Below, in pieces: positions 1-64,000 of a stretch of 64,000 bases of DNA. The stretch comes from Blasia pusilla (Eukaryota): the NCBI GenBank assembly GCA_050084515.1, contig CM114271.1, forward strand, positions 25,172,001 to 25,236,000, written 5' to 3'. Made by a program: the position numbers and the translations under genes. The notes under the pieces are model-generated. The model saw nothing but the letters and a program-made list of their open reading frames with translations, did not search any database and was not told the DNA's origin. Position 1 is the stretch's first letter. Every line of letters begins with the position of its first letter.

Positions 1-999
1 TCGAGCGGCTACCAATCACAACATAGCAGCATTAAATGAAAACTCAAACACCATAACCCGGGGTCACATGCCATCATTGGTTAATGACGAAACAACGATG
101 GCCAAACCAAAGTACGTGGTGGCGGCGCAAGTCAAAGAATCAACGGTGGTCGTGGAAGACCCTCCACTCCATAATGGCGGCAATGGCAACCAAAGGGTGG
201 ACAACAGACGAACGCGGCTCGGAGCAGCGCTAGGCGGCGGCCGACGGTGGACGGTGGACCGTTGATGGGGACGGCCGACCGTTGACGGTTATGGTTGACC
301 GTTGACCATTAACGGTTAACCTTTGACGGTTATGGTTGACCATTGACTATTGACGGCAGACCGATGATGGTGACTATGACGGAGACGGCCGCCGCCGGCG
401 CGACGGCTGGTTTAGGGTTTGAACAATTTAACCCTAAAAATCACCTAGCAATGGCAATTTTGCAAGATTGACCATAACTTTTATTTTGCAACTCCAAATT
501 GCACACCGTTTAGCGCACAGTGTGCACAACTTCACGATCTACAAGAGCGTCAAAAAATATTTGGAATCAAACATTCCAATAAAAATTGACGAGGACTGTC
601 GTAAAGCCAAATGTCTTTTTCTCCTACACATAACTCGATAGCTCTTCCGCGCTGATTTCTCCCAAAAAAAATGTAAAATATGTGAGAACACAAATCAGCA
701 AGCTACATGGTGCTTCGAGAGCACCAGTATGGGGCGACTTGGCCCCATACTCAATCCCTATCAAAAATTGCACAACGCTTCCGCGTGCCACTCTTCCACA
801 CGAAAAATGGGCAAATGAAATGTCACAAGTAAGCGGCTCTTGCTCTGGTGAGCACTCCCATGAACCGCTAAACGGGGAATATGATCCCCAACCTGCAAAA
901 CCAGCGAGCGACCAACGAGCTCCCCCATGAAGCTCTCTCACTCATTCATTCTCTCTTTGTAAAATAAGATCAAATCTCTCTCACAACTCTATAGTTTTC

Positions 1000-1320
1000 A
1001 CGTGTGTCTCTCAATGTCAAACCAAACCCACTTTCCTAATGAGAAGCTTGGGTTACACACACAAGGCAAGCAAGACCATAGCTCCGTCGCCTCATGTCAA
1101 GAGGTTCAACAAAGAGAGAATAAGCTCTCAAAGTCTCTCCTTGAGATATACCCCTACCCTCTCCCAAGCTCTTTCCATGGTAACCTATGCTCCCAAGTCG
1201 CCTCCTAAGCTCTTGACCTGATGTAGGAGGTTAAAGGCCACTTAACAAAAATAGAAAATCGATCATATATTCAAAATGATATTCACCTAAAATAGTAAGT
1301 TTCTCAATATGACTCCAAAT
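1000..1320. repeat. Dispersed repeat (LTR-like TE fragment), related to 22700-23068
   Basis: Shares colinear blocks with 22700-23068 (TGTCAAACCAAACCCACT...AAGGCAAG...ACCATAGCTC...CAAGAGGT...CTCTCCTTGAGATATACCC...AAGTT.CTCA.TATGAC.CCAAA). The TE family could not be assigned. Confidence 0.6.
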
Positions 1321-4300
1321 GAACCGAAACGAAAGAAAAACATGTTCTCTCAGATTTCCCGCGGCCTCAATAGGTCATCCTCCACCTATTGAATCTATCT
1401 TCCACTATTCACAAAGGTGCTCTACTAGATCTCACCAATCTATCCTAAAAAACGTGACACTCATCTCGTGATCGACCACTTCGTCCCGCAAATTGCACGG
1501 ATAACTGGCTCATCCAACCGTCACCTGACCGCCACCCTTGCCCATAAGCAAGCTGTCTCCTCTCAAAAATCAAGGATGAATGATAGGGATATCCTTCGTA
1601 CTTCTAATAAAATCTTAGGGAAAGGTGGCTATGAGTGTTTCTTTCCCTATGCATAGAGGGGACCTTGGCACTCAACATCCAGTAGTAACCACCAACAATT
1701 TTGACACCAAATGTTCACAACTTGACTCCAATTTTAACACTTTCCTCAAACCTAATCCGACAGCTCCGCAAGGATTACGAAGTCGACCGTCTTCTTTCCC
1801 AAACGGGAATTCAATTTTCACTATTTCCATAGCTTTTATGTAGAGACAGTCTTCCAACAACGCTTGTTTTATTGGAATGCTTGTAAAGGAATCAGAAATC
1901 CCGTTTGCACCTCAAATACCCTTCTTTCAAGTTTCGTTCTTTCCAAATAATAACCGCCCGACTGTCGGAGCGTACTTGTATCATTCAAAACCACTTAGAA
2001 CTACAATGGCCACTAAGATACCAAGACACATGCAATGTCTTCTTTCCCTACAAAAAATTCTTAGAATCAGCGATATATTTTCAGTCCGCAAATGCTTTCC
2101 AGTTATGACTTCAAAAGGCAATTCGGTCTCAGTTAACAAAGTATTCATCATTGACTCCTATTCATAGAGCCTAAATTCAACTGCACCAAGCACTTTCATC
2201 CACTGCCAACTGCAATCGATAAGCTTGAATAGAGGCTCCACGAGATAAGTATTACAACAGTAACACCTCATGTGGTCAGTCTGTTAACACATCATCTCAG
2301 AGAATGCAAGAAAGTCACTTACTTTTACTTGGACGTGAAAAAGAACACAACCACCGGTAAATATGTGCAAAAACTGACACGAGAACTCATTGAGAAGACT
2401 TTTTAAATTAGTCACCACCTCACATACTTTATTACAACGTCTCAGAGGTGAACATTCACCAGACCCACATGTTCAAAACTGATAAAATCTGGCAGGACCT
2501 TTGATCAAGGCTGGTTGCCAAAAGCCCACATATACATGGCTATGGAGGGGGACACTTGACTTCCAAAAGCTCAGCCAATACTCATTTGTAAGTAGGTTTC
2601 ACCAGTTCATGCTGTTAAAGATGCTGACACCAATTTTGCTGGGAACCTAAGTGACTTCGTAAACCACAAAATAGACCGAATCACTTCCATTGCATCAGTA
2701 ACTGACAACAATTTCACACAGATACTTGTCAGGATTACAGTACATACACTTCTAGACTGTCTCTCAAAATTAGCTTCATTCAAACTAACATTTCAAGACA
2801 AGAAACCGAAAAATACGTGAGTGACCCAGTGGTTTGTTACTCCATCTCTTACCAGAGCAGGCTAGCTTAATTAGTCCATCTCTGTATCTTCCCCTACCAA
2901 CAAAAATCACCACAATATATGAATTCCTGGAACCTGACCTCACCCCTCAAGACTAGTTAGATTTTGTCCCAGGTATCTATGCAACCGAATGGGAGCATGT
3001 GGAAACTAAACCAGTAAATGTCTATGACCTCATTCAAAACTATGGCACAACAAAAGCACTCATACATAAAGCAGGAAAGGAAGTTCCCAACAAGGCACAA
3101 GAGGTGTAGTACAGTGAATTTTATGCCTGAAGGCGAGTATGGCAGTAGCAGCAGATTATCACAGCAACAAGGCCAGCACAGGTAACGCTTCTTTGCTGCA
3201 TTGACCCTTACCCACACAACACAATCATTCAAGTTACACCCATGAGGATCTTCTGTCAGATCAAATCAATGTGACACCACTGCTCATGAAAGCTCTCCAA
3301 CATTTTATGAATGCGCATGAGTAGCAATAGTTATGAGACTAGGGAATGAGGTAATCGAAAAACAGGTTGCACTGACTCCTACTTTACACCCCTCTCACCT
3401 CCTCTTGCAAATATTACCCTCAAAACTCCATGGCTACAATGAACCAATCTCCAATTTGTTGAAGAAAACAAACCACTGACATGTGAATACCTCTAGAACC
3501 TGATATTTATGCAGAAATAAAGTGTGACTTCATTGAATAAGTACTGAGAGTGACAGGCGTGCCTCCAGGCCTGAGGAACACATCTGCAGACTCACGTGCC
3601 CAGAAAAACATTTAGTTTCAGTCTCGCATTAAGAAACGGACAACTTAAGAATGGTATTGAGTTCATCCAACTATTCAAATTTTCTTCACGCTATAGAGGA
3701 CAACTTCAAATGAAGACTCATGAACTAGGCTTCAAGCTCTGTATCAGTATCTCATGGCCCACCTAGGGATATACTTACCCACATTTTGAACACATCCTTG
3801 GCTTCCCCACTGTACGGTGCTGCCGTGCTTATCATGCTCTGAGTCCATTCTCCTTGAACACCCCCCAACTTCCCCCAGCCAACCCCAAGGGCGGAGCAAC
3901 GACCAATGCATGTCAAACTGAGGCACCAAAGAGATACTCAAATGCCAGGACGGCAGTGTTCAGGTTCACAAAGACAAACTCTGTGCTAAGCATCCAAAGA
4001 AAATGAGCCAATGGGAAGTAAAAACACTCCATAAAGTTTTATACCAGCTTGATTCACAAAAAAAATAGATGTAGCATATGACTTGTTACACCTTAAAGTT
4101 TGCACAGTCCGGCAGCTACCTAAGATGGAGAATGAACAATGGAGACGGTGATCTTTCCAACCAGTATCACAATACCCTGCAAAAACAAACAGCCCTCACA
4201 AGCTTGGCCCACCAATCCAACCCTTCCGCAACTGGAGACCTTAAGCCCAACTTTAGGACACTCCTCTCCAGTGTTGCATCTCCCAAGCATTTTGTGTGTG

Positions 4301-4408
4301 TCCTGCATGAGCACGCAAGGCAATTTGTAATTCCTACACAGGGCTTCACTATACCTGATCCAACTAATTCCTGCACTACAGTAATTCATTACTAGCAACC
4401 CTCCTTAA

Positions 4409-7400
4409 TTATCCCTCGCTTGAGCTGCCACTGTTTGCAGGAGATCTGGAGGGCTCCTTCCTCCTTTTCCTATGTCGGCTGGAGCTCTTCTTGCGGATGG
4501 GACTGTCATCATCATCCTCTTTAGCACCCGCATCAGCCCTAGGGGAGTCTCCACCAGAATCTGAAACTGATTTGCCGCGAGTTCTATGCTTTCGCTTCTT
4601 CCTGTCTCTCCTTTCATCCTCATCCTCTTTCCTATGTTTCCTCCTATGGCGCCTTCTCTCTTTGCGCCCATCAGCATCATCTTTTTCCTCTTCATCCTCA
4701 TCCTTCTCATCATCCACCTCTCTCCGGTGCTTCTTCCGGTGTTTCTTGTGCCGCTCTTTCCGCCTCTCCCGCTCTTCTTCATCATCCACCCTGCAATCTT
4801 TAGATCTTGACTTCTCTTTCCCTTTGCGGCTAACACTTACGCCATCTTCTTCAAGTAAAACCTTCCGTTGTATTACCTTCACCTCCTCCGCATCTTCTAC
4901 ATCTGAGTCGTCCCTTGCCTTAGAATGTGCACCGGCCACCTTCTCTGCCTCCCTTTCTAGATCTTTGACTCCATGCACCATCAGAGGTCTTACTGTTGCT
5001 ACCACACGTTCGTCCTCCTCAGAATTGTGTTGGGGACCTTGATTAACATATTCATCCTCACTATAGAGTCTTTCAACTTCCTTTGCAGGAATGCTTGCCT
5101 TCTGTTTTCCTGGCTCTTTCTTGTCATCACTACCAAGATGCCTCTCTCTTTCACTTCCTCTCTCTTGCCTGCCTTCTTCCATTTCCTCTCCTAGACTTCT
5201 CCCCCTATCTCTGTGAGATTCCTGCCACCTCTCCCTTCTTACCGCATCAGTCCTCAACTTCATATCACGGCTTTGGTCCTCATGTAGGTGGTCAGTTTCA
5301 TGGTCACTATCTTCCAATACGTGCTTCTTACTCATTCTGTTGTTTTGCCGAACCTCTTGCCCTAGGTCTAGCTTACTTCGATCATGAGCAGTGGTATATC
5401 CCATCTTCACAGACTTACTCTCCTCTTCAACCTTCCTGTCAGAAACCCTTTTCTCATCTTTGAGTCGGCTTTTCTCCATGGACTGAACTTTCATATCATT
5501 ACGCCAGTCATCCAACTCCTTGTCATCATCGCTTTGTCCCAAAGCGCGAGAGTCCTTCCCACTGTCATCTCCTCCTCTCATTGACTTGCTCTGCTTTGCC
5601 TGAAAATGATCCCTAGGTTTGGCATCAACATCCTGTTCCTCACTAGAAATATCAGATCTAGTGCCTCTGATCTTGATATCCTTTGATGGCAAGCTTGGCT
5701 TGCTACCAGCATTCTCACCCTTATTCACACCAAATGCGTCTTCCCCCCTTGCACAGTCTCCAGGAAGTTTCTTTACAGTACTGTTAACATCCATTTCATC
5801 ATCAGACTGTAAATCCTTCATCAACGAATGGTTGAATGACACAGAGAGAGATCTCCGAGGGGAACGAGACAGTTCTCTAATCGGCAGATCACTTTCCTTG
5901 AAACTGCCCCTTTCTACCGTCACTTCTTTCTCCACAAAGCTCTCGCTCTTTTCCTTTGTATCAGGGCTTCTCATTTGAGTTCCTGTAAGTGGACTAACAG
6001 ATAATTCCTTGCCAACTTGTAGGCCACTTCGTGCAACCGGACTTGCATTCACACCACGCCTTGCTGGACTAGCACCATTCCCATGTAACTTTCTTCCAGG
6101 ACTCCTGCAAATCTCTTTTCTATGTGGGCTTGCACTTGGGCTTCTGCTGCTGATGGATGGGGTCCTTTTGTGATCCATTGATCTGGATCTCCTGGAATGG
6201 CGAATTGATCTCCTCTCCTCCCTCCTGTGCCTAGGAGGCGAGGGAGTCCTGTCTCTATGAAATCTGGGAGACCTAGAGCGTGTGCGAGATCTCCTCCTTA
6301 TTCTGCTCCTACTCCTGCTTCTGCTGCGCCGAGAACGAGGGTAGTAATCTCTGTCCCTATCACGGTCCCATTCTCTTCTGAAAGAATTCCATGGATAGTC
6401 ACCACGCCCTCGGTAGTAGCCTCTTCTATAGCTGTAATGATCTCTGGAACGTGAAGGAGAGTATGGTCGCTCCCGTCGATACCGGATCGGTGAACGGGAC
6501 AGGGACCGAGAGCGGTCTCGACGATACCGAATTGGAGAGCGAGACTTGGACCTTGATGGAGATCGTGATCGAGAAGCTGAACGAGACTTTGACCTGTTGC
6601 AAAGTTAATCATGGAATCAGAAAGCATGTGATATAAAAAAATTTGTTAGGAAAAACGCATTGTTGTTTTGCACTGCTGTCAACACAAAATCTATCCATCT
6701 AAGTGAATTGAGATTGCTCGGCAGGTATTGTTAATGAAAAATTCCATTGCAAGCAAGAAATGAAAACATACACATTTCCCCATGTTCTATCATTGAGTAC
6801 AGACCACCAATTTCAACCCTCCCACAGCCTACTTACGAGAAAGATAAACTTTGATAATGTTTCTCGGAGGCATGATATCTTTTTTCCAGAGGCGGTTAAC
6901 CAGTGCCTCTGAAAAGCTTTAACCCACAACACAGGATCACATGGAACCCTCATCCATGACACATCACTCATGACAACTAAAAATGGAACTTATCATAGTA
7001 TTTAACATTTGAGTCTGGCTTTGATGATTACTCACGATTTGCAGGTCTCAAATAGGATACTCATCACTCCAGACAGCAAGGTACACCTAATTCAGTTCTC
7101 AAAGAAATATTACAAGAATGCGCTTCAAAGTTCAAAACCTTCAGAGTTCATCAATATTTCACCTGCCAGGGCTTGGAGGCTTCTTTTCCTCATCTTCAGC
7201 GTCACTCCCTTTTAACTGCTTACTGATTTCTGCGGCACGTGCTGCTGCCATTTCTGCAGCTGACTTCACAGTGGCAGCCCGAGCTGCAGCCTGCTGTGTG
7301 GCCATTACCTGCTGCATCAACAATGCTTGCTGGAACTGGAATTGTTGCATTGCAACAGCCTGCTGCATCATCATGAGAGGTGGTGGCTGCATTTGTGCAG

Positions 7401-7488
7401 GATTTGCCACAGTAGGTGTAGTTGTTGACTGCTTCAATAACCTTGCAGCTTCGGTGAGATCCATGTTTCCTCGCCCACTTAAATCCAT
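4409..7488 (-). CDS. Q-rich / RS-rich (SR-related) nuclear protein, 2 coding exons: 7488-7163 and 6593-4409 (836 aa)
   Basis: Exon 1 encodes MQQAVAMQQFQFQQALLMQQVMATQQAAARAATVKSAAEMAAARAAEISKQLK, a motif I recall from the plant filamin/RRM RS-protein family (At3g23900-like). Donor GGCAG|GTGAAA at 7163/7162 and acceptor TTGCAACAG|G at 6594/6593 join in frame (326+2185=2511 nt) into an RS-dipeptide tract and the 589-aa ORF ending in TAA at 4409-4411. Confidence 0.8.
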
Positions 7489-8548
7489 CCCAACCCAGCT
7501 ATCTTGCTGCAATTGAGTGTCCCACTAGGTAAGTACTTTGGAGCCGAAACTGCACTTTCAATATCCTGCTGGATTTCTTCACTTCTCAGATTTTAGAGAA
7601 GGACATCTCTGTAGAAAAAAGACATCACCAAAATATTTTTAGACTTCAGAACTGATAAGGAAAAATTACAGGAGACTAGATGATCTTGCAGACCAACCAT
7701 CCGCCCAAATGGAGACAGCATAAGCTCGTTACAGTACCGGTAGGAAGAATGCAAATAAGAAATTTTAATGCATCAGTGCAGTGGGGTGGAAACATTGGGA
7801 TTGTCAGATTTCCAGTATCCAAACACCCCAAGGCTCCACACTTTGGGAATAAAGTTGCATAGTCCCATGAGATCAAATGCTCCTACACCAACTTGAATGG
7901 TCAAAAACAAGCGTTTTCATCTAATGATATGAGAAGTTTGAAGCCCTGATAACGACTATTATTCAGACAACTTAAACATAAACACCAAATGGATAGAGGT
8001 CACGACCAATTCTCTACGGAGGATAACAGAACAAAAATCAAGAGGCAGCCCAATTATGAGGTTTCCCAAAAAGTTCCAAGTGTTGCAGCACAGAAGTGAC
8101 TTTGACTAAAGATTAACCAGGGCAGCAACCTGACGTTCCAGTCAGCCGCCACATCATTGGCAGGTCATTCAAAACAATAAATCAGAAGACAAAATAAAAT
8201 GGAAGACCCGGAGCAATCTTTGTTGTCCATCCTCAGTACACGTAGACATCGCTCGTGATGAATTGTTCCTAAAATGTGATTCATTTTACAGAATGAAGTT
8301 AGATTAAGTACGCCAACCGTGACAAGCTAGAGCAACGCAGACACACAATCCAATATAGTGGACAGGGTGCGTCTTCAAATTCCTCAAAAGTGCGCCGAGC
8401 ATCTATCTTCTAAAATCCCACTCGCGACGACGAGTGAAGGAAAAGCTAGGTCCGTATGTCGACATCTATCTCCCGTACAAGGATGATGAAACCAGCACAA
8501 CACTGAGAGGACGAGCTAGCCCAAACCTTGCTGAGGAAAGCTCGAGAC

Positions 8549-8552
<4 letters not shown>

Positions 8553-8592
<40 letters not shown>
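8553..8592. repeat. (GA)n microsatellite, probably in the 5' UTR/promoter of the SR-rich gene
   Basis: Perfect AG repeat seen directly. Confidence 0.95.
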
Positions 8593-8595
<3 letters not shown>

Positions 8596-10399
8596 TCAAA
8601 ACCTCGAGACTCGGATCTTCCTTTCCAGGGACGCGGAAGACGGCACAAGACGGACATACCTTGCACGCTGGAATTCGCAAACAGGACGAGAATTGTAGCG
8701 AGAAAGGTCCCGGCCCTCGGACGATCCCACACACTGATCTCCGCAGCGCCAAGAATGAGCGCATGAGGAAGCATCCCAAAGAAAACAGTGAAGAGCGAAG
8801 GACGAGACAAAGAGAGCGAGAAAGAAGAGAAGGGGTTGATCCGAGGACAACAGGCCCACTCGAGGGTTTGTTGACGTGCGTGGTTCCGCGCGAGCTCACG
8901 CGCAGGGTTTGGAGGGGGAACGGGGCGATCGGACGGTTACGGGACGTTCTTCGACCGCGCGGGGCGCAGATGCCGGTACGCGTGTCCTCTGTGCGGCCCC
9001 GGAGCACGCAACTAGTGTGGTGAGAAACTCACCCGCGGTCACATTCACTCCGGTTACGTGGGAGAGTATTTGGAAGAAAATCAGTTTTGTTATTTGCATC
9101 ATTTTTCTTTGGTGTAAATTATTATTATGAAATGTATAATTTCTTATTTTACTAAGACTACCACGCCCGGAATTTATTTATGTATGCTAGTATTTTGCAT
9201 ATACTAGCATGGGTGAAAATCATTGTGGTAAAAATAAATTAGTTCTCATATTGAATATTACACATGACAACGTAATGTGTAATATTCAACATGACATCGA
9301 AAAATAAATATGGGAAAAAGGTTTCTTCAAATCTTTTTTTTTAATTATATAAATCTACAAAATAAATAATAAATATTTTCTTTAATAGGTTATTAGTAAG
9401 ATGCACGAAAAATAAAAAAATGTTTGAAGAGCTATTATATAGTCCGTGAAGGGAAAATATTGATGATGTTGTACATAAATTTATTTATTTTTCTTGTTGC
9501 GCGTAGCATGTGAAATATTTTCTTGTTGCCCAATTGTCATGTGTCAAACAAAAAGGTGTTTGCAAATCAAGAAGGCACTTTCCCATAATAATATAGATAA
9601 GGCACATGAGTGAGAAGAACACCATTTTTCAAAGTGAGACAATGTTAAGGCAAATTGGAAGGGAGAAATATATATGTTGGGAAGAAGAAATCTTTAACCT
9701 CTTCTAATTCAATGGCGCGTCTTCCTCTTTGAGCCATGACTCCTTTGATATTCATAACAACAGTTGCATTTGCTTAGTATATTGACTAGATGTGGCTCAT
9801 TTCCCTAAATAGAGGATAACCTATGAGGGTTGGGACATGGCCGAAACATACCTTGAAAGAGACATGAACCCCTCGATCATACCCAAGAGATGGTCCATAG
9901 CAAGATCTCACATACATCCCCCTTTGAACTAGCAATCATGGTGGTCAACTCTCTTCTCGTATATTATATAGTCTACGCTAACTTTACTAACCACTAACTT
10001 CTCCACTTAGATAGTCTCAAACCTAAATTCCCTCACAAGTCCTTGCAATAGAGAAGGAGGTGTGTTTTAAAAGCATGGTATGTATGGAGTCTCTAAGGTA
10101 AACAAAGAATTAAGGGTGCAACAAAAAAAGTTCATTTTAAAGAGAAAAGGTACAAAATAATTTTTGAGGATATTTCTACGGAGTCAAAATCAAGAAAAAG
10201 ATTACGGGAGAAAATATGAAATACCATATACTCATGTATTGAGCAAGGAGCACTACAAGGGATGGAAGATACCTTGAAGCATGTGGAAGGAGAGGAAAAT
10301 TACATGGTAATTACTATAATGATTCATAAACCCTAATATGACTTAAACTCAAAGAATATTTAAAAAATAAAGAAAATTTCATTGTAGAAGTGTAAGCAT

Positions 10400-11400
10400 A
10401 GAATAAAATGAAGAGCATCTTGGGTTGGTCATTTTGACAGCTCACACTTCTAATGAGGTACTACACTAATTGCATACTAAGTCCTCCCCACTACTAGGGA
10501 TTTGAGGGTCCACCAATTTTTTCAAGTCCTATGTTGGCTTGGACTGCTACTTTGTGAATGTACAACAATGATATTTTGCCAAGTACGTCGTAAGATATTT
10601 GTAAGTGAATAGGTTTTTGCAAGAATGCCAAATTTTGCAAGTGCTTAGGGTTGTAACCTCAGCTTGTAATTCAATCCTAGCTTTCCCACATTTTTCTTGG
10701 CATCATGGTGCATTCTTATCGAGAGGCATAACATGCTTTCCAAGTAACTTCAAAATTCGATCTATGAGACTATGGCTATGTTGGGTGCACTATGGGCTCA
10801 AAAAATGTAAATGTATGCATAAAAATGCCAACTCTAAACTTTTGCACCAAAATAAATTGTTTTACATGCATTCTCCATTTCATTGTCTTTTATACTTGGG
10901 CTATCTCTTAGATCGTGAGGATGATCTATGTCATTCTCATTGGCTTCATTTATCTCCCTATCAAAATCCTCTATATTTTCTTCATGAAGATTATCATATT
11001 GGGAAGGACCACTGGTCAACACTTTTTTAACATCAACATCTATATATATTGTTTTGGTGTAGATATGCTTGTTTGGCTCTATTTGTTGACTTCTTCCCAA
11101 GTTTTCCACTCACTTGTCACGCAAAATTAATGATATTGGTTGGATACACCCTAGTATTATGCTCATCTTGATCAAACTATTCATTGCCACAAGAGTCCCA
11201 CTCTTCATTACCTTTCTAGATCCTCCAGAGGGCAAAATAAATTGAGTTCTCTCAATTGGTCCTCCACCTTCGGTAGAGAGAAACTTCTTTGTCCCTTGCA
11301 AAGATTGCAATAACTCCTAACAAGCTTCAATCCATCCCTTCTAGCTCCGCCAACACAATTTTGAATCATGTCTTCTTCATCTTATAAAGATGGTAAAGAG
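10400..11400 (-). mobile_element. Highly degraded CACTA/En-Spm-like transposase remnant
   Basis: Broken minus-strand peptide fragments (VRSYCNLCKG; ENACKTIYFGAKV) loosely resemble CACTA transposase N-terminal Cys motifs. Many stops, AT-rich. Confidence 0.3.
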
Positions 11401-12233
11401 ATTCTCTATGCCAATATATCACTAGAAGGAATATGATCCTTTTAGCACTAAGTCATTTACAACTAGAATCCTAGAATACTAAAATATAACTACATATAAT
11501 TATAGAATCCTAATTATCATAATCTAATATCTTCTAATTGCTAAAAGTAACTAAATGGTATAACATGAGAATTTTTTTTAAGATTATTGAATTTGAAAGA
11601 AAAATCATTATGAACATATCATTGAGAAGAAATGACTATATTAGTAAGAAATAACTAAGATGTGGCAGATAATACAATCTAATTTTTACACGCTATATCA
11701 TAATTAAAATTTAATTCATCAAAATGCCACATTTTAGTAATTTCTTGCTAATATATTATTTTTCAATGATATGTTAATAATTCCTTTTTTTGTAAAACCA
11801 TCTGTGTGACTAGATGTAGTTACTATTTTTACACTATTGCCATGTTAGCAAATAATACCCTAACTTGAAATACTCTATCCAATCTGCAATAGTAAGCTAC
11901 ATGGCAATTTAGTAAATTTACTTATGAATAGCTCCAAAAGCCTTGAGCCCAAATTTGAACCCGGATCTATGTCAATGTAGCAAGCACATTACCAATATAC
12001 TAAGAACTCTTTCTAGTCATAGTGATGGATGGAAATTGGTGGGAGAATGTATGTAGTGAGCAACGGAAGAGCCACCAAGAGAGATAATTTGTAGTATTTG
12101 ACATTTTAATGCATGTTCCACCCTACTCAAATATGGCCACTTCATTTTGGTGGAATTTTCTTTCAAGTTGGGAGACACTTATAGGGTTTATTCTTGGTAT
12201 AAGTTCGAACATCATGTGATTTGAGGTATGATT

Positions 12234-12237
<4 letters not shown>

Positions 12238-12289
<52 letters not shown>
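12238..12289. repeat. (CT)n microsatellite
   Basis: Seen directly. Confidence 0.95.
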
Positions 12290-12291
<2 letters not shown>

Positions 12292-12650
12292 CACCATCCA
12301 ACCAAGCTAGAAAATAAAATGAAAATAGCTCAATCTACCTTTGATATTTTGTTTCCGCCTTCAAATCCCTAAGCTTAGATACAAACTCTGTTTTACCTAG
12401 AATGATGGTAGGGTAAGACGCTATAGGTGATTAAAAATCCAGATATCTATGTGTGGGCTCAGTTTGCACACTCATAAAATCTATAGAAAATCATAAGTAT
12501 GTTTTGTAGGATCTGAATGTAATAAGAAATTCTCACTATTAAAGTGTAGGTGTTGGGATCATTTTTATGTGTATCCATGCATATTAGACTCATCATTAGA
12601 GGAACATCAACTTGGACAATGAATCATCTTTAAGTATAGACATCTCTACA

Positions 12651-13018
12651 CTATCATGACCATACGGATTATGTCGTAGAGTCTAGTGTGCTAGTAGAGG
12701 CCATTCCTTATGTAGGACCGTAGTGGCTTGGTAGAGATACGGTTCCATACATAGGGTTGGGGGTTACTCACTTGGGGTGACTTTCCCAGTAGGGCCCGCT
12801 CTTAGGTTGGAGGATATAAGGTGGAGTGCACTCAAAGAACAGTCAGTTCTTTGAGTTGAGCCTGTTGCGTTGGGAGTTAGCCTTGGTAGTGAGTAGAGCT
12901 CTTGGCTATGGTGTTTCCCGCAAGCTTCGACCTAGATTCTCCCATCATGGAGTGGGTTTGGCTCGATTGTATGTGATTGTAAACGTGTTTTATGACAGTA
13001 GGTCTTTCACGGATTTCA
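12651..13018 (+). repeat. 5' LTR (segment B only; lacks the first ~108 bp)
   Basis: About 96% identical by eye to 20945-21311; ends ...GGATTTCA; contains TATA-like GGATATAAG at ~12812-12820. Confidence 0.9.
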
Positions 13019-13030
13019 CTCAAAGAACTG
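13018..13030 (+). promoter_or_regulatory. Putative self-priming primer-binding site
   Basis: ACTCAAAGAACTG at the 3' edge of the 5' LTR is the exact reverse complement of CAGTTCTTTGAGT at 12844-12856, about 25-30 nt downstream of the TATA-like box. It is not a TGG-starting tRNA-type PBS. Confidence 0.65.
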
Positions 13031-14569
13031 GAGTAGATCGATGGTAGCTTCGATTGTAGATCAAGTAGGGATCGGTTAGGGCTGATTGTGTACTCAGCCG
13101 TGGATGTTCGCGGCTTGTTGCCTATGTTGGAGGTGTGAATCAGGTGCGTGGTCGGTTGGGAAAGAAGCGCCTTGCCAAGCGCTTTCCAACGCGCTATAGA
13201 TCGCCGGATTTCGTCAAGGGAGTTGGAAGTTATCAAGCATTGAAGATTCTGGTTTGTGTTCGACAGTTTTCTGATGTGGAGAGCTTGGAGTGCGGAAGCT
13301 CTGTTGAAGTTCATCCAGATCGGGTGAGAGGTTCCTGTTGCTACTCGTATTGTGATCTCATTTGAATCTATCTGCTTGAGTGTGTGGAGCGTTGCGGATT
13401 TCTGCGTGCATGAAACTTGGCAGAAGCGCTGTCGGATTTGCGGTTCTAGAGGTGTATGGACAGCAAGTTTGTCTGATTTTTAGCTCGGAGTACGGAGCTC
13501 GGTTGTAGCTGAGTTTTTGTGGGGAGATAGCTATGATGGTCAATTGAATTCTGATAGAAACAGATTTGATTTTGGTCACGTATTTGTGAAGTAATTTCTG
13601 ATCGAAATTTCGCGGACTAGCTATGGTGGACAGCGGATCGGAGGGGTTGGTTGGTTGGTGACTCGTTCATTGTTGGAGACGCCTATCCCGTTGGGGGCGC
13701 CCAGGTTGGACCTCTCTCCATAGCGAAGCGTGGCGAAGCGTGGCGAATGGGGCATGTCTCGGCGTTTCGAGGCTTCGAGGCAACTCGTGGTAGCTCGGGG
13801 CGAGTGGGCGTGAGAGGCAGAGCAAGGAGCAAGGAGCAAGGAGCAAGCAAGCAAGCTTGCTTGGGCGTGAGGCAATTTTTGCAGGATTTGGGATTTGAGT
13901 TTTGCATAACTGGTCACCCATCTTTGGGCTATTCTACCTGGAGGACGCTTAACTGCTGAGTTCTTAACTATGCCGGTGTACAGACCGTTGTAGTTCATTT
14001 GGTGTTGTTGGGAGATGTGTTAGGCGCTTTATGCATCTCAGGTTTTTGGTTGATGAACCTCTAGCGCATAGTACGGTGTAGCCTCTCCATGCAGGTGATA
14101 TTTTCAGGTGCTGCGAGTTCGACTAGCACGTCATCGACCCGCGGCGGAGTAGCTATTGCGTTAGAATTGTGTGGTGGGTTTTGTGGATTCAGAGGGCACC
14201 ACATTTGGTGGATTGTGTTACCTTGATTTCCATTTGCGATTGGAGGGTTGTCGTTGGATTTCCTATGTTTGGATCCCCTCCATCGTGCTTCTTGCTTGCG
14301 CGCCCATTGTTAGGGTTGATGCTGATTTCGAGTAGTGTTACTCTTGTGTGCTACCGGTAGTGAGAGGTGGAGGGATGATGAGTAGACTATGGGAGACTTC
14401 TTGTGGTGATGACAAGTTAGGTTGCCTACACCCATAGCTAGTAGAGCTAGAATAGTATAGCGACATCGGCGTCACTTGGTAATTTGGTGGTGGTGCGGCA
14501 TCGGCGTTGGTCATCGAGTGTCGGGTGGTCGGTTGGGGACCGTGGTGCGGACGGTGGTGGTTTCACGGA

Positions 14570-16334
14570 GTGGATTTAGGTATCGGCTACCTTTTCCACT
14601 TCCGGCGGTTGATGAAGAGGAGGGCGAGGTGTTCCAAACACCGAGTCTTCTACGTTGTTATCGAGTGTTGCGGCTCCATTGATTTGGGACATGGGCCCGG
14701 TGGATATGGGGCCATGAAGGGCCCACGATGATACTCGGGTGCGATTGGGTACCATTGAGTTGGAGGACTTCATGCGGGAGTTTGATACGTGGTATGATAT
14801 GCGAGATGTTGGAACGCCATGCGTTGTTTACACCCTTCTTGGCTTGGAAGGGGTTGTTTCAAAGACTTGGAAGGACCACCCATGGATGATTACCATGAGT
14901 TTAGGAAAGACCATGTTCTTTGAGATTGAGGCGTGGAGACAATATTGGTCTCCAGGCTATGTGTCTATCACCCATGGTGGTATTGGTAATCTTGCTCCTA
15001 CTATGCCCGGCCCGGACCCGGCGTTGAGTGGTGCAGTGCGAGCCGGAGTGGGGGTACCAGTGGAGGTACTAGTGGAGGTACTAGTGCCCCACCATGGTTT
15101 AGCCCGGTTGCAGAGTTCTTCAAGAGGTTAAAGAAGAACTCTCAAGGAGTGAAGACGGAGAAGTTGAGGAATCTTCAGGACTTTGAGCGAAAGCTGGTGA
15201 GAGTCTTCGTGAGGCATACACGCGTATCGGCACGCTTGATTTCAATTACCGGGTGTGGCGAGGATCGAGGCAGTCCAGTTTTGGTATGGGATCTTGGGCA
15301 GAGATTTGCGCCGTAGGGTGCGTGATGCTACTCTTATGAGTGATGATTCACCCACATTGATCCATGTGTTTGCTCTATCGAGAAGATTGAGCTTAACATG
15401 GTGAAGGAGAGAGTGGTGACATCCGCATTGATGAGGGATACAACTACTACTTCTCGTGCTCAGCCGCCCACCTCACAGTCTCGTAGTAGTGGTGGTGGTA
15501 GTAGTAGTGGGAGTCGTGGGGGTACACGCGACCTCAGTCAAGTCCTAGAGGACATTTGTGCAGAGACCATTGCCTTCATTTGCTGCCCCTTGCGGCAAGG
15601 GCGATCATGTTGGACATGTGGAGGTGATCATGTTAGGAAGTTTTGTCCCCAAGAGGATGGGAGCGGACTTTGGAGGATGGGCCTCGATCGGCCCCAACTC
15701 GGTGTGATCATTGCGGGAGACTAGGTCATCCTCGAGAGCGTTGCTTTGATCTTCATCGAGTTGAGATCGGGCCGTGGCCGTGGTGGAGTAGCTCGAGAGG
15801 CCGAGGTGGTAGAGGTGGTAGGGGTGGTAGAGGTGGACCGGTGGTTGGAGAGCCTACGGTGGCTACCCCTACCACTACGACAGAGTCACTATGGCTGCCG
15901 AGATTGAGCAGATTGGAGCGAGAGTTGGCTACTATGGTGGTATCCAAAGATAGATCAGGTTTGGGAACAAGGGCTTCCACCTCTTATGGAGGGGATGATC
16001 TCTCTTATATGGCGAGTGCGGCCTGGTTGAGGCATCACCTGCGATTATGAGAGGAGCCACTCGGCGTCGAGCCACGTGGTGCTCTTTGTGGAGTTGGACC
16101 CACAGAGGGATGAGGCCGGGAGGCGGGCTAGGCTTCCCAGTCATTCTTGTTGTCCGAGGTGCTTAGGACTCCATCCATGGTTCCTACGCAGACCTATTCA
16201 AATTGTGGGGGATCGAGGCATCTACATCGGCGTGTAGTAGACACGGATGCAAAGCATCCAATGCAGATGTGCGGATGGCAACTTCAATGTTGGGATCCCC
16301 ATTATTTTCGACCCACGGAGCTGATGGCTTTAGG
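14570..16334 (+). pseudogene. gag: Gypsy gag (frameshifted) with two CCHC zinc knuckles
   Basis: Fragments IELEDFMREFDTWYD, KLRNLQDFERK..ESLREAYTR, knuckles CWTCGGDHVRKFC (~15608-15646) and CDHCGRLGHPRERC (~15703-15744), RGG tract. The start is approximate. Confidence 0.75.
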
Positions 16335-17757
16335 AGGTCTATGTACCACCTGGAAGTCATACTCCTGTAAGATAAGAGCCCACCGTGCAAGCTTCCCTGT
16401 AAGCTTGTCCGACTCCATCAACCACTTGAGCGGTGGTGATCAGTAACAAGGGTAAAGCGTGTGCCAAACAAGTAACACCTAAAGTGTGCCTGAGCCCACA
16501 CTCTTGCCAAGCACTCTCCCTCATATGAACTATAGCGACTCCGCTGCATTATTGAACGACTTGCATAGGCCACCACAAACTCCATGTGCTCATCATCATG
16601 TTGTGTCAACACCGCTCCAAGTCCCAACCTACTCCAATCGTGTGTAACTCAAATGGGCGCCCTCGATAGGTCTCCTCAAGATAGGCGCCGCCACCAACTG
16701 GGCCTTAAGCTCACAAAAGCTCTCTCTGATCATCTCCCAAAGTGCCACTCTTGATCTGATTTCAGCAATTGGTTCAAAGGCTTTGCCATAGCACTAAATC
16801 CCTTCACATACCTCCGATAGTAGTTCGCCAATCCCATGAATGCTTGAACTCTACTCACATCTACCGGACCTTGAGAATAAGTGCAATAGCCTCCACCTTT
16901 GCTTGCTGAACTCCCAAACCACCTGGATAGATCACATGACCCAAGTACTCAACATCCTCATGAAAGAACTTACACTTTCCGGATGCAACGTAGACCATGA
17001 GCTTTCAACCGCTCAAACACCATCTGCAAATGTATCGATGCTCCTCCACCGTGTTCTTTGAACACCAAGATATCATCAATGTAACACCGAACAAAATCCA
17101 ACCCCTGCTAGGATCTGTCCATCACTCTTTGAAATTGGCAGGTGCATTCTTCAACCCAAAGGGTAAGAATTTCCACGGTACAAACAATCCTTGCCATGAG
17201 AGTTGACACCCCAAAATCTTTGTCTTGGCCTTGTCACTCTCCCGAATCGGCAATTGATGGTATCCTGCCCGAAGATCCAAAGTAATGAAAATCTTTGCCT
17301 GTCCCACCATATCAAAGATCTCCTCAGGTGTAGGCATGGCATACCTATCGGCCTTGGTTTGCCGATTGATAGGACGGTAATCTCTACACATCCGCCTATC
17401 CGTGTAGTTGCCATGCATATCCTTTTTAGCAGGCATGACAGTGGCAAATGCATACTCTCCATGCCACAACTCCACTAATCCAGCCTCCAAAAGGTCCAAC
17501 GTCCTACTCTGAATGAGGTCCTTCTCCATATCACTATATCGGTAAGGACGACGGAAGATTGGCGTATCACTAGCCAAATCAATCCGTATACCGGGTCCAA
17601 CCAGAGAACCCAACTCCTTCATGTTAAAGGCAAAACAACTCCTATAAGCACGTAGGAACTGTGTCAAGCGTCGTTTCTCACCTCCCATAAGCTTGGGCCC
17701 AAGTAATGGCTCCCAAGTCTCCTCCACTGGCACACTAGAGGGAGAGGACGATGCCAT
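16335..17757 (-). pseudogene. pol: Gypsy reverse transcriptase + RNase H (inside the inverted block)
   Basis: PIFRRPYRYS, RMCRDYRPIN, LDLRAGYHQL, PFGLKNAPA, CYIDDILVF (~17063-17087); RNase H LGAVLTQ..VVAYASRS..YSSYEGECLA..FTLVTDH..KLARWALILQEYDFQVVHRP ending at ~16335. Frameshifted. Confidence 0.92.
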
Positions 17758-17989
17758 TGGTCGCTCATAACCCCCTCACAAGATGGTACACCCTTAGCTA
17801 CACCATCATCTCGAGCAAATAACTCCTCCACCAAAGATGAGCAACCAACTCCAAATGCCCACCATTACATCCCATTTACTCCAAGGATGCAAAATACTTC
17901 TCTCCTCGCCCCCAGCCGATGCCTCTACCGTCCCGGTAGCCATCGAGCTCATTACAAGGGGTGGAAGACCCACAGACATAGTCCGAAGT

Positions 17990-19006
17990 CGACGCTGCTC
18001 GGCCATACCAACACTCAAAATTCAAGTCAAACAATTCAGGTCCATGGCGTGACCCAACACATGACGTCGTGAAGCCTCGAAATAGAAGCAACCATTTGTC
18101 ACACCGAGAGCAAATCCCATCGCACGCTCTCTCTCATCGGCGTTAGGCTCCACCAAGCCGCACATGAGAATCCCATACAAGCCCCGGACCACCTTCTCTG
18201 TAGGCATGTGACGAGGGAAAACTCACAAATGTGGGTAGTGCCATCCTAGGCTGGCCCACACGGTTCACCACTGCCATGGGTGACCGATCAATAACCCTCA
18301 CCACTTGAGAAAGTCGCCCAATATCCAAGATACTATCCATTTGAGGCGAGGATCATTGCAGACTTTGCATCATATGCTCGACGTAGAACCTCCTAGGCAA
18401 CAAGTTTGTCCACCACAGCGTGGGCGATGTGCACGCGAGCCAACTCGCGCTGCATCCAACAACACCGTTGGTCCAATCCAAGACCGCACCTCATGAACAC
18501 TCGCCATCATCCGGGTCCGAGTGTCACCCAACAATGGAACATTCTCTAGAATGTAAGCTAGAGCACATGCCTGATGAACCTGAAGATGTCGTAACACACG
18601 TAACATCTCCCAAAACAATCGAGACCTAGGGTCATGTAATCCCTCACCACAACCAGCACGTGTATGACCCTGACATGGTCATCCAGCAATCACCAAATCC
18701 ACAGGACCAACCCTCTCAAGGTTCTGCGCCCCCAACAATGCAATGTGTGATGGTAAAGCAGGTTGGTACCCACGAATAGCTGATGGCGACAACAACTCAG
18801 GATATCTCCGCATCAACTGACCAATATGTCGGGATGAGACTCTCTGGGCCGTCTCATCTCGCTCCACATACACGTATCTCCAAGACAGGAATACCGGCCT
18901 GCAACACTGCAGCCAAACCAGTGCTTATCCCACCAAAGAGATCTAACACACAAATGCCCTCCGGCGGATACTGCCATACAATGGGTGTAGTATCCAAAGG
19001 GGACCT
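17990..19006 (-). pseudogene. DNMT3-like C5-cytosine DNA methyltransferase domain encoded within the retrotransposon polyprotein
   Basis: Ordered motifs: I VLDLFGGISTGL; II YVERD; IV GPVDLVIAG(*=W)PCQGH; VI YILENV; VIII AHRPR[fs]LWWTNL; IX EPNADERERAMGF; X RRHVLGHAMDLNCL. These parallel DNMT3A (VLSLFDGIATGL / GPFDLVIGGSPC / FENV / AHRARYFWGNL / EMERVFGFP / RQRLLGRSW). Several frameshifts and stops. Confidence 0.88.
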
Positions 19007-20500
19007 AGAGTTGCCAACCTTGATGCTGATGGGTTGAGTAGGAACCCATGTACTAGCCAAGAGGATACAACTGGGGCTAGATGGCATGGCGAGGTTGATG
19101 AGGAGATGGTCCCATGTTGGCATGCATCCGCCTTTTTATGTTGGTTAGGGGTGGACTCTAGTATGGAGGACCACATGATATCTTACTCTAGTCGAGGGTA
19201 GATGGCCGACCTTGAGATCCTAAGGTTGGAGATGGTGGCGGATCAGCGTGATATTCATGATGATGCGTTGGTGTTGGAGTTCCTACGGACCAGTAGGGTG
19301 CCGGGCATAGTGAGTGCCAAGGAGCGAGACCGTGTTCTTCAACGTGCTAAGAGGTATCGATTGGAGGGAACACATATTCTCCGCATGTGGGAGGATGGTA
19401 GAGTACAGTAGTGCCACATTTGGCTCGAGAGAGCGCATTGTGCGACATGCCCATGAGGAGTTGGGACATTTTGGGGTAAAGCGTCGTATAGCTTACTCCT
19501 TGGCGATATTGGTGGCGTGGCATGCATACTCAGGTGTTGATTGGTGTCACGTTGTATGGTTTGTGACCGGGTGAGGGCATCATTTAATGCCCCTACACCA
19601 CAATTACACCCTTGCCTATTATGGGGTTGGGTTACCGTTGGAGTGTGGACTTTGCGGGACCGTTACCGTTGGATGCGACATCATCGATATGTGTTGGTGA
19701 TGGTGGAGCACTTCTCCGTGGATTGAGTTGGTGGCATTACCGGACAAGGCAAGTGAGGGAATGGCGTATGCGTTTCTGGATAGAGTGCTTAGTCATTTTG
19801 GTGCACCAACTGAAGTGCTAACCGACCAGTCTGAGTTTGTGGTGAGTTTCAGGTCTTGTGTGACAAGGCGTTGATTGATCATCGGACCACGTCTCGAGAT
19901 CATCCAGGCGGATGGTTTGGCTGGCGTGTGGTTGGGGCGGTGAAGAGGGCATTGCGCAAGTATGGCCTCTGAAGGGGCATCTTGGAGATAGGATATTCGG
20001 TTGCCATGGTTAGCCATGGGGTATAGGTTCGATCGCCAAGCATCCTTGGCTTCCTTCTCACCTTATTTTTACATTATACGGCCGAGATCCGGACTTGCGC
20101 AGCAATTGTCGGGAGTCTAGTGAGGTGGTGAACCTTGATGACCCGAGAGATGTGGATGAGGGTGTGTTCTCGGGCGGAGCTCTTTCGGAGAGTTATGCCA
20201 TGACCTTTGAGAATCTTGCCATTGCTCAACACAGGGATACGTTGCGCTATGCAACCATTGGGTGGAGGTTATCGACCATCGATTCGTAGGTTCCATGTGG
20301 GAGACTATGTCTATTTGTAGCAGATTGCCCGACAACGTTGGATGTGACGGCAGCCACACTATTTTACGAGTGCGGAAGGTGTTAGCCTCGGAGTTCTCAT
20401 GTTGGAGGGTCGTGATGGAGTTGTTTGGAAGGACCATGTGCGTAATTGTGCGCCATGTCATCTTCCAAATGTGGATGGTATCTTGTTGACCCAAGCTTAG
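19007..20500 (+). pseudogene. End of RNase H (VANLDADGLSRNP) + Gypsy DDE integrase
   Basis: HHCC (HAHEELGH...CMVC), RWSVDFAGPLP, YVLVMVEHFS, FGAPTEVLTDQ, DHP.ADGLA, LPWLAMGYRF, SPYF..YGRDP. Frameshifted. Confidence 0.9.
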
Positions 20501-20523
20501 CCATGATACGTGCTAGCTTGTGG

Positions 20524-20655
20524 TGCATGTTGTGTGGGTCTGCGGGTAAACCGTATGTTGGTGTGTGATCGGTGTTCTAGGGGTTGGCACATGATGTGTT
20601 TGACTCCACGTTTGGATGTTGTTAAATCTTTGGAAGGTGGGTTTGTCCTCGATGT
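20524..20655 (+). pseudogene. PHD finger at the integrase C-terminus
   Basis: CMLC....[fs]MLVCDRCSRGWHMMCLTPRL....WVCPRC, a C4-H-C3 PHD pattern with the typical W-x-C-x-x-C end. Confidence 0.8.
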
Positions 20656-20836
20656 ACTTGGAGAGGTAGATGACTTGATCTTTGCATGATATGGATTACA
20701 GATGTGCGACTAATGATGGGGCAACCTAGCACCCGGCCTTACGATTCGGGCACCCAAGAAGGTGTATAGCATGTAGTAGATGTATAGGGCTACCTGGGAG
20801 TTAGAGGACCTAAACCGCCTTGATTAGGGGGCGAGT

Positions 20837-21311
20837 TGTGGTACACTTGTGTTTGTGGATATACTCGTCTATGTTATGTATGTATGTGAATATGGTATGT
20901 CGATGTATGTTGTATGACGATGTGGATTTCACGACTACGACAAGCTATCATGACCATACGGATTATGTCGTAGAGTATGGTGTGCTAGTAGAGGCCATTC
21001 CTTATGTAGGACCGTAGTGGCTTGGTAGAGATGCGGTTCCATACATAGGGTTGGGGTTACTCACTTGGGGTGACTTTCCCAATAGGGCCCGCTCTTAGGT
21101 TGGAGGATATAAGGTGGCTTGCCCTCAAAGAACGATCGATTCTTTGAGTTGAGCCTGTTGCGTTGGGAGTTAGCCTTGGTAGTGAGTAGAGCTCTTGGCT
21201 ATGGTGTTTCCCGCAAGCTTCGACCTAGATTCTCCCATCGTGGAGTGGGTTTGGCTCGATTGTATGTGATTGTAAACATGTTTTATGACAGTAGGTCTTT
21301 CACGGATTTCA
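20837..21311 (+). repeat. Complete 3' LTR (TG...CA, 475 bp; segment A 20837-20944 + segment B 20945-21311)
   Basis: Starts TGTGGTACAC right after the PPT and ends GGATTTCA, as does the 5' copy. Confidence 0.88.
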
Positions 21312-21313
21312 GT

Positions 21314-21427
21314 TGTGGTACACTTGCGTTTGTGGATACTCTCGTCTATGTTATGTACGTATGTGAGTATGGTATGTCAGCGATGTATGTTGTATGACGA
21401 TGTGGATTCGCACGACAACACGCCAAG
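21314..21427 (+). repeat. Extra copy of LTR segment A abutting the 3' LTR
   Basis: TGTGGTACACTTGCGTTTGTGG...GATGTGGATT...ACGCCAAG repeats 20837-20944; the junction reads CA-GT-TG. Confidence 0.88.
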
Positions 21428-22699
21428 GGGAATTCCTTCATGAAATGATTTGAAGTGATGACAATATATAGAATTGTCTCAATCATTATACACACCTCAT
21501 AGTGACAAGTCTAGATCACCAACAATATGATATATGCACCTTTGGAAGAGGAGATATAGTTAGAGAAGATAGAGATTTTGGACGCAAACTTAAAGAAGAT
21601 TAATACTTGTAGTTCAGTCTCTAAAAGCTCGCAAGAGGCTCATAAACGACTCACAATGTTTTCGCACCTTTGCAAGTGTGAGAAGAGGAGATTTCCAAAC
21701 TAGATCAAGGACTTTCAAATTGAGGAGGAAGTGAGTGGAGCTCTAGCTTATTGGTAGAACGTATATTTGGAAGAGAAGAGGAAAAAAGTAAAACAAGGCA
21801 TGGAATGAGGTATCTTTAGTAAGGTATGTTCTCGATAACAATTTTTCTACACCTTAGAATTCCTCATTATTCTCTTCTATGTGAGCCCGTGGACAAAGAA
21901 CTTGAAGGAGTGGTTACCCAAAAAATGAGAATTATGGTAGCCACATTTGATGTTGAGTTTATTCTTTTTAATATAATGGTGTAATCTTACTTTGATGTAA
22001 TGCATAGTAGAGAGATAGTTTGGAGAGAATGAGATTCCATTTTAGGGGATAACTCAATAATTCGGATTTTTGTTAATGTATGGATAGGAGGTTGTAGCGG
22101 CAAAGAAGGTCTAAGGAATTAGAAGGGTAGAGCGTGAAACTAAACACTTTTTATTCAAGAAAAAAATCAGTAACTTTTCACTTGGACTTATGTTGGTTGT
22201 ATTTTTCACATAAACTCCTCTTTTCATGGAAAGAATATATTATTGAAAATAGGATCCTACCACCAAAGAATAGTCAAGTCCTTACATCACATGTAATTAT
22301 TTTCCCTACCTTTTTTTGTTTCTTATAATGTAGAAAGAGGATGAGTGCCGGAGAGCTAGGCCAAGTCTAAATGATGTTGGGAGAATTATCGCCCACAATG
22401 GAAAGCTCTAGCGTAGAGAGAAGGAAGCAACTAGAATTCTTGGACTTAAGTGCTTAAGATATCCATGTAATGAATGTAAGAGAATTAAATTGAGAGTTGT
22501 CGTGTGCATACGCATCGCTACACAATACTTCGTTGTCATTATTCAACACACACAAATACTAGCCTAACTCAATCACCCCCATAATATATCACGGAGACCA
22601 AAATATCTCCACTAAAATAGACGAAAAATCTTACACAATACACAAAAAGCTCCATGGCTCTCAGAGTGGCTCTCATAAAATGGCTCTTATGCACACTCT

Positions 22700-23068
22700 C
22701 TCTTTCTCTTTTGTCAAACCAAACCCACTCTCATGGTGAGAGGATGGGATTGCTCATAAGGCAAGGAGTACCATAGCTCTGACGCTCATGCTCAAGAGGT
22801 GCAACAAATGAGCTCACTCTCCTTGAGATATACCCTCTCTCCCCAAGTCCTCCCTTTGGTCCTCCTCAAAGTCTTTCCCAAAATCCTCCCTTGGTCTTCT
22901 TCCAACTCTTTCTCAAAGTCCTCCCCTTGATGACTTGCCCACCAAAGTCACCAATTGACCCTAAACATACAATAGTGGGTCAAGAACCACCTTCCACAAA
23001 TATAAAGTCAAAGTTTACATAATTGGGAAACTTACTCGGAATATTAAGTTCCTCATATGACCCCAAAA
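22700..23068. repeat. Dispersed repeat (LTR-like TE fragment), related to 1000-1320
   Basis: Colinear similarity to 1000-1320; also holds short internal CCTCCC-TTG repeats. Confidence 0.6.
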
Positions 23069-23429
23069 AGGTAATAACTGAGTTGGGTTTGAACTACATA
23101 CAAATCCATTTTTCCCCTAATGGTTGCATATGAAGATTTCAATACATGCTCAAAGTATAATTCTCCTAACCATAGTCTTGAGTTATACTAACTAAGTGGT
23201 GTCTGCGACTAGCTAACTAGTACTTGTTTATGAAAATGTTCCATAACCATTAGAAATTGGTTATGGAAAACCATTAGAAATGGTTATGGAAAACCATTAG
23301 TAATGGTTATGGACACTTCTGTAGGACAGCTTAGAACCAACCTAATAGAGCGTCTCAAATAACAAGTCGCAAGTCTGGTGACCTCTAAAAGAAGAACAGA
23401 GTCTCACTACCTCAAAGGGCCGGTTGGGG

Positions 23430-23537
23430 GATGCTCCCTTTTTCTTTTTCCGGGCGTGTTGTGGCCTTCACGTACCCGACTCTTTGAATCCCCCTCTTTT
23501 TCAAATCCCTATGGTTTTCCATCACCCGCTTTTGAAG
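23430..23537 (+). repeat. Diverged copy of the CRE-like element 3' end
   Basis: GTGTTGTGGCCTTCA...GACTCTTTGA.TCCCC..TTTT...GGTTTTCCATCAC matches 39510-39626. Confidence 0.6.
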
Positions 23538-23556
23538 GAGGTTTTCTTCCCTAAAG

Positions 23557-24077
23557 ATATGCCATTCTATGAGGTTTCGTCGAAGGGAGAATATCTCCGC
23601 TTCCGACCATAAGAGACGAGCACCTAACCCGATGTAAAACCAGTCTGCGACCCTTTCCTTTGAGACGGGTAACGAGGGAGAAGAAATAATTAATACATAC
23701 GTGTAGAGGACACGTGGATACTCTTGATGGCCATAGTAAAAAACAATAAGAACTTGTAGGGGCTGTAACGATAAACAAGGATATGGACGTCTTGTCTTTA
23801 GAAAGGTATGCCATTTTATGAGGTTATGTCGAAGGGACAATATCTCTACATCCAACCGTAAGAGACGAGCACCTAACCCGATATAAAACCAACTCGGAAC
23901 CCCCCTTTCCTTTGAGGCAAATAGGTACACGAGGAAGAAATAATTAATACATACGTGTAGAAGGAACTTGGATATTCTAGATGGCCAAAAAAATCAGCGG
24001 GAATAAACAAGGATATGTACGGTGAATGAGAACCCGTAGGGACCCTAACGATAAACAATGATAAGTACGTCTTGTCT
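23557..24077. repeat. Two diverged tandem units of ~250-270 bp
   Basis: Units 23557-23798 and 23807-24077 share ATGCCATT.TATGAGGTT..GTCGAAGGGA.AATATCTC, TAAGAGACGAGCACCTAACCCGAT and GAAGAAATAATTAATACATACGTGTAGA. Confidence 0.85.
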
Positions 24078-27000
24078 ACGGAAACGACTTTGACAGCGAG
24101 TGAAGACGTCCGAAAGGCTGAATGAGGCCTTTGGTCGTCTGCGTATTTGTGCAAAACGCAGCAGGAAAGCTGGGAAGTTCGCCCGATCTTTCGAACGCAC
24201 GGGCGGCGGCGGCAGTGGCGATGCGAGCGCGCATTGATGTGAAGTAGCCAAATCTGAGCTCTCTGAAGGTCGCGTTGAACTGGGGAATCATTTTCGCCGC
24301 GTCCGCGCTCAAATTTCCGCTTTCGTTTCGACGCTTCTCGGATTCGTAGACATGAGGGATGACGGATTTGGGATATGGTGGGAGTGAGGATGGAAGCGAG
24401 CGCGGGCACGGCGGGAGAGATCTCCGACTGCGGCGGATTTGTGGAGGGCCGTGACGAGAAATCTGGAACCGAGAAAAACGCTGAAAAAGCGCTGCGCTTT
24501 CTCCGTTGCCCGCCCGTGCGGCCGTTTAGGGTTTGTGCGAGCATTTCGGAGTGATGGAATGCTGTGTTTCGCGCGCCGTGGTCGCGTTTTGGCAATGATG
24601 ATTATGAATTGATAGCCGATTGCTACCCGGGCTTCGTGAAGCGCTGGTGGCAGCAAAAAGACGCGTCTGATATACATCTGAGCTATTTCTTAGGGTTGCG
24701 CTACCAGTCCTCAATTTCTGATTCGTCGGAAAGGTTTTTCTCTCGGACGTGCTAGGATTCTTCCATGGCCTCGTCCATCGCTTGGTCAAGTTCCTTCCGT
24801 GTTAAGGAGTTTTGGTTTCATTTTTGTTACGCTTGCCATCGACTCTCTTCCAAAGTGTGTTATTGTGTGTGACGTACGTGCGTATTTAAGGATTGGCGAG
24901 GATCGGAACGAGGAAGGACAGCAGAAGGTGCCGCTGCGAAGAGAAGTAGCAGGCGTCTTCTTTGACTGACTATCATAACACTTGATATGAGCCAAGTTTC
25001 TTCACTGGAATTTGTCTTGAATTAACTTGATGCATAGTCGCTTCTATCGTTGCTCTTGATCGGATGCATATTTGCCTGTCTCCTTTCCGCGCTGAGGGCC
25101 TGTATAACTATCAAGCAATCGCTTTGCGTTTCTTGGATGCGGGGCCGTTCTAACTGCAGAAAAGTCTCTGGAGCGTGGATAGTCTAGTCTCCAACATATT
25201 GCGTGATACATCTAAATATATTTTCCCAGGAAAAATGCAAATAGACTGAAGCGAACATGGGATGGTTTTGGCGTTCAACAGGGCCATAATTCGTAAGGAA
25301 AGAATTGAAAAGATCAGCACGAAACATACTTTTTCATGATGACGAACTGAGAGTACGTCACCCACTGAAAGACAGCAGGCAGAATGCGCTTCGGCGGAAG
25401 TGCTGATATTGAGTTCCAAATAAATGCGAACTAGGAATTTTTGTCAACTTCTGTCAACTCGTTTGTTAGAGGATCAGTGGTACATTCACCTTATCGGTGC
25501 TTCGCCAGCTTACGAGTGGTAAAGCTTGATATTCTTCCGTGTCAATAGTTTTTTCGTATTTACTGGATAGCGAGTATATTCTCACTATCCTTGTAACTTT
25601 GATCGGCATGACAAGATCGATCGGAATTTTCGTAGTTCCTTGGACATGTAAGACCCGCACGTCAATGCAATCGGTTTCTTCAGCGAACGATTGATACTCG
25701 CGTTCATTTTATGATAGTACGGTGACATTTCGCTCATGCTCGCAGTTTTATCATCAGTCACTCCTTCATCGCTGGAAGAAATGAATCTTCTAACAACTCA
25801 GGTATGGTGCACAGCATAGATCTGTTGAAAATTAAAAGTCGCGGCATCTTTCCTTAATGGACCAGTGGCCTACCATAACACTTGTTAAACTTCTCGTACT
25901 TTGCCGAGAGTTTTAGAAGTGCGGAAAAAGTTTCTTCGTTAGACCATTTCTCCAGATTTAAGAGAAGACACCCACAAGAGTGTGTAAAGGAAGATGAATA
26001 ATGGATTCAAGGAGGGTCCTTAACTGAGTTTGTAACTTGAGACAGGAGAATAAATTGCCGATGACAGCGACAAAAGTACAAAGGTGTGAAAACCATCTTG
26101 GACATTGGATGAGTCGATAAACATGAACGATGATTTTAACATTAGTCACTATTAAACCCCATGGTGCCAAGCCACTGCAATTCATGTATGAACATGGCAG
26201 ATAAGCACTTGGGCATTGTGTACAAGAATGAGACTCTGTCCCAAGATCACCAAGGCAAGGCAAGGGGTGAATTCTCCTCACAACGAGTGGTAGAAAAAGA
26301 CCAAGATCCGTTCTTATCCAAAACTTGGCTGGTCAACAACTTCAGAGTGGGAAGAGAAGTTCATCTAGAGGTAAAGGTCTTGAAGTTTCTGCGATGGGAA
26401 CCGAAGTCACAGTTTTAGTGGCAGAACTACACCGATTACTTCTCAAGGTGGAGTTGAGTGGGTAGTTTAGACCGGTAGGAACCAGGTTCTAATATTCATA
26501 ACCTGCCAGCAAAAAATCATCGAACTCGTGGATTTACACTGATCTGTATGAATTGGACCGCTGATATTCTCAAGAACCCAAGTTTTAAAGCTCGAAGGGG
26601 TTTGATGTAGTGTACACAGCGGAGTAAATACAGGGTACAATGTCGCGACCCCAAAATAACCAACAATATCACTCTTTTGCACCAGTCTAAATGTTGGATT
26701 GGGAAGAGAGTTCTACTACTCTACAAGTATTCCCAGATGTCCTCACTATTAAAATTTGGCAGTTGTAGCAGAAGGCTCTCGTAGTGGAAATTTTCAAATG
26801 TTTCTGAGATCTGCTAGGAGCTATATTATTCCGAAAAAAATGAACACTTTTTTCTGAATGAATATACAGTGTTGGCACTGCTACTACGGGAATGCTCCCA
26901 CAAGTTTTGCTATCCTGGATGTGACAAGACACTACCTCCAAGACAGTGGTGCAGGAGATATAAGAAACCTTCTGATGGGACTCTGGGAGAATCACAGTCG

Positions 27001-27149
27001 AGCAATTGGACTGCGTTCTGTTCAGAGTTGTTGGTCTAGACATCCCATTATAGTCACAGCAGTGATAGATGTAAGGGATGTTCATTCTTCTTAGTGTGAA
27101 TTGTTACTGCTACTGACCTTTGTGTTGACTGCAATGTTGTCCATTGACC

Positions 27150-28983
27150 TCAAGGATTGTGTACCATGAAATCTGACTGCAAGGGTCCACTTCCATTCAT
27201 CAGCCTCCCTTCCATTCCTTTGTTACTTCCAGGAGCCATGCAACCTGAAGGTGCGACATTCTTCAGAATGTGTGGCCTGCCATTTGGTCGCTGAGTAGAG
27301 ACAGATCCAGCTCCACTTCCCGACTGCACTCCATTAGTGCTCTTGTTCAAAGCACAAAAAGGTTCTGTGGCTGATTGCTTAGACTCAGCAGTGCCGAGGT
27401 CAAGTTTGCTAAACTGCTGTTGCTGCAGCTCATATGCAGCTGGGGTTGACGTCTGCTGCTGTTGCTGGAGCTGTTGCTGTAATTGCATTTGCTGACAGAG
27501 CTGCCTCAACTTTTGCACTTCCTTCTTCAGATGCTCGTTGTGAGCTACAGAACAGGAAAAACTCAGTTCATCCATCCAGACCAGAAATGGATATAGCACA
27601 TGAAGAAAAGTGGAAAGCTAGTCATCAAGATAAGGAGCCAGCTTACCTTCTTTGAACCGTTTGTCTTGGGAGAGCGCAGAAATTTTTTGCTTCAGGGTGT
27701 TGTTGTCAGAATTGAGGAGCGCCCTCTGATGATCCAGGAACGCCACTTGAGGAGAAAGAGTTGAAACCTCGGTCTGTATCATTGCCCAGAGATGAGAGTC
27801 AGGAAACATTCTCAGCAAAATACAAGCACTCTTGACACAGATGAGGTAAAAAGTAGTTTAGCTTTCCGAACGAGCATAGGAGGGTTAGGGGGTTTTTTTA
27901 CCTGCAATGCATTAACATTCCTCTCGAGCTCAGAAATGTACTGAAGCTTTCGAACACGGGATCGTTGTGCAGATTGTCTGTTTGCAAGAATCCTGCAAGT
28001 TAAGAATCTCTCGATAGTCATTATAAGTTACTCTAGCCATCTAAAATCCAATCCTTGAGTAGCATGACCCTCCACAGATTGCAAATCCACCACAAACAAA
28101 CTCTCATAATTGACATCCAGCGAATTTAGCCAAAATGGCCAAGTAAAGTAGGAATCACTCTGTGTGCGAGTGTTCAGACTCCTTACCTCTTAGCTCGCTT
28201 TGGGTCCAAGTTGGGGTCGATCTGAGATGACAGCATTTGTAGCTCACTCTTCGTGGGCGGCTGACCACCACTTCCACCTTCTCCCTCCCCTACACTCTGA
28301 ACCTCTGGTTCACTCTTCATCCTACCGAGGCCTCTATCCTCATTAGAAACTTCACTAAGACTGTTACTATCTGAAGGAGTGGATGGATTTTCTGGAGTCG
28401 TTGCAGGTGTCCTCCGTTCAGACGTCCAGCTGTCTGCTGCAGAGCTCGATACAGCATTACTACCTGATTGAGCTCGAGTACCCTCAGGCGGCTGGTTTGA
28501 AGCCCGTTGATTTTGTTGAAAGGGTTCGATGTCAAACATTGACATAAGCTGCTCTTCATCAAGTCGATCAAAATCAATTGATCCACGTCCTGATGGTATT
28601 GAAACCACACTCCTAGCATCGAACTCATCCTCCTCGGCAATATGATCATCAAATTTAGAGAAGCTCCCAGGAGCTTCCAAAAATGCAACGGAGTCACTGG
28701 AAGAGCGTCGATGTGATCCTCGTTTGAAGGGAACTTCCTGTGGATCTATTACGTCATCCAACCATGACGGCTGCACTTGTGGGAGGAAGCCAGTGGATGG
28801 CGTCCGTTTGTGACCACCACCTCCACGGTTAGGGTAGCTCGACCTTCCTCCAAAAGGAGCAGAGGTGGATTCAAAGAGACTGGATCCAAAACTAGGAAAC
28901 GTTGGACTTTTGGGAGGCAGGTGAGTTGGATTCATAGGAAATGACCAATTAACAGCCCGTCCGTCTTTCGCTTGACTTGCCAT
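27150..28983 (-). CDS. bZIP transcription factor (group E, bZIP34/bZIP61-like), 4 exons: 28983-28187, 27992-27902, 27773-27647, 27544-27150 (469 aa)
   Basis: N-terminal LPPKSP, QPSWLDD, HRRSSSDSVAFLE and FDRLDEEQLMSMF motifs; basic region [31 protein letters not shown] plus zipper. All introns are GT-AG and the frame sums to 1410 nt. Confidence 0.93.
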
Positions 28984-30519
28984 GAGTGGAAAATATTTGA
29001 TCCAGCAGATAAGATGAGTAGTAGTTTAAATAAAGGCTGAGCCTAGACTGGGAGAAGTCCTGTGTGACATTAAACACCCAACGTTAGAACTCATTTTAGC
29101 GTCGAATGTCAGAGCAAGATCACCTTCTTCCGGACGACAGTGGAAAAATCGACTAAACATCCCAGTTTCCAATCGGCGAGCAAAGCACTACGGTTTCTGA
29201 CCGACTACTCGTCTCTAAATTGATGCGGAGGTGAATCCCCAGTACTGCTCGTCGCTACAAATTCGTCGACATCTGAAGATTCCAGGATCGAAGACAAGAA
29301 TGGCCGCATTCTAAAGGCATCCAGAATCAAGCGCGAATGTCTTCAGACTTCGTTAAATGGGAAGGCACCACACCCCAGCCGACATGGGTTCAACGCCTCC
29401 GAAGTGTACCATGACGATGATCGTGAGCACGGACTGAGAATGGAGCACTCCACACTACCAGATGTGGTTGCATGACACTGCGCTACATGTTTCGTAAGGA
29501 TTTTAGTATCTCGTCCGGGACACGTCATTACAGCTCCAAGTAGAACAAAACTGCACTTCTACCTAGACATCGTTTGATAGACGATGGATCATATACTATG
29601 CCCCGATGGAAATGTCCCAACGATGGTCCGATAGTGAATCAGACCACCAAAATCGTGACCTCGGCATGTACATGACACCGATTCCCTGCCTGAGCTACAT
29701 TCTTTATTTGACCAGACGACAGCGAGCCTGTAGGTCTGCGCATTGGAGTTCCACATCCGTTCACATCTTGAAATTTGGTTTGAGTTCGTTGTGCCTGGCG
29801 AGTTCTACGGTAACCCGTTGAGAACTGAATATAGCCAATACATACCGGCACCCAAAGGTTCACAGAGTCACAGAAAGGCGCCTGTGATTTCGTCTCTAGA
29901 CTGGAAGCCGACTGTACAAGTACTTGAGTTCCACTTCCGTCTGGTTGGCCCTATCGCCATCCTGGTAGTGCCACCATGGCCACGCGTCTACACAACCTCA
30001 GCAAATTCCATTGTGGAAGCAGCCCTCACTCCTCTCACAGTTCGGCACCTAGAGCAATCCGTACTTCAACTCGTACCGCCGCGGCCAAGCTCCGACATGA
30101 CTTCCAGCTACCCAAATATCCCAAGATCGAACACTCACGAGGAAAGGGCAGTCGCAGACGAATTCGTCAAAATCGTGATCAGCTCTTAATCTTAACCATG
30201 TTCTGGCCGGTCTTCGATGGAAAGAGAATTGATTGTAACGCTTGGAAAAGGATCAACAATTCACTTTCTCCTGGAACTGCTGAAGCTTCACTTTAGAGGA
30301 TTGACTTTTCATGGCACGAATCACTTCCTAGGCGTATGGGCGGACAGAGAGGACTGCTGTTACAGCCTTCAACTTCTTCTATGGAAAGATGTTCCACCAC
30401 CTCCACAACACGGAATCTCGAGAGTCAATTATCCTCATTAACACTGTGGCGTATGCGGAGGTGGCTCTGAGTCAAGAGCCTCCTCGGCGACTTCCAGCCA
30501 TCCGTCGACACGATTATGT

Positions 30520-30522
<3 letters not shown>

Positions 30523-30584
<62 letters not shown>
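30523..30584. repeat. (GA)n microsatellite
   Basis: Seen directly. Confidence 0.95.
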
Positions 30585-30585
<1 letters not shown>

Positions 30586-33500
30586 CAAGGTTAAGGAGAT
30601 ATACCGTGCCCAGAGTTGAAACCAAACTTGATCACGACGGTTAGCGGCTTCTTCGCTGGCCGGTTCAGCAACAATCTATTCCACAGTATTATCTTTACAG
30701 CTGTTTGACCTGAAAGACGTGCATCAAGAGGATTTAGAAGTCAGTGGCGTGCAGTCCTGGGGATCAAAAATAAAATGAAGGAAGAAACCTTACCCAAATG
30801 GAACTCAACTTGGCACGTAGTTTCTAAGCGGTAGCACAGATTTGACCTCTCTGCATTCAATGGTACGTAGGAGACAGTGACCTTTCGAAACAGAAGGTGA
30901 AAAAGCAATGAGCTCCATATCTGCAGGTATGGCAACCTGTTCCAGGCTTCCGGACGGGCCGACTCCAAGAGACTGACTGCTGTAGAGGAACAATGACGAG
31001 TCCAGCCAAAGCATAAACCATCGAAGTAGTGTTCCACCGCTGCGACTAAATGATCTAGAGTTCCCCACCAGGTTCCTCTTCTACATGCACGCTGAAAGTG
31101 AGCCGACGGCTTACTCCGGCGCGTAAGTTCGCACTCGTGCAACAATTTTCCCCACAGTGGTTGCTTGGAGTAATCTCTGCCGTTGACGGGGAAGCACAGA
31201 GTACGGAAAGAATGCCAATCGAGACGTTACGCATCCGAACGAAAACTGAGCGCCAAAACTGAGGCGTGTTGCAATCACGAAGAGATCGAAGCAGCCATTT
31301 ACCAAAGTGTAATCGGGACGACACCATTTATTTACATCGAGGATCAATTACGCACCCAGAACAATGTCTGCGGCTCCCTGACTGGATCCAGACAACTTCG
31401 AAGCCGAGGATGAACTCGGCAACTGCACAAGAAATGTTTGGGGAGTATTCGAGACGGTTACCTAGGCCGGGAGAGAGATCGTCTCTAGGTTAAACATCAT
31501 GAGATTTTCCTTGAGGAGTAACTACCAGGGCGAGCCCGATGAAGAGCTCTTCTTCGCAGCTCAATCGCGCAGCAGAGGCCAGCGTGTATCAGAGCACTTC
31601 TTACCTTAACTGACGATAAGCTCCTCAACGCTGGAATCGACTCAGTCATTCGCCATGGACAATCGTCAAACGTTCAGATCCGCTTTCTTCGTGAAACGCG
31701 ACAGCTTCACTTCTTTACAGCATATCTTGTACCAATCTCGCTCTACGCGACCGGAAAGGTCCGAACAAACGGAGGAAGGAGCGGACTAACTCACGATTCC
31801 GGGGCTGCGGCTCGCGATGAGACCAATCTTCTACTAGCATAATGAGGTTGCACTACGGTGGATAGCTCACTAGAGGCACGATCGAGGGCAGAGTAGAGTA
31901 GCGCAAGGGAAATCTTGCAAGCGTGCACCATAAACTAAACTCGGTAGAGAGAGGCGGTAGGGGGTGGGGGTGGGAGAGAGGGAAAGGGGTGAGGGAGGAC
32001 GGAGGCAGAGAGGGGAGGAAATGGGGTAAAGGACTGCGTGACAGAAGGAGGGGAAAGGTGAGAGGAGGGAAAGAACCAACTACTAGTTTCCAAAGGGAAG
32101 TTGGATCAAAAAAGGGAGCTCGCGAAGCTGGGGGAGGATCGACCGGTCGTTAGGCCCGCGTCACTCCGAAATTTCCAAGGACCCCAGGGTTCAAGCTGCC
32201 ATTTCCTGTCGGGTATGTTCCCTTACCGCGAGTCCTCCCTTGCCCTTGCTCGAGTACAGTACAGATTACTTTCACTTCACTTCACTCCCCTTCCCTTCGC
32301 TTCCCGCCGGGCCCTCCTCCTCTTCATCATCATCAGGTGGCGCGGCGTCCTTAGAAGGGACGCACGCAAGAATGGAGAAGTTCACTGGAAGTTGTAGGAG
32401 GTTTCCGCTCCTGCGCATATCCACAGAGATCGCCTCCTCCACCACCAGCACGTCCGTCCGTAGGTCCCCCCCCCGTACTCTTCGGCTCTGGCGACCAGGC
32501 TCAACCCCTAGGGTGGCGAAGCGGGTAGGTTCTCACTGTGATCGGCGCCGAGGATAAAGGGGGAGAATGAAAAAGAACGAATAAAAATGATTTATTTATT
32601 ATTATATCTCATTTACCCGGGTCTCCGGGCTCTCCGCGAGTCCCGTCTTCACGCCCACTCGACTACTCGCAGGGTACCCTGGATCGGACGAGTCTACAAG
32701 GCTCGGCCCGGGTGCGACTCGAGGAGATTACGCTCCTTCCGGCCTAGAGCTCAGCGGTTCGTCGCGGTTCTCGAGTATTGACGGTCGCGGCTCGCGAGAG
32801 GCTGATGCAACCACGTCCACGTGACTGGTGATCTGCGGGTGCGGAAGCATCTAAAGACCGTCAAGGAAAGAAACGGAGAAAGGCCGTCCAGATCAAGGAC
32901 CTGCTCGTCTGGCTCTTGGGGTTGGGCCCGGCCCCCGCCCCGTGAGTCCCTGTGGGTCTTTCGCGAATGAGATCCGTCTAGAGAGCGAGCGTGCCGGCGA
33001 AAAGCGGATGCCCTACCCTACCGGTCTGGCGGGTCGCTCTCGTTCAACTCCGTTCGCTGCTCTCCCCTCGTACGGCCCGCTCCGCACGAGATATGATGAT
33101 GACTGGCTGGCTCTGTCGTATTATACTCCTCTCGTATGTGGCGAGTGCTCCCGAATACGGAGGCCGGATGTCTCTTGTCGTATGGCGGGGTCCACGCGGA
33201 GGGAGGGAGGAGCAAACGGCTGGCAGGAGACCTTCTATAGCCTTTATGTGTTGGGGGCAGCTACAATTTAGGGAGACTTTCTCCGTCGCCAGAGTACCCC
33301 CTAGGATCCGTCGCACGCCCGCCTTCCAGGCGCCGTCGGCAAATGGCATGGACGCGAGCGAGTCGGGGCCCGCCCCGGCCCCTACTGGTCCCAAGAACAA
33401 CGACCGAATGAAGAGGGACAATCTTCTTGGGGAACTGATTATCCATTGTCAATCGACGCGCTAAAATCTATCTATCTATCTATCTATCTTGCGAAGCGAG

Positions 33501-35650
33501 GCCGGGCCATCCTATGGATCGGAGCGGTTTTTCCAAGAAAGCCCTTCTTGCTGCTCGACACATATCGTTCTTCTTGGGTCGGTATTCGAATGGGTGCGTA
33601 CTACAGTGGAGTGGAGTAGGGTATTCCGGATTGAGGAGGGAATCTTGTCGTTAGAGTTCGCTCTGCTTGTTCCAAGCTGCCACTCGTCGTGGGCCCGCTG
33701 CGGATCGTCGATATTTCCTTTCGGGTCCCCCGCGAATTTCCTCGCCTCCGCTTCCCGCTTTCTGTTTTTTCCTCCGTCTGGAAGCGCACGCCCTCGCCCG
33801 AGAGAAGAGCGAGAGCTCTTGGTCCCCCATCCACACTCTCGTGGGTCGTGCGTCTCCTACGATTTGCCTCGAAAGTTGTCGGACGGACGGAGCTGCCGGG
33901 GAAATAACACGCTCGGACGCGTACGGCTCTCGTCGGTCTTCGTTTGTTTGTATTAGCTGCCCGGAATTTTAAAAGCGGGGGAAAAGAGAAACGATCGCAA
34001 TCGGACCCGGGAATCACTGGGACGGGCGCCCATCGATGGATGGAGTCTCGAGATTTGGGAGATAGATGAGGCAGGATGTCGCCGATGGACATGGCCGCTT
34101 GCCGCCTGTACAGGCACCGCAGTGACCGCGCTCCACGAGCCAGCACAACCGAGCGACTCGGAGGACCGAGCGATTCGTTTCTTTGCAGGGAGGGAGGGGT
34201 TGGGGACTCCCGGGGGACGGGCGGATGGATGGACGGACGGACGGTATGATGCTTCTGGCAAAAGCTCGGTAAGGTCACATGGGAAAAGCCGAGTACTAAC
34301 AAACATGCCAGTCACAAATGATTACTCTACATTCAACGAATAGGCCCCATACTACCACCCCCCTACACAACTGGCTCGAAAAAGATGCGAAGCAATCATT
34401 GGAAATCTTCCCGGTTAATATCCTCTCCTCATTAATGTCCATGAGAACTTACAAAACCCTCTCACGGTCTCACCACCAAAATCTAGGACTTGGAAGGCGT
34501 CCCACGTCTTATGACTCCGATCGATCCCTGAGAAGGACGCAAGAATTTCCTTTCGTTCATACCTCGATTCTATCACGACGACACCCATGGCTCATGTTTT
34601 CTTCCTCCGTGTTTCTTCTCTCTTTTCTTCCTCCGACTTTTTCGTTCCTGACTGGTGACTAGTGAGGTCTCTTTTGATGATGAGTGCCAGGTTTTCCTTT
34701 CCAAGGCTGAAATGGGTGCGTAAAAACACAATTTTACATGGTTTACCATCATCACAATCCAGTCCTCCCATCAATGTATAGACAGGTAGATAGATTTTTA
34801 TTATTACTAGAGCCTCATCTATGTTTTTCCCATTTTCTTAGATTTTATTTACAGTTTCCATTAACCAAAGCACCGGGATATTTCTCTGCGTGAGAATGCT
34901 GCATAATTTATGGTTGTAGATTTAATGCGTCTTAAATGTACCGTCTTGAATTTTGATGTGTTTCGTTTGAAACTTTTTTTTTTCGCCCGTCGCATAATTT
35001 CATAAAAATTCATATATTCTAGACCTATTATCATACAACAGTTTTTTTTCTATTCCGACTAGTAGAGTGCTCATGTGATGTTCGGGACATGAAAAGATGT
35101 TTGAAGAATTTTTGCTAATGATAGGGTACAAATTCACACAAATTCAAATATTTTTGAATTTGTGCAGCAAGAATATGAAACATATTCTTGCTGTCCAAGT
35201 GTGAGAGGTGTTTGCAAACAAGAACGCAATCTCAACATTAATATAGATTTGGGACTCATGTTGTGGAAAGTCCCCTAAGACTTAGAATCATCTTATGGAA
35301 TGGGCACTTTGTTGTGGGTAAGTCGTGTACGTGGGAAATCTAGAGGTCGGGCCATATAGGGATGAAAATGGGCATGAGCAAGTGAAGTCGTTTGGGCAGG
35401 GTTTAGTCGTCGCTTGGAGTTGTTCTCGCGTAGCCGAAGCAGCGAAGCATGCGAGAGATTGGACGGAATGTGACGACGAGGAGATGGAATGTGGATCCAT
35501 ACTCGAGGGCAGTGTGCTTCTGGGGTGCTTTTTTCCCTCTCTCTTTGTTTCTTGCCTTCTTTCGTTCCTTCCTTCCTTCCTTCCAAATCTCGACCATTAG
35601 AATCTTAGGAGCAAAAGAGAGTCATATTCGTTCCCTAGGGAGAAAAGGCG

Positions 35651-36990
35651 AAGATGCACTTCGATAAAAACGAGTGATGGAAAACCCATCGGAAGTACAA
35701 AAGAGGGGGACTCAAAGAGTCAAAACCTGAAGGCCACAACAGGACCAGAAAAGGAAGAAGGGGGCATTCCCCCTAACGACATTTAAACTCACCAACAAAG
35801 CAGAGACAATATCAAGCAACAACAAGAGAGCTATGACTACTACTAAGTGGGCCTCTAGCGCGGCGTCTCCCACACTGAGCCCGCCAAGCAAAATCCCATT
35901 AGCCTAGGCACGCTGCAACGCGCTATGGAGACCCGCCGCCTACAATGTCTGTAATCGCAGTAGCTAAGGACAACCCATTTCTCGAGTGGAGATGATGGGC
36001 GCAGTCCGTAAGGAACGAGTCGAACCTCTCCCCCATAGCCCCATACATCTCTATGGCCAGGGGGATGAAGATGTGTCCCTCGTGTAGTCGACTGTAGATA
36101 TGTGTCTTCTTCGCCGCCGCCGCCGCTCCTTGTAGCATTCGCCCTTGAGCCACCACTTGGGCTCGCACTGCCTCCCGCGTAGGATCTGTGACTACCAAGT
36201 CTGCCACAACCACCTCAGCCTCACGTGTCATGTAGAGATCGGCACGAATGAGGGAATCCCGCATGGAGTAGTGCCTCTCTCTCTGCACATGGAAGCCACT
36301 CTCCCGAGCAATACTGAACATGATATCCCGCACTGCATCGTGAGTGGCTATCCTCTCACCCCCAACTGGACAGCGTGCCAAATGCACACCAAGTGGATCC
36401 AGGCTCCGGCGACACTCGCAGTGTGTCGAACCAACCACCGATGGTTGGGGGAGGCCCAAGCGGAACCGCATCGTTGTGGTATAGGTAAGTGGTGCGATAC
36501 GGAAAGCCTGGAGAAGGGGGCGTGCCCCTACCCATGAGCCTGCCCCCTTTCCGGAGCAAGAGCGAATACGGGCCCTAACCTCCATGGGGATATTCCCGTC
36601 AGACATAGTGCCTCTAAAAACTGCCTCAAAGTGGGCTTCCATCAAGGAAGATTGGAGCCCAGACTGACCGGAGGTAACTAAGGAGGAGAAAGTGGGGAGA
36701 ACGGCTCGGGCCTCAACTCGAAGGGAATCTCTACAAGCTGTGAGTGAAGACTGAAGTGGGAAAGAGCCATCCTCGACCTGGGAGACGTAGTGTAAAAGGA
36801 GCGGTCTATCTCTAACCAAAAATCGGGAGCAAAGGAGGCTGCCACTGCGGCCCAACTCCCTAAAAAAGCGGAGGGCGCCACTAACTCGGTCGAGAGAAGA
36901 CCTACTCCACCAAAAGAAATCGGCCAAGAGGCCTGTCTACGAGCTAAATCGGCCTGTCCCTAGAGAGCCCCCCATACCCCTAGGTCACAT
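35651..36990 (-). mobile_element. 5'-truncated CRE-like non-LTR retrotransposon (restriction-like endonuclease end + 3' UTR)
   Basis: ORF 36927-35923: AGSW, RFRLGLP, CCHC knuckle CEC....GVHLARC, RIATHDAVRD, RADL...VADLVVTDP, FIPLAIEMYGAMG, then RVSIA[fs]LQRA. This is the typical REL C-terminus of the CRE clade. No RT core is present. Confidence 0.75.
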
Positions 36991-39509
36991 GTAGGACGAC
37001 ATAAAAAGAAGGCCATTAAATATACGCTTAATGAAGGGAACCTTGCCCATGTTGTATGTTGCGAAACGTTGTGCCCTCCGTCCGTAGTCAGGCCGGGGGA
37101 CCGGCGGTCAACGCCGGTCACATAAAATATCGGCAAGTATTGGCCACGTGACCGGCTCTCCCTACGTCCTAGTCTGGCACGTACTGTAGTCCTGCAAGCA
37201 CTCGTGATCCATGTTGCGAAGCAGCCTGCAAATTGCGAAAGGAGATGTTGCGGGGCTGATTGCTGGAACCAGCTGGGGGATGCCCCCGTACCTGCTGCTG
37301 TACGACGCGTGGAGCCTCGTGTTGAGTCGTGCGCCGCGCCGCGTCGACCTCGTCTTCCCTTTTGAAGGGAGCGACGCCAGCTTGTTGGAGCGAGGCGCTC
37401 GTCTTCTCATCGGCCCCCCCGTAATCTATCATTTATTAATGCATGTAGCCCGCCCCGGGCAGCTTTGGACCGTGATGGCACCCGCCGAGGCCGCACTCGT
37501 ACCGGATACGGTCGGAAAGGGCCGTCAGGGGAGGGACGCCTTCCCAGCCCCGCCTATCGGCGGCCAGGTGTTGGACCTCGGCTTTTCTCTTCGTGAGCCA
37601 TGAGCCCCTTCTCTTCTCGCTCTCTTCTCGCAGATGCACGAAGGTTCCGAACAGTCGAGTTCTCAGCTGCGCAGTCTGTATTCCGGAGACGTCGATCGAG
37701 ATTCGAGAGTGAGAGAGAGAGAGGGAGAGCGAGGGGAGGAGCTTGTCGGCCTTCGGAATACACCACCACATACTGTTGGGCGGGATCGTTCCCTTCGCTT
37801 GCTGCCGTTCTCGAAGGAAAGCGATAGGCAGATCGACATCTCGGATCTCTCTTGGACGAACAGGCGTCCCCGTCGTCACGGATTTCATCGTCTTCTTTTT
37901 TTAGACGGTCGCATTGTTTGTTTGTTCCGAGTTGTGGTGTACGTCCATCCTACCAGATCCAGGCCGTTCTCGTCTGCGTTCAGTCACCCCTGCGTCTCGC
38001 TCGCTACAGGAAAATCTGACAGCGTTTTCAAAGTGGAATTTGTTTTGCATAAGACTACTGACACACGGTTGACGTCACTCCGAGGGATCTGTGAACTGGT
38101 TTCAACTTATGTACTTCTTCCCACAGCATGTTTCATCGCAGAGATTCCAACCTAGGCTTACGTGACATTTGCGAGACGAACTCCTACAGAGTACATGTCC
38201 GAGCGGGATTAAAAATTCTGAAACCGATGAACCTAGTGACAGATGAGAGGAGAGGGAAAGAAAGCGTCTCACGGTCATGGGACTCCAGAGAGCAGCAGAT
38301 CGTCCGTCGGTTGAAGCAAGAACTCTTCGAGACATGGATCCAACTTCGACAGACGATCGACGGAGAGACAGCCAACCAGATGCGACCGACGATCGAGTCA
38401 TTGCTGTTAGTCGGAAGTCAAGAGCACTCGGACGAAACTCGATGCGGATTGGAGGAAAATCTGCTGACAAGTCAGCGGGAAAATATGTTTGAAGCCTCCC
38501 GGGCGGGCAGGGCAGGCACGGCTTGTTCGAGTAATATTATTAGTGTTAGATCGGAGGAACCAACTTTAGAATAAAACCTAAACAAGAGGCCTTCAACAAC
38601 AACCAACAATAGAAAGCGCTACTCTCTATGTGCGTGCCAGAGCCAGTGCGGACTTAAAACGACAAACAAGACAATAATGTACGACGCTACATCCTGTAGA
38701 TTCCTCTCAGTAATGTACCCCTTGAGCTCTACAATAACTGCTGGAGACTCGGTGGATGGCAACGGCAAAGTAAGCCTCCGGAAACTTTGATAATCAAAGT
38801 TTCCTGGAGAAAAATTAACCTGTGCTTAGAAAGTACCTTCGGCTCATTAGTGTCCTACCATAGAGAGTACGCGTCATTAGGCGCTCAGGCATAAGTTGCA
38901 TAACCTGCAACTTGAGCTTCATAACTCAAAGCTGCCAGTTTCCCACGAACCGACGGCAGTAGGGTTCCTTCTATCACTCACCGATCCAATCCGAACGATG
39001 GACCGAACCACGCTTATCGTGTTTAATTAGCTCCAGATTCTCTAATTACGCTGGCAACTCACGACGTGATCTGAATTTCTGAAATGCCGAGGGAGCAGCG
39101 AGTGGCGCTAGCGGTGTTTAGCGAGTCGGACACCGTATTAGAGTCGGTAATTAAGCCTGCGGCGTGTGAGACGTACTTACTCATGGACATCGTGACCCGA
39201 GGCGGAGAAGTGGTGAACGAAATTCAACGAACACGGGACGGAGCGTCAATGCCTACTTACGGAGTCCCAGAGGTACGAAGCTGCCCGGGCATCTCGCGAA
39301 GTATCCGATCCGAGCGGGCAACGGACACGCTGGCCAGACCCAACTCCCGAGTAAAGCAGCTAATCGGCCTTATATTTAGACCCGCGACGCGGACACTAAT
39401 TAATAAGATATTTTTAAGGCCCCTCTAAATCCCCTCACGACGTGTCGCGCTACGTGGCCTCGCTGGGGGAATTCTATACGGTCCTTCACATCGACCGACT
39501 CCTTCACTA

Positions 39510-39644
39510 AATGCCCCCTTCTTCCTTTTCTGGTCGTGTTGTGGCCTTCAGGTTTTGACTCTTTGAGTCCCCTCTTTTGTATTTCCGATGGGTTTTCCAT
39601 CACTCGTTTTTATCGAAGTACATCTTAAAAAAAAAAAAAAAAAA
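39510..39644 (+). mobile_element. Short retroposed copy of the CRE-like 3' end with an 18-nt poly(A) tail
   Basis: Near-identical reverse complement of 35651-35768, followed by A18 (39627-39644). Confidence 0.8.
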
Positions 39645-42600
39645 TTTCTAAATGAACCTTGTCAAGTATATGGCATGTATGTCGGCACTGCCAGGGGCAA
39701 TCAGTCAGTACTGCGCCACAAGCAGAGGAGAATATTCACCTCTCGGAAAACCAAAACCATGCGATTCGCGATTTCCCTTCGCCTCCTCATGGCTCGACCG
39801 GTGTGCTTTACCGCTCCACGGTCGCGAACCGGCGGACCTTCTGCCACCTCGCCGCGCCTTTCCTTGGCACTGGACGCGCACCGGCGGGTGATGCCGGTGG
39901 TCAGACGGGAAAGACTGCATCGTCAAACTTTTGGAAGGGACAGACAGCAAGGCTCGTGGGCCCCGCGCGTCCGCTCCCTCGACGGGAGCGGACGCTGGAG
40001 CAGCTCGCGCGAAAGTACCCGCGGGCAGGCAAGCGAAATGTCCTGGGCGAGTTGTTGCGAGTGACTCTTTCTCCGCTTTTCACGACCGGGCAGTGGAGGT
40101 CAATCCCCGGTCAAAGAAAAAGAATAGCGTCGCGAGGAGATCCCATGCCTTCCGTCCTTCCGTCCACCCGGCCTGTCCGTCCTTCGTCCCACTGCTCGTC
40201 GGCGGGGGGCCTAAGAAAAACGCGGAAAGAAGGACGACCCCGACAGCACATTCCGACCGCTCGGGGTTTTCCCCGGAGACAAAACGTCCTTCGCGCGTGT
40301 GAACCCTCCGTTCGCGATTTTCATCCTTTATCAAATCAGGCCCGACGACACGTGTCTCGTCAAGACCAGGGTCAAGAAACCTCGCCTTCGGAGTCTGGAC
40401 AGACTCCTCTAAATCGTGTCTTATTATTATTTCCCCATTTCGCCTTCTCCCATCTTTTTTTGGTTGGACTTTGTTAGGAAAAAATGCGCGGGCTGACTCC
40501 GTAAAGAACGTGAGCTGAGGCCGAGGAGAGATGAAGTTTTCTACATGGAAGTCGTATATCCCATATTTTATCCGATCACCTTGTTTGCGGTGAGGCTCGG
40601 AGGGGGTTTATGACTCTACTTCCGCATGCGATGGGAACAAGAGTTGTAAAGATGCAAACCTGAAAAGCGGATGGGGGACCCAACGAAAATAACAACAAAA
40701 ATAAAGGGGACACGAAAAGAGGTCAATTAGCAAAACGTCTTTTCGTGAGGAGAGGATGGGGAGGAATGGAATGCCCTTCAAGCCCCCCACGACTTTCAAT
40801 AATCCAATCGATGTACATTGGTCTAAAAGAATGAATCTTGGGAGAAGAAGTGGCCCCCTTGTCAAAATCCATCATCACATGACCATGTCTCAAAAGTACT
40901 TTTTTCTGAACAACGAGCATAATAATAGAAATCCCTTGGGAAAAAAAAAGGTATGGACACCTCTCCTTTAATGGAAAAGACATGGGCACTTGGATTAAAA
41001 AAGAGCAATGAAGCATGCCCATGATGGATTAACATAGGTCCATGGTTAGAATGAGAGACAATAACCCTTGCCAAATTGATAGTAAATTTAGATTCTCTCA
41101 TATGCTGCTCCTTGTCAAAAATGACCTTGGGGAAACATTTGTGGTGGTATTATTTTCCATTCAATATGATAAAAACACTAGCCACCGTCACCGTGGTCAT
41201 GAAAAGATAAGCATAGATGAGGTAAGCAAATACAAACTAGTTTTTTCCCACCTTAGTACATGGCATTCACTCCCACAAGTAAGGCAAAACGCACAATTTT
41301 AGTTTTTTATGGGTGAAAACCCTCTCTGAGATGGATCTCGAGATATTGTAACAAAATTCGGCATTCATATTGTGTCAATCCCATAAGTCATAGTTAGGGT
41401 AGGACCAAATGTAACATCACCAATACGATAATGTGATCGGTACAAGGTGGAAAATTGAAATGGATATCCTTGTAGAAATCCTCTCCCCTTCGTTAAATAA
41501 GACTTTAGTCTTTTGCTACTACTATCTATTTATGTAGCCAGGATCCAGTCAAATATATTAGCATTGGAAGTACTCAAAATGAGTTTCCATTAGAGAAAAG
41601 TGGAGCTCAGAAAAAACCTCCCAAGAGTGACATCCTAGTGAAGTTTTTCTAGCCTGTCATGAAAAAATAGGTCTACAGACCCCCTTAGATCATTATGGGA
41701 CCGATAGTTACCTACCTTTATACCATAAACTACTAAAATTCCTTTAGAATAGAAAAAATATGACTTATGTGCCATATTTCTCAAGAATGCAATAGAAGCC
41801 GCCTCCTACATATAGAGGAGCCATGTTGCAAAAATGAGGAAAATTGAGAAGATTGCCAACGAGCAAGTTCTCCATGCCTACCATCATAGATTATGTGATC
41901 GAGACAAGATTATACAAAGGATTTATATAAAATGGATTTGCGTAAGCAAAGTGTTCATTTGTGGAAACACTTGGCCTATAAGGCTTTTGTCCTTATGTGC
42001 TACAGATATTTTATGTGCAAACTTCACCTTCAAGACCACTTTTGAGGGTTAGAAGAAATTTTAATATATTTGAATTCTTTCAAGGAGACCACTCGTAGAT
42101 GATGGAAAGGAGGTACTGCCATGTATATTGGGAACTTTTTGACCTATTTATTTAATAGGGGATCTAGTGATTTGGATCATTAAGGAGGGGCCCTTTGATC
42201 TTATATATATTCTCAAGGTATTGGTGCAAGGGCTATATTCTAGGTATTAGACTTCCAACATTGAGTATAACTACTCTATGCTACTCTCAAGTAGGTATGG
42301 AGATTCTCTTTTCCAAAGACTGGATATGGTTTGATTTTCCGTAAAGAAAGAGAAGGTTATATTTATCTTGTTATTTGGAGATATTCCCTAGCTTATAAAC
42401 CCAATCTAGAGTGCCATGTGAATAATTTCTCTTAGGTTTGAAAGAATGGAGAAAAGAAAAATAATTTCTCTTTAAGACAGGTATTTTATTATGATACTTT
42501 ATAGTCATTTTATGCACATGTTTTAGGATTCTTCCATATTTTTAATAAATGATGCCATCTTGATATCTGACTGCCTTAGTGAGTGATATCAATCCATTCA

Positions 42601-43149
42601 AAATTAATTATGTTTTTGTAACATGTGTCCAAGCCTACCCCACCTCACAACCCCTCCTAATTTTGGAACATCTACAAATCTCTACGCACTTGTTAAGTTT
42701 TATTGTGCATGTCCGCTCTACTTGCCACAATTAATGTTTATTGTATGCTTCTTTACCCAATTTGTGTGAAAATCTATTCATTTTCTAAATTCATTCTAGC
42801 ACCTTCACTTGCCTCACTAATTGCTCCTTACCCCCAAAGAAATTTCCTTAACATAAGGAATGCTATGTATGACTGTATGCATTGAGAAAATTCAAAAAAT
42901 AAGTTAACTAAGTTTATAGCATCACATATATCAAAAAAATTGATGCAAATGTCTTAAATAAGAGTGTTCTCAAAGACACTCCAACGAGTATAGACTTTAA
43001 TTTGAAGAAGACTTTATTAGATTGAAAACATGCAAGAAACTTGTAAATGAAAGTTGTCTATTTGGGAAACTCTACATGTTTCACAATTGACCTAGATCCT
43101 CAAAGACCCAACTTAGGCACAGAGAGAGAGAGAGAGAGTGTGTACTCAT

Positions 43150-46100
43150 TAAATAGTGCCTGTTGTAGCCTTGCGACCATAGACCCCGCGCCCTGGTTGG
43201 ACGGTGCTTGAGACTGGGATGGGTGTAGAGAGAGAAGCAAGTGAAGAAGGTACCATATGAGAGGAGGGAGACACTCGCATATAGTGTGAGTGCTGACCAA
43301 ACAACGTGTTTGTGCGGAGCTTCCAAGTGTCAACCAAGAAACTCTTCACCACACAATCTACTTTACCTGATTGGGATCCCCAATAGACATTACTTACCGG
43401 TCAAAGCTGACTTTGGGCAATGAATCAAGGCTACTAAATGTGTTGAACAATTTTGGTGCTACCCGACTTAGCAATATCAAGATATGCTCTTGTTCTGTGT
43501 GTTGTGAATTTTGCGCAGGAGACCAAGTAATGACTAGAGGTTTCGTCCCCATCGTCACACAAGGTGCAAGAGTTTAATTGTGTTCCCATTCTGCTTTTCT
43601 TATGGTTCAAGGGGATTGCCCCCGTCCTGAACTTGAACTTGAGCCGGGTTCCCAAGCAAGGGGTTCCCCGCAAATAGTTCTTCATTTTTGCCCTCTCGGG
43701 ATATACCGTCAAAAGAGAGAGGTCCGACATTTTCATGGCTTCCTCCATGCTATTCTACTGTGAGCGTTTTCCCACTGCTTTGGTTATGATATCCACGAAT
43801 GCTTTCTCATCTTGCTCCCACAGTTCAGGCCCTGCTGGGAGCTTGGATGCTTGCACAATCTCTTGAACCTTTTTCGTCCAAGATTTGGCCTGTTTTACGG
43901 GTCTTCTTTGGGTTGAGGTTTTCCCCATCACCTCTTTAGGATAGCGATGGGAGTCCATTGTCTCGAGTTGCCTCCGCCATTTCAACTTGGCGATGTCACG
44001 ACTATCCTCCAAGGGTTCCACACCTAGTTCTGATCTCACACCAACGGGGGTTGTTCGTGATGAAGTTGACATCATACCCCGAAACGCCTTCAGCTGCACA
44101 GCTTCAAGCCTATCCCTTTGTTTGGTGTTGGCATCCCACACTGCTGCTCCGTATTCCCGCGAGGGACGAATGGTATGCAAAATGACACAGCGCTTTACTT
44201 CGATGTGATGTCCCAAAGATCAGAGGAAGTCTGGATAGACCGTTCACCTTCTTGTAGCCTTTCTCAGTAGTCTTCTTGATGTGTGCATCCCACATGCAAT
44301 CTTCTAAGAATTCTATGCCCAGGTAGGTGTAGGTAGCCACACGGGGGATCTCTTGGTCACCCAGTCCCCACTGTTGGTCTTGGTCCTCCTCCTTGCCATT
44401 GAAAATCATCACACCGCACTTCAAGACATTTGCCTCCATGCCCCACATGTCACACCAGATTTTGGTGGGAGATCATCTCTTGAGTTTCTCTCCTATTTCC
44501 TCGAGGCCACCAAAGTCATCAGCAAACATGAGGGCAACAATAGAGTTGTTGCCCACCCGTATGCCTAGTCCACTATCCTCCATTTCTTCCAATAGGGAAT
44601 TCACGAAAATGTTGAAGAGGATGGGGAGAGCGGGCATCCTTGAGCCACTCCTTGCTTGATGTCGAATGTCCCACTCTTTTGGCCATTCACCGAGAACTCT
44701 ACTCCTTGTGTTCTGGTACATCTTCTCCACCACCCTCCACATTTTCCCTCTCGGCCCCGCCTTCCACAAGGCTATAAGAAAGCCCATCACGCCATACAAG
44801 TGTCGTATGCCTTCTTGAGGTCCAAGAAGAAGCAATAGGTGGGTTTCCCCTCTTTTTCCCACCCTGGATGATCCGATGAAGGTGAAGATGTGGTCCACGC
44901 ATCCTCGGGCTTGCCGGAAGCCACTGGCCTTCTTGATGCGAATTCTCCTCCAAGTACATAGAGATCCTATTGTTGAGTATCGGCGGAGAGGAGCTTCCCG
45001 ACTACACTCAAGCAATGTAATACCCCTGTAGTTTCGGGGTCTTCTCGCTCACCCTTCTTGAAGAGGTTCACGATGACTCCCATCCGCCATCTTTGTGGGA
45101 TGACTTACGCCCGCTTGAGACCAGGTTGAAGAGACTCACTAGAGAACGAGCCATAGCAAAGATCGCCATACTTCAACAGCTCATTCACAAGCTCATCACC
45201 ACCGCTTTGCTTTGTGGTTCACAAGTTCTTTGATCGCTTCTCCCACCTCAGCCAGGGAGAACCAATCATTATATGGGTTGCCCAGCTCAACCTCATCATC
45301 CGCCTTCTCCGTTGTATCTTAACAAAATCCTCCACCACCCTCTCAAGTTACGCTCTTCAAGGGATGTCCGAGCGGGCTTCTGCCTAACTCCTTGTAATGG
45401 CCTTCCAACACATGTCGGATCTCTTTAGCTGTGGTCACCATTCCACCGTCTTTTCTCTTCAAGGCCTTTACGTCATTTTTGTCCCTGGCCTTGCTCAATT
45501 TCTGCGCCGTTCCATAACTTTTTCGATTCTCGGTGAAATTCTCATTGATGGATGAGTATGTGGCTTGGTTCATTTTCTTCTTGTGCATGCGCGCACGAAG
45601 ACGGGTTTCCTGCGTAGGGCCACATACTCGCCCCACAAGGATGCATCGCCCCTGGCTTTGGCACTTGTGACATACGTTTCCCTTCGTTTGGCAATGGTGC
45701 CTTGAGTTCCAAGGACCACCATTTGATGGCTCTGCCGCATATTATCAATTTCTGCCGACAGAAATCTCGGCAAAGATCTGTCACTCCACGCTCCCACCAT
45801 GCAAAGCACCATGTCCACAGTTGTTCTTGTGAACCCAAAGGTCTTGACGGTAGATTCAATGAAAGTGTCAAATGCCAAGAGATTTTCTTCCAGCTTGCCA
45901 ATGTACACCTTCTTGTTGCCCTCATCTTGAAGTCCTCTATCCTCCATTTCTTGATCACCCTCTTCCTTTGGTTTGGTCGAGCATTTTAGCCTTTCTTTGC
46001 AACTCTGCCCGAGACCAATGAATGATCTGATCTTCCAATGTCATCGCATCCTCTATGATCTTCCCCTTTGCGTGTGTAGAGTTCCTCATCCACAGCTATG

Positions 46101-47860
46101 TAGTCCACAATCGAGCTCTCATTCTCCTTGAAGTTGACCCTAGTCCAAGCCGGGATCCCACCTTATGCCTATCATTAAGTGCCATCAGTTGAAGTTCCCT
46201 CAACATCGTGATCAGCCGTGTGCCATTGCCATTCACTCTCACATCTCGAACATCCCGATCTCCGCTGGAGATCGGTGCCTTGCCCACCGGTTGTTGAAGT
46301 CTCCCAGCAAGACTATGTTCCCCTTTTGTCGGAACCCAAGGCAATCAGTTTTCACACTATCAAACGCTGCCTCTCTACTACAAAGAGTGATTCACTATTT
46401 GTAGGCATGTAAATACACCCGATATACATATACCGCGGGTTGCACTCAGCTCGGACTTTGACCCATATGTTGTGTTCATACTGAGCCCTGTCGATGATCT
46501 CACACTGCCCACCATGAAGTCTCGATGAAGAACCCAACACCCTTCATACCTCTGTTGTTGTCCGCCTAGGTCTTGCACATCTTTCCAAACCATGCATAGT
46601 GTGGTACATGGGGTATCTCCATTAACTTGGTTTCCCAAGTTTCGACCCCCCCATATATGTATTTGATTTTTCAGCAAAACTTCAGCAACCTCTAGCTGCT
46701 TCATTGCATGGGTCACCCACGAAGTTCGAGGTACCCAAACGGAGACTGTTACTAAGTGGGTTGGGGATCGGCGGGCACGCTTTTGGCGTCGGTGTGGATG
46801 CTTGCGACATGGAACCTCTTCATGTGCAGGCTCTTCATTGCTGGTCCCTTGGAGAACACTAAAGATATTAGGTGTGTAGATCACCAACGGTTTTGTGGAG
46901 ATGGGCCTTTCCTTCAAGCTGGAACCACCCTCGACTACCATAGCCCTCCAGTTGTAGGCACGTCTCAGATCTTGAGACACCTGGTTTTTGTGGCAAGCCA
47001 AGTATTGGCCTCCTCTGCCCTTGATAGACGCCTTGAAGATACATTGATTTCTGTTCATCATACTGAGTAACCCCAAAGAAGAGCTGTGAATTCAAAGCCC
47101 AAAGTGCAAGCACATGATCTTAAATGAGACAAAGTCTATTGTGGGACGATACACCGAAAATTATCATGTGGAACCGTGGTCTCCTCCTGTAGACCAGATT
47201 GAACTCGCCGCCCTGGTCCAAACTCCGGGGGGCCTTTGAGCGTCTCACATAAACATGCCGGTATTCCTCACCTAGCTTGGGGATGGTGGGCTTTGTTATG
47301 CGCCTTTGATAGGTGAACTGATACTCCTCACAAGCTTGGGAGGATTGAGATATATTGGGCTCAAGGCCGCTGATTATATGTAGAGATTTGGCAAACAACT
47401 GATTTAGGATCCTGGGGAGAATGTTTAAGCTCCCACCAGAGAGTCAGCGGGGACTCGCTGTCCTATTTGTCTTGGAGGGGCTGCCTCCAAGCAGTGGTGC
47501 CCAAAGAGAGCCCGCTTGTTACCCCCAGAGATCATCACTACCGCCAAGGTGACAGCCACGGCATTAAGGCTGCAGAGGAGGGCCCGTGAATCCAGCTTCA
47601 AAAGAAGGAGAGGTCTCCATTTCTCCAACTAAGTCCACTGGACACCTTGCTTGTGGCACAACTGCCACAAGTCACATGGATTACACGACACACTAATCCA
47701 CACCTACCAACCAGGGGAACGACATCGCAATCTCACTACACGTTCCAACTACAGCAATGGGCAACTCGACAGAGAGTATTGCTATATTGCTTGCACGCGG
47801 TTCACTCATTATAAGCTACCCAAGAGCACTGCTTTAGAACATGTCGTCCCAACATACCAG
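43150..47860 (-). mobile_element. Near full-length LINE (APE endonuclease + RT + C-terminal CCHC; RTE/RTEX-like), degenerate
   Basis: APE: IGCIYMPT, VLLGDFNNR, NGNGTRL, SIVDYI, SDHSLV (~46700-46010). RT: YRGITLL, GFRQARGCVDHIF, LDLKKAY, PILFNIFVN, ALMFADDF, YTYLGIEF (~45030-44310). CTLCDDGDETSSHYLVSC near 43500-43570. Both boundaries are approximate. Confidence 0.85.
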
Positions 47861-47863
47861 GCC

Positions 47864-48017
<154 letters not shown>

Positions 48018-48383
48018 TAGAGTAGTTTTTAGTCCACGGGAAGCTGATCTGGCTTATGGGACCCCTTCCACATATGTGAAATTGACATCGCATCCGACAT
48101 GGCACCTTCACATCTAGATTTGGGGTTCTCACTCAAGAGATTTGGTTTTTTTTTTTTTTTTTTTTTAAGGCCTGGAATTTTATCCATATTTTTAACCTAG
48201 GAGCATAGTCAAGGCACACAAGGCGTTCTCTCTCTCGAACATGGACTATCCATGCCCTAGGTAGGGTTAGCCACTGCTCTGGGGATGAGACCCCCCAAGG
48301 AGAGAGTTGAACCCAAGACCTCTTCAAGAGGACCTTATGTTTGTTCAGCTAACCTCTTGGTCATCTACCGCTTGATGAGCAAG

Positions 48384-48384
<1 letters not shown>

Positions 48385-48421
<37 letters not shown>
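48385..48421. repeat. (GATA)n microsatellite
   Basis: Seen directly. Confidence 0.9.
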
Positions 48422-48422
<1 letters not shown>

Positions 48423-50129
48423 GGGTGTTATGAGTAATTGGTGCGTTCTTCCAATTAGGAGGAGGGGGGGGGACAAACTCGGTTCTGCCGGAGCATCCAG
48501 TCAGGAGGAGGCCCTTGGATAATGAGCTTTGTTGTTTCGAGGTTATTCTCATGGTATAGATCGGTAAAGTTGAGTTCTGGAAGAATCCTTCCCACTGTAC
48601 CATCCGTGGGGTCGGAGCTAAAAGGCGTTGTAATCTAATGCCTCCCAGCGAGATATTGACTTCCAGTCCCGGTCCCAAGTACGAGTACATTCCGTATATT
48701 GTTAATAGGCTTTTTACCACAAGATTTAGTCCGATACAAAATTTGAGAACGATGATAACGATGCCACAAGAGTATTTGAACTCGACCGAGGGAGCGAGTG
48801 TGGTCTGCCATTTAACGGGGGATAGTTGCAAAGAGATCATCAAGCGAGGAGTTGGTGAAGTCCTGAGAAATATGTGAAAATAGTAGACAGCAGAGTTCAA
48901 GGTTGAGGTAGTAACGTAACATCGTGACCTGAAGCAAGAATGGTGCAATTTGGAATCATGTCATCAAACTCATAACAACGGAGCTTTAGTTTGATTTATC
49001 CGCCACTCAGGGGGAAATTGTTTCTGTTTTAGATTTGAGAAGGTGGCCAAGGAGCTGAACTTCCAATGATGAGAAAGCCAAAAGAAGAGTGAATTTTGAC
49101 TCTTGTGTTTTTGTTGGTCCTTGGAGAGAAATAAAACAAAGGGTGTTCCCAAAGGAAAAGATGAAAATAGCACTAGAATATCATAACTCAAAAGTAATAG
49201 TCAGTGTTCCAAATTTGATATGGATTTTTGGTGTTCAACCCATTTGGGCTTTGATGAATTCTATAGACATGTTAAAACTTTGTCTAACATTCAAAGGTGT
49301 AATCAAATGTAGTGAATTTCTTGAAGTAAACGAACGTCTCCCAATTAGTCTCCTCCCAAGCTTAAGACAAAGTTTATGATTGGAAAATAAGCAAATTCTA
49401 GAAATTTCTGTTTTTTAATGGATGCTTCATGTGTAAAACAAAAGAAGTCTCCATTCTTAAAACAAGTTGCACATAGCTAAAATATAAAGGCAAAGGGCCA
49501 ATACTATAACGTAAAGATTGATCACGATATGGATCAATTAACATATATGTCAAGGGATCATTTTTGTTCCAAAAGTTTGTTTTCTGCAAAGGGGGGGGGG
49601 GGATGGGGACGGGGACGAGGCATTGAATACATGGATTATCATTGTTAATAGAGGATTGACGAGCTTGTTGTTGTGTTATCTATAGCAACATATCAATGAG
49701 CCCAACTCCCATTATTAGAAGCTACCTAACATTCTTCCCAACATATTCCTCTAACAAAGGAGAAGAAAAGAATGTGACACTTAAAAATTGAAATGTTAAA
49801 ATTCATGGTTGCTACGTGTTTGTACAAACAAATAATTCATTCTTGCAACCAATGGGGATGCCTCCTTCAGTCTTTGCCATTTCCCCACAATAATTACCCC
49901 CTTAATTATGATGAAAATTTAGATGTTATTGTGGCTTCTAATGATTATGGAATCTCTAATGGGATATAGTAGTCACCTCTTAGGCATTCTAGTGGGAAGT
50001 AATCTCACCAACCATCATAAAGAACTAACTCGAGAGAAAAGAAATATTTTTTTGTTTTTTAATAGAATTTAAATACATATTAGTGAAGTATGAAAAATCA
50101 AGTGCTACATCAAGTTTGATTGAAGATAT

Positions 50130-50442
50130 TGTAGAAAACTGCTAAATAAACATATTTGATGGAAAACGGCTCTCACACTCACACATCACCATGGAGAACG
50201 AAATTTTGAAATGAGAGAATGAGTGGAGGCTGGTCCCCTTCTCAATTATATAAGATATGTACAAGAAACCCTAACCCTAATCTTAACCATAGTTTCGAGT
50301 TAGACTAAGTGTGATTAACTAACCATAGTTAAGATAATCACGCTTAACTGACTAACCAAGATTAAGCTTCCCTACTTCGTGTGAGTACCAAATGTAGCAG
50401 TTCACGTGTCTCATGAGCTTGATTGTAACTCAATCTTAAATA
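50130..50442 (-). repeat. Copia 3' LTR
   Basis: Direct repeat of 55133-55436. Confidence 0.92.
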
Positions 50443-53400
50443 CTCATCCTCAAACTCATATCGATATCTATAACGCCTAAATCATTTCTAAACATCTCAA
50501 ACTTATCTCTAGACAATGCCTTTGTAAAGATGTAAGCAATTTGCTGATCTGTATTTATATATACACAAGATCAATTTCTCCTGCAAGCACTTTCTCTCTG
50601 ATAAAATGATAGTGCACTTCAATATGGTTTGTACGAGCATGAAACACAAGGTTATTAGCAAGCTTGATGCTACTAATATTGTATGCATATATTACACTAG
50701 GTCCTAAGTTACTAACACCAATCTCAACAAGTAATCTATGAAGACACAGCGCCTCACATGCTGCATTGGTTGCTCCTATGTATTCAGCCTCTGTTGAAGA
50801 TAAAACAACTATAGGTTGCTTCTTTGAAGCCCAATTTATAATTGCGCTTCCCAAAATAAATGAATAACCACATGTGGAGTATCAATCATACACGCTTCCT
50901 CCCCAATTAACATTTGAGAACCCTTGTAAATGTAAACTCGGAGAAGGTTCAAATTGAAACCCAAATTGAACAGAGAATTTCACATACTGCATAATCCTCC
51001 TCACAGCATCAAGATGAGATTTTCGAGGTGCTTGCAAAATTAGCTCACTAGGCCAACTGCATAGTCCGAATCTGGCCTGGTTATATTTAGATAGATCAAA
51101 CTTCCAACCATGGGCCTGTATATATTAAAATTTGTAAGCAACTCTCCTTCATCCACTCTTAGCTTCACACTCTGGTCCCACTGTGTAGAAATTGGCTTAC
51201 AAATTGTCATACCAAATTTTTAAAGGATGTGAAGAGCATATTATCGTTATAGTAATCACATGCTTTCTCTAACCTTGATAAACTCAACACCAAGAAAGTA
51301 CTTGAATTCTCCCAAATCCTTCACATCAAATTCTGCCTGTAATTTTAGCTTGACTTGTTGTACCATATCCTCAGTACTCCCAATAATCAAGAGGTCGTCA
51401 ACATACAACACAATGATAACCCTGTGATCTTGTCCTCTCAAGACATATAACGAGGAGTCAGAATCACATACCCTAAAACCCAACTCTTGTAGGACGTATG
51501 TAATCTTGCCATACTAAGCTCTATGAGCTTGTTTGAGCCCGTATAGACCTTTCTTCAAGCCGCATACGAGAAATGGAAACTCGAGATACTCATATCCAAG
51601 TGGTTGAGTCATATATACCTCCTCATGTAGATCTCCATTCAAGAAGGCATTTTTTATGTCCACGTGATGTAACCTTCATTTCTTACTTACTGCAATTGCA
51701 ACCACTGTTCACGTAGTCGCCATCTTTGCAACATGGCTAAAGATTTCTTCATAATCGATGTCATATTGTAGTGCATAGCCCTAAACCACCAATCTCACTT
51801 TGTATCTCTTAACTCTACCAGCTTGATTGCACTTGATTTTGTAAACCCATTTGCAACCAATAGCTTCCTTAGTTGAAGGTATATCAACCAGCTCCCATGT
51901 TTGTTGATGTCTCAATGCAACAAGCTCTTCCTCCATAGCTTCAATCCATTAGACTTTACTTGCAGCTTCTTCAAAAGAACTTGGCTCCTATTCTTGAAGG
52001 ATAGTCATCATATATGCATAATGTGTCGTAAGGAAACCTTCATTTATGAATCTATGAATAGGATGTGTGACTCTACTTGATCTACGAAGTTTTTGTTCAC
52101 AGGTAGATGCCTCTAACACTTGACTCGAGTTTTGACTAGTGTCAACAGAGTAAATACGTACTCTTCCCGTCAACGGACTCAGAGATTTAATTGACGAATC
52201 TATGACCTCTCCTAATCCTGCGCTAGTACTTGGGGAATTTGAAGATGATGTCTGTTGGTTTACAATCATATTCTCCTCCTCAACAGACGAGTTTAGAGGT
52301 GGAATAGGCTCAGATGGAGCATACCATGATTTTAGCTCATCAAAGACAACATCGTGACTAATAAAAAGCTGTCTAGAGGATAGAATGTAGCACTTATATC
52401 CCTTAGTTCCATCAGCGTAGCCAATGAATATACATCTCTCAGATTTGGGGTCTAATTTTTTATGTCTTTCAAAAGGAACATGAGCATAACAAATACAACC
52501 AAATACTTTTAGGAAGGAAAAATCATGTTAACTTCATGTCGAGACTTTGAATGGAGTCTTATTATGAACTCCTGCTCTTTGAATTCGGTTGATCAAGAAG
52601 ACTGCACATGCTACAGCCTCTGCCCAATACATCTTAGGCATGTTCTTCTCATTTCGCATAGCTCGTGCCGCCTCATTAACCTGTCGATTCTTTCTCTAAG
52701 CCACTCCATTTTGTTGTCGAGTGTAACGGCAAGTCGCTTGACGTTGGATGTCATTCTGACGTAAGAAGTCATCAAACTCTATTGAAAGACACTCTCCTCC
52801 TCCATCACAACGCAATTTGAGAATGTGTTCTCCAATTTGCTTCTCTACTAGAACTCTGAATTTTTGGGATACTGAGAATACCTCTCACTTGGTTTTCAGA
52901 AAGTATACCCATATATACCTAGAGAAGTTATCAATAAATGAAACAAAGTACTGGCAACCACTAAGACTATGTTGTGATGTTGTCCACATATCACTATGAA
53001 TCAACTCTAATATCTTGGATGCTCTTCTACCTTACTTTGGAAAAAGAAATCTAGCTTGTTTTCCAAATTCGCTAGTAGGACATACCTCTAACGTAGCAGA
53101 CCTCGCTAATTTAGGAAGTCCTATTACTATATTAGGTGATGAAAGACTCTGTAATCTTTGAAGATTTATATGTCTAATTCTCTTATGCCACACATTTAGA
53201 TCTATCACAAGTTGGCGAATTTAACCATACATTTTTGTTTAAATCTCTGGCATAGAAACATTTAATTTGAGCATTATGTCAGATCTAGTTCCTTTGGTTA
53301 TCGTAGTCTGGTCATCCATTGTTTCAATGAAACAACCATATACATTAAACTTCACTTGATAACCCTGTTTTACTCTTTGTCTTGTAGAGATCAAGTTTCT

Positions 53401-55132
53401 TGCAATGGTAGGAACATAGAGAATATTTCCAAGAGCATAAAGACCATCTAATGTTATTGGAACTTTATTGGTATGCATGATATGATGTTGAGTGTCATCT
53501 CTGATGAGCACAATTGCATGATCTTTCACCGACTCCATACTGCTGAATCATTTAGCTTGTGAGGTCATGTGATTTGATGCACGAGAGTCAATATACTAAT
53601 ATGTTGTCAAGTCTTTCTTGACCATTGCTCCCATATGATGAGTCATGATTAAAAGATTCTCAAATGTGTGAATGTTGTTGTTCTTGGTACTGCCCTTGGT
53701 GTTGTTGCTTCACATAGTTTTGTTGTTGTAAGGTTCTTGTTCTCATACTGGCCTTCTTCTTGAAGCAAAACTTTGCGTAGTGATCCTTTATCCCACAGTA
53801 ATTGCAAGATCCAGGGACCCTCTGCTATTGACCTCGACCCCAACGATTTCCACCATCACCACCTTATGATTGTGTATGGTATTGCTTCGTAATTGATTGA
53901 GTGACATTATATTGAGTGCCTCTTCCTCCATATGTTTAATATCCACCACGATCACAAAAGCTTCTACCACGATCCCCGTCTTTGTTTAATCCATAACCTA
54001 CCAATAGCACACTCTCTTGTAGACTAAACGAGCTATCACTACCTACTAGACGCATCTCTTCACTAATTAACAATGGGACTAACTCTTCAGAGGTTGGATA
54101 CTTCTCTCTCGTAGAGATAGAGATCTCGAAGGACTTGGAATCCTTTGGAAGGCCTTGAAGAATGAACAAAATTAGATCATCATCTTCTACTGTCACTCCA
54201 ATGCTATTCAACTTATCAACAATATGACTGATACTCAAAATATAATCATTGATGTTCTACGATCCTTTCCTCACTTTGTTCAATTTATGTTTTAATTGAA
54301 GCTTTTTGGCCTTCATAGATGTCTAGAAAAGATTTTCCAATGCATCCCAGGCCTCATTCGAAGTGTCGAGATCTTGTATGTGACCTATCATTGGCGAACT
54401 GATAGTTATTGAAATATAGTGGATTACTTGCCTTGCCTATTTGTTCCAAGTGTGAAAATTTAAGTCTGTTGAGTCACCTTCTAGCTTGGCCTCATCACTT
54501 GTGATAAGCTCCCATAATTCTTGACCCGTGAGAAATTTTTTCATGCAAAACTTCCAGACATTGTAATTATGCTTATCTAGTTTCTCACCTATGATTGTTG
54601 TTGAGAAATATTCCATAACGAAGGATTTCACTCGCAAAAATATAATTTCAGGCTCTCCACAACTCCAATTGAAGCATAGACCATTCTTAAAAAAAATTTG
54701 ACCTGAAATTTGCTAAAATTGATCAACTTTACGAAAGAACTAGACGGAATTGGCTTGTAGAGAGCAAACTGCACAACTTTTTTTCACTAATTGTACTTTC
54801 CTATATTGAAATTGCTACTGCAAGAGCTCAGAATATCAAAATCGAGCGATTTTGGATGCGTTAGAAAACTCTTGACAAGTTCTAAAAGATCATTAGAATC
54901 AGATTTTGGTGTCATTCTAATTGATGCGGACCCAGATGGCTAAATTGACGAGGAATGCCCTTAAAAATGCCTCTAAAGTTTTATCACCGTCAAAGCTCTA
55001 CCTGAAATCTGCACCCATTGAGCTATGAACAAAATTTCCTTCTCCCAAACTAAAATTGTGCTTTTTCTTGCTTCTCTTCTCTCCTCAAACACAAAGAATT
55101 TCAACTGATGTTCTCTTATCACTCTGATACCA

Positions 55133-55436
55133 TGTAGAAAACTGCTAAAAAAGCATAACTAGCGGAAAATGGCTCTCACACTCACACACTGCCATGAAGA
55201 ACAAAATTTTGCAATGAGAGAATGAGTGGAGGCTGGTTCCCTTCTCAATTATATACAAACAATCATAACCCTAATATTAACCATAGTCTCGAGTTAGACA
55301 AACTATGATTAACTAACCATTGTTAAGATAATCATCCTTAACTAACTAACCAAGATTAAGCTTCCCTACTTCGTGTCTGTACCAAATATAGCAGTTCATA
55401 TGTCTCATGAGCTTGATTGTAACTCAATCTTCAATA
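55133..55436 (-). repeat. Copia 5' LTR
   Basis: Direct repeat of 50130-50442, adjacent to the PBS. Confidence 0.92.
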
Positions 55437-56249
55437 GATATGACCTCTCTTGTGATAACATCAACTCCTTACTATGTCTCTCTTAATTTCTCATACCCTA
55501 TGTAGAATCTGGTGTAGACGAAGATATGGAGATATATTTTTTATATCCGTAATTTAGAAAAATTATGTACATTCATCCCAAAAATTTACTTTAAAGTTAT
55601 GGGGCGGTACCAATCATATAGTTCCACTTTTGAAGTTTAGACCTTGCTCAAACGATATTTTTAGCGTTCATCATACATTGAAAGTGTAAGTATTTTTGCA
55701 TCAACGTTTATCTTACACCATGGAAATTGTATGATTGGTATCTCCCATAACTTAAAAGTAAATTTTGAAAGATATATCTTGGATTAGCGTTCATCTTACA
55801 TCATGGAAAAAGTTCAAAATTGTATCCTTGAGACGTACAATATGTTAATCACTTGAGTTTGTGAGAAACAAATAGCTCAACCACTTAGAACAGAGCATGA
55901 AAATATCAAGAACTAATGGAAAAATAATGGTGCTTATCATGACGTTTCAATGTAATCTTAATACCAATAAGGTGTTGAAGGCATGATTCAATCATTGACA
56001 CTTTCTATGTAAGATGAACGCTAAAACATCATTTGGATAAGGTCTAAAGTTCAAATTTTAGAAGATAGCCTCTATGAAAGTCTTCATGGGCTAGACATAA
56101 GTTACCTCAGCATCCCCAAAATATTTTTGTTCTTTATTTATCACATCATTACATAGTAGTAACGAGTATCCAGTCAAAATTTCTAGAGTCGTCGGACACC
56201 GAGGATGATGGATTGAGGAGGTGGGGAACTTGAGTATGTAGTTTTTTTC

Positions 56250-56950
56250 CTAATTTAGGCCTTATTTGGGGATATTAGGAGGAATATAATGTTTATGGTA
56301 AGTTCTCTATTTTTGGCAAAATTGACTTCCTAGTATGGATGTTTCCTTTTGAGGGTCTGGGTAAGAGAGGTAACACGTAACCTTCATGAATAGACCACCA
56401 ACAAGAGGGATTAGGTAAGAATAGTGTATACCTCAAAAAGATAGATCTTGGGTGGTCATTCTCTTGATCTTTGCTTAATCTCCCTCTACTAGGCGGCAGA
56501 GGTATGATCTTTTTTGACTTGTGAGTAATCGCAAGCCTCTCACAAGTAGAGTGCCTTTGTTTTGACATAGGAAAGAGCTAAGTGATATGAGAGTAAGTAT
56601 GGCACCACACCTAATTTGATATGAGAGTCTCAAAATGAAAGAGAACCATTGAGAGGGAGGCTCTACCGTAGCATTGGAGCAAGAGCATGAAGATTTGGCT
56701 TCTTCTTTTTTGTAGGTAACGACCTATGTGTCCTAAGTCCTATGAGACACCAATAGGAGCCCATGGAAGTGCAATGTATGTAAGGTAGTTTTTGGTGACC
56801 ATTGAAAATTTTAGATGGGAGTGTTATACGTTGAAAAGTTGCCAATTTGTTGGTAGATTGGAGGCTGTGGGATGATGAATCATCAAGGATGCTATTTATT
56901 ATTGCAAAGTTGATGATATTGTAGGCAAAAATGATAGAAACACAATACAA
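56250..56950 (+). mobile_element. Degraded CACTA-like transposase remnant
   Basis: Fragments (YGKFSIFGKIDFLVW; DLCVLSPMRH..PME) loosely echo CACTA transposase motifs. Heavily decayed. Confidence 0.3.
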
Positions 56951-57649
56951 CTTAGGGTGCATGAAAGGGTCAAGTGAGAGACATAGCATAATTTTTTTTT
57001 ATTTTGAGCCATTGACCCTATTCCTAGTTAAGTAGTTATGTCATCGCATTTGCAATTCAGGTTGTTTCACTGCCCAACCATGCCATCATAATCGCCTTGA
57101 CTTCATAATCTCTCTAAGCCAACGACTTCATCATTGTCTCTTTTCATACCATTGCGCCGCCATCTACACCATTCAATTGTTATATATGGCTGCACTATTA
57201 TAGCCCCGCGATATGCACCTTTATAGCCATTCCAATTCCATGATAGCTTGCCGCACCCATATTTCCCTTATGCATATTTTCAACTTGCTCGGATGCTAGT
57301 ATGTATTATAATTTAAGGTTCTAATGTTGTTGATAGTCCATTGTGTTGCATTTAATTAGGGGTTATAGTTCATGAAGATATCATGTTTCCACCAATTTTT
57401 TTGTGGAGATCAACTGATAGTGATTTTTGAGAGTACTCCAACCTAGTTCTTCAATGATATATGTTTTTTTTTTGTTTCACGTTGCTAATTACTAAACCCC
57501 CAACGTTCATAAAGAGCATTACTTCATAGTACGCCACTCCATCCATTGCCACAATTTTTTGCGTTTGGGTTATTATGAGAGTCTTTGAGATAGACGTGTC
57601 TGCGGATACAAACTTTATCCGTGTTTAACCTTCCTCCCACTAATCAATA

Positions 57650-58410
57650 GGCCATCAACATACAACACAATGATAACCGTATAACCTTTTCCTCTCAAGA
57701 CAGATAGCAAGGAGTCAAAATCACGTACCTTAAAGCCCAACTCTTGTAGGAATACAATCTTGCCATACCAAGCTCATGGAGCTTGCTTGAGCCCTTATAG
57801 AGCTTTCTTTAACCCACATACATGGAATGGAAACTCTAGATGCTCATATCCAAGTGGTTGAGTCATGTATAACTCCTCATATAGATCTCAATTCAAGAAG
57901 GCATTCTTTATCTTCATGTGATGTAATCTCCATTTCTAACTTACTACAAATGCAACCATTGTTCTCGTAGTCTTCATCTCTAACAAGGATAAATGTCTCC
58001 TCATGATCGATGCCATATTGTCGTGCATAGCCCTTGGTAACCAACCAGGCTTGGTATCTGTTTACTATACCATCTTGATTGCGCTTGACTTTGTAAACCC
58101 ATTTGCAACCAATAGCTTCCTTACCAAAAGGTATATCAACTAACTCTCAAGTCTATTGAAAATTTCATGCAACAAGCTTTTCCTCCATACCTTCAATCCA
58201 TTCGACCTTTCTTGCTGTTACTTCAAAATAACTTAACTTTTATTCTTGGAGGGTAGTCATCATGAGCTCTAAGTGTGGGCTCCACCTCTTATAATCTATG
58301 TTCGTGTACATATCCACACTGGTCCTTCCACAACCACCCATGATGTATTACAAGGAATCCTTCATTTATGCATTTATGAAGAAGATGTGTGACTCTATTT
58401 GATCTACGAA
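57650..58410 (-). mobile_element. Copia RT fragment of a family related to 50130-55436
   Basis: Colinear similarity to 51397-52075 (TCAACATACAACACAATGATAACC, CCCAACTCTTGTAGGA, CTCATATCCAAGTGGTTGAGTCAT, TTTGTAAACCCATTTGCAACCAATAGCTTCCTTA). No LTRs seen. Confidence 0.85.
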
Positions 58411-61400
58411 GTTGTTGTTGGACAAACTTGTCCGTTTTTGTACAATCATGATTCCCGGCTTCCGTTTGTGAATCTCAAGATCGAGATCTATTTATGGAGA
58501 AGCGAGGAGGAGTAAAGACTAAACTCTAAGACATATATGGAAACAAGTTTCCATTCCACTGATCCCATTGATTGTATGTGATTATGGGTTGGCTTTACGA
58601 TTTGGAGACCTATCAATTACCAAATTATCTTGGAGTTTCCAAGATTAAAGTCCCAAGGTCAAACCTCTAGAAAAACTTGAATATATTTGCCAATGTTTGT
58701 CCTTTTTCATGGTCAACCGGAGTGTGGTCCTATCTCAAGTAGGTGTAAGGAGTTTCATGTCTATAATGGCTAAAGGTGAAAAAAGGCATTAATGCATGTT
58801 GTATGGAAAATAATTATTTCCTAAATTATTTTTTCTATGTGCATGGATTCATCAGTTTCATTAAAAAATATTCATGTGCCATTCTTGAAATATTTTAATT
58901 CAAAATTTTTTAACCTAATTTTGTTGAACTAAAATTGCCCATTTGTGCACGCTGGCTAGTTAAACTTTCACTTTAAATTGTAAGATGCAATTATTTTTCA
59001 TTTCATCTAAAAGGATTTTTTGAATGTGACCATTTTCGTGCATAAAATAATAATTTGTGTTATAATGTAGATACGCACATTTAAGAGGAAATTTTATTGC
59101 AATAAAATTTACTAGAATTCGGCTCTCCAAGAAATAACACGTGTCATATCGTTTCCCTATAAAAAGTAAAAGAAACGGTCGCATTGTATGAAATGAAAAG
59201 GCGGAGGTCGCAAAATAAAACAAAACAAAACAAAATAAAATAGAACGTGCTTTCCGAAACCGATGGAAACAAAATCCGGAATTCATAATAAATAAATAAA
59301 TAACTATTGCATTAACGACGTCACATTTGTAGTGCGCGACTCGAGTTAGTAAGAAAACGATGACCGGTGGTCAAACGAAGCGTGAGGTCTTCTTGGGAGC
59401 CTCAGATCTTCTTCCCGATCTGACGAACGGAATAAAAAGTAAAACCGGGGTTTTTACCCCTACCATAAATGCCGAAAGTCAAACCTCCTCCATATGAATT
59501 GAATGCTCCATATTTTTGCCCAAAATTTATTTTTAAAAATGCGGAAAATGTTTTACAGCAATAAAACCCGCAATATCCCCAAGTCGTAAACGTCCAAATA
59601 GTCCGTTATTCAAATTCCCCCGTCACAGTAAATAGGGGATGGATGGGAACAGCTTCCGCTCCGTAGGAGAACAGAGGCATTGACTCTCTTGGAGCGAGAG
59701 AGGAATTCCTTCTACAAACGAGAGGACGTTCTTGTATCTGCACGCACGTCGGCATATCGTGCGCCGAAGCCGTGGAGGGCCTTTACTGCCGTTGCAGTGC
59801 GAGGTTTCAATGCTGACATTCCCACCGGCTGTAGCCAGTCAGAGATATCTGCTAGTCTTGGAAAATGAGAAGTTCAGTTTTGTTTCTTTTCGGAATAATA
59901 AATTTGAAGTAAATACGATTTATATGCGTACGCCTTTCAGCCCTTTCCGCGACTCTCTTCGGGGCTTTTAAGCGCATTTATTGGTTTTTCATTTTACGAT
60001 ATTTAAAATGAAACAATACACTAAATTCCGTATGTAAGTTTAAAATTTTAATTCGATCATAAATTACTAAAAAATTTGAGTTTCATTCAAAGATCCGTTT
60101 GGAAACCATAATGTATTTTGGACATGGAATGCCACACAAAACCATTTGTTGATTAGTATGGCATGTTGTGATATCATGAGTCCATATCATCATCATCTCA
60201 GATTTCCTATGAAACTTTTTTCAATTTTCTTTTTGCAACCAGCTCGGAAGAAAGTCGCACACCTACGAGGAGAGATTGAGAATGGTGGGTGGAATCCATG
60301 TGGATAGGCTATGTGAAAAGAACCAAAAATGGCAGTCGTACGTAGAGGCCATAAATTTTAAATTATGCGAAAAATTCTTCACTCATAACTAATTACCTAT
60401 ATTGAAACATAAAGCTTATACCATTTCATATCTTTTCCCCAAATGGATTTATGGAGCTTACTTATGATCTTAAATGTTCAAATACCAATCCCACACAACA
60501 AAAGTGATACAAAATGTAGGGCTTCAAATTCCCCAAAATGAAATGAAAAGGACCTCACTTATTTCCTCTAATTGTAGACATGGATATCTTATGAAGTTAT
60601 ATGGTATGAGGAAGGTTAAAAGGTATCATGGATGAAAGGTAGTGGGAGAACCCATCAACCAAGAAACAAGAAGGGTTCAAAAAGCTAAAGAAATCTATGA
60701 TCATAGTGAGTACTAAAATAGTGCACAACTCCCTTGTGAGCCTAACTTGTGAAACAAGTGAAACAACATCATTTCATATGATAGAAATTCAGTTATGGAA
60801 TGGCTGGTGGTAGCTAGGGGAGCACACGAACCTAGTAGAATAGAGAGCTCCTCGTATGAAAGGTTTCACCGATGTTCACGTGTGGGGACTATGCACAAAC
60901 ATCTCAAAAGAATCTCCTCTAAAGTCTAAAACTAAACAAAGAAAGAGGAGAATCCATCAAGAAAGTAACAATGGAGAATTCAAAGAATCCACATCACTTG
61001 AGGATCACAATCAACTAGGAATGAGAAGAGGAAGATACATAGAATAACCTACTTTGCAGACTACATGTAAAATTTGCATCTCAATTAGGCCCTCTATGAG
61101 ATCTACCAAAATGCATGCCTTTCCTTCGCGAGATTGTTAGATGGGGATATAGCAAATAGCACCATGAACATAATGACTTCCTCTCCAAATATGAAAATGC
61201 TCGTTAGGTTCAGAGGCATGGAAACTAGAATTCCCACCATGAAAGTAGTCTCTTATGCCTAAAGGTGATTCACAATTCCATTGTTTTTTTAGGTGTGCAC
61301 AAAAATCTCTCCAAGCTCGTCACAACACAACGCGGTGCATTGACAAGGAAAGAGGTTTGAGAGCTTTCCGAGTTGGCCTCAGTTTTTGGAAATGGTTCTC

Positions 61401-63639
61401 CTTCCAACTACCTTGAATTGGCAAGTGCATGAAAAAGGATATTTGCCTGCATGTCTCAAGAATTGAAACGTGTGCTTGATCTCATGCAACTAACTACATG
61501 AGCGAAAAGAATGTGTGGGGTTGGTTGGTGCATGCGTACTAGATCTAGAAAGAAGGCTTTTGTATCATCCCCGGGCCAAGAACATGTCCATTCCACATAA
61601 AGAGAATCACGTGGTTGACTCGAAACCGTTTACATTTCGAGCGTTGTTGGGCTGAATTCATCATGCTCATCAAAAACTCATCCACAGTAGCGAAAAAAAG
61701 GAAATCCCTTTCGTGGTGTGAGTATGGAGATGTGTTTCTCTTATTGTCTCCCGAATCGGCACATGTCCAATTGAATAAGCGTGAGGACATGCAAGTGGAG
61801 ACGTGTTTCATCTACTCTTTCTGAGTTGGCACTTCGCGACCCTACGCGTGTTTCACCCTAATCTCTCTCGATCGACACTCTGCGCTCTTGGGTGAGGGAT
61901 GAATTAACATGGAACTATTGGTCTCTCATTTGCCCTGTCGAACTATCGGGTGAACGCTAGGGTTTATAGATCGGAACTCGGATTATAGGTCTGTTCTTGG
62001 GAGAATTTTATGGATTCCAGATTTAATGTAACGTATTTCTCTTACTTACTTTATCGCTGCGCGTGCCTTGGTGTTCCGGAAACTCCACAGGAATAATAAA
62101 CCCATTAGAGATACAAAGGAGGGGGGAGACCATAAACTCGGAGGCCGCCTTAAACCGGCCCTGAGGAGAGTAGATCTGCTTCGTATGCTCGACTGGTATT
62201 TCGGTGAGGACTTCCGTCCCAGACGTGGATGCGATTCACGTGGTAGATTTGATTGTGTTTTGCCTCCTTACTTTGGAGGTGTTTCTCAAATATGTTCTGA
62301 ATCGGTGTTTAACACGTTGCACATGTGAGAGCTTGGCTCAGTGGCGGGTGAGTACTTGCTCGTGTATTTGGAGGTGTTCCACATGCCATGCAAACCAGTA
62401 CTTTACACATTGTACTTGATCCGATTCGGACATCGAGTGAGTACTTGCAGGCTTCTCTATCACATGTCCTGTCGCTTCAGACTTCAGACATTGTACTTAT
62501 CAGTACTGTACCTAAAAGAGTGAGGACTTACATGTTCCGAGATGTGTTTCGGTATTCACTCAATCTGTACATCACACGCTTTCGAAGTGGACGTACTTAA
62601 TCTAGTCCCAGTTAATTGGCAATTTTCGAGGTAATGTTAGGGCTTCTGTCGATTTGTCGCAGGCTCTTCCAGTACTTCCCATTGCTTTTATGAAATGTAG
62701 CCCTGAGAGTCAAGCTAGATTCACAGTGCCGACATATAATTCTTGAAAGATCTGGCATGAGATGTTGGACAGAGTCACCACAGATTATGCCCATTGAAAA
62801 TGTGGCAATGAGTTTCACAGATTTCCATCCCTTCACACACTCTGAAGATGTTGCAATAAGCTAGAGAATGATTAATGATGTTCTGTAGTGCAAGGTGATT
62901 CACCGCATGGTCAAGGTTTCCATGGAGAACCTTTGAATCGGTGATGTTGAGAGCAAGCCTTTATCGAGAACTACACCTTTTATATTAAATGTTTCGCAAG
63001 CCATATGGTTCAAGCCGAAGAAAATCTGATCTTCATCAACTGACTATTCTCCAGAAAATGATATTAGTAGCCCAATTGTGAAAGTGTATTGCAATTCATG
63101 CATAAGCCCATTGACATCACTTCCATAGGATCTGACAAAAGTTTCAAGCAAGTTCAGAAAGAAAAAATCATCAACCTTGACTAAGTAATATGTAATGAGC
63201 CTAACCGTGATGTATCTTGTGAGTCAGCCATAAGCCCTCGAATAACATATTTTCAAAAGATTTGATGCATTTGCATGGCCAACTTCTAGTTAGGATGTGC
63301 ATACCAATCCATTACCTACGTCCTGCTCTCATTCAAGATGGTCCTAACCTGTTCTGTCAGAGAGGGATGATCCCCAGCCTTTTTCAGAGATCTTGCTTCA
63401 CTTAATCCTTCCGCAAAAATCTCCCCAAGTTGCCATCTAGGTCGAAGGTCAAGCTGCCATTGTAAGAAATTCACCAGAGAACTCTCATTAGGGTCCAGAG
63501 ATCAAGAGAGGCATAGCAGTGTCTACCAAGTCCTAAAATAGAAAACCCTGTGAAATATTATAAATGGCTCATGAAACTTCTGCAAACCTATCCCACTTGG
63601 AACACCCTGGAACTGCATCAATGTCTCTCCCTCTCACTC

Positions 63640-63682
63640 ATGCTGAACAGGGCTTGGGGTCTATGGTCACAAGGCTATAACT
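63640..63682 (+). repeat. Fragment matching the 3' end of the LINE at 43150-47860
   Basis: CAGGGCTTGGGGTCTATGGTCACAAGGCTATAAC vs the reverse complement of 43163-43195 (CAGGGCGCGGGGTCTATGGTCGCAAGGCTACAAC). Confidence 0.6.
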
Positions 63683-64000
63683 TAATGAATCCAGCCCCTC
63701 AAGCATGCGGAACAGTGAAGGTTGGTATGAGACCCAAATGTGGAGTGAATCCACAGGGAGACGAGCAGGGCTTGCCAACCTGCAATTGCTAATGCAGGTC
63801 CAGGTAACGGATCACCATCTCTACCCTAAAGCTTGCTAGTAAGGACCACTTGACCCACAGGAGGCCAGTCAGGCAGGCCAAAATCTTGGATCAAACTGGC
63901 CCAAGAGATTGTCAATGGAATTGCCTGAACTATTGAGAGTGCGAGGAGAGTCTTCCTACTGTACTACCCTACCGGGAGAACTCTCGCAGCAGCAATGCAC

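Follow-up and report, generated by a model that had tools for sequence, protein, structure and literature searches.

A decayed and rearranged Ty3/Gypsy-type retroelement with a DNMT3-type methyltransferase domain and a PHD finger in Blasia pusilla

Positions 12651-21427 of the 64,000-nucleotide stretch of Blasia pusilla DNA analyzed here (contig CM114271.1, hereafter the window) combine Gypsy retrotransposon domains with motifs of a cytosine methyltransferase (DNMT) and of a chromatin reader, raising the question of whether they form a single element, what type of methyltransferase is involved and whether the association characterizes a transposon family or one isolated copy. Pfam, sequence and fold comparisons confirm that a single Ty3/Gypsy-type retroelement of 8.8 kb occupies the region and that, as the original prediction had proposed, it has a non-permuted methyltransferase resembling DNMT3 and bears a PHD finger on its integrase. 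The window copy is very probably a dead, rearranged member of a streptophyte Ty3/Gypsy family of the KnitGypsy-Dnmt3 lineage, with A-coding-B-A-B repeats. Elements of this kind are already in print as KnitGypsy-Dnmt3 (de Mendoza 2018); apparently unpublished until now are their distribution in land plants, the recurrence of the PHD and the existence of two alternative positions of the DNMT, which split cleanly on the DNMT tree.

Organization of the element and of its terminal repeats

The intact polyprotein order is gag (with two CCHC knuckles), protease, linker, DNMT3-type methyltransferase, reverse transcriptase (RT), RNase H (RH), integrase (INT) and a C-terminal PHD, the succession protease, RT, RNase H and integrase being recovered in relatives by Pfam. 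In the window, gag and INT-PHD read in the plus direction and DNMT-RT-RH in the minus direction, as had been reconstructed, the minus-strand block having been placed at 16335-19006, within about 10 nt of the mapped breakpoints. Once this block is read back, RT, RNase H and integrase follow the Gypsy order and the protease is absent. The predicted position of the DNMT, after gag and before RT-RH-INT, holds as well, with the amendment that relatives have a protease between gag and DNMT.

The element opens with the terminal repeat A1 (12651-13018, plus strand, 368 bp), which agrees with A2 at 354 of 367 aligned bases (96.5% identity), with a single gap column. The leader (13019-14698, plus) begins with a conserved 11-mer, CTCAAAGAACT, located where a primer-binding site is expected and putatively acting as such; it follows A1 in all four complete copies, namely the window and the loci L057, L078 (with a 3-nt shift) and L052. 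Gag, with its two CCHC knuckles and a stretch toward the protease (14699-16335, plus), ends at the inversion breakpoint. Amino acids 3-511 of the related protein P0017 map to 14699-16248 by tblastn, in HSPs with at least 11 stops, and C-x2-C-x4-H-x4-C patterns are visible in the gag frames; Pfam zf-CCHC attains E 0.1 in relatives and falls short of it on the fragments from the window itself.

The minus-strand block comprises the degenerate DNMT (17854-19003; P0017 amino acids 865-1247 map to 19003-17854), the RT (16876-17775; RVT_1 E 7.2e-9, 36.1 bits for a cutoff of 29.6; P0008 amino acids 696-937 map to 17715-16876 by tblastn) and, at its end, the RNase H (16336-16800; RT_RNaseH E 1.3e-18 on 16421-16648, minus). 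The integrase (19010-20300, plus), composed of an H2C2 zinc finger and a DDE core, picks up where the inverted block stopped (VANLDADGLSRNP). It was mapped by tblastn, with P0008 amino acids 1106-1190 on 19004-19384 and P0038 and P0071 on 19570-19969 and beyond; its own fragments lie below the Pfam cutoffs (Integrase_H2C2, E 0.0076; rve, E 0.0059), both families being strong in relatives. The degenerate PHD finger forms the integrase C-terminus (20447-20686, plus; Pfam match at 20507-20686). A purine run that may serve as a polypurine tract (20822-20834, plus) lies directly upstream of the short repeat B1 (20835-20944, plus), and an ...AGGGGG(G)... run adjoins B1 in the four complete copies. 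B1 abuts A2 (20945-21311, plus) and aligns with B2 (110 versus 116 nt), the 3' end of the element (21312-21427, plus).

No plain pair of identical LTRs frames the element in the window, which reads A1 ... B1-A2-B2 with a 5' end devoid of B. The same 5' end, the B-A-B terminus and the overall A-coding-B-A-B layout are found in the three other complete copies, L057, L078 and L052. Across loci, B-x-B was recovered in 5 of the 18 whose 3' flank was long enough, while A1/A2 was found in 5 of 10. L057 and L078 display TG..CA ends and 4-bp target duplications, and insertion of integrase type, producing TG...CA ends and duplicating 4 bp of the target, would be the rule in the family; no target-site duplication was found around the window copy. 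The repeat layout is the sole DIRS-like feature, and membership in the DIRS/Ngaro type was rejected, rve and Integrase_H2C2 being found and no tyrosine recombinase family appearing in any Pfam scan. Assignment to chromoviruses was also rejected: Pfam recovered a PHD and no chromodomain in the window and its relatives.

Nature of the methyltransferase domain and of the PHD finger

The C5 methyltransferase motifs lie in the predicted order on the minus strand at about 19003-17854: I (FGG), II, IV (PCQ), ENV, AHRPR, ERERAMGF and G-x-AMD. Ahead of the PCQ of motif IV, a TGA stop occupies the position of a Trp in relatives. Pfam DNA_methylase matches 18370-18678 (minus) above its cutoff (E 2.6e-6, 27.6 bits versus 22). 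DRM methyltransferases are circularly permuted, with motifs VI-X ahead of motifs I-V, and judging by sequence and fold similarity the domain is of DNMT3 type and not a DRM, as the original prediction had it. Its closest solved relative by sequence is DNMT3A (E 6e-12), which aligns colinearly across motifs I-VIII and IX-X, and the predicted DNMT model (pLDDT 92.9) retrieves exclusively DNMT3A, DNMT3B or DNMT3C among its best 50 Foldseek matches. Fold Z scores reach 29.0 with DNMT3B, 27.8 with DNMT3A, 25.8 with M.MpeI, 18.8 with DNMT1, 18.7 with ZMET2 and 9.7 with DRM2, the margin over the bacterial M.MpeI being only about 3. DRM2 aligns over 134 residues versus 279 for DNMT3B, and DRM chains match query residues 44-170 only, through their C-terminal (permuted) half, DRM2 thus covering a single half of the domain. 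PWWP and ADD reader domains are absent from Pfam scans of 22 related proteins.

The PHD of the window is recognized by Pfam (E 2.2e-6, 28 bits versus a cutoff of 24). Compared with P0069 (from Sphagnum) and P0071, which both hold integrase and PHD together, it presents a frameshift near 20540 and has lost the last Cys pair. A PHD region occurs in 24 loci in addition to the window; the Cys4-His-Cys3 pattern is intact in 13 of these 25 copies, several of the other 12 being cut by the locus end, and also in P0069, P0071, P0171 and P0253. The complete C-termini of P0258 and P0235, two members of the window's clan, have no PHD, which is therefore not universal in this clan.

We lean toward the view that the DNMT of intact members is catalytically active. 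In the alignment of relatives the catalytic Cys and the Glu of ENV are both kept in 89 of 89 rows and the Arg pair of motif VIII in 123 of 126, and the predicted fold fits DNA-bound DNMT3A/B across 269-279 residues. These features argue against a domain retained for some other function, non-catalytic or not directed at DNA (DNA or RNA binding, RNA methylation), without 5mC writing on DNA, which we regard as unlikely, even though several observations would agree with it. In the sister clan described below, the Pro of motif IV is replaced by Glu in 37 of 66 rows. Among decayed copies, the dN/dS of the DNMT (0.58) exceeds that of the RT, RNase H and integrase (0.34-0.42), the PHD giving 0.89 over 58 codons; between the window and other copies the values are 0.35 for DNMT and 0.34 for both RT and RNase H. 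The values of 0.35-0.58, obtained on decayed copies, are inflated because neutral decay follows insertion, and differ from the Ka/Ks below 0.2 published for KnitGypsy-Dnmt3 copies (PMC5890265). According to the same source, the KnitGypsy-Dnmt3 domain, the sole Gypsy-DNMT3 domain with a published assay, produced no methylation in yeast, a result that the authors call inconclusive, human DNMT3B being likewise negative in that assay.

Inversion, deletion and decay of the window copy

As assembled, the block 16336-19005 (DNMT-RT-RH) is inverted within one element, with breakpoints at 16335/16336 and about 19004-19018. That it would instead be an assembly artefact, or that two truncated copies would lie head to head, is quite improbable. 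The junctions are known from the assembly alone and adjacent copies in opposite orientation do exist, L052 for example, but the blocks are exactly complementary: the minus-strand block terminates with ...YDFQVVHRP at 16335-16343 and the plus strand resumes with VANLDADGLSR at 19010, one motif being split at a single point with no duplicated sequence. Together the blocks amount to one element without its protease, bounded by a single A1 and a single B-A-B end, and tblastn retrieved no further fragment of the family elsewhere in the window. An inversion inside a single element, our preferred reading, distinguishes the window copy from all 31 related loci of at least 9 kb, which are colinear on one strand. 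Amino acids 512-860 of P0017, corresponding to the protease segment, have no tblastn match anywhere in the window, and about 1 kb including the protease has been lost at one of the inversion breakpoints.

The window copy is dead. Stops and frameshifts affect every one of its domains, and the DNMT alone is split into four HSPs in alternating frames, that is three frameshifts, in addition to three in-frame stops. Being inverted, deprived of its protease and interrupted by many stops, this copy cannot act as the mobile writer-reader module that had been envisaged for it. In no copy examined is the polyprotein frame open, and across 17 loci the longest ORFs range from 113 to 545 aa. The observed/expected CpG ratio is 0.70 in the element versus 0.71 in the rest of the window.

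Family, possible mode of action and published relatives

The DNMT had been proposed to be a family trait present in land plants, and both points are upheld by the relatives. Among 40 proteins related to the DNMT frame of the window, 21 are named and all of these are from bryophytes (16 from Marchantia polymorpha, 3 from Calypogeia fissa, 2 from Sphagnum). Related polyproteins occur in Marchantia, Calypogeia, Sphagnum, Closterium and Klebsormidium nitens, with a sister clan that includes Scenedesmus; the family is common in liverworts, mosses and green algae other than the freshwater alga in which it was first described. Moreover, 407 clusters (50% identity) score E<=1e-30, and metagenome contigs yielded 104 confirmed related stretches, 80 of them being retained. 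P0008 and P0012 join DNMT, RVT_1 and RNase H in one protein, while P0017 and P0014 present gag and protease followed by DNMT. On the DNMT tree, where the window fragment clusters with bryophyte copies, two clans are separated (SH-aLRT 96): the named streptophytes (Klebsormidium, Closterium, liverworts and mosses) have the order PR-DNMT-RT, and the sister clan, with Scenedesmus as sole named chlorophyte, has RT-RH-DNMT-INT-PHD.

Some of the Marchantia models carry gene annotations, such as P0014 ("DNA (cytosine-5-)-methyltransferase"), but it is very improbable that the ORFs with a DNMT belong to the host through domestication and not to transposons: gag, protease, RT and integrase are fused to them, they exist in multiple copies with flanking terminal repeats, and most of these copies are decayed. 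The 150 best profile matches seem to be forms carried by transposons, or pieces of such forms. A single capture of a host DNMT gene by one element is refuted by these related proteins, clusters, metagenome stretches and colinear loci, and by the identical polyprotein position of the domain in Klebsormidium, Closterium and bryophytes.

In intact members, the DNMT would be made within Gag-Pol, hence travelling with the RT, and could methylate cytosines in the newly made cDNA or in the surroundings of the insertion; the element's own cDNA is a possible, although rather doubtful, substrate. Chromoviruses bear at the integrase C-terminus a chromodomain which presumably links integration to a given state of the histones. 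The window family shares with them a chromatin reader at this position, with the difference that it is a PHD and not a chromodomain, and that a DNMT is added. By analogy, the chances seem about even that the integrase PHD binds the unmodified H3 tail and directs insertion off H3K4-methylated promoters. A broader scenario would depict an ancient green-lineage Gypsy clade with a DNMT3-type writer and, mostly, a PHD reading the unmodified H3 tail on its integrase, existing in two fixed designs, surviving and recently active in land plants, methylating its own cDNA or landing site, choosing H3K4-unmethylated chromatin and having a DIRS-like permuted genome (A..B-A-B) inserted by an ordinary integrase. 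Taken as a whole this scenario is rather unlikely to hold; if true, it would reveal a self-silencing or stealth strategy of Gypsy-DNMT3 elements.

The novelty initially attributed to the element is not supported or was overstated, the same kind with the same repeats having been published in 2018 from Klebsormidium. KnitGypsy-Dnmt3 of K. nitens is reported to hold a Dnmt3-type non-permuted DNMT inside a Gypsy-type Pol polyprotein and to have repeats described as "A-coding region-B-A-B" (PMC5890265), two features shared with the window family. The K. nitens protein GAQ93235.1 (P0167) falls within the window's DNMT clan and is colinear with Marchantia P0017 from protease through DNMT over 569 aa (BLASTP, E 1e-54), suggesting that it is one of the published copies. 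Unlike KnitGypsy-Dnmt3, the window copy is hosted by a land-plant-type genome and has bryophyte copies as closest relatives. In the latter the integrase ends with an additional PHD; the comparison with KnitGypsy-Dnmt3 is limited to the PR-DNMT region, P0167 stopping before the integrase, and the word PHD does not occur in the available text of PMC5890265.

The same source describes SymbioDIRS-Dnmt3 of Symbiodinium, whose DNMT is reported to carry out de novo CG methylation in yeast. It resembles the window family by a Dnmt3-type domain in Pol and by A-coding-B-A-B repeats, and differs from it by a tyrosine recombinase and a DIRS-type RT, in place of a DDE integrase and the Gypsy order. Green-algal Gypsy elements with PHD fingers are in print as well, such as Gypsy-7a_cRei, alongside other PHD-bearing Chlamydomonas transposons (10.1101/2022.06.16.496473, PMC8557442). 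They share with the window family a PHD as accessory domain in a green-lineage Gypsy polyprotein; however, the figure legend there gives the order RT, RH, PHD, INT, with no DNMT in the description available, whereas the PHD of the window family follows the integrase. The EpiLTRs of Cymbomonas and Euglena are LTR elements in which a DNA methyltransferase and a chromatin reader also occur together (10.64898/2026.05.21.726589). Unlike that of the window family, their DNMT is sister to DNMT4 and located at the pol 3' end, and it is accompanied by an adenine methyltransferase as well as a chromodomain; in the portion of that report available the "streptophyte Gypsy-DNMT3" is treated as a separate acquisition.

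A rearranged retroelement carrying a DNMT3-like methyltransferase

Six-frame reading and Pfam profiles revealed a single retroelement of Gypsy type spanning positions 12651-21427 of the window. Its plus strand encodes gag with two CCHC knuckles (14699-16335, six-frame reading), an integrase (INT; 19010 to ~20300) and a PHD finger (20447-20686; Pfam PHD, E 2.2e-6, 28 bits for a cutoff of 24). The minus strand carries a C5 methyltransferase domain (DNMT; 19003-17854, Pfam DNA_methylase, E 2.6e-6, 27.6 bits for a cutoff of 22), a reverse transcriptase (RT; RVT_1, E 7.2e-9) and an RNase H (RH; E 1.3e-18). All the methyltransferase motifs listed in the original prediction are present in the order claimed, and the occurrence of a DNMT-carrying retroelement in the window is confirmed, far beyond what chance would produce.

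The rearrangement of this copy was mapped by tblastn of proteins from intact relatives against the window. Residues 3-511 of P0017, a related protein of Marchantia, align to 14699-16248 on the plus strand and residues 861-1247 to 19017-17854 on the minus strand; similarly, residues 959-1109 of the related protein P0008 align to 16790-16326 (minus) and residues 1106-1190 to 19004-19384 (plus). The minus block is closed at 16335 by ...VVHRP, and the plus strand restarts at 19010 with VANLDADGLSR. Since a single conserved motif is cut here at one point, 16336-19005 is read from the assembly as a probable inversion within the element, matching the inverted DNMT-RT-RH block that had been proposed. 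About 1 kb was lost at the other breakpoint, protease segment included, and residues 512-860 of P0017, which contain the protease active site, have no tblastn match within the whole 64 kb. The DNMT by itself is split over four fragments that alternate between frames and contain three in-frame stops, the Trp codon preceding Pro-Cys-Gln being changed into a TGA stop, and many more stops are found in gag and integrase. The window copy is thus dead, a mere fossil.

The DNMT domain had been attributed to the DNMT3 type rather than to the circularly permuted plant DRM, and both sequence and fold comparisons sustain this attribution. The closest solved protein to P0002, an intact relative, is DNMT3A (E 6e-12), colinear over residues 47-231 and 320-353. 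DRM structures do match P0002, but over residues 44-170 only and through the C-terminal part of DRM. A model of the domain built from 60 sequences (mean pLDDT 92.9) has DNMT3A, B or C as all of its 50 best Foldseek matches. In an all-against-representatives structural search, this model scored highest with DNMT3B (Z 29.0, 279 residues aligned) and DNMT3A (Z 27.8, 269 residues), followed by M.MpeI (25.8), M.HhaI (22.7), DNMT1 (18.8), ZMET2 (18.7) and MET1 (17.4), against only 9.7 over 134 residues for DRM2, which is therefore rejected. Because of these scores and of the colinear DNMT3A match, the transposon domain is considered DNMT3-like and not permuted, as judged from sequence and predicted-fold similarity. 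Neither PWWP nor ADD domains were detected beside the DNMT in Pfam scans of the related proteins.

A family of Gypsy-DNMT3 elements with two designs

Other copies were drawn from protein databases and metagenome contigs. Searching with the window DNMT frame, its stop read as X, retrieved 40 related proteins, 21 of them named (16 from Marchantia polymorpha, three from Calypogeia fissa and two from Sphagnum), with 73-79% identity for the best named matches. DNMT, RT and RNase H occur on one chain in P0008 and P0012, and the order gag (CCHC x2), protease, linker, DNMT in P0014, P0017 and P0026. The contig scan yielded 446 candidates, 104 confirmed related stretches and 80 retained loci (L-numbers), among which all 31 loci of at least 9 kb display gag, protease/linker, DNMT, RT/RH and INT/PHD in this order on one strand, the inversion of the window copy being seen in none of them. 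A DNMT profile run against 1.84 billion representatives gave 6012 matches at E<=1e-3, including 407 at E<=1e-30. The possibility that a host gene was captured once, by this copy only, is rejected by these numbers, and the DNMT proves to be a family trait, as had been anticipated. Two of the loci hold more than one copy: L052 contains two in opposite orientation (5-4591, minus, and 7503-14338, plus), and the partial copy of L017 (1-7786) runs straight into another, the two being in tandem or nested.

A 2018 report (PMC5890265) describes KnitGypsy-Dnmt3, a Gypsy element of Klebsormidium nitens whose Pol ORF contains a Dnmt3-type domain, and places the acquisition “in the K. nitens lineage”. Among 30 representatives looked up, six were named: K. 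nitens GAQ93235.1 (P0167), four from Closterium and one Scenedesmus “pol”. In an unrooted tree of the DNMT domain (126 rows, IQ-TREE quick search), one split (SH-aLRT 96) parts the transposon DNMTs, P0083-P0231 among them, into two clans. The first (33 rows) groups the window, all bryophyte rows, Closterium and K. nitens, and the second comprises 93 rows including Scenedesmus, so that all named streptophytes fall in the first and the sole named chlorophyte in the second. P0167 and the Marchantia protein P0017 also align colinearly over 569 aa, from the protease up to where the DNMT ends (29% identity, E 1e-54), and the Closterium protein P0260 has the order CCHC, protease, DNMT, RT. By the clan split, this colinearity and the order in P0260, the window element belongs to the KnitGypsy-Dnmt3 lineage, as one of its land-plant members.

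The position of the DNMT follows the same division. An RT motif was found in 46 of the 150 best representatives, with the DNMT after it in 42 and before it in four; a protease-DNMT succession was read directly in eight further ones. Pfam confirmed RT-RH-DNMT-INT-PHD in P0092, P0098 and P0105, the DNMT of P0102, P0109 and P0124 occupying the same position by profile, and CCHC-DNMT-RT-RH-INT in P0099 and P0258. Every informative architecture of the first clan is protease-DNMT(-RT) and that of the second RT-RH-DNMT-INT(-PHD), with the DNMT directly upstream of integrase-PHD; P0172 alone departs from this, probably through an artefact of the regex. This sister clan is very diverse and reaches chlorophytes.

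Terminal repeats and element ends

The window element is bordered by a 368-bp repeat A at 12651-13018 (A1) and 20945-21311 (A2), the two copies agreeing at 354 of 367 aligned bases. These could be taken for a plain pair of long terminal repeats, a reading rejected because a second repeat, B (110-116 nt), flanks A2 on both sides (B1, 20835-20944, directly before it; B2, 21312-21427, directly after it) and the 5' end bears only A. The resulting layout, A1 - coding - B1-A2-B2, is exactly that of KnitGypsy-Dnmt3 as described in PMC5890265. The 13 mismatches between A1 and A2 include nine A<->G and no C<->T on the plus strand, a strand-asymmetric transition bias.

The full layout also occurs in L057, L078 and L052, the latter with a truncated A1. 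Where at least 900 bp follow the PHD (18 copies), B repeats spaced by 380-560 bp were found in five; where, in addition, at least 1.8 kb precede gag (10 of these copies), A1/A2 was found in five. In the four complete copies, a purine run adjoins B1 and CTCAAAGAACT follows A1. TG...CA ends with 4-bp duplications (CATA, AATC) delimit L057 6000-15203 and L078 1328-12353; no target-site duplication was found at the ends of the window copy. The joint between A2 and B2 in L057 and L078 resembles an LTR-LTR circle junction. The combination of integrase-type insertion, observed from the ends of these two copies, with a DIRS-like repeat layout goes beyond what was found in print.

Conservation, PHD finger and possible role

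All 89 rows of known design retain the catalytic Cys and the Glu of ENV, and 123 of 126 rows the Arg pair of motif VIII. Of 66 rows of the RT-RH-DNMT-INT clan, 37 have Glu for the Pro of the Pro-Cys motif, the Cys remaining invariant, and 32 have Thr for the Val of ENV. Pairwise dN/dS (NG86) was estimated among decayed metagenome copies and between the window copy and them (dS ~0.5-1.3), all values being pushed towards 1 by decay after insertion. The respective values are 0.34 and 0.34 for RH, 0.38 and 0.34 for RT, 0.42 and 0.40 for integrase, 0.46 and 0.45 for gag, 0.58 and 0.35 for DNMT, 0.77 and 0.12 for the protease-DNMT linker (the latter with only 40 of 205 codons covered) and 0.89 (58 codons) and 0.42 for PHD. 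The deeper comparison, with the window copy, indicates that the DNMT was probably conserved about as well as RT during the diversification of the family.

In P0069 (Sphagnum fallax) and P0071, the PHD finger comes after the integrase. In relatives it was located through an upstream integrase segment; the 60-aa PHD query itself had returned no longer proteins, a weak negative. It was found in 24 related loci and the window, with Cys4-His-Cys3 intact in 13 of these 25 and several others cut by the locus end, and in 46 of the 68 integrase-reaching members of the 150 best representatives, always as the last feature. P0258 and P0235, two full-length proteins that sit close to the Closterium group in the window's clan, have complete C-termini devoid of a PHD, so not every member of this clan carries one. 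The nearest solved PHDs are those of KMT2C/D, CHD4, WSTF, KDM5A/B, DPF2, PHF12, ATXR5, PHF21A, UHRF1 and AIRE, which recognize the H3 tail in its unmodified state; the 60 solved PHD matches listed include no H3K4me3 reader of the aromatic-cage type. The recurrent DNMT-PHD pairing suggests a writer and a reader selected together. Transposons of green algae, Gypsy elements among them, have already been reported to bear PHD fingers (10.1101/2022.06.16.496473 and PMC8557442), and for a Gypsy-integrase PHD together with a DNMT the literature search returned only reports on Chlamydomonas PHD-Gypsy.

The established architecture, conserved catalytic residues, DNMT3-like fold, reader-type integrase PHD and integrase-type ends of two copies lead us to propose a possible role. 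Made within Gag-Pol, the DNMT would for this reason travel with RT and could methylate the new cDNA or the neighbourhood of the insertion, and the PHD might tether integration to H3K4-unmethylated chromatin, by analogy with the chromodomain of chromoviruses. Three results count against this mechanism. None of the 31 loci of at least 9 kb has an open polyprotein frame (in 17 loci, the longest ORF measures 113-545 aa), and the CpG value of the element (0.70, for 0.71 in its surroundings) bears no depletion signature. The third is the absence of methylation by the KnitGypsy-Dnmt3 domain in yeast, deemed inconclusive by the authors (PMC5890265), human DNMT3B having likewise failed in the same assay.

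This kind of element was already published with KnitGypsy-Dnmt3, which shares its repeat layout and whose host contributes P0167 to the window's clan; its presence in land plants was not found in print. No literature on the Gypsy-DNMT3 family in bryophytes was found, and bryophyte transposon DNMT3 sequences may be present in trees given as supplements to PMC5890265 and PMC12344493. A 2025 paper refers Gypsy-DNMT3 back to the 2018 report, and a 2026 preprint (bioRxiv 10.64898/2026.05.21.726589) names, in its available portion, just “streptophytes (Gypsy-DNMT3)”. Other features also go beyond the literature found: the repeated occurrence of the PHD, a DNMT position specific to each of the two clans, and the extension of the family to land plants and Closterium and as far as chlorophytes. 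Liverworts and mosses, the genetic model Marchantia polymorpha among them, also harbour the KnitGypsy-Dnmt3 lineage, and what a transposon gains from an enzyme that hosts use for transposon silencing becomes a puzzle approachable in testable organisms. Methylomes, mutants and transformation are available for Marchantia.

Elsewhere in the window, a 731-aa open frame rich in Arg-Ser, Arg-Asp and Lys-Glu repeats (4409-6604, minus strand) resembles an exon of a gene encoding a nuclear protein of SR or charged type, and a 280-aa open frame (28183-29025, minus) has as nearest Atlas cluster a mostly streptophyte bZIP (0.77, a weak match). Putative fragments of other retroelements were noted by eye, one resembling a LINE-like reverse transcriptase with an FADD motif (44473-45048, minus) and the other a Copia-like integrase C-terminal region (51988-52527, minus), and 23553-24084 contains a short tandem array (families D3, D5 and D6) of two or three units of ~250-280 bp with 80-89% identity.
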